The notes under the pieces were generated by a model. That model was not told the DNA's origin and searched no databases. It saw only the letters and a list, made by a program, of their open reading frames with translations. Both the position numbers and the translations under genes were made by a program. From assembly GCA_028023455.1 (NCBI GenBank), contig JAQFVV010000005.1, positions 23,312,001 to 23,376,000 of the forward strand: 64,000 bases of DNA, in the 5' to 3' direction. Each line of letters opens with the position of its first letter. Position 1 is the stretch's first letter. The stretch comes from Epiperipatus broadwayi. Lineage: Eukaryota; Animalia; Onychophora. This document shows, in pieces, positions 1 through 64,000 of the stretch.

Positions 1-1399
1 TATGATGGAATAATCAACTATATGAATTCAATACAATATATAGATATATACGGGTATGTATATACTGTAAGTGTGTGTGTGTGTTACTAAAAGGGAAATG
101 CCATAATATTAATTATAAAGTCCAAATTTAAAGCAGGAAATTAGAGAAAGGAAGTATGACTGTATATCACAAAACCGAAAACACATAAATGTAAAAAAAA
201 AACAAAAAAAAAATTATTTATAATTATAAATTGAAAAAATATATTAAATAAATTTAAAATTCAAAATAAAAATGAATTGTATATAGACATTTACTATTTA
301 AGCACTATAAACACTGATATTATATATCTCTTTGCATATATATGTTATGTTAAAAGATGCACAAGATTAAAGTAACCACTTGAAGCTAATACCACAACTA
401 AACGATAAAACATTTGATCATTATTAGTTCCAATTTTCCAATACTTAACTTTCTCAATGCAATTTATTTTAGCATCTTGCTATTTAGAGATACAATACAA
501 ATTTTATTGAGCTCCTCTGATCATTAAGATGCAAGAAATGGCAAATCATGTAAAAATACTCTAGTTACCTTCACTTGAATGAAAAATCTAGCATATAGTG
601 AGCTATCATAATTAGGATGAAAGAAAATAGCTATTTTGACTCTATGTTCTTTATAAACTAAACAATAATTTAATATTTATTTATTTTTTGTAGAAAAAGA
701 ATTCACAATGATATATATGTTCTCTCCACAATCAACCACAATATTTGAACATCATTGTCAGTAGTTAATCACTGACTAAATAAATGAATCTATAACTGCT
801 CAGAAAGTCACGTAGCACTGAATTCACTGAATAACATCTTTTTTATGTTATTCAATTGAGAATCAATCCTGGGACTTTCAATTTCCAATCCCCCATTGTT
901 TCACTGTACTAAACTGAATAAGGCATCAATGATAGTTATTCTCTTAATGTGATTGAATCTAAGCGTCTCAATTTCAGATACAATAAAAGCTTTACATCAT
1001 TAAAACTTTTTTTGTATGTGTGAATGAGTCAATAGATGAAAGAGATCATGAAAAAGACAAATTTAATAATCAACAATGATTGGTGTATATTAAACATCAT
1101 ATGAATTTGACGAGTTGTTCTTTGGAGGACTGTTCTTTTTCTCATTAATGTTACTTGCGTTTCTCAATGAAAAATAAACTCTGAAATATAACTTAATTAT
1201 AGTTTAACTTTTAAAAAAAAAAAAAATAAGCATAGGGCCTAGAATTAGAATGCATTTAAGTCTAATTTCCATTCATTCATGGTAGGTTTAGACTTGATAT
1301 TATTATCTTTCTAGAAGAATGTAAAAGTTGTTTTTTTTTTACTTTTAGAAGAATACATTATAAAAATATGTGTATAGCACTAATATAACTATAATGTGA

Positions 1400-4300
1400 T
1401 AAATATAACTCATATATTATAAAGCATAAATAATGTGATATCAAATGGTCTCAAAGATCCTTAGATTGAGAAGTTTTGTGCATAAACCATATGCCAAAAA
1501 AACCCACTTGGTCAAGTAGAACCTTCTCTTTGAAAATATATATCATAATAAACTCATATTCTGCTAATTTCTTAATACCAAATCATTCTTACAGCTTGAT
1601 GCATTTTTTTTCTTTTCTGATTCCATTTTAATAAAAGCCATTTTATTAATTCCATTATCCTATTCTCATATTCACCAATTTCATTATAAAGATCTAAATG
1701 AAAAATCATAAAATCTTTAATTACCACTACTTTTAAATTTCTCATATTCTCCAAACAATTTATTCAAATCCTCTTTCAATATCCCACGCTCCAAAAATAA
1801 ACATTCAATATTCTTTCATCTCTGCATAAATTACATCTATAATATATATATATAAAAACCAAAAACACTAACTTCTTTTCAAATCTTATTTTTATATGAG
1901 TATTATAAAACCAAGATTTGAAAAGTTGGTGTATTGATTTTTTATATATATATTGAAAGTTATGAACTATTTTTGAAAAGAAAATTGTGAAGATGATATT
2001 TTAAAATTAAATCTATAATCCAAATTCTTATACTATTTTGCCTTAAATCTCTGGTAATTATAGTTCCTATCTTTTAATCAAATAATAGTAAGCTCACTCT
2101 AGTTTTATTATTTATTTTACATATTTTTTTATTCTTATAACTCCAGATTATTATTTTTAATTATCTAACCACTTTATCTATTCTTTCTCCTAATCTCATA
2201 ATTATGTATCTGTATATAAAAAAATATGCCTATGTGTTTGAAAAGAAAGGTTTTTAATAAATGTGTTTTGCCAGTTCTTACTTATGGACCTGAGACTTGG
2301 ACACTTAATAGAAGAGCAATACAGAGACTTCAGACCACTCAAAGAAGTATGGAGAGATGCATGTTGGGAGTAACAAGAAGGGATCGAAAACGTAATGTAT
2401 GGGTAAGACAACAAACAGGTGTTACTGACCTTATTGAAAAAATTAAAAGATTGAAATGGAGTTGGGCTGGACATATTGCTAGAAGAAATGATAATAGATG
2501 GACAATTGAAATTTTAAACTGGATTCCAAGAGATTGTAAAAGACCCAGAAAGAGACCATATGCGAGATGGATGGATGAAATAAGAAAATGTGCAGGGGTG
2601 TTGTGGAGAAGAGAAGCTAAAGATCGGAGAAGATGGATTAAACTTGGAGACCTTCATCCTGCAGTGGATTGATAATGGTTGATAATAATATAAAAAAATA
2701 GAAATTTGCTAATTATGTTCATTCATATATATAAACAATTCCAAACATTTTTTGATTTTAATTTATCTTATTAAAAAAGTAATCCACCCATTTCATACTG
2801 ATTAGATTCACATCCACAATGCATATTTACATTTTTTAATTCCCTGGCCAATACAAAGCATCTCAATTGTAAATTTTAAAGCAGGTACCATCACTTTTTT
2901 CCAAATTATACTACTATAGAAACTTGAGATTTATTAAATGAAAACATGCAATTTTAAATCAATCCCATTCTATTTTTTATAATTCCAACAGAACGTATTA
3001 TTTTCTTTTCCATTTAATCACATGCTTCTTCAAGAGAAGTAATTCACATTTCCATCCTTCCGTTTAACTTTTTCCATTAAATATTAATACCTTCATACTT
3101 TTCTTTGCTGACATTTTATATTCATTATATTGCATTATTCCCTTGGTTCCAACTATGAGAATTCTAACTTCTACCCCAACCTTTTTATTTCTTTTAGAAA
3201 CAAAATAAATAATAAAGATCATAATGGAAATCCCTGTTTCAATCTGATTTAACATTTAACTTTTGAGTGATTCTATATTCTCCAATTCTTATTTATAAAA
3301 ATTGTTCTTGTTAAGACCCATAATCATTCTTAACAACTCTATTCCCATATTTTCAAGACGTCTCCACATCTTAAATCCTTTTTAAATCTAAAATACAATA
3401 AATAAAGATATAATTTCCTTATAAGGTATTACATTGAATAAATTATCCCCTATCTGAACAGAATTCATTTTGAATGTCCTACAAAACAATCTTTTCCACA
3501 AGTGCTAATCCTATCCATTAATATATTTGCAAATATTATTCTTAGTGATATATAGCTACTTGCCAGTTAAAATCTTTGGTCATTTTGTTGTATATTAATT
3601 CACATATCTTTCCAGTCATTAGCTATTTTGATATCATCTATAATTTTATTAAAACTTTCTTTTAAATAAATCCTTGTATATCATCCCATACCTAGTCTCA
3701 ATATGTCATGCAGACGGGTTTTTTTAACTGCCTGTAGCTTTGTTCAATTTCATTAAGCTCTCTAATGAATCATATTCATTTACCACTTTCCTTTCAGCCA
3801 AAGAGTTTATAACAAATTCATTGAATGTTTTTTTTTTTTAAGTTTTCTATCCTCACTTAGAATTCCCTGTACATTTAATAACTTTTCTTATTTTCCACAA
3901 CTCTCCTTTCTCATATTAAACATTTACTCAATTACTTTCCTATTGAGTTTACTTATTTCTGTTCTTAAATCAATTGGGTTTTTTTTTTCCTTAAATAACT
4001 TATCTCATTTAGAATTCACATCTCTTTTTCTCATTATTTCTTCAGTTTCTTTATATGTCTCATATGCCTTTTTCTTTCTTTTACATTTTCTTAATATATT
4101 TTTTTCCTCTGTTTTATATATTTTTATTATTAATCCTATTAAAATATTCATCGACATTCTTCTTTCTCATATCCATCCATTCTTCCTCAATTTTAAATTC
4201 ACCATATTTAATAATTTCCAAAATATTATTAAACCCACTCAATATAATCTCACGACTTATTTTCTATCCACCCCCTATCAACTTTCCTCATAAATACTTA

Positions 4301-4830
4301 AATTTCCAGATACTCCTAATTCTAACAACATAAAATTATAATCATTAGTACATATTTTCTTCATTAATCATGAAATCTTTTTACCTTTTCTAACTCTTTA
4401 TTATTTACCAACACATAATATAAGAATATACTTTCAATTCTGTCTTTGCTGTATAAACTGTCTGTCAAATTCTTTATTCAAATTTGCAATTTTCAATCGA
4501 CTTTTTTCATATTTCCTTTACAATAATACTCCAATCATATTCTCCACGCTTATCAATTTCATTAATATAATTATTTATATAATCTAGAATAAAATAAAAA
4601 TTCATATAACACTACAATACTAACCAAATCCGCAAAATTTTATTAAAATTCTTACACAACCATGGTTTCATCTATTAATAAATGAAACCCCAAATACTCT
4701 CATTCCACCCATTTCACATTTTCACCATTTCCAATAATTAAATATACTATACCAACATCCATTTCTCTTTATTCAATTCTAAAATATTTTTCTTAATAAG
4801 GTCCCTTATTATTTCTTTTTTTTACTCTCA
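1400..4830 (-). pseudogene. Highly decayed non-LTR retrotransposon (LINE) ORF2 relic, interrupted by the RTE insertion at 2227-2687
   Basis: The minus strand is purine-rich with broken RT-like peptides, e.g. AISLRIIFANILMDRI near 3500-3560, resembling the YRxISLL..KI.A.IL..RL motif. Many stops; boundaries approximate. Confidence 0.4.
2227..2687 (+). mobile_element. 5'-truncated RTE-clade LINE (3' end of the RT ORF) with target-site duplication
   Basis: ORF 2226-2672 has the RTE C-terminal motifs CVLPVLTYGPETW, KWSWAGHIARR and RW..EI..W.PR..KRP. It ends in a gataat/taa-type tail. The 13-bp direct repeat atataaaaaaata lies at 2214-2226 and 2688-2700. The ATG at 2226 is created by the junction. 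Confidence 0.9.
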
Positions 4831-5724
4831 TTACATTTATTTAATTTTAATTATATATGTATTTTAATAACAAAATTGACAAATAATAATTATAATAAAA
4901 TTATATATATATATAGTTTTATTTGACTGGATATGACTTGCAGAATTTTTTAATACTAGATGGAATATTGAAAACAAGTATAATCAAAGATACAAATATT
5001 AAACTTTTAACAGTATAAATGAAAATACATATAAAATTAATTATTGCATTACTCATGCAAATGTGAAAGTTAGATTTTAATAAAAATTAAACCCTAGAAA
5101 AAGTTTAATTTTACCATAACAAAAGTTTCAGTTCAGTAAATTTTTTAAAATTTACAATTATCTGCTAAATATGACAAATAAACAAAAATTCGTTTTTTAT
5201 ATTTAATTTTAAAATTAAATAATCATTAAAAAAACAACAACTTAATTCTATCATAATAAAAACTGATTCAGAATTGTTCAATTTTAACAAAAACTAAATT
5301 ATATATAAACTGTAATAAAAATTACAGTTCAATTTTTTTTTTTTAAATTTGCAATTAACTGTTGAAAGTAACAAATAAATACATGAGTGAATTATGTTAC
5401 ACTAAACTGAACCATGACAAAGATGTCGACATTCTGGAAATTTCCATACGTGTGCTTAGAAATTGAAATTGTTTGAAAGTAGAGGTATGTAAAAAAAAAT
5501 CAAAAAGAGTTTTTCAAAATATAGTATTTATTTTTTATTGATTATTCTGGAGTTTTGTTTACAAATTTATCAAGAGTTAATTGAATTGTATTCTTTTTCT
5601 TCTCTTAATAAAACATTCTGTAACATTGTGTCTTTTTCTATTGCCCTTCATACAAGAGATATACGCTCTCCATTGGGATCACATTTTCCATGATGGTCAA
5701 AAATTTGTCAAGATCATGAAGGTT

Positions 5725-7641
5725 TCATTCACATTCTTGATTATCAAGTTCATTATCAGATTCTTCTTCATTTTGTATTTCATTCATCTCTTGTAATTTA
5801 ATCAAGTCTTCATTTGACAGAGGTTCTGAATGAGATTGCATTAGCTCATCAATATCTTCATCAGTGACGTCTAAATTTAAATCATTCATTATATTGACTA
5901 TTTCAGTTGTGATATCTTCAAGAGTTTCTTCAATGTCCATAGAAGCATTCATCATTTTTCCAACAACTTTTGATGGTGAATCTCTTATTTCAGCCCATGC
6001 ATCACCAATAATATTTATTGCATTCCATATATTATAACTTTTCCAAAAATATCTTAATGTAGGTCCACTTTCCTTGTCAATTGCCTTGATTGTTTGAATC
6101 ATTAATCTTCTCATATAATATCGCTTAAAAATAGCTATCACAGCTTGATCCATAGGTTGTAATTTACTTGTGGTATTGAAAGCAATAAACACAACATTAA
6201 CTTCTGGATATAAATTTTGCAGGGATTTTGGATGTCCAGGGGAATTGTTTAAGAGCAATAGTGTTTTAAATGGTAAATTATTCTCACTACAATATTGCCT
6301 AATAGAAGGCAGAAAATGATGTGAGAACCAATCATGAAAAAGCTGTGCAGTAGCCTAGGCTTTAGTATTTGATTTCCAAATATTGGAAGCATTCTTTTAT
6401 CTTTCCTTTCAATGCTCTAGGATTTTCTGTCTAATAAATTAGCATTGGCTTCAATTTAAAATCACCAGCTAATTACCCTCAAGAGACAATGTTAATCTGT
6501 TTTTAGAATATTTATGCCCAGGTGCAACTGATTATTCCTTTGTATGTGCAGGCATCTTTTTCCAAAATAATCCTGTCTCATCTACATTGAAGACTAGGCA
6601 TGGAAAATAAGCTCCATCTTTAATGATATTTGAGAAAGTGGAAATAAATTCACTGGCAGCTTTTTTATCTGCACTGGCACCTTCCCCAGTACATTTAATA
6701 TTATGTAAAGAATATCTCATTTTAAATTTGTGAAACCAGCCATTGTTTGCTACAAATTCAACAGCAGTCTTCTTTTAATTCTTTCTTCCAATCTTCATGC
6801 AAACTAAGAGCCTTAGCTTGAATAATTTATAAACTCACTGGAATGCCTTATTTGATGTTGAGCTTCAATTCATAAAGCCAAAGATTTCTCCATTTCATTC
6901 ATTACTCTGCCATGTCTTTTTGAAACAATCTTTGAAGAAATATTTCCATTAACATATTCCTTAATTTTGTTCTTGTTTTTCACAACTGTATATATTGTTG
7001 ATTGGTTTAAATTACATGAAGCAAAAGATTCACCATTTTCAAAATGTCTAATTATATCCATTTTTGTCTAGACCATTTGGGATTTACGAGACCTTGATTT
7101 CTTTTTGGCTGTATCAATACTGCTGTTTTTCTGTTTCTCACTCGTTTTTAATTAATAAGAATGAAAAAAATTCACCAAAACAGAAATATATATAGTGTAT
7201 ATGTAACTAATCACGCTCACAAACTACTTTTGAAAACAAGTGCTAATCAAAACGAGCCTGTTCATGACAGTCTGTGAAGATATTAAAAATAAAAGTAATT
7301 AATGTCATAAGATTTACTGTATTTTATATAAGTTCTTATTGTTCTTTAAAATATACTTTTAATTATTTTCTAAATTCCAAAGTTTAGAAATCTTTCTTTA
7401 GAAAAAATTCAATTACGAATCAGTTTTTTTTATCAGATACTGTAAATTTGTAGCGTTAATTACTAAAAGGAATTTTTTAACTATTAAAGTATTAAAATAC
7501 TGTACAATTTTGAATATCCATGTATATAGCACTAATTATATACAAAAGTATGTGCATAGTTAAAGATCTAAAATCCAAAAGTGATTACGTAATAGCGAAA
7601 TGTTTTATAACTCGAAGTGTTCGTAACTAGAGAACTGCCTG
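5725..7641 (-). mobile_element. Dead Tigger/pogo-family DNA transposon (CENP-B-type HTH plus DDE_1 transposase, frameshifted)
   Basis: Broken ORFs 6870-7061 (HTH), 6532-6720 (FNVDETGLFWKKMP) and 5725-6258 (LLNNSPGHP with the expected D changed to N; QPMDQAVIAIFKRYY). A Tigger-like terminus TA|CAGGCAGTTCTCTAGTTACGAAC reads on the minus strand from 7641. The other TIR was not found. Confidence 0.9.
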
Positions 7642-9869
7642 TACTTAACATATATGCATACCATGCCAGCCAATGGTGTTTATTATAGCATTTGCACTCA
7701 TTGATTTAGCCATTCCACATTAACTTTCTCTGATAATTTTTCTGATCTCTCAGAATTTTTTTTCTTTCTTAATGCCTGGTTTTAATTATGATTTATAGAT
7801 TTCTTTTTTAAAAAAGTTGTTATTCTGACTTCTTATATGTGTGCATTAGAATAATGTAAAAATAAAATGTCCACAGTATTTTTTATTCCGTAAATTAGAG
7901 AACAAATCACATTCATAACGGGGTTAGGTACAGCCAATGAAGAGATTTCCCAGTCCTGAAAATCTTGAATTGTGAATTCACAATTTACACATCTTACCTA
8001 AATAATGAGATGACAGGGCACTTAAAATTAGTACATATTTAGTAATATAACATTATATGCCTATTTGATTCAACTGATAGTTTTAAAAAATGGAACTGGG
8101 TTCCCATCTAACTAGGATAGATTTTCGTATATAATTAATTATGTGCAAAACAAACATTAATTATGAATTTTATATATATATTCACATGTCTATATTAATG
8201 ACAAAATTTGTAAAAATGAAATTGATAATTTTTTACCTATCCAGAATATTTGTGCTTGTTAACTATAAAAAACATCACATTTAATAATTGTATTTCATTT
8301 TTCACATTTTGAAAGAAAACTCAAACTTATTCTGATTTGTTGTTAATAATGTTAGGTGCTAAAACCAATTCTAAGACTTCTGTATTATATAATTCAAAAT
8401 TCAGAAATTAACTATTATTTAACATCATACATCTTAGATGGAGACATTTAAAATGCACACATTCATTATTTAATTTTATAATTGTAAAATCATTATCATT
8501 TCGAACCATGCAATTATATAACATACAATTTTATATTGCTTGTGAATAAATTACATATAAATGCCTGACTATATCCTATCACTGGTATTCTAATTCGGCC
8601 AGAGTGAAATTGAAATGCTTTCAGGTCAAAAACAAGTTTAAAAAGATTTATCTTTCAAATGAATAATTCAATTAACCACCATATTCTTAACATTTTAAAT
8701 TAATCGGAGTTAGTCATGGTAATTAATAAATAGATATTTAGATCTTAGAAAGTATAAATTCCAGATGAGCCACCCAACAGTGATCCGTAAATATTTATCT
8801 ACACATTCTTAGTTAAAGAGTATAGATCCTAGAATAGTAGAGATTAGTTGGTTGAATGTCGGTATTCTGGCTATAAAAATAATAATAACTATAATAATGT
8901 ACAGCTGCCATAAATTGGACAAAATGAGTAAATGGTTACCTTTACATTTACATCCTTGAACGCAAGTAATGTATCTTCATATGCACACAAACATATGTAT
9001 AACATATATATAGACACGCAAACATATATTCATATTCCTTACGTATTAACATTGTCATTGTTTAAATATTTTATCAAATAAAATATGTAGTAATGTAAAA
9101 AAAATAATGATAATAGTAATACTGTACCTTGGAGAAAACGTTGAAAATATTAAATATAATCTTAGTGCATTTCCAATGCTGAGCATTCTTATCAAAGGCA
9201 ACCATTATATTCGAAACAACAAAAAAAATATGAAATTACATATTTATAAAGCATGTTTTAAAATGCACTCAACTAAATGCTAATTAGATTTTCTCCTCAT
9301 TAGTGAGTCTTTGTTAATAATACACGGCTCTTTAATTTTAGCTTCTCTATTATGTTCAGTCAAACTATCTTTCTAAACTTATTTACTGATCAAACTGTAG
9401 GATCTATTTTAGCTTTATTATAAATACAAATATATAAATGTTTGCTCTCAATTCACTGTAGTAGATATAACAGCGAATTGATTTTTGACATTTAATTACA
9501 TAAACAATGAATGAATATTATTTTGGAATCAGTGTTTGAATACAATAGTTGTCTTTGACAAGGGTACTTGGAATCAAATATGCATTACAATTGCATTTAA
9601 TATTTTCTGACAATACAATATTGTTTTCATTACATTTCAATACTGGAGTTATCATAGTTAATGATAACAGAAACACACAGGCTATAACTGATGATTGCTG
9701 TTTTAGCATGAAATACGTATATTGGTGATTATTTATCTTTTCAACATATGTGTTCAAGTGTATCAGTGTTATGAGATAGTGTGGAGAGTGGTGGTTCGTG
9801 TGAAAGTCTGTGCTTATATACCTTATATATTACATAGTTAATGATGTACATAATAATTTAAAAAAAAAA

Positions 9870-10140
9870 AAAAAATTCAAGTAAACAATAACAATTTTGT
9901 AATGTAATATGTGCAAACATGTGTTGATAAAATATCAACACAAATAATATATTAAAAAAAAAAAAAATTAGGTAAACAATAATTAAATTGTAATATAATA
10001 ATGTAAATAATATATATATAAATTCAATAAACAATAACAATATTGCAATGTAATATAGGTAAATATGCATTAAAAAAAAGCTTAAAATATGTAATAACAT
10101 ATTTTAAAAAATTAAGTAACAATAATAATGTTACGATGTA
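9870..10140. repeat. Degenerate AT-rich tandem repeat
   Basis: A motif of the form aaacaataa(c)aat.ttg.aat.taat recurs about four times at irregular 55-90 bp spacing. Confidence 0.4.
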
Positions 10141-11929
10141 GTGAGTATATGTGTTTATTGCATACAGATATTTTAAAAATAGACAATTCAGAACTTACTT
10201 TACCTTATTGAAGATATGATAAAAGAAAAAAAGAAGACACAAACACAGCACAAACAGAAATAAAATAATATTATTCAACATATAATAAACATAAGTTGAG
10301 ATGCTATGTATCTGTAATTATATATAAATTTCCATTGTGTTGGAGCATTTTTTACTTCCAATTACCATTTAAATTACTGAATAGCTAAGGTGAAGCTATA
10401 AGTTTGTTATTAGTGCGCCTCTATTTGTGGACTTAGCGCTTTCGGAGCACCTACAGCTCCATAATCATAGTCCTTTTTACATGCTGTTGATTCTATGCAA
10501 ATGCATGCAAATTATAACATCCACCTTTTCGAGATCGCGAAGCACGTGTTAACTTATTCAATATAATAATACAGAAGCTTTTGGTTTGTTGTAAGACTTT
10601 CTTTTATAATTCTCTCATAAGAATATTTTAAAAAATGTTTAGATTTTGAAATATTGTGTGAGGAGGCTAATAAATTGTAATCCAAATAAGCTTTATATTT
10701 TAAATAATACAATATTTCTTGTTAAATAATCCTTTTTTTTTTTTGCTTATATCTATTTATTTAATGTATAATATAAATTACTGACAGCAGTTCTTTTTAT
10801 CTTACTCTAGATTAGTTGTTGTCAATTTTCTTTTATCCAGAATGATTCTATATTCAATATTTTGCATAACGATTATTGTCAAATTTTATATACAGCTTAA
10901 AAATAATAATACAAGTGCAGTAATATGCACATGAAAATAAAATAGTGTACTACTCTTACAATGCAACAGTGGCAAAAAATAAAAAAATATTTTGTAGAAA
11001 AACATTTTCTTTTAATAAACTAAAAAAAATTATAAAACTAGAAATATTATCAGAATTATGTTTACATAATTTCAAAATCTAATTACAAACAATTATTACT
11101 TAATTAAATTAATTACTTAATTAAATCGATTGCTTTCTTAGTACCGTCTATTTGGTACTTACATATTAGTCCTGCAACATAGGGGAGAAGGTATGCCTTT
11201 CTACATCCGCAATAAATATGTAATCTTGTGACCGTGTCAAATTTAAGCGAAATAAACCCTGCAATGTTATCCGATCTTGTATAAACGTGTTTCTCTTTAA
11301 CAAAATGTGTTTTTTTTTCTGATATTTCGATATTTTCAGTTATTGCCCACATTTCTTTCTGACAACCGCTTCATTTCAATTGCGTTTTTGCTTCATCCAA
11401 ATATTTTTACATTATTTCTACTACTGAGTTACTCCAGTTCATTTGATTTTAAGTGTGTAAATATAATTATATATATGTAGTGATTGTTTTTTCTTTTTGA
11501 TTTTCTTTTCATAATTTCATAATGCCAGTTATGATCATAACTTCATGAATTCAGTTTCTGCCAGGATAAAAAGTTAATAAAAGTGTTGTAATTTATATTT
11601 CTTTATTTTGTTTTTAAAAAATACATTCGTTTATTACCATTTCTGTGGAAAATCCTGTTTAGGAGATATACTGCACGATCACGTAATCAGTAAAACTCCA
11701 TTTTGGGGGGAATTTTTCAGTTGAAGTCTTCATTTTGTGTCAAAACAGTAAATGACAAATTGCTTCTTTCAGCACAATTCTTGTTATATATTAGATGGTA
11801 AGTAGGATAATACAATTTTATGTTTTTTTGTAAATAATATTTTAGACTATTTTTGTAATTTAGTGATTGTTTGGTCTGTATTTATAGCAACATTTGGGAC
11901 TTGCGTAATGGTGTCTCGTATTTTATATA

Positions 11930-12440
11930 TAGAAATACTGTTTATAAATTTAATGTTTAATATCGATTTCTTGGTCAAATTCATATCTTTAGTATTGTTA
12001 TAAATTTATATTCTGCACCATATTTTATATTTTTTCTGTCATATATATTTTTCTGTAAGGCAAATCAATAATTTTTTTTTTAACTCTTGTTAAAAATGTA
12101 CTTTTTAAGATCGGTTTTTTTTGGTGAAATTTTTATCTTTAGTATTGTTATAAATTTTATAGTTTTTCGTGTGAAAGTCATATATATTTCTGTATGGCAA
12201 ATCAATATTTTTTTTAATGTTCTTTTTAATATCGATTTCTTGCTCAAATTCATATCTTTTTATTGTTATAAATTTAAATTCCACTCCATTTACTATTGTT
12301 ATAAATTTTTAACTTTTTTGTGTGAAAGTTGTAGATATTTCTGTATGTTTATTTACTATTGTTATAAATTTTATACTTTTTTGTGCGAAAGTTGAATATA
12401 ATTCTGTTCCATATTTTATATTTATTGTGTGAAAGTCATA
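11930..12440. repeat. Degenerate minisatellite-like region
   Basis: tattgttataaattt recurs about five times. The block taatatcgatttcttg.tcaaattcatatcttt occurs near 11959 and again near 12227. Confidence 0.55.
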
Positions 12441-12445
12441 TTTTC

Positions 12446-12658
12446 AGTTCTGCAACATGCAGCATATATTAGATATGCTATGCCTTTTCACATATATATT
12501 CAACCTGCTGATAACTTTGTAAATCTTGCCAAAATATCATGTACAAGATCCATGTACATGTTATTTTGGTCAGATCACAAGATTAAAAAGTTATCAGCGG
12601 ATTGATATGAATGTGTAAAGGTACAGCTGGTCTAATATGTGCTCCGTGTTGCAGGACT
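12446..12658. repeat. Imperfect foldback (inverted repeat), arms about 100 bp
   Basis: agttctgcaacatgcagcatatattaga at the left end pairs with tctaatatgtgctccgtgttgcaggact at the right end. Inner arms ctgataactt/aagttatcag are centred near 12545. Confidence 0.75.
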
Positions 12659-13051
12659 AATACACAAGTACCCTGTTTTATCTGAACAATCTCAGAATCT
12701 AATACATAATTTGATACTTTTATGCCAAAACAAGATTTTGAAATGGATTTAAAATTCATTTGAAAAAAAATTTGTTTTGGACACTGCTATATTTTTCCAT
12801 TGTTTAAACCTATCCAGAAAAAGATGCCCAACGCTGCAATACAATTTAATTTATATATTTGAAACTTTTATATATTTCTTTCAATATATTATTCCAAATT
12901 AAATAACTTTTAAAATCAATCAATTTCATTTTCAGGTTATTCATAAAATTTCTCTAAATCAATGATTAAAAAAACAGTAATAAAAGTAATATACTATATT
13001 AAATGTTTGAAAACCAGGCACTCTTCACAAACCTGGAAGCTTAACTGTAAG

Positions 13052-13231
13052 TATAGGGGATTTGAACTCAGATTTTCAAGCACCTTTTAACTATCCACAC
13101 TATCTCATACAACTGATTCACATGACCACACACATGTAGAAAAATACATGTGTGTGGTCTTGTGTATCAGTTGTATGAGATAGTGTGGATAGTTAAAGGG
13201 TGCTTGAAAATCTGAGTTCAAATCCCCTATA
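13052..13231. repeat. Near-perfect 87-bp hairpin with a 6-nt loop
   Basis: 13052-13138 is the reverse complement of 13145-13231 with 3 mismatches by eye. The loop is gaaaaa. Confidence 0.95.
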
Positions 13232-13739
13232 TTAAATATTAACAAAATAAATTATTGGTAAAATATGAATCCGTATCAGTTTAAAAAAAAAAAAAAACTA
13301 TTTGTTTGGAAAAAATTAGTGGGTTCTCCAAAATATATTTCTGGATCACAAAGTGACCTGTGAGCTGAAAAATGTTGGTCATTGCTCTGGAGATATCTAC
13401 TATAAAATCATATCAAAACTGATTTCTGACTTTTGCCTTCATCAATGATAAATAGGATTCAAATCTATAACTAATACACTGTTGCATCTAGCAACTATTT
13501 TTATCTCTTCATAACTAATAATACTAATAAGCAGTTACTCATAAATGAGCAAGGTTAATCCAACCCCAAAAAGAAAAAAAAATAGAAAGGAAGAAAAAAA
13601 AAACTGCTCTAAAAATGAGTTTTGCAATGACTATATAAGCTGTGAACTATAAACATGTCAACATATAAAACATACTGGTCTAATTTTGTGTTTACTTGAT
13701 ATTTCAGAATGCTGTCTTTTAATTTCTTCAGCAGAAAAT

Positions 13740-15260
13740 TTTTCTTTCTGAAAAACCAACACTGTGTCTAAATGTAGCTTTCCAATGTATTTTATTCTCG
13801 GTTATATCTTCCCAATTGAAACAATTGGCATTGTACTTCCTTAGAATGTCTTTTAATATAATTCTTACATCAAAGATGGGTCTATCCACAAAAATCATGC
13901 TCATATTCATCATAAAACACTCTTTTAGAAAGTCTTCCCTTGCTCACTTGTTTTTAGATGTGATTTTACAAAAGTGAACTCAATAATATCATATCCAACA
14001 AGCTGAAGAACATATTGATTGATTTTATGATCTTGCCAATGTATTTTTATAATTTTACAGAGCATCCTTAAATGGAACTTTTCTAATACAATAAATTAGA
14101 TAAAATAACAGCTCTATATACAGCTAACTTAATTGCAGTAGTTATTTCCCTATGATGAAATGCTGTTTTAATTTGCAAAAACAGTACCACATTGCTACTT
14201 TTGTTAAACCTCAACATTTAAATCACATTTCTACTTATAAACCTAGAAAAGTATTTAAACTGATTTATGTTCTCAATTTGATACCATTCAAGCTAAAAGT
14301 TGCTAAGAATTTTTATTCAGTCACTGGTTTTTTGAATATTAATTAATAAACCTGACTTCAATAAATGCTCAATCCAATTAAGATAAGATGGAATCCGGAC
14401 TAGTCCATTACTTAAAAGTTGAGATATAACATTGTCCCCCTAGATAAAATTAGCCCTGGAGAATGTGATCTTTTAAATGCTATGATGGATGTTTTTGTCA
14501 CTTTCTGACTTCATCAGGTACAGTGGATAATCAGCTAACTTGAAACAATGCTATAGACCTTGTCTATTAACCGACTCAAATGCCTTGACCAAATCAATAA
14601 ACCAATATATAAATCATTGCTTTGTCTTCCCGATTCCCTAAAACAACAAAGAGTTGCTGGAAACCATATATCTATAACTGGAAGCAATCTATTTCAATAA
14701 AATTTGAAGTACCTTTGCTGTAATAGATAATGATATTCAACAATGATTGCTACAATCTTGTCTATTTCCTTTATTTTAAAAAATATCTCAAAATTTATAT
14801 TTAAAAAAAAAACAGGATTATGAATCCAATCTAACTTGCTTATATAAAGATTTAACACCAGATCAATTTCTATGTATTTTAGAGATTTCCATTTAATGTT
14901 GGTATTAATCTTTCTAGCTAAAAGATAGAAGGGGCCTAAAGTTGTCTTAAAATTAAGCTTTCCAAAAATATATATTGAAATTGATTTGGCATGAAATCTA
15001 TACAATTATGCTATCTAATAAATTAGCTTGGGTTCAAAATCTTAGAATTCCTTTTTTTTTTAACTTTGAGATCTTAACTGGAAATGATGGTACAAAATAA
15101 ACAATGGCTGTCGAATGCAATAGTACATCAGATCCAGTTTTGAATCTTAAGTTTTCATTGATCATGGCAAAAGTCAGATTAGTCTGGATTTAAGAATATT
15201 ATAGCATTTTACCATCTGATATTCCCTGATTACTTAAGCTTGCAATTATTAAGCAACTTT
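13740..15260 (-). pseudogene. Decayed RTE-like LINE reverse transcriptase
   Basis: The minus strand reads FIDLVKAFESVNRQGL near 14560-14610 (RT motif F.DL.KAFD.V). There is a LINE C-terminal-like stretch KDILRKYNANCFNWEDI...W in ORF 13728-13913. Many stops. Confidence 0.6.
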
Positions 15261-16224
15261 AATAAATTGGTTTTGAGGTTGTGGATATAAATTAATGTTT
15301 AATTTTAATAATCATTTTTTATATAAAATTGTTAAATAAAAAGTGTTACATAAGATTAGGACAAATCTTATATCTTCAACTTATATATGATCTAAATTCC
15401 AGTAATGTAAGGGGATTTGTTGTTTTATTATGTAACTAATATTTACTCAGGCAATAAACTTAAATTTGAGATACTAGAATAAATTAAGAAGTAACATTAG
15501 ATGATCAAGTATTAGAAATTTAGTCATAAGATCAACCAATTTATCTAAATGTTGTGATTATGGCATTGTACCTGTAGTTATATGTTGGACTATTTCCATA
15601 ACATATTTGAATTATTAAATGTTTTTTAAAAAAATTCAAACTTTATACTAATTTAATAACATATAGGTTAATATATAACACATCTTTTCAAATATTAGTA
15701 TTGTCTCTCTTCAAGTTTTCTTGACCTGATCAGCAATAGTACTAGCATTTAAATTGAACTGATGATCTTTATATTTGGGAATAACTAAGATGATGTTTTA
15801 ATCAATTAGTCTATCAAAAGCAACATTCTAATTAAATTTTATCTACTTTATCTGTAAATTTTATTTTTTTCTCACTGTGAATATTCTTGTCCCCTCCCCC
15901 CCAAGTTAATGTAGAAAACATATAGAGACATTGGTCTCATGGCACACAACACACAACATAGTAGTGTGAATGTGTATATATATATTTAAAGCTTGAAAGA
16001 AAAAAAAAATGATTACAGACAACATTTTTGCATACTTTTATTTAAAATATGCATTCAGGAATGTCTAGAAGTAATGATTAAATAATAATTTTGGTATTTT
16101 AAAGTGCTATAAATTATTTAAAATCAAATATTTGTGGAAAACATTTTTGTTTAAAGAATTAAAACAATTTTTTTTTTAATTATTATTATTATAATGGATG
16201 TAAATTGAAAAGCAGAATGATGTA

Positions 16225-17032
16225 TCACATGATCACTCTCTCTTATACTAACACAATTGTTTATAAACAAAGCAAAACTGTCCGTACAGTAATGCCAACC
16301 AGAGTAATCAATGGATGCCAGAAGGCTTGTGCATAAAATCCCTATCTAATGCCTACTCATCCAATATCGCCAGACTAGTTTCTGGCTTGTGGCCTGATAT
16401 GCACAAGCCTTCTGGCATCCATTGATTACTCTGATCTAATGCCTACTCATCCAATATTCCCAGACCACTTTCTGGCTTGTGGCCTGCTAAGGGATATTGG
16501 ATGAGTAGGCATTAGATAGGGACTTTATGCACAAGCCTTCTTGCATCCATAGGTTACTCTGATTGGCACAGGGTGGCACTACTGTATGGAGAGTTTGTGC
16601 TAGTATGAGATGGTGATCATGTGATGCTTAATGGTTTAACACTAATCCTGCCTAATAGGATAGTGGTGGCTATGGTTGTTAAAGAGCCAAAGACCACAAA
16701 TGTATGGGTGCTGAACTGAGTTCAGACCCATATGACTATATAAGCTAATGAGCTTAGATTGAAAATATTTTTGTATTTTCAATCTCATAGTTTTATAGTT
16801 AAGTAGAGATAATAGGTGGTTGCTGGAGGGTTGCATTAGATCCTAAGATCTAGGTGCAGTGCTCTCAGATCCAAAGCTCCTTACTGACGACGGCCACAAG
16901 CCAGAAACTAATCTGGGGATATTGGATGAGCAGGCATTAGATAGGGTTTTTATCCACAAGCCTTCTGGCATCCATTGATTACTCTGGTTGGCACAGTATG
17001 GCACTACTGTGTGGAGAATTTTGCATTGTTTA
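16225..17032. mobile_element. Family A hammerhead-bearing element, copy 1 (multiply inverted; plus-strand part longer than one monomer)
   Basis: TSD cagaatgatgta at 16213-16224 and 17033-17044. Minus/plus/minus/plus mosaic with switches near 16395, 16435 and 16487. The plus segment repeats gggatattggatgag at 16491 and 16916 (period 425). Confidence 0.9.
16878..16919 (+). ncRNA. Family A minimal hammerhead motif, partly decayed
   Basis: tcctta-CTGACGA-c-GGC cacaa GCC-a-GAAA-ctaATC-tgggga. The core is intact, but stem III has a G>A change (ACTAAT rather than ACTAGT). Confidence 0.65.
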
Positions 17033-20000
17033 CAGAATGATGTAATTAAATTTTTTTTTTTTTATTAATCAAGATGGAAAAAAAATTAATTATCTGTTTT
17101 TCAGAGAAATTATGCAGGTATATTGTGTGTAGAAGCCAGTTAAAAAGAACTGTCTAGTCAATCTCCATGTTGGTCTAGTTGAACTTCTACAGAAGTAGGG
17201 ACACCTTACCTGGTTGCAGTTCATCAAATTACTGAAACCAGCATTAATGTAACTACATCATGGACAAATCTTGAAATGCCAGTGCTATATTATATTCATA
17301 TAGGGTGCTTCATATATGCATGGGACGCAGAAAAAAAATTAGTCTGCTGTATATATACTTAAAGTGCATGCAAGAGATCTATTTCATGAACAAAGATATA
17401 AAGCACAGATGGAAGAAATTAGCTGGCGAGAAGACTATATACTGCTAATGACATATCATTTAAATTTGGTAAATTAACAAGTTTTATTTCTGTATACTGT
17501 TCAGCAAAAAATATATATATAATTATCCTATACAAGATTCTCTACTATAATGATGGATTCTAAAAGTAAACACATTTTTGAATCTGACTATTCAAATAGT
17601 GAAAAGAAAAATATTTTTTCGAAGAAATAAGACCAGAAAAATTTTGAATTTTTGAAAAAGTTATAGTGGACTGAAACTGATCAATCTTTTTTTTTCTTAA
17701 TTACAAATGCAACTCCAAATTTGATATAGTTGAAAGTAATTTTAAATGCAAATTTAAAATTAATAATTAAAAATATTTTACTGCGTGCTGTAATTTTATT
17801 TGTGTTATTGTGAAAATTATTGTATAACGCATGGTGTGTGAGTGCATTGCTATAAGCCACACGTATCAATATTCATGTATTATAATAAAATAATTATTAG
17901 CTTAATAATTATTGAAATATTTTGTACTATAATACAGACACATTTGTGTGCTTATAAATGTGGATGAATGTGTAACCTGTAAACTTATAATGATATATCT
18001 AAATTATATTGTTCTTTTTTTTTTCAATCTATAACATATTCACAAATATTTGTAAGTTAAAATCAGAATCATGTCTTTATAATTTGATTTTATTATTTAT
18101 TTCTAATAAATAAATTTTGTTAATCACTGCTTTAAGTTATTTAATAATAGAATAGTTTTATATATGTGAATTTTCTCTTGTTCATAATCACAAAGATCAC
18201 CTTTAAAGTCCACTCATTTTATGACAATTACTATTTTATTAGATGGCCAGAACGCTCAGTGTATCTGAAGGACCAGAGCATTAATAATGATCAGCATTGA
18301 TAGAAGAATGATCTCAGCACTTTTGATGAATCATTTTTATAGTTATTGATTGCTTATATATGATGCCCTATACTTGGCATTGACTTGCTAGGTGAGGATT
18401 AGCCTAGATTTTACTGTATTACTTGAAAATTCCAGTCGCAAGGATGATAATTGACTATTTGATATTTGCTGGTGATGTTATGTTTATAACTTATTTGATT
18501 ATGCTCTTTTTTTTTCTTTATGGGGATAATTTACATCTCCCTTGATCTACCCATGATTACTTCATATTCCATACCTTTACAATATATTGATGCAACTAGC
18601 TGTGCCACCAAAAAATGATCAAAAGAGTACAAAGGAATGATAAGAGTGGGGGGAAATTATGTCCTAATTAGAAAATAGAAGACCATGCATCTACCAATAA
18701 ATATATCTTCAATTTGAAAATACAAGAATAATAAGCAAAGGAGATAAGATATAAAAAAAAGAAAATTTTAAAAGGCTGTTTATGTGAGAATAGCAAATAA
18801 CTCCATAAGTCAACCTAGTTTGACACTCTATAATGTTTGAAAACAATTCATTAACTCTGCCTTGAAATTAAAAAAAAAAATATGGACGATTCTCATAGAC
18901 AGGCATATAGAATTTCAACAGACTGTTGTTGCCTTTGATAGAATAGTTAGTTGTTAAAACATCACTTTGAATACAATATTCATGTATCGAAAGATAGACA
19001 GATTGATTACTATGAAGCCGGCAACATCTGAAGAAAAGAAAATACCACTCAAAACATTATATAGTGACTGTGTTTTATTACTAACAGTTTAAATAACTTT
19101 TAATTTATTTTTTCTCAAAATATTTTAGTCCAACATACAGCAAAAATTTGCCATAAAAATATATTAAATAATAATACTCAACAAATTGTGGTGCAAATAT
19201 GTTTGCAATGTATGTAAACAAACTAAAATCAGTTTTAAAGTATTAACTTATAAAAAGTGAATATTATATACATAAACATTAATTTACTTAAATATATATT
19301 GACTTTTTTTAATCATAAAAATGTTATATAATATCAACATATACCACTTAATTCTCTGCCCAAAGACAAGTTGAAATAACTACATAATAGATTCACTTGA
19401 TCAATGTCAGTAGCGGTTTAAAGCTATATGTAAAATAATGAAGATTCTTAATCATTAAGCTATATAATAACATTTAACACAGTCCAAAATTTTTCAGGAA
19501 TCTTGCAATAGCCAATTTAGTAACAAATTTAAGCATCAAAGTGTTTGAAAAATCAGGAAATATATATTCTGTAAACATTCAATCATGCTAAAATGGAATT
19601 GTGTCAAGCTCTTTGGCTTATAGATACCTAATTTATCAAATCCATTAATAATTAATTACTGAAGCTTTTCAAAATTAAAAGCTATATAATAATCAATAAA
19701 AGCTCATCAATATTTTCTATTACATGTCTTTCACAACTTTATTCCTTGAATAGTAAAAAATCAATATAAAGGTTTAATAAACTAATGATCAGTTTCTCAA
19801 GCTAATGCGCTTTATGAATCACTTTTATGTATTATCTCAATTTCAAAAAACCCTTGCATATAATAAAATTATTACTTTAATATGCATGTATTTTATATAG
19901 AAACCTATTTATTTTAATTGCAATAAATGTAAAAATTGAGATTTCACAGAGAACAGGGGAATAACTACAGTTACATCTAGAATTCATTAAATATATATAC

Positions 20001-22319
20001 ACACACATACACAATAAGACATACATATCCTTAAAAATTATATTTTAAAAATATTTGATATATGAATAAAAATTAAAAATGCACAGACAATTTGCAATAA
20101 AAATAGATATGCAGCTATATACTACAGAAACATTCACTACAACGAATATATATATATAAGGCATATAATTTATCTTTTCAGCAGCATTTAAAACTTCAAC
20201 TTTATATAGCAAAAACAGTTCTTTAGGACTGTACTAGAAAAAATAAAACAATTTCCTTTCACCTTCGATATTTTCAAATGTCAACATATTCTCTTCATGC
20301 ACCTCATAACTTTCCTAAAGTTGGAAGACTTAGTAATAAACAACTTTATTAATCCAGATTTTTAAAAAAATCAACATCCTATTCATTTTTATTAAAAAAA
20401 TATAATTTAATGATTCTGTTTATTCTGCCATCTATTATCAACTTTCACATTTTTTTTTACAAAAAAGAAAGTTTATTTTTTAAAATAATAAACTGATTTG
20501 TCATTCTGGCAATGTGTAGGTGAGAAAATGTATAACTACCCAGCAAGAATTCCTTCCAATTAATATTTTTTTCCCAAAATGGGGAGTACTCTAATCACTG
20601 AGCCAGTAAATTTTAACTGTGAACAATATGTGCAAATATATATTGGTGTGGGCAAATATATATGCGTAAGTATGAAAAAAAGAGAAGTAAATATATATAC
20701 CTGAAGTAAAAAGCTTTCCCTTCATTTTCATGGTCATGGATTTAAATGAGAAAATTTTTTATACTTATACTTATCTTGATCAATGAAGAATAAATAAAAG
20801 CACATATCAATGATGGCTTTGGAATTTAAGAATTCAGCTTACCAAAAGTAAATGTTTATGGTAAAATATTTACACCTAATCTATCTATAATTAAGTATAA
20901 TGAAATAATAGATGTGTTATGACTTTTTTTAAAACAGTGTTGCATTTAAAAATAAATAAGGATATAATAGTATTTTTTTAACAGTATTAATAATAATAAT
21001 TACATATTATTTTATGAAAAGAAACCTAAAATTACTTTGAATATTAATTTAATATAAATGTATTCAATAACAAGACAACAAAAAACCTGAATAAGTAAAA
21101 TGTTTTCTCTGATCTCTGCTAATGATTGTCTTAAAAGTAAATATTAATTGCCTTTTTTTTTACATTTTAAAAAAAAATTAATTTATAATTATCAGCACAA
21201 AATTTGAAATGCACTAAAATTATTTTTAAGGAAGAATTATTCTATTGTATTTACAGAAACTAAAAATTGGAAATAAAAGACTAAAATAACATTCTTAGCA
21301 CTATATTTAAATTGCTTAATCCTATTAGATGAATCATATCTAGTAAAAATAGAATTTAATGTAATTTTCATTATCAAATTGCATGAAAATATAAGTATTT
21401 CTCTTAATCACAGAATTCATCTTTCCAAATGTAGCATATAAACAAAAACAAGACAGTGCCATTAGTATTATAAAAATTGATGAGACAGGTACATAATCAA
21501 TACTAGTGTTAGTTAAACTAAATCGATATTGACCTTGTTATTAAAGTTCAAAGGATTCAATTAAGTTATTATTTTATTATGAAGTTCTGCTGTAAAGCTT
21601 GTCTGCCTATAATTAGTAAATACTTAATTTATAATGCTCTAAATTGTTGCCAGATTGATGATGAGTTCAAAATCTCAAGATATTTCATATACATCTATTG
21701 CATTATATTAAGATAATTTTGGCATCTGTTCAGAAAATATAAAAAAAATTATTAGCAATAACAATTAGAATGCAAATTTAATGCCCTCTTTACATAGACA
21801 AACTATGGGCAGAAGGATATTATTAATGTTATATATATATATATAGAAGATATCACCATTGATTATATCTCACCAATTTCAGAAAGACATCATTAATTAT
21901 AACTTTTTCACTAATAAAAGCAAATTACCATATGAATAATGTTAGCATTTTATTGGGACAATAAAATTACATCTGATATCTACTTTTACACATCACATAT
22001 AATAGCACTTAAATATTGTATGAGTATTAATACTATACTGCACATCTATTTATTTGAAATAAATACGCATTAATATTATAAAATGAAATTATATGAATTT
22101 AAAAAAAAAAAAATTGTACTTCTTTAATAAGAAAAACTTGGCAGGAATTAAATGATTGCTAATGATTTAAAAAAAAAAAAACAACAATCAAATATTGTCT
22201 AATTTTTGAACATTATTGAAATAAATTTCTTAACAGAACTGTAGCACTTTTATATTACATTGTGTTCAAATAGAAAAACCCAATAAGAAATAGGTTTGTT
22301 TTTTAATAATTAATCATGA

Positions 22320-22608
22320 ACCACTAAACATCACATGATCACTATCTCATACTAGCACATAATTGTTATTAAACAATTCAAAACAAAGCAAAACTCTCCA
22401 TATAGAGATCCTAAGATCTAGGTGCAGTGCTCTCAGATCCAAGGCTCCTCACTGATGAAGGCCACAAGCCAGAAACTAGTCTGGGGATATTGGATGAGTA
22501 GACACTAGATAGGGATTTTATGCACAAGCCTTCTGGCATCCATTGATTGCTCTTGTTAGCACAAGATGGCACTACTATATGGAGAGTTTTGCTTTGTTTT
22601 GAATTGTT
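22320..22608. mobile_element. Family A hammerhead-bearing element, copy 2
   Basis: TSD taattaatcatga at 22307-22319 and 22609-22621. An inverted terminal segment of about 85 bp is followed by a plus-strand ribozyme and tail. Confidence 0.92.
22446..22487 (+). ncRNA. Family A minimal type I hammerhead ribozyme motif (intact), predicted cleavage 3' of C22481
   Basis: Stem I TCCTCA/TGGGGA; core CTGATGA at 22452-22458; stem II GGC-cacaa-GCC flanked by an A on each side; GAAA; palindromic stem III ACTAGT; GUC triplet. Stem I extends as ATCCAA/TTGGAT. Confidence 0.85.
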
Positions 22609-23199
22609 TAATTAATCATGATTTCACATTTTGTAAAAAGTTATTGTAGCCTTTGGATTATTGGATCCATCTTTATTTCAATCAAAATTTCATTGTCTTC
22701 CATCAGTTTTTACTTCGCCAATCATCGCTTGATTCATTTCTTCGAATTTGGCAATTGTTATCACAAAAAAAATGCAATTCTAACAAATCTCAGCTATCAA
22801 TTTCAATCACATCATGAAGTATCCTTTTCACTAGTTACAATTTCCACATTCATGACATAACAGTTAACCTTTCAAATCTGTATATAGTTTTTGGATATAA
22901 ATATTTTTAGCACTGGTTCTTTAAGCAGTAAGTTAGAAGCACCCAAGTTTAGCCATATAATCTACCATATGTTTTAAGTTATATTATAAAGTAAGTCTCC
23001 ACCATTATAATATATATATTTATCTATATTTTTTTGTCCAAAGACAGGTAAAGTGCAATCAATTGATAATCCTTGATTATCATTAGTAGTCATTTGCCAT
23101 TACTTGCTAATAAAGATTATTTTTAACATTTTAAGCTATATTATACTTAAAGGTGTATGTAATTTGGTATATAAAAAGATTGTAGAAGTAATTGGATTT

Positions 23200-24460
23200 G
23201 GTAAATATTGTATAAAAAAATTCTGAACAAATTATTAATAAGTTAAGGAATATTAAGTTAAATAGAAATGGAATGATTGTTTCATTTGATATTGAGAAAA
23301 TGTACCAAAGTGTACCTAGAAAGGATAGTACAGAAATAGTTATGACTAAATTGAAAATATGTAATGATTTGTCAGAGGATTGGATATATATTATTTATGA
23401 AACATTACTAATGGTAGATGATTCTTTGTATTTTAAATATAAGGAAGAATTTTGGAGTATAGAAAAGGGATGGGTTATAGGGTGTTCAATAAGTGGAATA
23501 TTATCATCAGTAGTTGTAGGTAGTATACAGGAGGGTGTAGAAGATGAGTTTATAAAGAATAAAGGAATTATAGAATATTATAGGTATGTGGATATTATTG
23601 TTATTGGAAATGGTATATTCAAAATTTTTAATGAACTGAATAATAATAAATATAAAATTAGGTTTACAGTGAAGAAAGAGATAAATGGATTAAAATACTT
23701 AGATATTTTTGTGAAGAGAGGAATGATGAATGAAATAGTGGTAAAGCATTATATTAAAGATAAAAAATTTAGAGGTTTAATTTATCTAAAATCATATCAT
23801 CCATTATGTCAAAAAGTAGGGGTTTTAAAGGGATTTAAGTTAAAGAATGATAAACTTACATTAGATAAGAACGAGACATATGAGCAAAAATTAGAAGTAG
23901 AGAATGATTATATTAATATAGGATATAAAAGAAAAGTAATTAAAACAATTTTTAGAAATCAAAATATAAATAGTAGAAATAAGTATGATGAGAAGTGGAT
24001 GTTTATTCGTATTCAAGGGATGTCTACAAAAAATTAGTAAGAGAGAAGTTACCAAATGACATAAGAATAGCTTGGGAAAATAATAAGTCTTTGGGTAGAT
24101 GGTTATGTAATACAAATAAGATAGATAGTATGAATAGTAAGGGAGAATGGTTTATAAAATTAAATGTGGAAGTTGTAATAAGGTATATATATGAGACAGG
24201 ACGGATGATAAGTGACAGAGGGAATGAGCATGATTGAGCGATTAATAGGAAAGATATTAGATCAGATCCATAAATATATTATTTAAATACTGGTCATAAA
24301 ATGGAGTGTGAGAAGAATATTAGTTATAAAACATATAAAAGATTACTGAAAAAGGATATGTTATGAAACTTTATACATTCAGAAAAAATTTGGACAGATG
24401 TGTAAATATAATTAAAGGTCAAGCAAGATTAGATGGAAAATGGGCATTATTAGATAATTG
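23200..24460 (+). mobile_element. Decayed Penelope-like element (RT plus C-terminal GIY-YIG endonuclease)
   Basis: ORF 23273-24037 has SFDIEKMYQSVP, GWVIGCSISGILS, YYRYVD(I) and FTV..EINGLKYLDI. From 24147 a frameshifted GIY-YIG reads MVYKIKCGSCNKVYI..ETGRMISDRGNEH, then LNTGH. Boundaries approximate. Confidence 0.85.
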
Positions 24461-24546
24461 GAAGATTTAAAAATTATGGTAAAAATATCAGGGTTGAATT
24501 GTGAATGAGGGTTTATAAAAAAAGAGGGGAGTTGAATATTTATTTA

Positions 24547-25428
24547 TTTCAAAAGTAACCTCTATTGGAAAGTTACAATGGTTCTTACGATTCAAAATGA
24601 GCAGGAACCACATGTCTACCTGCCCATGTGGATCACAGAGAATACAGAGCTTTACATATTAAGAGGTCAACGAGGGATATTACATAGCATTTAAAAATTC
24701 CGAATTTCGAGACATCAATACAATGCAACTAAGGCACCATGTTGTTTAAATTAGCGGAACATCCAGCAAGAGCCAATCCGCACCTTCAAGCATTAAAGCC
24801 CCAAAATCCAAAATGATTGAAGACCGTACCTTACATCTTATATCATTTTAGTATCATTTGTTACAAACAATCAGAATAACACAAAAATGAATAAAATTAA
24901 AACAAGTCACATATGCATAAGAATTATTTTCCCCCTATGATTACCCATTTGCACTCAGGGATTTAAAATTCAGAAATGATGCCAATAGGGGAGTCCAAAT
25001 AGGCAGGGACCACATTCTGTCTACAGGACCATGTGGATCACGGGGATTACAATGTTTTACATATTAATTTGTCAATAATCTTAAATTACATTCAACACAT
25101 TTGCTTGAGGTGCATCGAAGCCTACTATAATTAAGCAGACCTTGTCAATGGTTTACATAAATAACATGGGTGTATATACACTTGTTCAACAAGGAAACAA
25201 CATAAAAAGCATTACGACTATGAACGTGAAGCCCGATGTCCCATGACTTCAATCTGTCAAACAGCAATTCAAATTGACAAAATTACAATGCTTTATATTT
25301 TACAAGATTAATATGTAAAGCTCTGTATTCTCTCTGTGATTCACATGGTCAGGTAGACAGTATGTAGTCCCTGCCCATTTGAAATAATAAAAACCGTTGT
25401 AACTTTCCAATAAAGGTTACTTTTGAAA
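24547..25428. repeat. Unclassified element with about 115-bp terminal inverted repeats and an internal direct copy
   Basis: 24547-24662 is the approximate reverse complement of 25308-25428. Its inner part (gcagg.accacat...gtggatcac...ttacatattaa) recurs directly near 24996-25067, about 400 bp downstream. Confidence 0.8.
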
Positions 25429-26466
25429 GATAAGCCACCTATACATAAAACATTTTTTATATTCTCTTCTCAAAGACAGGCTAAATGCAAACAAATGATA
25501 ATACTTGATTAACATCAATGATCATTTGCCATTGTTTTGATGTATATTTTTGAGCTATATTATAAAAAATAAAATCTACATTATAAAATATGTATCTATG
25601 GTCTCTATCAAATTACATACAACCAAGTGATAACACTTAATAGTTAGTGGTCGTTTGCTATTGCTTGCTACCATTAACTCATTTTAATACATTTTGAGCT
25701 ATAAAATATAAGGATCTATATACTCTGTCTAAAGACAGATTAATTCAATAGCTTACCATTGATTCGCTCTAACATATAACTTCCTAGTTTATTAGTGTTT
25801 CGCACATTGATTTTAATTTATCCAAAAAAAAAAAAAGATCTTCATTATTTAGTTGATCCCCTTCCCCAAGTTTTATCCAGTTCTATTTTTCGAAGTGTAG
25901 AAATTATCTCTATCTTGAAAAACATCATCTTGACAAATGTACTATTTCTAGATCAATTGAGACAGATTAAAGGAAAACGTTTGTTTCTTTTTTTAATGGA
26001 AAGGGGGGGGGGGTCAACAAGTTATTCTTTAAAACTTGTCAGCTAATGAATTTTCATTCATTTTATCAACGAAAGATTTATACGTTTTTTTTTAACAAAA
26101 TAATGCATTTTTATAAGGAAAGTTGATTTTAGATTTATTAAATAAAAAATGACAGCGATTAAATAAAAAAATTTATCATATTTTACACATTAAAATTTCA
26201 TCAAAAAAATTGTGATTAAAATAAATATTACTTATATATAAACTTGTAAAAATCAGCATCAAACAACCACCGTAGGAAGAAAAATTTACTACTCACCAAA
26301 AGTAAGCATTACCTGACGACATCTGGTGGAGAGAAAAATCATAAGTCTGGAATATGTTGATTTCTATTTCTAAAAATTGGTTTCATACTCATAAAAATAG
26401 ATTAATGTATTTTTCTTTATCTGAATTTCCATTCTCCATTGTGAAATATCATAAATATACTCTTTT

Positions 26467-27137
26467 AAACATCACATGACTACCACCTCTTATGCTTGTG
26501 TATAACTGTTGTTAAAACAGGCAAAACTCACAATATATATTGCCAAACAGCATGCTAGAGTAATCAATGGATATTGGATGAGTAGGCACTAGATGGGGAT
26601 TTTATGCACAAGCCTTCTAGCATCCATTGATTACTCTAGCTTGCTGTGTGTGGCAATATATATAGTGAGTTCTGCCTGTTTTAACAACAGTTATACACAA
26701 GCATAAGAGGTGGTAGTCATGTGATGTTTATTGGCTTAAAACCAATCCTGCCTAATAGGATAGTGGTGGCTATGGTTATTAAAGAACCAACGACACCAAA
26801 ATGTATGAGTACTGAACTGGATTCAGACCCATATGGCTATATAAGCTAATGGGCTTGGATTGAAAACATTAAGGTGTTTTCAGTTTAAGACTCATAGTTT
26901 TGTAGTTAAATGGAGATAAAAGGTGGTTGCTGGAGAGTTGCATTAGATCCTAAGATCTAGGTGCAGTGCTCTCAGATCCAAGGCTCCTCAATGACGAAGG
27001 CCATAAGCCAGAAACTAGCCTGGGGATATTGGATGAGTAGGCACTAGATGGGGATTTTATGCACAAGCCTTCTGGCATCCATTGATTACTCTAGCTTGCT
27101 GTGTGTGGCAATATGTATAGTGAGTTTTGCCTGTTTT
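26467..27137. mobile_element. Family A hammerhead-bearing element, copy 3 (complete monomer plus redundancy)
   Basis: TSD taaatatactctttt at 26452-26466 and 27138-27152. 26467-26572 is inverted relative to about 26613-26729. ggatattggatgagtaggcac repeats at 26569 and 27024 (period 455). The ribozyme at 26985-27026 is mutated (ATGACGA core, GCC triplet). Confidence 0.92.
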
Positions 27138-27299
27138 TAAATATACTCTTTTCATGCATAAAGAATAATTTAATTTTACATATATGATACTAATTTTATT
27201 CCCTTCGTTTTGACTCATAATACATCTAATAAAATTTCTTCCTGTATTTTTATCCATAGATAATTTACTATTACTTCCAAAGCAGTCATATATTTTTGG

Positions 27300-28340
27300 A
27301 ATCAAGTAAAAAAAAAAAACTTAGAATAGTTTTATCTATTATCTGGAGCAAAGAAAACATTTTTGATTTTGCAAATATTAAAAGACCAATATTCCTTATT
27401 AATAATCCTGTATACAGATGTGCATCTTTTCTTTTAATTTCTTTTGTTCAAAGAAAACAGAGAAAATATCTCTCTAGAGATGTTCATGTTTTTGATCTAC
27501 ATCAAACCTGTTCAATATTTTTGTGCATTCAAGATAACTTTTTTAAAGAAGCAATTTTACAATCTACTCATATATGGAAAGAGAATATGCTAGAATTTGA
27601 CAATGCACTAACTTATCAGTTTTATCAAAATGGGTATAGGAAGAACTGGGTATTTTTAAGGACTGACCAAAATGTTGATCAATTAAAGAATTTCTAATTT
27701 TTGATTTTATGATATTCATATCTGAAAATATTATAAATACTAAAAATTGAAGTATTTTATATGCAATATTTTTGTCAATACGAGTCAGGGAGAATGTAAA
27801 ACCACATCATGATCAAATGCTTTGACAAAGTCCATGTTAAACTATTTTTTTTTATTAGATTATTAAGACTTTTTCATTATAAACAAAACATCAATTCCAT
27901 TTTATAAATTATTTATGCCTATTCCTCTAGTATTTATATTTTTATATCTCTGAAAAATGATTCAATATATTTAATAAACCCAAAAATATTGACAAAAAAT
28001 TAGACATGGGGTACAAAATCTCATAATTCGATTCATTTTTCTATAATTTAATAGCGAGAATCTCTGTTTTCATGAATAATCGGATAGTCAGTGAACATAT
28101 TATGTGGTCTACTACAGGAATGATGAATCAAAAGGGCAATTTTTGCTTCTATAAATATGAAGAATTCTTACAAAAAAAGATTAATTATTTCATTTTGATT
28201 GAAAAGAAGTCCGGTCATTATTGTACAATGAAAAAATGAAACAAATAGGTAGAAATGACAAACATAAGAATTGAACTGGCCATTAAGGCTTTAAACAATT
28301 CAGGAGCAAAATTGATAAATAAATAAAAAAAAATAATAAG
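27300..28340 (-). pseudogene. Decayed CR1/L2-like LINE reverse transcriptase
   Basis: The minus strand reads MDFVKAFDHDV near 27810-27840 (D..KAFD motif), with a YRP-like motif near 28110. The listed plus-strand ORF 27296-27697 is probably an antisense shadow. Confidence 0.5.
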
Positions 28341-29462
28341 TTTTTTACCTTGTTGTAAAATTTCAAATACATAATTTTAAAAATGCCATACTTTTGGGAG
28401 AAAAAACATGAATAATTGAAGTAAAAAAAAAAAAAAACATAGATTTCAAAGCAAACAATAAAATTTTTAAAAAAATTAAGATTTTGAATCCATGCTTGTA
28501 CTGATCACATAGATTTTTCACACAGCAATTAATTTTTTACTGATCTCGTTTTTGTGCTAATTATAAGCATTTTCGACTTATGAAACGTATCAAAAAAGCA
28601 TCACATGACTTTACTCACTTTTAGCAGCTGCTTTAAAAACAGTAATTTATTCTATTTTTGCTACTCTAAAAATATCTAAGGTACTGGTTACCTCAATCTG
28701 TTTTTGCAGACAAGAAGTGCCACCAAGTGATGTACAGTGGCTAATAAACCAGTACCATATCTATTGTAATATTAAGTAATTAATAAATGATGGATGATAG
28801 TTATATTCATACCATTATACTAGTTTTTAGATATTGGTTTCAATATTGAAAAGCATTGACTTTATTATCATACATTTTGTTACCTTTATTTATATTATTC
28901 ACTCTAACCTGTTTATAAAATTATATAAGTCAGACATTTTACCCCCAATTATATAAGATCTCAGTTTTATGATAATGAATCAAAGATGCCTGCAATTAGT
29001 TCAATACTGGATATATAGCTCGCCATTCAAAATCAACAGCATAACCCAAATTTATTGTCAAATAACCGCTGAAAGAATTACAAGAAGAAAAAAGTTTATA
29101 TAATCAGAAAAATAATTTGTTTGATTGTAATGCATTATAATCATAATAAAAAAAGAATAATTTCTGAAAAGCAGCTTTATTAACATCAAAGAATCTTTGC
29201 TGGCAGTATGAACTAAGAAAACCCTTTAACCAATAAGATTTCACTGCTTCATACACACTCTTAGATTAAAAAAAAAAAATTTAAATAGCTTTACATTGTA
29301 TTTTAGATAAATTATCTAATAATAAGAATAGAGAACACTTAAATGTTGTCATTCATTACAAAGAGCATATTAAGAAGCAAATGAGAGAGAAGGAAAATGT
29401 TAGGTGGGATAACTACTTTTAAAAAAGAAATAGCTAGAATATATGAGAGATAGTGACCTGGG

Positions 29463-29499
29463 CCAACTGATGAGTGCTGGTTCAGCATGAAATGCATCT
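29463..29499 (+). ncRNA. Orphan family B hammerhead motif
   Basis: ccaa-CTGATGA-GTGCTG gtt CAGCAT-GAAA-TGCATC. The core is intact, with palindrome ATGCAT and an AUC triplet ending at 29498. The 3' strand of stem I is missing. Confidence 0.7.
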
Positions 29500-29699
29500 G
29501 TCTTTTATTATATCTTTATTTATATGAATTTAAAAAGAATGGGGAAGTATGGATGTGTTTATTATATCTACTAGAATATAGACTGAAATGTTATGAACTT
29601 AAATAAGAAATTAATGGAGGAAATTAATAGTAAAGAAAAAAGGGGACATATGAAAAATTTTGGAGACATATGAAGATCAAAAATGAGAAAGGATATTAA

Positions 29700-30550
29700 A
29701 TACAGAAATAAGCAATTGTGAAGATAGGGAAGAAGTTTAAAAAATACTTAATGAATTTATAAAAAAAAATAAAAAATAATAACTTTGGATGAAAAAGTTG
29801 ATAAGAAAATATAATTCATTATAAAGCTTAATTTATGAGAAGATGGGGAGTGATAATACGGAATTATATAGGTAGCTTGAAAAAAAAAAAAGATTAAACA
29901 GTATGACAATTGAAATGATAGGGGAAAATACGCAACACTTAGTTTAATAAAAAGTTTTAATAAAATTACAATCAATAATAAAATTCCAGATAAATGGAAT
30001 GGTAAGAAATGATTATTATGTCAAGGAAAGGGATAAAATTTTAAGTTAAATAACTATAGATTAGTAGCAATAACTTCCATAATTAATTAATTATTTGCAT
30101 AAATCTGAATTATAAGATTAGGGCTTAAATGGAAGAAAATAAAATTCTGAGGGCATTTAAAGTGGATTTACTCAAGGACAAGAATAGGGGAATTATTTAC
30201 TTATTAAACCTCAGTTGATTGAACTATAAGGCATTTTCAGATGTGGAAAAAGCTTATGATAAAATGGATAAAAATAGATTGAGATGTTTTAAAAATATAA
30301 GAAGACAGGATTATGTCATTACAAAGATAATTTTTATATGTACTAATTGAGGAATATAAATTCAGTGGAAGTTGACTGTGAAATTGGATAGAAACAGAAT
30401 GGCCTGATATCACTTTTACTATATATGTTGTTTCTAAGTGAAGTTCGAAATAGAAAAATTAAAGATAGAGGAGATTTTTTTTAGCTGATATCAAGAAAAT
30501 ACAAAATGTGGCCTTTTTTTTTTTTTGCAGATCCTATGGCATTTTATAAA
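29700..30550 (+). pseudogene. Decayed non-LTR reverse transcriptase
   Basis: NYRLVAITS near 30052-30078, FSDVEKAYDKMD near 30235-30270, and FFAD near 30520-30532. Frameshifted. Confidence 0.6.
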
Positions 30551-32149
30551 AATCAAGAGCTCTAAAGAGACTCTAAATATAACATCTCCATCAGTGGTAA
30601 TGGTTACAAATTATTACAATTTTACCATTATCTTTCAATCAGCATATCAACTTGGGTAATAATAGCAGAATATCCATTTATCAGCAATGAGAAAAGTTAA
30701 ATGAGTTGATTATGGAGCAGTCACATGAATGTAGAAATCTAAGCTTGGATGAAATCTGACAAAAATTCAAGTCTCATTCTGGCTCAAAACCCACGGCATA
30801 ATGAATTTAAACACATTTTTTGTGTGTCTAAAATACAAATTAATTCATAGTTTAATTAATATCAATTGAAATACATTTTTTATACAAACTAACAGTAAGA
30901 AACAATTGTTATCATCAGTAGCTGATATATATAAACCAGGATAACTATATTATTTCCAGAAAATAAAGATAAAATTAGAAAGTTATGATTTAGGATGATT
31001 GTGGAAATCAATCCATAAACCAAAAATATAGATGCAGACATTATAAATTGTTTCTTAGTTTGACATCCCAACATGCTTACTTTTAATCTTCTCAACAGCA
31101 CACTTGTCTTTTAGAAAAACTTGCTTTCAACTATATTGTATCTTCAGCCCCATTATCTCAAATGAAAACAATCAATATAGCATTTGTTTATAACACCATT
31201 ATAATAATCTCTTACAAAATGTATAGGATATGCCACTCCTATAAAAATTATGTTCAACTTCACCATAAAATATTTTATTAACTTTTTTATTTGTTTTGCA
31301 CATTCAATCCTACAAGTGAGTGTTTCTATCAATTGTAGATCCAGTTCCATTATATTCCATAAGCTAGAAAATATACAAATTGGTCTAATGATCTTATTCA
31401 CATTCCTGAATTCAATTTTTCCCACATTTTCTATTATATTCAAAGTCGGTCTATATTTCATTGGCAAACAATAAATGTGACAGAAAGTTCTATGTTATAA
31501 ATAATTACTACATGTGATGAAATATCCTTAATGCTTATTAAAATATCTAAATCCATCTTTCTATCTAAAAAGCTATCAAGAAATTTAAATTGACTTGCAT
31601 TCTCAAATTGATAATGATAATAATTTGTCACTGAAGATTTTTTTTCAATTACTAAGCCAAATTCTTTTCAAGTTGCATTCAAGCATTAACAGATCATCCT
31701 TCAAATCTGCAGAAGTGACATAATTATCATGCTACTGTAAATCTAAAGGTCAAGAAAAAAAATTCTTACTTTTGATTGGATCAAATTAAAAACCACTATC
31801 AAACACATAATGCACTTTATTATGTGTTTCATAAAACTAAGTAAAAATGATTTTAAAATGAGTCATAAAATGTGGAAAATATTGGCACTAATTGCTATTT
31901 AACACCAGTTTTCAATTCAAATGCCTGATTTGCCACCAGAAGTAATAACTTTTCCTCTTACTACATGATGCAATGTATAGTATAAATACACTTTTGATGG
32001 ATAACTAGCTAATTTTAAACAGTACTGACTTTCTTTCCAATTAACTAATCAATAAATGCTATATATTACTTGTATCTTTATTCCTAATATTTTTCTTATA
32101 TTTGCTTGTTAACAAAAATTATGTTTCTAGTGCTTTTTGATTCTTTAAA

Positions 32150-35100
32150 CCCATAAGAGTTTCTTGTAATCATTTACGATTAGAAACTATTCTGATGAAA
32201 TCGATGGTACTTTTGCTATTGTAGATATTTAAATTTCAAACCTTAAGGTCTTTTCATATAATTATGTAATACTTGAAAAGTTTGAGATAAGCAAGTTGAT
32301 ATCAAGAGGTATAAAAAAAGAAAATTTTTATTTATTTAATAGCACTGAACCAGCTTTCAGTGAATTCTTTCCAGAATCATAGTGCAAAATGAAATTTCAC
32401 CGCTGCAAGTCTGAATACATAGTGATTGAGAAAATATATATAATTTGTCATAATGTGGAAATTATGTTCCATTTCTTTTAGAGTGGAAAGCAAGAGTCCT
32501 TTCTGTTAATTGAATGTTGTTCTCTTGTAATTGCCTATGCTCCTTTAAATTTTCTTTTTCTACCATTCCCTTCTGTGCAAACTGTTTTACCATTCAAGGA
32601 AGAAAAGACATATCCCGTAACTAACTTGTGTTCAACAAAGATTGATTTGTGTTCGCAACTTTTGCTCTTTTATATAAATAGGTGTGGGGAGTGTACTTGA
32701 AAGGAGTTTTACCTTTGGTGTCATTTAGAAAATTGTTGAGAGAGGGAAGTGATGTAAATCCTATTCTAAATGTGTCTGCACATATTCTTTGGAGTTTTGT
32801 TGAGATACGAGAGATGTAAGGAAGGCTGAACCATGGTTTAACCGGGTTGTTGTTATTGAAAACTTTGTTAATGCTCTTGTAAAAAATTTCTACAATTTTA
32901 ATTAATTTAGTATGATTATATCCAATGTCTGTTAAATCTCTAGCATATAATTCAGTGTTAGTTTTTCTGTCCACCTCATATTTATACAATTTTCTGTTTC
33001 TGTGTAAGAAACCTTTAAGACCTGCCATTTTGTGTTCGAATGGAACATTAAACTGGGGATGGATGACTCCTCTAACTTGAATTGGTTTTACATTCATCTT
33101 AAAATTGAGCACATTTTTGTTCCTTTGGATATGCAAGTCCAAAAAATTTATACTTTGGTTTATATCCTCATCTTCAATAGTTCATTCGAGAGACAATGCT
33201 ATGTCTAGTTCTGCGTGAATATTAATAATTTTGTGCTCTGCAGCACATAAATTATGTCACCCACATATCTAATATATGTGTCAATTTCTGAAGGCTCTAA
33301 ATATTTAGGTAAGTGAAGCTTTCCTAATTTTGACAGAACAGGTTGCTGATAATTCCACTGAGCAGCAATACCATCTACCCTCCACTCAACATTTAATAAA
33401 ACTTATTCTTAGCACAAGCTTTTGTTTGTTGTTAACCCACTTCAAAACCTCATTTATGAAATCTTTCCTGTGCTGATTGTAATTAAATTTACTATAAAAC
33501 TTCCTGTATAATGGTAATGGAAAAATCACTAGCACCGATCCACAGAATGCCTTTATGTCCAACAAGAAAAGTTTATAATATTAATTTTGACGTTTTTAAA
33601 TTTTCTCAACATACTCATATGACTTGATGGTATAGGAGCCAAATCCAAGGTTTTTGATTAATCCAATCTGCTGTTTTCTTCATTGCTCTAAAATAACAAG
33701 CCCCAGTGAAGTTGATCATGAAATTGAATCATCAGTCTCAATGGAGAGCCTACTTTATGAAGCTTGATGTTTGCGAACATACAAAAAGCTATTGCTACCA
33801 ATAGGTATATAGCAAGATACTCGACACATGTATATGCCTTGTTACAGAATTTACGCAAATTTGTCTTTACAGTAATTTACATTATATGAGGCAATGTTAT
33901 TCTAATTTTAAATTTGTATTTTGTGCATTTATTTTGAGGTTGAATTCATCACCATTTACCAGGACTAACCTATAGCCATTGTCTTCTTTCATACATATAA
34001 TGTTGTTATGTATACAATATTGGTTTACATCCATTATCTTGTTTGTCCAATCTTTGTTAGTTTTACTGATATTATGTGAATTAAGCAATATGGCTATTTT
34101 TTCAATTATTTTAACTTTCACCACTGTGTTTTCAAAATTTACTTTGATAATAACAATGACTTCCATTGTAGCAATTTCCAGACATCACCAATAAATTTCA
34201 AGCCTAGTTCTAGGACATTGCTGATTGGCTCCAGGGCCTGAATGCCGAAAGGTTCACCCAATTATTCAGCACTATGCTTTGTTTCATAGCTAGGAAATCT
34301 AATTTGTCATATTTCACCTTTAATTTTAATGCAATGATTCTGCAGTGGATTTCCACTGTGGCAAGGGTTATGACATTTTCCTCTGTTCATTTCAATCAAC
34401 ATTTTTCTAGTCTAAGATTCAAACAGCACACCCCTTAATTATATTACAAAGTAATACCATCTTCAAACTCTGAATCATTTTCTGACAATTATGTTTGTAT
34501 TTATCCACAAATTACAACAATTCAGAATAACCTGATGAGTTAAGCATGATTTAAGAAATTGTATTCTTTCATGTTTAACTGTAATTCCTTTATTTATTTT
34601 AAACACCATCCTGTTTAATAGATGTGCATTCATTGTTCTGTAAATATGGAAATTTCAAACATTAAGCTCTTTTCATATAGTTATGTAATACTTGAAAACT
34701 TGAGATATGCAAGTTGATATGAAAAGGTATACAAAAACAAAATTTTTATTTATTTAAGAGCCCTAAGCCAACTTTTGGTAAATTCTTGCCAGAATCAACC
34801 TCGCAGTTACAAGTCCAAATATATAGTGATTAAGAAATATGTAAACTTGTCCCAGTATGCAAATTTTAATTCCATTTCTTGGATAATGGAACATAGGAGT
34901 TCTTTCTGTTAACAGAATGTGGGTCCCTTGCAATTCCTATGCTTCTTTAAATTTTCTTTTTCTATCATTCCTCTCTGTGCAAACTGTTTTAACATTTGAG
35001 GGAGAAAAGTTGTATCCCATAACCAACTCGTGTTCAACAAAGATTGACTTGTGTTTGTGACTAAATGTTTACTTTTTTATATAAATATGGATGCTGGACA

Positions 35101-36295
35101 ATTGTCGTTGGTCGATTAGTGTGAGATTCTCCATAATATACTGCACTGCAAGACATAGCAGTGCATAAGATCTTATATATGATTCGGGGAATGTGTTCAA
35201 AATTTTTATCTTTGGTGTCATTTAGAAGATTATTGAGAGAGGGAGGTGATGTAAATCCTACTCTAAATGTGTCGAACAGATTCTTCGAAGTTTCATTGAG
35301 ATACTAGGGATGTAAGGAAGGCCGATCCGTCGTTTAGCCAGTTGTTGTTATTGGGAACTTTGTTAATGCTTTCATAATTTTTTTTTACAATTTTTAATTA
35401 ATTTAGTATGATTATATCCAATGTCTGTTAAGTCTCTAACATATAATTCAATGTTAGCTTTATCTGTCCCCTCATATTTATATAATTTTCTATTTCTATG
35501 TAAGAAACATAAGACGCCATTTTGTGTTTGAATAGAACATTAGATTAGAATCGATGACTCCTCTACTAACTTGAATTGATTTTACATTCATCTTAAAATT
35601 GACTGCATTTTGTTCTTTTGGATATGTAAGTCCAAAATATTTATACTTTGATTTATGTCCTCATCTTCAATAGACCATTCGAGAAGTGATGCTCTCTCTA
35701 GTGTTTGCGCCAAGGGAAGGTTTTATGAAATGACAAGTGGATGGCCTATGGGACTGCCACTCAGCGATATTATCAGCAGCGTAGTTCTCTCAAAATTTGA
35801 AAGTCTTATCCTACCTAAGTATTTGGACCCTTCCGTGACATAAATATTAGATACGTAGACAATGTATTCATATGTACTGCACAGCACAAAATTATTAATA
35901 TTCATGCAGAACTAGACAGAGCAGTCTCTTGAATGGACTATTGAAGATAAGGACATAAACCAAAGTATAAAGCAAAATTTAGTCGCAAACACAAGTCAGT
36001 CTTTGTTGAACATGAGTTGGCTACAAAACACATCTTTTCTCCCTCGGATGTTTGCAGAGAGGAATGCTAGAAAAAAAAAAAATTTAAAGAAGCATGGGCA
36101 ATTGCAAGGGACCCACATTTAATTAACATAAAAATTTTTTTGTGTTCCACTATCAATTTGCATACTGGGACAAATTTACATATTTCTCAATCACTATATA
36201 TTCAGACTTTCAACTGCAAGGTTTTATTCTGCACTATGATTCTGGTGAGAATTTATCAAAAACTGGCTTAGTGCTATTAAATAAATAAATCAACT
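32150..36295 (-). mobile_element. Composite Penelope-like element: near-full copy, upstream 5'-truncated tandem copy and inverted piece
   Basis: Minus strand, near-full copy: NVLELGLKF (about 34200), NNIICMKEDNG (ORF 33897-34166), YIRYVGD (about 33260), WTIEDEDINQSINFLDLHI (about 33140). Minus strand, truncated copy: GIY-YIG IIYKILCTAMSCSAVYYGES (35128-35185) and VEH.L..GY.F...N.K....E.N.RKRKFKEA. Plus strand 35690-35965 carries GWPMGLPLS and RYVDN. 35970-36295 is an inverted copy of about 34745-35065. All frames are broken. Confidence 0.88.
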
Positions 36296-37673
36296 TCCAT
36301 ATTGTAAATAATAATGATATTCTACGATAATTAAGATACTTTCCTATTCTATTTATTTTCTACACTTTACAAGATCATATGGTAATATCTTTGCTAGCTT
36401 GTATAATTCTATAAAGTTCCAATAGTTTTGAAGGAAATATCATATTTAAAACTCCCCAGAAACTCAGGTTTCGCAAGCTTTCCATCTTTATAATCATAAT
36501 TATTTTAACTTCAATAAGCTGGTTAGCTCATCCAAATCTAAATCAATAACTGATAGAAAGAATATATCATTAAATAAAATTGCATGAATTCTTGTATCAT
36601 TATTCAAAAGAGGATTAAAACATTCTGTCATTAAAATATCATCATAATCATATAAAAATGTCATTCATTAATTTAATATATCACTTTTCAATTACATACA
36701 TCGTTTTTTGTTGTTGTTTTTTTAAATTAAAGACATAACCATTTCTCTTTGCACTTTAAATCCAAAATCATTCTTAACTTGTTATCAATCACTGAATTTT
36801 TACCTTTAAATTCCTATCTTGATTATGAAATGACATATTCATTTTATTATTCAGTAAGTAGAAAATGCTATGATCCATTAATTAAGTCATTAATTATAAA
36901 ATAATTGATAAGTAACTAATTAGAAAATATCTCTTTTAGTAAGCCCAACTTGGATCCATAACACCCTTTGAAAGAATTCCATGCATACCTCACTAATGTG
37001 ACCAAACTGAAATCTATAATCCAAAATTTAGCATTTTAATGCTGTTAGACCACTAATAATTTTCTTTTCGAGAACAATTATTAAATTTTCTATCAATAAA
37101 TTTCAGACTGAATTTTTCATAATGCCAACGTAATTTTATCACTGGAATGCACTAATCTATAGTCTGTCTAATAGTCCGAATGTAATGCTCATGATATATT
37201 TAGTTATTTTCCATTGTAATGTATAATTATATCATAATTCATATAATGTCATTGTTTATAGGAAATATGCATCCAAATTTCTTCATAACTATTAAATGCT
37301 TTTATATTAACTTGCCCTGTCTGTGTATGTTTCTATTTGTATGTCCACATTTTTGAATCTTTAAGCGTGAAAAAAAAACTTCCCATTTACAAATCAAACT
37401 CACATCCTTACAAGAACTCACCTTCTTACACTCCTCCAAAAAACTTAACAACTGAGCCAAAAGAAATATTACATTTGTAAAATAAAACTTTGTTAATATT
37501 GATTTAACTCGTATTTAATTAAATTAATTAAAAAGCCAATACATAATTTTATATAGTAGACAATCATGATATCTAAATTTAGAATTCGTTTGTTAGAGAA
37601 CATACTTTCTATTTTCACATATTATTTTGTCAGATTTTTTTGTACTTGTAACCATTTTGTAAAAAAAAAAAAT

Positions 37674-38051
37674 TTTTAAATAATGCTTTTATGTAAATAG
37701 CCAACTAAAAAGTAGAGAAATAACAAAGTAATCTGCTTCTCAGTTAATTTGCCATTCTTGGAAAATATCTGAGATCTTAAGAATCTACACTTGTTATAAA
37801 ACAACTTTAAATTTCAGGATTGTTGTTGTGTCATAAAAGCATTTGAGGCTCAGATAAATCATAAAAATCAAAAAGGTCTCAAATGCTTTTATGAAACAAC
37901 AACATTCCTGAAATTTAAAGTTGTTTTATAACAAGTGTAGATTCTTAAGATCTCAGATATTTTCCAAGAATGGCAAATTAATCATGAAGCAGATTACTTT
38001 GATATTTTTCTACTTTTTAATCAGCTATTTACATAAAAGTATTATTTAAAA
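37674..38051. repeat. Large foldback, arms about 175 bp, spacer about 26 nt
   Basis: 37674-37849 is the reverse complement of 37876-38051, with long perfect stretches such as ttaatttgccattcttggaaaatatctgagatcttaagaatctacacttgttataaaacaactttaaatttcagga. Confidence 0.95.
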
Positions 38052-40767
38052 TATTTTTATACATATTTTTTTTTATCCTTCTATTCTAAAAAAATCATTT
38101 TTGATATTTAAGTCGAGTGTTATACAAAATTAATAAAAAATCAAGTATTTACAAAAATTTTAATTCATAGTTTTCTAATATTCATATAAGTACAGCCACA
38201 AAACACTTTAAAAAAAGAAAAAAATTCAGTCACTTATTGAACTGATACAATAGGATTACTCATCAAAAATAAAAGCTTTCTAAATGTAAACTAACATAAT
38301 CTAACACTGGAATGTAACAATCTTTCCAAAAATAAGATGCCTAGTTAAATAATCATCACAAATCCAATACATGCAATCTCTTTTCACTTAAGGAACTGCT
38401 CTTCCAAAAAATATTATAGCCATTTCATCCATGCAATCAAATTTTAATTATGAAAACTTTTTTCCAGTAAAAGCAGTCAATCTAGCACTTTGATAATGAA
38501 TTAACGACAAACACTATTTTATGTTCTGCTCTTATGGCATCAATACCAATACCAAGTAAAAGTCTTAATTCCATGTAGCAATATTCAAGGAAAGTAGTGC
38601 AAGTTATTTCTATTACAATATCCATCTTGCTAGACTTTTTGAGACATTAATTTAAGACTCCTTTTTCTATATAGTTCCTCATTCATGAAGGCAACGAGTA
38701 TATAAATAGGGATCTCTATGCATATAATCATTTGCAGAATAAATCTTCTGCCCTATATGCAATTCCAAGCTAATTATATTTATTGTGTTAAATCCAGCTA
38801 AGGACTCTCAGCTAATTGCTATTTGATCTCCATCAATTCATTCCAAATGCAGAGCTTTATATACTTCAATTACATTTTTTTTTAAAAAGTACTGTTTATG
38901 TAATTAAGATGAAAAATGGTTACACAAATATAAATGTTCTCATCAACAATAAATGAAGAGCTAAATGATAACATTGGAAATCATAATGACTATTAAAAAA
39001 GGGGTAAAAGAGCATGAAATAGAGTGCAGAGATAAGTAAAGACTGCTTATATTGGAATTATCACCTAGCCTTTGAATAATCTTTAAAGCAGCATATACTT
39101 TTGCTGGAGGACTGCTTTTGTATTTAAGTAATCTTTACATCTGAAGTCATTCCATTATTTGCCAAATGTTGAAACTAATCAATAATCCAAGTTCAACACC
39201 CAATATCTGAACAATGATCTATATAAAATTGTTATATCTTTTTGTGCATCTGAACAAGAGCCCCCCCCCCCCCAATATATATTAATAAAACGTGGAGTAG
39301 TTTGCTTAAAGAATATAGCTTTTTTTAACCGTTCTAAAATATGTGTTTTTAAATAATAATTTTAACTATAAAATGTTTTTTTGTTTATTTTGGATTAATT
39401 TTATATTTAACAATCTTGCAAAAAAATAATAGCTGTTTATCCTGAAAAGTTTTATCATTTCTTTTTATAGTGTTTTTTTAAGCTTCTTGTATTACTATTT
39501 TATTAATACGTAAATTAGTTACTTGTTGTGATTGCTTCATTAATAAAATAACCACGACAAAAAACGATGGCTAACTTTAAATATTCTATAAACAATAGTT
39601 AGACAATGTTTTTCTTTTTATAATGAAGATGATTAAAAAAAAACTTAAATGTGTAAATTCTGCAGATATCTTTACTACAGGTCACGAGTATTTACTACAA
39701 GTGAATAATAATAATAAGATACACATGCAATCAAATGTCTGATTGTCTTCAAGTATATCAACATTTCATAATCATACATCTTTAATTAACATTCATAGAA
39801 TTAATGATAGCACCTTGAGGAGCAATAAAACAATAGAAAACGTCTTCCCTCAATTTGCATAAGCCTATTTTGAAACATAATCAAGAACAAAGACTCACTC
39901 ATTATCATCAGAAATCATATCCCTAGAACCAATAATTTTATTAATATTTAGATCTGCTTAAAGTTGAATTATAAACCTGAAAGTAACAAAAGAAAAACTG
40001 ATATCAAAAACTGAAAGAAGTGACTTCGAATTAATTAAAACTTTCTTTAATAAAATAAAAAATTGATAGCTTGACGTAAAAATATGCAGAATTTTAAATA
40101 AGATATAATACACTATTATCTTATTTTTAAAAGCAATTTTATTTCCTATTTCAACTAAACCCGCAACATTCATCAGAGATCTGTAAACATTTTACTATAC
40201 ATTTCATATGTAAATATCAACCAAAAATACAGTTCAACTTTTTTGATTTTAAATGATTATTACTACAGAAAATAAAACATATTTTGTAAAAGCAAGCCTT
40301 AATCATGTATAAAAAAACAATTAACCATTATATGTTGTTTTATACAATTGTTTCTTAAATTATATTGAGAACCTCTATTTTATAAAATTATTGTAAAAGT
40401 GAACACAGTTATTACACTTTTTTTTTTTATATGCTTTTAATTTTTTTTATATGCTTTTTTTTGTCTGTCTGTTTGTGAAATCTTGTAATTCAATTTTCAT
40501 TCACTTTCCAATGTAGTGAAAATGTTACATACATATGTATTTCTTCCTCTTTTTTTAAGAATTTGCATACAATGTTAGCAAAAATTAAATTTTTTTCATT
40601 TTATATGGGATTTCTTTACAATACTGCCATTTAGTCATATTAAATTGTATCTAAACTTTCTTATTTCCTATATAAAATTAAAAAGTAAAAAAAAAAAAAA
40701 CTTTTTATATAAATGCACTAAAAAATAAAAATTCTTCAGCTTTCACAAATAAAAGCATGAGGGTAAT

Positions 40768-40869
40768 CATGTTTAGAAATTTATAAGTCAGATTCTTAAA
40801 AATTTGTTTAAATAAACTCATGTTTAGAAATTTATAAGTCAGATTCTTAAAAATTTGTTTAAATAAACT
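40768..40869. repeat. Perfect 51-bp tandem duplication
   Basis: catgtttagaaatttataagtcagattcttaaaaatttgtttaaataaact occurs twice in tandem. Confidence 0.95.
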
Positions 40870-41226
40870 CGCAACTAACATTGGCATTAAAGCAAAAAAG
40901 TGGGCATGATTTTTGGGAATCTGATTTGTGTGAATTTCTAAACTGAATCACCCCCATGTTTTTATTTTTAAAAGCTGAAGAAATTTATTTTTTTTACTTT
41001 ATAATGCACTTTTTACTTTTTGGTGCATTTATATTTATATATAAGGTTTAGTGTTTTGTTTTTAATTTGTTGCAAATTACATTTAATTTACAATTGTGGT
41101 CATTTTAAATTGAAAAAAATTGAAGTGTATTTGTAATTGATATTTAACATATTATAAAATGTAATATAATAGAATATAAAATGTTTAATCTCTGAAGAAA
41201 GCTGCAGATTCACTGAAAAAAGTTAG

Positions 41227-42022
41227 TAAAACAGGCAAAACTCTCCATACAGTAGCGCCACTCAGTGCAGGCCAGAGTTGCATTAGATCCTAAGATCTAG
41301 GTGCAGTGCAAGGCTCCTCACTGACAAAGGCCACAAGCCAGAAACTAGTCTGGGGATATTGGATGAATAGGCACTAGATAGGGATTTTATGCACAAGAAG
41401 TAAAATGTGCCAAATTAAAAATTTAACCCATTATTGATAGATACTTTGAGATATTATTATTGTAAATATATACACATATTCAAAGGAAATCGGAAAGTGC
41501 AAATAATTTTATTCCAAAATAAACTTATCTAATTATAAACCTTTTTTTTTTTTTTAGAAGTATCTTGCCTAAAGTTATATGAATTAATGTTTTCATCATC
41601 TTTTTATTGCTCAGTTTGTATAATTTTTTACCTGTTTTTTTTTTTTCTTTTTAAAACAATTTTATGCCCTAACTTTTTTCAAACATCACATGATCACTAT
41701 TTCTTATGCTTGCTCATAACTGTTATTAAAACAGGCAAAACTCTCCATACAGTAGTGCCACTCAGTGCAAGTCAGAGTTGCACTAGATTCTAAGATCTAG
41801 GTGCAGTGCTCTCAGATCCAAGGCTCATCACTGACAAAGGCCACAAGCCAGAAACTAGTCTGGGGATATTGGATGAGTAGGCACTAGATAGGAATTTTAT
41901 GCACAAGCCTTCTGGTATCCATTGATTACTCTGGCTTGCACTGAGTGGCATTACTGTATGGAGAGTTTTGCATGCTTTAATAAGTTATGAGCAAGCATAA
42001 GAAATGGTGATCATGTGATGTT
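41227..42022. mobile_element. Family A element, copy 4, with two ribozyme motifs and an internal inverted copy of the downstream flank
   Basis: TSD tgaaaaaagttag at 41214-41226 and 42023-42035. Hammerhead motifs at 41315-41356 and 41825-41866 both read CTGACAA. 41398-41777 is the reverse complement of about 41929-42314. Confidence 0.9.
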
Positions 42023-43133
42023 TGAAAAAAGTTAGGGCATAAAATTGTTTTAAAAAGAAAAAAAAAAAAAACAGGTAAAAAATTATACATTAAACTGAGC
42101 AATAAAAAGATGATGAAGACATTAATTCATATAATTTAGGCAAGATTCTTCTAAAAAAAAAAAAAAGATGTATAATTAGATAAGTTTATTTTGGAATAAA
42201 ATTATTTGCATTTTCCGATTTCCTTTAATTATATGTATATATTTACAATAATAATAATATCTCACAGTATCTATCAATAACGGGTTAAATTTTTAATTTG
42301 GTTCATTTTGCTTCTTTTTTTTTTTAATTTTTAGTTTTAATAATTATTTTCTTTTATTTAATTTGTATTCTTAGGAATTAAGGAATTGCTTAAGGGTTAT
42401 TACTCAAATATTTGTACAAATAAATTATACGATATTAACGAGTAATAAGATATAAAAAAAAAAAAAAAGTAAATGAAGGAAGAACAAATGAATACCTAAC
42501 AAATTCAGAAAACACGGATAAATAAATTGACAAAGCAAATAATTGTCACATCTAAGATATAATCTATACGTTCTATAACAAAACATAATTTTTGAAAATC
42601 TCATTAACAGCTCCATTAAAATACCTTTTAATAACGATAGCAGAGACATCTTAAAATGAAAATTCGTTTGTTATATTTATGCTGAATTTCTAAATATAAT
42701 ACTCAGTTCTGATAATTGTAGGCTTTTTGGTAAGAATATAGATTATAGTCAAACTCATATATTGTTAAAATATATTATTATGGATTCAAGACAAAATGGC
42801 AAAAGATGTAGGTAAGAGCCGCATCATTCGATAATAAAATTTCAGTTAAGAGTTAATCTATTGAGCCCTCAGTTACCTTTCAATTTAAATAAATTAAAAA
42901 TTATATTACCTGGCATTTTAAAAGAAACAAAAATTCTAATCATTTACTTATAAAATCAATGTATAATTAAAATTAATCCAATAATTTATTAATACTCTGG
43001 GAGGGAAAAGATGGGAAAAGGTGATAACGTAAATTATAATTTTCCAAACGTACATGCACTATCAAAAAAAAAAATTCTAACGATAAAACTATTTGCCACG
43101 CCGGCAATTTTTCCATATGCAAAGTTTACTTAC

Positions 43134-43248
43134 CATTCTCACTTTCAGCATAAAGGTTATGGCATTCCTTCAAAATACGTTCATTCACTGTTGTGGTAGC
43201 AGAATCTATAGCGTTGGCTGCATTACGGATTCGACATCTTGCTATCAT
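43134..43248 (-). CDS. Probable first coding exon of a minus-strand gene (MIARCRIRNAANAIDSATTTVNERILKECHNLYAESEN+G)
   Basis: The ATG at 43248 is preceded by in-frame stops. The 115-nt open exon ends in a canonical G|gtaagt donor and lies in CpG-retaining DNA. No downstream exon was identified. Confidence 0.55.
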
Positions 43249-43574
43249 TATTGCTCAGTAAATCCGTCTTCAGTTGTCCTTATAAAAATGGCTTCAAAGA
43301 ATTTAAGGATAATTGGGAAGAAAGATTATAACTCTCTACATTTTACAGATACTTTTAAAATATATACACAAAAGAAAAAAATAATAATTTTTGAAACTTA
43401 AGCCACTCATAAATATCATCTATCAGTTAGAATTAGTTCAAGAAGTAAAGGAAAAGTAAAAATAAAAATTATCTTCCATATCCAAAATCCCATTTAAGTC
43501 TCTTCGTTTTGCATGCCATCTAGTGACAATTGTAATCCAATAAAATTGTAAGAAAAGGTAGCAGACCGACCAAT
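43249..43574. promoter_or_regulatory. Putative bidirectional promoter / 5' UTR region
   Basis: 326 bp separate two divergent start codons, within locally CpG-retaining sequence. Confidence 0.4.
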
Positions 43575-44501
43575 ATGGCCGCCCTGGTTGCTGATTATCA
43601 TGGATCTACTTCGGAATCCGACAGCGACGATTCTACAGAAAATCATGATTTAAGGTAGAAATTAATTGATTGATAGAATTTTTAATTTATGAACTTTACT
43701 AATTTTAGATTTTCTTTTTTGAGTGTTAGTTTTTAAACTAATTCCATGAAGTGCAAGTGTTTTTATATTATTATTTCTTTTTTCTTCAATCTAAGTTGTA
43801 GTATCAACCACTAAATGTTTTGATTATATTATTTTGCTCTTGTAAAGGAAGCGAATGTTTTTGTGATTAAATGTTTTTTTGCACCATGACTAGAGTACTG
43901 TTTGTATTTTTAATCGTTTGTTTTGTTTATTTATTGGCATGCTTGTCTGACGTCATTTTTCCTTTAATATAGATCTGCTAATGTTACCATATCAAGCGCA
44001 GGTTTCAATAATTCATCTTCAAATATGACTGAAGGAAAACATGAGAAGTTACCCTCGCCTAATTTTAACAATCTGAATGGCAAAATAAATTCTGTGTTTG
44101 CTAATCCATTCCGAGATGCAGAAGACGCTGAAAATTCCATATTGGAAAAACATGTCAAAATGACACCTAATGAAATTTTGGACAGCCAGGGTGGCAATCA
44201 AGTTTGTTGGAAATTTCGAAAAGGTAAATGCCGCTTCGGTCATAACTGTAAATTTTTGCATGACAATGATATTAGACGATTACCTGAACACACAGATGCC
44301 ACTTCACAAAATAATTCGAATTTTTATCAGTTAAATAATAGATCAATATTTCCAACTTGTTGTGGTGAAGATGAAGAAAATGAATCAATAAAAAAACGAA
44401 AGAAGGTTGGATTAAGTAATACTATTATACCTCCCAAAAAAGCTTTAAAGGCTTACCAGAATCAACAGAAAATCGAAAGACCATGGACTGTTGCTAAGTA
44501 A
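43575..44501 (+). CDS. Two-exon gene, join(43575..43654,43973..44501), encoding a 202-aa protein with one CCCH zinc finger
   Basis: Exon 1 reads MAALVADYHGSTSESDSDD...L, followed by an AG|gt donor at 43655. A ctgac branch-like site and a ttttcctttaatatag acceptor end at 43972. Splicing stays in frame with ORF 44025-44501, which contains CWKFRKGKCRFGHNCKFLH (C-x7-C-x5-C-x3-H) and a basic KKRKK patch. Confidence 0.88.
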
Positions 44502-44598
44502 TTTAATAGTATTCTTTCTTTATATATATATATATCGATTTCATTTAAACAAAATGTACATTACTTTTATATATATATACAGTATTTTTTCATTATTA

Positions 44599-44783
44599 CA
44601 GGGTGGCCCAGAAGTTACGAAGGGATTTTGTAATTCATATATATTTTTTTCTGTTGCGTATCTTCCGAATTTATTTTATGCAAATTAATTAAGGAAAAAA
44701 TCTAATAACGAATGCTATAATTGAAATTGCTTTAAAAATCAGTTATTGACCCACAAATCTCTTCGTAATTTTAACACACCCTG
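44599..44783. mobile_element. Tc1/mariner-type MITE
   Basis: TA|CAGGGTG...CACCCTG termini, with subterminal inverted match ttacgaagggatttt versus aaatctcttcgtaa. The right flank is TG rather than TA. Confidence 0.75.
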
Positions 44784-47601
44784 TGTACATCTCTTTTCCT
44801 CACCGTATAAAGCAGGTTCTCTTTGAGGGGAGAGGGAGAAAGAGGCACGCACATTGTCTGTGATGTTAATATTCAAAATTTTAATGCTAATTTGTACCTC
44901 AATTTTAAATTTATTTCATGTGAATGTTTTTATCTGTTATATTCCTTTCATATTTTTTCTTTTTTTAATCTATAAAGTGTTGAAACTTTATTTCACATTT
45001 TCTACTTTTGTAAGGGGATGCAGATCTAATATATTTCGAATCTTTTCCCCCCACTACAATTTTTACGGGTCCATATTTTTAAATATACATATTATATTGA
45101 TTTGAGGTAAACCAAATATTATTAATTATTAAGATTAAAGTAAATACAAGAAAAAAAAAAAAAATTTAATTCGTTTTTGTAATGAAGAATTTCGATTTTA
45201 ACCATGAATTCATTTTTAATCACTTCTCAAAAGTTTTAAAGTAATTGTGGAAAACAAAATAAAAAATATAGACATAATTGTTATCCTGTATTATTCAAAC
45301 TTAAAAGTCCATTGCTGCTATTGTTGCTAATGCTAATTATCATGTTTCCAGATATGATTTGAAATATGTTTCTTTTTTACCTACTAGAATCTTTGTTTTA
45401 ATATATATATATATATAGTAGAACTTTATTCAGTTTCAATATCTTATATTTATTGCATTAGTTGAAAGGCAGTGCCAAAGCATTACAAATTAATGAAGCA
45501 ACTTAAAGTAATGACAGTTCAGTTCATGATGGGTCAAATGTTATTTATCAATCGTTGTTTTTTGATGGCTAGTTTCATCTGCCTCTTTTGTGTAGAAAAT
45601 TTAATATAAATTCGCTTATAAACATGTAAAATTATTTGAAAATTCAGCTTCTCTAACAAGTGAGATTTATGTTGATAATAGAGAGTCTTGAATCTAAACT
45701 TCTATTTTTTTTTCTGAAGATTATTTAGTCCATAAATACAAATACAAATCCAGTTTATAGCTATCAACTTTTTTTTTTTTTCATATTTACTGTATAATTA
45801 TGTATGTGCTTTCAAACTGGTTTATTGATTAGATATATATGTGGATAATAAAGTATAATCCAAAATTAAGTAGTTTCACATTGGTATTCATATATATATA
45901 TATTAGTGCCCATGCATTCTAATAGTATTTATTGAGATCTTATTATGTATATTAACAAATATACACACATTTTAAAATTCTTCATTTTTGTACTAGTACT
46001 CATATTTTTTTTGCTAACTTGATTTTTGAGATTCTAGACAGGATAAGGCTAGTATGTTTGTTAAAAAAACAAATATTCACTTAAAAATCACTTCTTCAAA
46101 GCTTAAAAGTATATATATGTGTGTGTAAATAATTATCTTTTAATGAATCAGAACTTCAAAAACTCCATTAAATTTAAGCACAAATTTTGTTTAAAGTTAG
46201 GTGGAAATATATTACAATGTAATGCTAATGCCAGTTGAGCTTTTTTATGTCATATGATAACTGTGGTCATGTGATAATTGTGGTCATTTTCAGATATACT
46301 GAGTCCAACAAACCTATTTTCAAAATTTGATTAATTTTTATTTATTTATTTATTTATTTATTGTATAAAACAATCTCTATAAAAATTAATTAACATATCA
46401 TTTCTTGTCTCTACTCCCAATATATGAGTATAAGCACTTAATCCTTATTTAAAAAGTTTGGGAAGTGCTGGGTCAGTTGTAATTATCAATTTCATTATTT
46501 ATATATTTTCTAATAAAAATTATAGATCCATCTGCCTTGAAAAGCTTAGGTGTTTTTATTATTATTATGTGAGTATCAACGCAGTAATACCAATTAGATC
46601 ATGCATAAGTCACCTAACTTATTTTATCTAATTAAAAAAAATTTATTGCATAAAATCATTGTTATTTTTTTTTACATTTCAGGACATTCTTATTATTATT
46701 TCTGATTTGTGTATTGTTTTTTACAATTATCTGTTAATCATTCCTGCAATTAGAAAATTTCTTTATTAATATTTTTTAATTAGTATTAACAGTTTTTTAT
46801 TGATAAATAGGCATTTATATTCCTATGTTTTAACTTGCTGTTTGTTATAATATAATTTTGTAGTATATTTTTAATGTTTTTTTTTTTTGTTTTTTTTTTG
46901 CATATTGGTAGAAATCAACTCATTATTAAAATTGTATTTTTTAATGCTAGATATGAAATAGGTTTTGCATTTTAGTATACTTGCAAATAATTAGGTCAGT
47001 ATTATTTCATCAATCTACTCGTTAAAAACATTCATAAAGTATTGCTTTCCACTGGGTAGTAGTGAACCTATTGTTTAGTTGTCTTGCAAAACGATATGTT
47101 CAATCATTACTGGTGAACGTTTGGGCAAAATAGTTTAGTTACCAAATTCAAAAAATGATTTAAATATATTATTTTACTAAAATTTATGTTTTGATTAAGT
47201 AAATCAAAACTTTTTTAAAGAATATTTTAAAATGGAAATATCTTTTACATTATTTATTTTGATTGTCCTCCCAACTATTGCAATCCAGATTTAATGATTA
47301 TTGATATACATGACTGTTTTTACTATTGAAATTATATTTAATTATAAATGAAACCCAGGAATGTTGTTTTCTTATAGTTGATTTGACAAGTTTGTTGACT
47401 GAGTGACATTTAGCTTTATTACTCAATAATTATACATTTTCTCAAATGGATTTACTGCAAATGTTATGCTGTCCATAAAATCATGAAAATTGCATTGAAG
47501 AAATGAAGAAAGACAGAATTCAGATTTTATAAATTTTTAATATAACTGTTTAGTATCTGATATTAATGTAATCCATTTGATTCCAAGGATATCAGAATGT
47601 T

Positions 47602-47918
47602 AAACCACTAAACATCACATGATCACTATCTCATACTAGCACATAATTGTTATTAAACAATTCAAAACAAAGCAAAACTCTCCATACAGTGCTTGTGCAT
47701 AAAATCCCTATCTAGTGCCTACTCATCCAATATCCCCAGACTAGTTTCTGGCTTGTGGCCTTCGTCAGTGAGGAGCCTTGGATCTGAGAGCACTGCACCT
47801 AGATCTTAGGCACTAGATCGGTATTTTATGCACAAGCCTTCTGGCATCCATTGATTGCTCTTGTTAGCACAAGATGGCATTACTGTAAGGAGAGTTTTGC
47901 TTTGTTTTGAATTGTTTA
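47602..47918. mobile_element. Family A element, copy 5
   Basis: TSD atatcagaatgtt at 47589-47601 and 47919-47931. The minus-strand body (with an internal deletion near 47690) runs to about 47810, followed by an inverted plus-strand tail. Confidence 0.92.
47733..47774 (-). ncRNA. Family A minimal hammerhead motif (intact), predicted cleavage between 47739 and 47738
   Basis: The minus strand reads TCCTCA-CTGACGA-a-GGC cacaa GCC-a-GAAA-CTAGTC-TGGGGA. Confidence 0.85.
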
Positions 47919-48647
47919 ATATCAGAATGTTCTTGATGACATTTTGTGAGTGGAAGACAATGGCATGTCTATTGAATAGAGAACCCATATAATCTATGTT
48001 TTTCATTTGCACTATCCAATGTTGTGATTCTGAGTATTAGGTTTGGTATCACTGAGATAAAAATGTTATAGTATACTATCTTTTAAAAAATGATGTCAAT
48101 TTTCTCATTTGTTTTGTGACATTAACACTTTGATTGGCATTTTCATGCCATATATCCATCAATAATTGATTCATTGAAGAGAATAAGTCCATAAATCATC
48201 TCACTTGACAGTGCTTTTAAATCGAGGATGGATTGGCAAAGAGAATCAGACCAATAAATAATTCTGAATATTATACACTTTCAGAATATGTATCTTGCAA
48301 AAATTATATTGAAACATTACAATTTAAAAATTGTAATATTATTTCATCACAGTTTCTATTTTATTTAGCTGGCTCGTCTCAGATGACATTAGTGTAAATT
48401 CCAAATATTGCTGGGTATGGTTTCTTGATCGATTTAATTTTGAAAATAAAAAAGAATGTTCACAGGAAACCTTTAAATAATATTGCAGGTTTAATTTTAA
48501 AAGACGAATAAATTATAATATGATTAATTAATTTTTTTATAGATCCAAAAATTTTAAATAATTTTAAAATTGTAATTAAAAAATGTATTGTTTTTTTAAA
48601 GAATTTGTTTCTCTATAAAAAAACATTTTTTCTCATGTGTCATAGAA

Positions 48648-48727
48648 TCAGCCGGGAAGCGAACCCGCTAACCCAGGACACCTGCTTGTAAAGCAGCGGT
48701 CGCTGACCTCTCGACCGCCAATGCAGT
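48648..48727 (-). ncRNA. tRNA-derived sequence (Val-TAC-like); SINE head or pseudo-tRNA
   Basis: A-box-like TGGCGGTCGAGAGG, anticodon arm CTGC-TTTACAA-GCAG, T arm CGGG-TTCGCTT-CCCG. There is no acceptor-stem pairing and the variable region is elongated. Confidence 0.65.
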
Positions 48728-51700
48728 ATGAGAATATGATTTTTTAAATTTCATCAATATTGCAATTTTATAAATAAACTAACAATCTATTCTCATTCAT
48801 TGGTGTTATAGTTAATTCAAAACAACTGCAAAATTGTCTAAATCTTACTAAAAAGACCGTGTTATTAAATAGGTATTGACTTATTGTTATTCTTTAAGGA
48901 TAGGATAACTTCAATTATTGGTATGTCATAGAAAGCAGTATATAAAAATAAAATTTGGAGAGTTTCTTGCTGATCATTCCTTTATATATGTATAATTCTT
49001 AATATAAGATACTGATTGATATTTTTAATTTATGAAAAGACTGTAATCTATGCATCAAAAGATCACATTATAATTATTTCATATTGTTTAGATAGTAGAG
49101 ATTTTTTTAGCCAATCTTAAAAGATCACAATGCTTATTTTTTGGATTTATATACATGATGAAATGTATATTTTAAAACTAGAAAGCAATGACAAGTTTAT
49201 TACTGATGATGTGTTCATTATTAATCGCACAATACCAAGTAAAACTTTGAAGTCATATAGTTACTTTCTGGCTTTTGTTTATATAGTTTCTGTTGCATAA
49301 TATTTTTGCTTATGCTTATATATAGATAAATAGAATAAATTTTGGTATTTTAATCTCAAATCTCCTTTGAATGATTTCTGATTCTAATTATAGTTTTCTA
49401 TTATTCTATGTTTTTGTAACCTGTCTATTAATATCAATATAATAATCAATTTTCATTATTTCTTCTTTACCTATAGGAAACTTGGTAAAGGATAAGCTAA
49501 TGGAACTGAGCAAGAAAAAAAAAAATTATACAGCATATATTTGTTAATTCTTTTTAAATAATATCCAATTTAATAATAGTCTTTAATTTTATGTAAATAG
49601 CATATATTGGTTATATTTAGAGACAATGTAGTCAGATTAAACATGTTTCGGAGCTAATAAGTCTATTATAATTGATTTGATTGTTTTGTAAGAAGTATAA
49701 TTAGTGATATCTTATAAAAAATGAAGTGAGACAAGAATCTTATAGCATAGTAGTTGATACATTAGTCTGTGATAGCTATGTCTTAAAATTCTAATTTATA
49801 ATAGTAACAAAAATTCTTTGGGTAACTGAAAATTTCCATGTAAATTCAGGATTTTTTTTTTTTTTTGATAGTCATTTTCTAGTCAACTCAGTTATTGGTC
49901 AACATGTTGATATCTATTTGTAAGATAAAACAAAGAAGTAAAAAACCATTAAAAAAAATTCTTACCAGCATTTTGGCTAACCCAGTGACTAATTTCCTGT
50001 CTTCCAGTTCTCTTAATGTGGGGCTTTTACTTATCTTGGTTTAATTTAAGGTTGTTATTTTTTAATATGAAAAATCTAAAAATACAGGTCTTAGCTATGT
50101 AAGGAATTGGCAATCTTTAGATGAATCTATATTTATGTTATTAGATTGATTTTTTGTCATTTATTTCTATATTACTATTGCTTTCTGTAGTCGCCATTAG
50201 AAAAGTGGACCTATGAATTGTTTGAACCAAAGTCTTTCACCATTTTGTCATTATTATTGAGGCAAGACAATTTTAGACTTTTTATATCTCAGTTATCATG
50301 TTTATTATTTGATTGAATTGGAAATGGCAACTATATTTCTGTTAAATCATATATATATTATGAGTGAATGCATTTAAGTACCATTTTTTTGCTCATATTT
50401 AACTAAAATATAAGTTGTTATATAATAAACCAAATTATGATAATACAATATTTTCAGGATCAGTTTTAAAGAATTTTGTTTGTCAGTAGTGCCAAGCATC
50501 AGCCACTAGTGAGAATACGTTTGAAACTTAATAAGCAAATTATATATATTATATCTTAAGTAAATAATTAATTAAATGCAATTACAATAGCTTTGTAATA
50601 TCTTAGTTATATAATTAATTTGTTATATATATTCTTTTTTTTTTTTTTAGTTACTATTGTATTATGTAAACTTAATTTTTTTTTTTTTTATAAATAATAA
50701 TGGGCTTACCAAACTTTTGACAATAAATTACTAATTTTACAGAATGTAGAAAATGTGAAATACAGTTATATATATATTCTTTCTATTAATTATTTTTTAA
50801 TTGGCTGTGAATTAAGGAAGGTTAAAAGTAATGACTTCCAAGACAGTCATTTGGTATATGTTTTAATATTTTGCTGACATTAGTTATTAAAAATACTTTT
50901 TAGAGTGTAGGTATTTTTTATTATATTACTATATATATTAGGATGTATATAGAAAATATATATTTGAATTTCAAAAAATGGATACTCCTTCCATATAGTA
51001 ACAAAGAATGTAAGGAAAAATACTTATGTATTAATCCATAGACAATAGAGAAATAATAGCTCAATTAAAACACTATATTTTTTAGGGAGATGTGGCTAAA
51101 AGAATATTGTGTTTATATATATATATATATGGTAGAATGCCATTATATATTCACTCTTTTAAGCTAGATTTCATGATTGCTTGGACATCCTTTTTAATAT
51201 ATTAATATGTACAGAGAATAGAAAGATTTAAAATTTTTTAAAAACTTCCAAAATCTAGTTTGATACTTAAATACAATGCCTTTTGTAAACTTTTATTTCA
51301 CTAATGGTTTTGACTTATTAACAGTCTTCATCAGGACTAAAAAAATAATTTAATACACATATTAAAATTTATTAATAATCTTAAATATGTTACTTGATAT
51401 CCAGTATTATCATAGTAAATTTTAGAATTTATGTTAAAATTATTTTTTTAGTTCTGTTAGTGAAATAAAGTATTATTAAAAGAGATTGCATTCAAGTTCA
51501 TAGAAGTAAATTTTTGAAGTTTTTGAATATGGATAATACAGTGCGAAAAAAAAGGAATGTTTTAAATACATACAAAGATTGCAAATTAGCAGAGTTATGA
51601 TTATGATTAGCATCCACGTCATAATAATAATTGGTTTGGAATTTGGTGCAATAGAACATATTGAATGAAAATTCAATTTCAAAAAGGAAGCTGGGGAAGG

Positions 51701-52258
51701 AGTATTTATTTATTTTTATTCTGGTTTTTTTTTTTATTTGTCTAAAAATTAATTTAAGGATCTGTTGTAAAGCTAGACACATAATTAATATACAAATATT
51801 TATATATGTCTTTTAAATAAACTACTAGAATGCTGATTTAAATTTCAGTGATTCTCATAGCTTTGTGATCAGAGAGCATAGAATATTAGATCATTATTTT
51901 AGTGGTTGGACTTTTTTCCATCTAACCTTAAAAAAGCTTATTACAGCATTTCAAATTCAAAATTTCTTTATAAAGTGATTATTCCAATATATAACAATAT
52001 CAAAATGTTCCTTAATTGGTGCTATAACAGATTAAATTGATGCTTAGATGAACAATGTCTGCTGCGTCCAATTCATGTTCAGATTACTCTAGTTTTAAAC
52101 TCTAAAAAAAGTTATAATTTTTATTTTTTAATTTACTATATATTCATTCATTATTGTGATCGATATAAACATGTAGTTAAAATATATATAAACATGTATT
52201 TTAATTTATGTTTCAGCAAGTAGTTTTAAAGTTGAATATATCTTTTTTAAATAAATCA

Positions 52259-52370
52259 TACCCATTTCCTCCTCTCTTACAAGACAGGGGATCAATTTTA
52301 ACAATTTACAAGTATCTTTTCTAATGAATCTTACCCATTTCCTCCTCTTATGAGATAGGGGATCAATTTT
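52259..52370. repeat. Short direct duplication (about 40 bp, 73-bp spacing)
   Basis: tacccatttcctcctct...gaca/gataggggatcaatttt occurs at 52259 and 52332. Confidence 0.8.
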
Positions 52371-55300
52371 TATTTAAAATAATATTTAATTTTTATATAT
52401 TTATTAAGCTGCTATAATTGTCAGTTATTAAAAAAATATTTTTGATGTTTGATTCATGGATTATTAATGTATTTTAATTTGTATGACTTTTTTTTTTTAT
52501 TATAATGAATATTAATGATTTGATTTTATGAGACTATTTTAACTCTATATGTATATATGTTGCATTTTATTAAGCATACACTATGGAATATCACTCATAT
52601 TTCAAATATGACAACTAGTGTGGCGTCTTTATATTTTTCTCTATTTTTTTTAACATCCAGATATTAATTATATTATTATTTTCCAATATATTTAACATTT
52701 ATGTGTAGCAAAATGTAGATATTCTAAACTAATAAATTGAACTTATAAATATTTCAATAGACATTTAACAAATGTAAATCTAAATATAGACTTAAGCATT
52801 GTACCACATAAAAAATATTTTTGTTATATAAAACAGTTTTTTAAAAAATCTGATTTCAAGTTAATATTTTTTTCTATTGATACAAGCTTTATATTGGGTA
52901 ATATAGTTTACAATTTTGAATTTGGCTGTTATATTATATCTTCCATTGTATTTCTACAATGAGTTAATAGAGGGTGCTTAAATGCTGTCATTCATAATAT
53001 AATATTATAAGTTGTAATTATGTAATGTATCAATTACATAGTTAGTTATACCATATCGGTAAGATATTGTTTCTCTGTGAGAAATTGTATATACACACAC
53101 AAATATCAGTGGTAATTCCTACGTTTCTATACTGATATACTTTAGTATACTCTTTAATTAAAAGTGGAAATCCAACTTTCATTCATTTTTTTCTATATTA
53201 TAGTATATTATTAAAATCTTTTAGTAAATGAATGTCACATGGTCATTATCTTTCTTTCATTTCTTAATATCAAAAAGCATTTGAAATCTCTGTTGATCAA
53301 AAATTTGGAACAGAAAATATTTTGAATCTCCACCAATTTTCATTTTTTTTCCAATTACTTAAAAATCACGTTTTTTCCTAATTAATTTTTGAATAATTAT
53401 CTAATTAATTTAAGTTATATATGTGAGAAAATTGCATACTTATACTTTTAAATGAAAACTCAATTTAAAAGAAGGAAAAAATGAAATTATATTCAGTGAA
53501 CATTTACAAGTTATAAATAAAATAGAATAAAAAGCTTTAATTTGAAACATTTTTTTTTTATAGTTTCATTTTTATAAATTTATGCTAACATGTTTCTGTA
53601 TTAGTGTTTTAATAACTCATAGGTTATAGCTTTTACTTTGTTAATTATGCTTTATTTGCTTTCTTTATTGTTTTACTATTTACATGAAATGTGTTGAATA
53701 TGAAAGAAATAATCTTCCATAAGAATCACCACATAACTTAAAATTGATATTATTTGATATAATTGAAACAGTTTAGCAAAATAAAAATTATTTAAGTCAT
53801 TTTAGAATATTTCAATAGCATAAAATGTATGCAGCACATTGTTTCCTGCCAAAAGCTATTAGTGGGATATGTTTAGGTAAATGTTAATTTATGTATGCAT
53901 ACATATTATAGCAGATTGAATAATGGATTTCCTTAGTCATTTTTAAATAGCAATAATTCAATAGTAGATAAAAATATACAATATAGTAGGTAAATAAGAC
54001 AAGTACTTCATATTTTACTTGTCTAAGGATTTATCCTTAGTGTATGTTTATGTGTGTATATATGGGTATACCAAAGTGACGTTTTCACTAGTGAAAGATG
54101 CATTATAATTCATAGTAGCTTTTATGGAATACTATATAGAATATTAAAATATATAACTACTGATGTTTTGGCAAAATAGTATTTGTCTTTGTCTGGGAAA
54201 AGATGTTATTATGTGATTATTGCGAAAGGGCTAGAAGTTGTTGCTTTTTTTTTCACAACTGTCAGCATCTTCAATGAATATATAACACTTTTTCCCAGTC
54301 AAAGATAAATGTTATTTTGATGAAACATTGACAGATATATTAATATTCTATATAATTGTAACCAAAAGCTTCTATGAAGTATAATATATTGGTATGAGTA
54401 TATCTATCTTTTGTAGTATTTAATGTAACTTTTAATGCATTTCCATCTATGAATCAGACTTCAAATTTTTTTCACATGAGATGAATTTAAAATTTAAAAA
54501 AATTATAAATTAATTTAACATTAGAAAGTTTATATTAATATGTAAATTTATGGCTAAAATATGTACAGCGGTTTATGTATTTTTTATGTTACTGTTATTA
54601 TAAATTTCTGTATAAAGCAAACATCATTCCATTATTTTTTTTATTATTATTATATAATTTTATTTAATAATATTTTATTGATTGTAATAAACTATTAAAT
54701 ATTTACGCTGATGCGACCAACAAAATATGTAGCTGTTTAAATTCTGTGTACATTTTCATAATTATTTTAAGCAGTTTTATATTTGTTAATGTAATTTTAT
54801 TTTTTAATATATATATTTATAACTGTTGCTTGAAAGTGTAATGGTTCTTTTTATTTTATATTGTTGTTAGTAGAATTTTTTTTTTATGTTGGACCAGAAA
54901 TAGACCAATTTAGTTATTAGTTTTTAATACCATTATTTCTTTTACATTAACATTCCATTAGACAAAGTTTAATATTTTTTATGTTGTCATATTTAGTTGC
55001 TTATAATAGATTGTAATTACAAATTATTGTTTTATATATATTAATAAAAATGCCATTATCAGAAAATGTTGTTTCAAGTTTTTTTTTCTTCACATTTTTA
55101 AAATATAAATAAATACATTTTGATTGTTAAATACTGATTTCAAAACAAAACTTAATTTGATTTGTCTGACATTATTAGAATATCTTGCCTAATAAATGAT
55201 TGTAATAATCATTAAGGTGTATTTGTCTGGAGTGGATGGGGCCAAAGTTGTGAGTGCAAAAAGTTTGACACATGTAAATCAAATTGTAACATTTGAAATT

Positions 55301-56104
55301 GATAAATACTAAGATTATGACAAAAAAGATCATATAAAACAGCTAAATATATATTAATATACATAAGCCTTTGTCAGTATATAGTTTAGTACCTTTCCCA
55401 AATGTTAGAAAGGGCACTAAATCATGTGCCAAAAACTTTTTTTTATACAGTATATGATTAATATATATTTATATTAACTGTTTTTTTATATGATTTTTTT
55501 TGTTATTGTAATTTATATTGGAATTCATTATTTCCATTTTTGATGACTAAGATTATATGAGTCAAACGAAGAGTGCTAGTTTAGCATGAATTACATGTTG
55601 GAAGTCATTTATCTTTTTTGAATATCTTTATTCATGTTTCAAGAATGTTGGCAGAATGGAAGTTTTAAAATATATTTAAAAATATATATCACACAAAGAA
55701 AAACAGAGATGAATTTGAATTATTCCATGTGATTGTGTTTAATTAAAAGACAGATATATTAATATTTATTTTATATAGCATATGCACAATTAGCATGAAA
55801 GGCTGATATTTGACTGTAATATTTAAATAAGTAAATAACTCAGATGATATGGAACTGAATAGGAAGTAACTGAAGCTTCCAATGAATTATATCACATTTA
55901 ATCATCCATCAACCCAGAAGTCAGACCAACCTCTCGGACCATAGATACATTAGAAACATACATTTTGCCAAGCAATTCATATAGCACATATTAACGATTG
56001 AACTTCATATATACATTATTTCTAGAAAATCTTTAAACTTATTTTTTTTATTATTATTAATTACAATTTTATCACATTACAAAAACGTGAAATGGATAAA
56101 TGAT

Positions 56105-56149
56105 CTCCAAAATGTGTATTTTGTGCTGAACCAGCACTCATCAGTTGGG
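56105..56149 (-). ncRNA. Family B hammerhead motif, probably inactivated (GAAA>AAAA)
   Basis: The minus strand reads cccaa-CTGATGA-GTGCTG gtt CAGCAC-AAAA-tacacatt-ttgga. Confidence 0.65.
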
Positions 56150-58280
56150 CTGGATTACAATCTCTTATACATATCTTCATCATTTGTTCAGTATATATCT
56201 AGATAGCAAATTACTATAGTTTAATTGACAAGTTTAAATTTTCTGCAGTACACATTAATATAAACGACTGTAATGGAAATATATTAATAACTGTTACTAA
56301 TCATTTATCAACCTAGAAATTATCACAAGCTCAAATAATTATTTTTTTATATAAGTCCTATTTAATGGATAATGTATCTGCAGTGGCATAGAGGTATCAA
56401 CAGCTGATTTCCTTGCCGATGTTGACACTGATGATAAGTTTCATACTTTTCACACAAGTTGGGGACAGTATCCACTTTTAACAACTTATAGAGCAGTGTA
56501 CAATCATTGTACTACATTCTGAGGATCAAAGGAGAGCTGTACTTTCAACAATCTCTAAATATGAAATGAATTTTCAGTTATATGTAAATAAATAACTCAG
56601 ATGATATGTAACTGAACAGGAAGTAATGGAAACTTCCACTGAGTTATATCATGTTTGCAATCCTATCACAACTATCCATTTACCCATAAATCAGACCATA
56701 GATACATTAGAAACATTTTGTCAAGTAATTCATATAGCACATGTTACAATTCAACTTCATATACATATTATTTTTAAAAAAACTGCAAACTTAATTTTTT
56801 TTTTTTATTCATTACAAATCTATCACACATTACTGAAATATATGATCAAAGATATGTGAAAAGGGTAAATGATTCCCAAGATGTGCATTTGGTACTGAAC
56901 CAGCACTTATCAGTTGGCTCAGATCACAATACGTTCATCATTTGTTCGGTACATATATGTAAATAATAAGTTACTATAATTTAATTGACAGGTTTCAAAT
57001 TTTCTGCAGCACAATATAAATCATTGTAATGGAAATATATTAATAACTGTTATTAATGATTTATCAATCTAGAAATTATCACTAGTTTAAATAAGTTTTT
57101 ATATGTACAGTATGTCATATTTAATGGATAATGTTTCTGCAGTGGCATAGAGGTATCAATACCTGATTTCCTTGCCCATGTTGATAGTGTTGATAAGTTT
57201 CATAACCACTTTTAACACCTTGTAGAGGGATGTACAGAGTTTTAGTTTCAATAGCTTTTAAATATGAAATGAAAATTCAATTATAATATATGTAAATAAG
57301 TAAATAACTCAGATGATATGTAACTGAACGGGAAATAACTGAAGCTTCCAATGAGATAAATATATATAAAACTTGAGCTAGCAATAATTTCTAGTTTGAA
57401 AAATGATTAGTAAGTTATTAATACATTTCCATTACAGTGGTTTATATTAATGTACTGCAGAAAATTTGAAACCTGTCAATTAAACTATAGTAATTTGCTA
57501 TCTAGATATACTGAATAAATGATGAAGGTATGTGTAAGAGATTGTGATTCGACCAAATCAGTGCTGGTTCAGCACAAAATGTGCATCTTGGGGATCATTT
57601 ACCCTTTTCATATTTGATCATATGTTTCAGTAATGTGTGATAGAATTGTAAATTTTTCTAAAAATAGTGCATATACGAAATTGAATTGTAATGTGCTATA
57701 TGAATTGCTTGACAAAATATGTGTTTCTAATGTATCTATGGTCTGATAGATTGATCTGACTTTTGGACTGATGGATGGTTCTGATAGGATTGCAAATGTG
57801 ATATAACTCTTTGGAAGCTTCAGTTACATATCATCTAAGTTATTTACATATATTAGAATTGAATTTTTATTTCATATTTAGAGATTGTTGAAACTAAAGA
57901 TTTGCTTTGATTCTCTGAATATAGTATAATGATTGTATACCCTTCTACAAGGTGTTAAAATTGGTACTATTCCCACCTTGTGTGAAAAGTGTGAAACTTG
58001 TCAATATCAACATGGGCAATAAAATCAGGTGTTAATACCTCTATGCCACTGCAAATACATTATCCATTAAATAGGACTTATAAAAAAAAAACCTTATTTA
58101 AGTGTGATAATTTCTAATTTGATAAATGATTAGTAACAGTTACTAATATATTTATGTTATAGTGGTTGACATTAATGTTGTACTGTAGACAATTTGAAAC
58201 CTGTCAATTAAACTATAGTAATTTGCTATCTATATATATATTGAACAAATGTGAAGATATATGTGAGATTGTGATATGAG

Positions 58281-58324
58281 TCAACTGATGAGTACTGGTT
58301 CAGTATGAAATACGCATCTTGGGG
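58281..58324 (+). ncRNA. Family B minimal type I hammerhead motif (best-preserved copy), predicted cleavage 3' of C58318
   Basis: tcaa-CTGATGA-GTACTG gtt CAGTAT-GAAA-TACGCATC-ttgggg. The consensus stem III is the palindrome ATGCGCAT, with an AUC triplet. Confidence 0.8.
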
Positions 58325-59744
58325 ATCATTTATCCTTTTCACATATCTTTGATCATGTATTTCAGTAATGTGAGATAGAATTGTAATTGATAAAAAAAAA
58401 AAATTAAGTTTGAAGTTTCTTTAGAAATAATGGGTATATGTGATTGAATTGTAACGTGTATTATATGAATGTTACTAGTGTAGCTATTGTCTGAGAGGTT
58501 GAACTGACTTCTGGTCAGATTGATGGTTGTGATAGGATTGCAAACATGATATAACTCATTGGAAGTTTTTTTAATATTTGTTTTCTCCTTTTTTTTCTAC
58601 ACTATGTCATTATTCTTATTATCACTAATACAAGATTTTTTATTTTCTTGTAGCTTATTGTTTGAACATAAGTTTTATTTTCTTAAAAAATCTTATTTTA
58701 CATTTGACTTCATTATGTATATTTTGTTATTCAACAAATTTGTTTTAATATTTTGCAGTGATTTATTAATAGTTCAATTTTTTTTGTCAAAAGGTAATCT
58801 TATTTCTGCCATTATTAAATTGTGATCCAAATCTCTAATAGCACATGATGAATACATGCATTCCTAATATTATATCTAAAACATTATGCAATTTACTTGA
58901 AACCTATTCTTATTATCAGAAGATTTTCATTTGGGAATTCTTTCATGATTTTAAAAGCTATGTGTTAATTATTTCAATATTATTTTTGCTTCGAAATTTT
59001 ATATGTTCATACTTATTATATACTCTGATAATCTCTAATTAAATATTTCCTGACTTACTAAGTATCTCCATTACAAGTAATTTTGCTTTCTTTCATTGTG
59101 TTGTGTAACATGTATGAATAAACTTCTGTGAGCAATAAAACATTACAAACTTTGATTAAATGAGTCAAATGCCTCGATGAAATTAATAAAAGCAGTATAT
59201 AAATCACATCTTTGCTTGTGACACTTTTGTTTTTGTATTTTGATAGCACCAAAAACCATATCTACAGTGTTTCTGGATTCTCTAAAACCATTTGCATTGC
59301 GGTTTTAGAGAATTAAATATCTAATGGTACTTAATCTATGACTGCAAACAACACATTGAACAAAGACACTGAAATTGTTTTTGCTCTAATAGTTAACAAA
59401 TTATTGAATGTTCAATTGCTTGGCTAGTCGTGTGGCATTTGAAAAATGAAAATGACAAGTTGGACTGAAATTCAGGAATTGAACTGCAATTCAGGAATCG
59501 CTAGCTTTGGGATACATCTTTTTATTACTGCATTAAACAATATGGAATAACATTTTTAAACTAGATTGGCCCGCGTTCAAATTCAATCATAGATGTGGCA
59601 TACAGAAGCACAATGAGGCTATTCATATAAAATAATACTATAATTAATTGGTTTAGATCATGTAAAATTTGAGCATCCCAATGCAGATGAGCATTTAATA
59701 GTTTTATTCAATTAGTCTAAAAGGAGTTTTTATTCTAGTGAGAT

Positions 59745-60290
59745 AACCACTAAACATCACATGATCACAATTCCTTATGCTTTCTCATAACTGGTATTAA
59801 AACAGGCAAAACTCTTCATACAGTAGTGCTACTCAGTGCAAACCAGAGTAATCAATGGATGCCAGAAAGCTTGTGCATATAATCCCTATCTAGTGCCTAC
59901 TCAGCCAATATTCCCAGATTAGTTTCTTCCTTGTAGCTTTTATTAGTGAGGAGCCTTGAATCTGAGAACACTGAGTTCATATCTATATGATTATATAAGC
60001 TAATGAGCTTGGATTGAAAATATCATTGTGTTTTCAATTTGAAACTCATAGTTTTGTGGTTAAGTAGAGATAAAAGGTGGCTGCTGGGGATTGCATTAGA
60101 CCCTAAGATTAGATGCAGTGCTCTCAGATCTAAGGCTCCTCACTGATGAAAGCCACAAGCTAAAAACTAGTCTGGGAATATTGGATGAGTAGGCGCTAGA
60201 TAGGGATTTTATGCACAAACCTTAATGGCATACATTGATTACTCTGGCTTGTACTGAGTGGCACTACTGTATGGAGAGTTTTGCCTGTTT
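59745..60290. mobile_element. Family A element, copy 6
   Basis: TSD tattctagtgaga at 59731-59743 and 60291-60303. The minus-strand part (decayed ribozyme near 59912-59953) runs to about 59972, then the plus-strand part carries a ribozyme motif at 60137-60178. Confidence 0.92.
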
Positions 60291-62519
60291 TATTCTAGTG
60301 AGAATTGATTCTGAACTTTTAGTAGTAAATTTGATATGCTTTCTGTAAAATTTTTATCTTTTATAAATTGTAATAAGTGTTCTCATTCATATAGGCAGAA
60401 TTCTGCTTAAGTAATACTGACTTTTATAAATTCAGAGGTTAAGAAAAAAAACAATGTGCACTTTTTTACTCAAAAGGACTTCAGTTCATATCTGTTACAA
60501 GGGCAGTTATTTTCATAATGCTCTAGAATCATCTAGGGTAAGCTTAAGTAATCAATGGACATTAGACGGTGTAGTGCTATAATATCATCTCTAAACTAAA
60601 GCAATTTCTGCTTTTTGTCTTCGTCAGTAAAAATTAGGATTTAAAATTGAAAATATATTTATAGATCCAGAAAGATCCTCTTATTCCTTTATATTATTCA
60701 AACTAATAATCTGAAATTTAAAAAAATCCCCAAAGTTTCATTCCTAGGCTAAATCATTTGCAGATCAGTTTCTATGGATAGATGATCTTAGTCTTCACTG
60801 ATAAAGGCAAAATTCTGAAGCTGTTTGGTTCTGGATAAGAATTTTATGGCAGCTTACTATAAATAACTCTAGGATGAAAATATTGTTCTTGGAAGCATAT
60901 TAAAAGTTGTGGATTGTTGTTCTTGGTAGAACATCTTTTATAATACATTGTAGCTCATTTTATTTGTTAAAAAATATTTTCATATTCTGCAACATGGACA
61001 AGAATAAACAAACTTTTTGATAGATTTTTTTTTTGTGTTGATCCTAGAAATAGTTTAATTATTCAGATTATTTGACAAGAGAGAATGTTGATAAAAATGA
61101 AATATTTATGGAAATGTGTTTTTTATCTGCTTACGCTTCATGATATATTGACTAATCATGACAATACTATAGAATTCAACTCCAAAATGGTCAAGACCTG
61201 GGATTCACATGTAGAAATGGAATCATTTTTTAAAAATAAAAGTTGGATAAATTCTGTTTATTTACCCATAGCTAGTCATCCATTATTGGTTGGTTAATGG
61301 ATGTCTATCCACTTTTAACTGAAGGCAAAATCTTGTCTTATTAAAAATATAATAATTGACTTTTTTGGAAACAATCATCAGTCTTAAATGGAAGACAGCA
61401 CAATGAGTGAGGCTCTGTTTTGTGTATGCATATGTATATACACACATTATATGTAAGCTGTGACTATTTTATTTTCAATGACAGCTATTGTAATGTTCCA
61501 TAGTGATTATGATCTACTTTCTTAATGAAAATCAATTGAACATTGGTTCTGGGAATATGTAGGCTTTATCTACCTAATATGATGCTCATATAAAATGACG
61601 ATAGAGATCATCTCTCTAATATCAGAAAATCTGCATCAAAGAATTCCATCTTTTCTCTCATAAATCTATTTTTTTCAAATCAATAATAGTTTATCTACAT
61701 AAATATTTATTTCAGCAATACTAAAATTTACATTTTTTGAGAAGAATGAAATGAAGAAAATTAAATAACCTCTTTTAATAAAGATTTGTGAGTCTGAAGT
61801 TATTAATTTGTTCAAAACATTAATATTACAGCAAACTAGAATATGAATTTGAATTGTGGGATGGTAATAGAGTATGTATCTGTATTATTTTGTAATATCA
61901 TTGCACTCAAGAAACTGATTTGACAGGAAATCATTGATAGTATATTTTTAATTTGATTTTGGCAGTGATTTAATTTTTAATTTGAGTATTTGGATTATCT
62001 ACTGTCATTGTAATTTTTTTCTATCTCATAATCCATCTTCTTTCTTTTAATTAGCATCTGTAAATATCCATTAAAATGGAATTATGATAAGTAGGAGGAG
62101 GAAAATTTGATAAAGGGGAAGAATTATTAAAAGTAAATTTTCACATAAATAGAGAAAATATACAATGTCTTAATTTGTAGAAATAATACAATATGCTCTA
62201 AAGATTGTCATAGGATATAAAAAATAGGAATATCTACTTAATCACACATTTTAGAATTAGGGAACATTTAATCTTGAAAATAGAAGTCTATATTTTTAAG
62301 ATTAATATGACTGAACTCATGTTGTCATAGGATATTAATAATCAAATAGTTTATTATTTAGGGATTCATAAGAAGTTTAAGTATTGGAAGTGACAGAAAT
62401 GGAGCCATGAATGAATCTTGAACTCCAGAATCCACCATTCTACTATTGCATTAAAGATATAGGCATTATATATTGTTTTCCTGAAGTGATGATGGTATTT
62501 TAATTGTGTTTATATGTTA

Positions 62520-62932
62520 GACTATTTCCATCATCTAATATTAAGTATGGAATGTCTTTAAAAAAATTAACCTTATTCAAATTTTCCAATTACATTCGAT
62601 TGGTAATAGCACCTTAATGTATGCTCAATGTTTCTAATGGTATTATTCTCTCTACTTCAGGCATTTCTGGTTTGATCAGTGATAGTACTAGCATAGGAAT
62701 AGAACCTGGACCTTTTCCAGGATGGATCAGTTGGTTAGAGTGTTACCTTAAAATTCAAGAATCTAAAAGTCCCAGTTTGATTCCCATATTAGTACTATTA
62801 CTAGTCAGGCCAGCGGCACCTGAAGAAGACCTGTGCATATAGTAACCTGAATGCTATTACTAACAATTGAATGTACTTGGAAAAATTTAAATAAAGTCAT
62901 TCAATATTTAATATTAGATGATGGAAATAGTC
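62520..62932. repeat. Element with about 85-bp imperfect inverted repeats around a GC-richer core
   Basis: gactatttccatcatctaatattaa...gtaatagca (62520-62611) pairs with 62852-62932. Confidence 0.75.
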
Positions 62933-64000
62933 CAATATATAAATGCATTATAGATGATGAGAAAATAGTAATTACTTTAAGCTTTTTGTAATGATTCTTG
63001 TGGCTACTGAGTTTATGCTACCTCAAGGTATAATCAATATTTTTTTTTTCTTAAAGATTAGATGTTAGTTATATAGTATTATACAAGTTATTGATGAGAG
63101 ACGTGTTATCTTGAAATACAGGCCATGTTTGTCAAGATAATTATCTGAAATATTTATCTCACACTGCCTCAAAAATAAATAGAATTTACTATGTAGATAT
63201 TAAGATTAGCTGTTACAGTATAACTGTATTTAACAAGAGATGTAATGATAAATCAGTGAGTCTTAAAACAAATCGTAAACAAGATCAATATTGTTTAATT
63301 TAATAATTACATCGTTTTTATATACATATAATGTCATATTTATAGTTATAGTTTTCTTCACTTTTCATAAAAGATGTGAAAACGAGTGTTTGCTTATTAC
63401 CCCCCCCCCTCCAAATAAAACTATATTTATTCTAATTTATCACTGAATATTACATAACTGCTGTTTCCAGAATACTATACTGACATTTTTTTACTTATAT
63501 AAATACAAGCAGAAGCATTTTTAAAATCACATCCATACTTGATTAAGGAATTATGCCATTGTATGCCACCATAGCGTAATTGTAACTCAAATATAATGGT
63601 AATAGCTTATATGTTTATTTTTTCTCTGTGAAAGCAATTTTTTAATTAAAACCACAAGGTATTACAGTATAAAATTATGCTGCCATAGTGTGACGGTAAT
63701 TGAATAGATATTTGTAGTAGCATATATAATATCTTGTGTCATGTCCTGAATAAAAAAAAAATCGATTTTAATTCAAATATTAAAAATTATATTTATTAAA
63801 ATCATCATATATTAATTAGTAGAGTAAGAATAATATTTTGATCTGTTCTTTGCTTCAAATTGTGTATATTTTTAAATATATATGTATGATTGTTGCAATT
63901 TGAAATGAGCATATCTATCAATAAATGTTATATAATTGATTTATTGACAAGTTTATTTGAATCTCTGAATTTATCGATACAGAAACAGTAATAAAAACAG

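Follow-up and report, generated by a model that had tools for sequence, protein, structure and literature searches.

Most hammerhead ribozymes of animals have a helix I of 6 bp, a helix II of 4 bp and a helix III of only 1-2 bp, the last being capped by a palindromic loop of 2-4 nt, and they are active as dimers (PMC4209133). Imperfect helices are known among them. The axolotl motif HHR_Amex2, for instance, cleaves as a dimer although the base of its helix II is mismatched (PMC7229834). Hammerhead motifs also occur near the 3′ end of Penelope-like elements (PLEs), the insertions of which show strong 5′ truncation, partial tandems that give rise to pseudo-LTRs and an adjacent inverted, 5′-truncated copy, as well as a 30-40 bp extension at one end only and TSDs of variable length (PMC8557442). 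In PLEs that encode an endonuclease, the function of the hammerhead was still called unclear in 2021 (PMC8557442). It has been proposed that the non-LTR retrozymes of animals derive from PLEs and are non-autonomous (Cervera & de la Pena 2020, PMC7229834; Li, Clavereau & Pollet 2026, 10.64898/2026.07.22.740005).

Here we describe a repeat, family A, that makes up approximately 5% of the window, by which we mean the whole 64-kb stretch of DNA that was analysed. The original prediction was of a non-coding, retrozyme-like mobile element carrying a type I hammerhead of the dimer type. Both the anatomy of the insertions and the layout of the motif supported this reading.

The repeat unit and its insertions

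The unit of family A was 455 nt long with a GC content of 40%. This period was recovered at 26566-27137, and the 455-nt unit was used as a ruler, with position 1 set at the base after the predicted cut. BLAST against the window and a multiple alignment revealed a shared core of approximately 150 nt, the surroundings of which were variable. The element had been claimed to possess no ORF, and this holds: in a trimer of the unit, read as a circle, the longest stop-free stretch was 54 codons.

When placed on the ruler and read base by base, the copies resolved into six independent insertions, each bounded by an exact TSD of 12-16 bp, with a different sequence in each case (Table 1). Every insertion began on the left with an inverted, 5′-truncated arm, the outer end of which was at unit position ~165-180. 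The direct arms on the right ended at unit position ~117-127, with one exception at ~170. Measured on the unit, the outer end of the inverted arm extended ~45-60 nt beyond the 3′ end of the direct arm, forming a one-sided tail. The inner junctions between the arms were different in every insertion (about 98/380, 57/4, 72/369, 18/384 and 399/251), and the inverted repeats were therefore created at insertion and are not fixed termini. The apparent terminal inverted repeats are a product of Penelope-style insertion and do not belong to the rod of the ribozyme. Insertions 1 and 3 contained more than one unit in direct order, that is, a partial tandem or pseudo-LTR, and these 1.25-unit copies were the only tandem content of the window. 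The insertion anatomy of PLEs was found in all six insertions, and family A is very probably a non-coding retroelement of the PLE style.

Table 1. Positions of the family A insertions, the parts of the hammerhead motif at 22446-22487 and the PLE remnant within the window
Feature	Position	Strand	Remarks
Insertion 1, longer than one unit	16225-17032	+	intact motif 16878-16919; TSD CAGAATGATGTA at 16213-16224 and 17033-17044
Insertion 1, nested inverted segments	16225-16485		
Truncated 3′ half of motif	16356-16394	-	within inverted part of insertion 1
Truncated 3′ half of motif, second	16446-16484	-	within inverted part of insertion 1
Insertion 1, direct arm	from 16491	+	begins at +3 relative to the predicted cut, after 5 filler bases
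Insertion 2	22320-22608	+	inverted 5′ arm 22320-22405, direct arm 22406-22608
Insertion 2, TSD TAATTAATCATGA	22307-22319 and 22609-22621		
Motif, helix I 5′ strand	22446-22451	+	
Motif, CUGAUGA	22452-22458	+	
Motif, unpaired A after A9	22459	+	
Motif, helix II hairpin	22460-22470	+	
Motif, unpaired A before GAAA	22471	+	
Motif, GAAA	22472-22475	+	
Motif, loop 3 CUAG	22476-22479	+	
Motif, U16.1 and C17	22480-22481	+	
Motif, helix I 3′ strand	22482-22487	+	
PLE ORF, decayed and 5′-truncated	23216-24234	+	600 bp from insertion 2
PLE remnant, RT-like motifs	23216-24034	+	stop-free frame
PLE remnant, GIY-YIG-like motif	23992-24234	+	overlapping frame
Insertion 3	26467-27137	+	inverted arm 26467-26572, followed by 1.25 copies of the 455-nt unit; motif 26985-27026
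Insertion 3, start of direct arm	26570-26573		+4 to +7 of the predicted cut; 3-nt overlap with inverted arm
Insertion 3, TSD of 15 bp	26452-26466 and 27138-27152		
Insertion 4/5, composite	41227-42022	+	TSD of 13 bp at 41214-41226 and 42023-42035
Insertion 4/5, partial twin-arm copy	41227-41397		motif 41315-41356
Insertion 4/5, inverted copy of downstream flank	41398-41680		
Insertion 4/5, twin-arm copy	41681-42022		motif 41825-41866
Insertion 6	47602-47918	+	inverted arm 47602-47810, direct arm 47807-47918; TSD ATATCAGAATGTT at 47589-47601 and 47919-47931
Insertion 6, intact motif	47733-47774	-	carried by inverted arm
Insertion 7	59744-60291	+	inverted arm 59744-59973, direct arm 59970-60291
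Insertion 7, decayed motif	about 59911-59952	-	within inverted arm
Insertion 7, motif	60137-60178		in direct arm; A-U in helix II
Insertion 7, TSD of 12-16 bp	within 59728-59743 and 60288-60303		

Three further observations concern the insertion sites. The inverted segment inside the composite insertion 4/5 was a copy of ~283 bp of host DNA situated downstream of the insertion (42026-42310). A single TSD encloses the insertion together with this flank copy, an arrangement suggestive of strand switching onto the target in the course of insertion. The direct arm was on the plus strand in six out of six insertions, an outcome expected by chance once in 32, and this shared orientation may reflect a bias relative to a host transcription unit. 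In four of the insertions (2, 3, 4/5 and 7) the TSD opened with 1-4 bases identical to the T-rich 3′ end of the element (TGTTT...), and the bases at 22609, 27138-27139, 42023-42024 and 60288-60291 were consequently ambiguous between the two. Such identity would be in keeping with a template whose 3′ end anneals to the nicked target.

Layout and copies of the hammerhead motif

The motif at 22446-22487, re-read on the plus strand, had the sequence first described for it (TCCTCA / CTGATGA / A GGC CACAA GCC A / GAAA / CTAG / TC / TGGGGA). All the essential core bases were present in the consensus of family A (C3 U4 G5 A6 N7 G8 A9, G12 A13 A14, A15.1-U16.1 and H17), and cleavage is predicted after C17, between 22481 and 22482. 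The topology was that of type I, with helix I open and helices II and III capped. In helix I, a 3/2-nt internal loop separated the first 6 bp from 6 bp more. Helix II (GGC/GCC) had only 3 bp and the loop CACAA, and helix III was reduced to one A-U pair with the palindromic tetraloop CUAG as its cap. In place of a G10.1-C11.1 pair adjoining A9 and G12, an A was found on each side (22459 and 22471), leaving A·A at the base of helix II. Judged by its sequence, this layout is the published animal type I pattern (PMC4209133, PMC7229834).

A search of the window for the core pattern, permitting at most three mismatches, detected eight sites (16884, 22452, 26991, 41321, 41831, 47739 on the minus strand, 59917 on the minus strand and 60143). 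Shuffled sequences were expected to yield 0.20 sites, and none of 100 shuffles reached eight. These sites and the two isolated 3′ halves in insertion 1 bore out the original count, in which seven motif copies were complete, one was decayed and two were truncated. Under a strict descriptor the catalytic core was intact in only three of the seven complete copies (16878, 22446 and, on the minus strand, 47733). The copy at 26985 carried the core changes C3>A and U16.1>C, those at 41315 and 41825 each carried G8>A, and the copy at 60137 carried G12>A. As none of the window copies has two intact sense ribozymes flanking it, they can be considered “dead on arrival”. Since the eight copies are not independent evidence, chance was estimated for a single repeat consensus. 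A relaxed hammerhead descriptor matched random sequence of family A composition 0.15-0.45 times per Mb per strand, and the chance of a match in one 455-nt consensus was ~1e-4 to 4e-4.

Covariance models, folding and conservation

The original prediction had proposed Infernal and the Rfam hammerhead models as a check, and for family A this check was negative. A scan of the whole window at the gathering score returned no hammerhead match for the family, and at E values up to 10 the motif was still unmatched, whether submitted within 351 nt or within 62 nt. The motif was thus recognised neither by RF00163 nor by the other covariance models of the hammerhead clan. A scan for the exact pattern of the motif gave 0 matches in metagenome contigs, and a full-text literature search for strings of the motif found no paper.

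The motif was located at the tip of an imperfect hairpin of ~35 bp. The long rod said to prolong helix I is real within the unit: a 125-nt domain had an MFE of -41.9 kcal/mol (z = -2.6), and helices I and II were both present in the MFE structure. For a single 59-nt domain, the MFE structure was an inactive alternative fold (-16.2 kcal/mol). When two 59-nt domains were folded together the MFE structure was a double hammerhead, at -36.0 kcal/mol versus 2 x -16.2 kcal/mol. The predicted double hammerhead has a helix III of 6 bp (ACUAGU/ACUAGU), and in these models helix III would be stable only in the dimer.

Covariation within the window was limited. In helices I and II, 94% of the cells were paired, with one double change in 8 sequences. 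This change, from GGC/GCC to AGC/GCT at 60151/60161, had been put forward as compensatory; it is present, but it was not statistically significant, as 142 out of 500 shuffles equalled it. Both arms of insertion 7 had A at 10.2 and the direct arm had U at 11.2, so the A-U pair probably already existed in the template RNA.

Sequencing runs provided a larger sample. The sequences of these runs are contigs, and their libraries were only guessed to be RNA; no pile-up of molecule ends was reported in them. Thousands of contigs contained the core of the motif, the runs they came from bearing the labels of at least ten organisms, and the consensus of these thousands of copies kept all the essential core bases. 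C3, G12 and U16.1 were each present in more than 90% of the depth in the contig populations. In two of four runs (X1 and X4) the by far most variable place within the motif was N7, the sole free position of the core, but in the runs X9 and X10 other motif positions varied more. Within helix II, variation in four runs was confined to positions 10.2 (G>A) and 11.2 (C>T), at 7-20% each. Conservation of the core in the contig runs was no higher than that of the flanks.

Comparison with retrozymes, Penelope-like elements and amphibian hammerheads

Family A resembles the non-LTR retrozymes in its non-coding unit of a few hundred nucleotides, its low GC content, its single type I hammerhead per unit and its long TSDs. 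At 455 nt, the unit is at the upper end of the retrozyme range of 170-400 nt (repeats of 150-450 bp). Unlike retrozymes, which form long tandem arrays, family A is represented here by dispersed inverted-plus-direct insertions and by 1.25-unit copies.

As in the pseudo-LTR hammerheads of PLEs, the motif is situated 120-175 nt from the 3′ end (PMC4209133; PMC8557442). The palindromic minimal helix III and the unpaired base after A9 are also shared with PLE hammerheads (PMC4209133). Likewise, the 5′ truncation, partial tandems, adjacent inverted 5′ copy, one-sided tail and variable TSDs are those of PLE insertions (PMC8557442), although the tail is somewhat longer in family A (~45-60 nt against 30-40). 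Family A differs from PLEs in lacking an RT/EN ORF. Its helices are similar to those of the canonical animal type and not to the “min-HHR” of PLEs, in which helix II has 7-8 bp and helix I 4-5 bp. We found no description of the additional A before G12 in the texts on PLE and animal hammerheads that we compared.

Among amphibian hammerheads, the axolotl HHR_Amex1 also has a single-bp helix III with a palindromic tetraloop cap (PMC7229834). The mismatch at the base of helix II is U·U in HHR_Amex2 and A·A in family A (PMC7229834). A double-hammerhead conformation is expected to be needed in family A, as it is in the amphibian motifs. The amphibian satellite or retrozyme elements are unrelated in sequence and form long tandem arrays, and their cleavage as dimers has been demonstrated by experiment, that of family A being predicted. 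By most testable criteria family A is an animal non-LTR retrozyme, a kind of element that has already been described. The dispersed twin-arm copies, the rather long unit and the A·A at the base of helix II still leave it within this known kind.

Mode of mobilization

We consider it quite probable that family A is a non-autonomous animal “non-LTR retrozyme”, most likely copied in trans by the RT and GIY-YIG endonuclease of a PLE. In transcripts of a master copy, two motifs would fold into a double hammerhead, pairing through the 6-bp ACUAGU/ACUAGU helix instead of the 1 bp and palindromic CUAG loop of a lone helix III. The RNA would be cut after C17, yielding an RNA with U1.1 as its 5′ end. Staggered nicks would then be the sites at which this linear RNA, or an RNA circularised by a ligase, is reverse-transcribed, and both 5′ truncation and strand switching would be frequent.

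In both of the copies that were longer than a unit (insertions 1 and 3), the direct arm began 2-6 nt past the predicted cut. Starts of this kind would be expected of a template whose 5′ end is set by the ribozyme. Provided that the start of a full-length copy corresponds to the 5′ end of its template RNA, the probability of finding it so close to the cut (within 6 nt, in a unit of 455 nt) is roughly 0.02, a value that was obtained post hoc and from two loci. We suggest, tentatively, that these full-length starts might be a genomic record of cleavage in vivo that defines the 5′ end of a PLE-type template. The hammerhead itself probably is, or was, active. Joints at +3 to +6 of the cut, present in the contigs of two runs, were also considered as support and were rejected, being no more frequent than expected by chance.

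A decayed PLE ORF was located in the vicinity of insertion 2. Its nearest Atlas clusters combined HTH_animal, RVT_1 and GIY-YIG, whereas a word-index search with the ORF gave no match and no called gene is recorded for it. This remnant was rejected as the autonomous partner, having no sequence in common with family A, and it therefore shows only that PLEs live in this genome. No autonomous PLE with the 3′ end of family A was found in the 64-kb window.

Alternative explanations

Several features of family A are reminiscent of MITEs, namely its short length, its lack of coding capacity, its hairpin folding and the presence of inverted repeats and TSDs at its flanks. Under such an explanation family A would descend from a DNA transposon by deletion, a transposase would move it by way of its terminal inverted repeats, and the hammerhead motif would be present in the internal sequence by chance. 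In copies such as 22320-22608 and 41681-42022, the inverted termini measure 38-100 nt and the folds are near-perfect hairpins (z = -9 to -10). However, the inverted repeats are made anew in each insertion, with different arm lengths and inner junctions, and the two ends are asymmetrical. The TSDs are long (12-16 bp), variable and without a common sequence, two copies contain at least 1.25 units as a direct partial tandem, and one insertion holds an inverted copy of its own flank. The variable arms and TSDs, the tandems and the flank copy do not fit cut-and-paste transposition, and all of them fit reverse transcription of the PLE type. With neither constant termini nor a fixed TSD length, we rejected the MITE explanation on insertion anatomy and regard it as hardly tenable. 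Mobilization by a LINE, in the manner of a SINE and with twin priming generating the 5′ inversions, would not require a PLE. TSDs of 12-16 bp, 5′ truncation and 5′ inversion, as found in family A, also arise in L1-type target-primed reverse transcription. We nevertheless judge it very improbable, as no copy ends in a poly(A) or simple-repeat 3′ tail and the sole RT remnant in the window is PLE-like, while the hallmarks of PLEs include partial tandems, a tail of ~45-60 nt on one side only and a hammerhead close to the 3′ end.

A further alternative accepts the dependence on PLEs and questions the ribozyme. The hammerhead-like motif could be vestigial, or a passenger, with no useful cleavage and no role in mobility, and the element would be recognised solely via its 3′ region. 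This would agree with the lack of an Rfam match even at E values up to 10, with a helix II of 3 bp that has A·A at its base, with a helix III of just 1 bp and with the absence of significant covariation in the window. The literature offers precedents, since the minimal hammerheads of PLEs cleave poorly in vitro (PMC4209133), PLE clades that are free of hammerheads proliferate very well, and hammerheads have been floated as mere parasites of PLEs (PMC8557442). On the other hand, a consensus of thousands of copies has kept each essential core base, and the commonest variant within the motif is at the free position N7 in two out of four runs (X1 and X4). The probable existence of the helix II A-U pair of insertion 7 in the template RNA, and the start of full-length copies 2-6 nt past the predicted cut, also speak against a passenger. 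On balance we find a motif without function unlikely.

Other elements in the window

A second and older hammerhead repeat, family B, was found at 55817-58568. Its units of ~750 nt occurred in both orientations and were 78-81% identical. The motif of family B at 58279-58324 on the plus strand (also given as 58281-58322) had a helix II of 6 bp. Serving as a control for the Rfam scans of family A, it was a weak match to Hammerhead_1 (16 bits, E = 0.15), the gathering score of that model being 34. On the minus strand, an ORF fragment at 5725-6258 encoded a DDE_1 (pogo-type) transposase domain (Pfam E = 3e-14). An ORF of 158 aa at 44025-44501 on the plus strand contained a CCCH zinc finger and a Torus domain. 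Its relatives, with 30-45% identity, were scattered over molluscs, insects, nemerteans and echinoderms, and by its sequence this ORF may be part of a mobile element.

Implications

With ~5% of the window and thousands of contigs from several related organisms, family A is a major genome component, which is at risk of being mistaken for a MITE or a satellite by annotation pipelines. It adds one more well-resolved example that ties the hammerhead repeats of animals to Penelope-type insertion. The many young and differently truncated copies offer a cheap test of whether the ribozyme sets the end of the template RNA. In a genome this rich in young copies, insertion end-points alone could settle the question.
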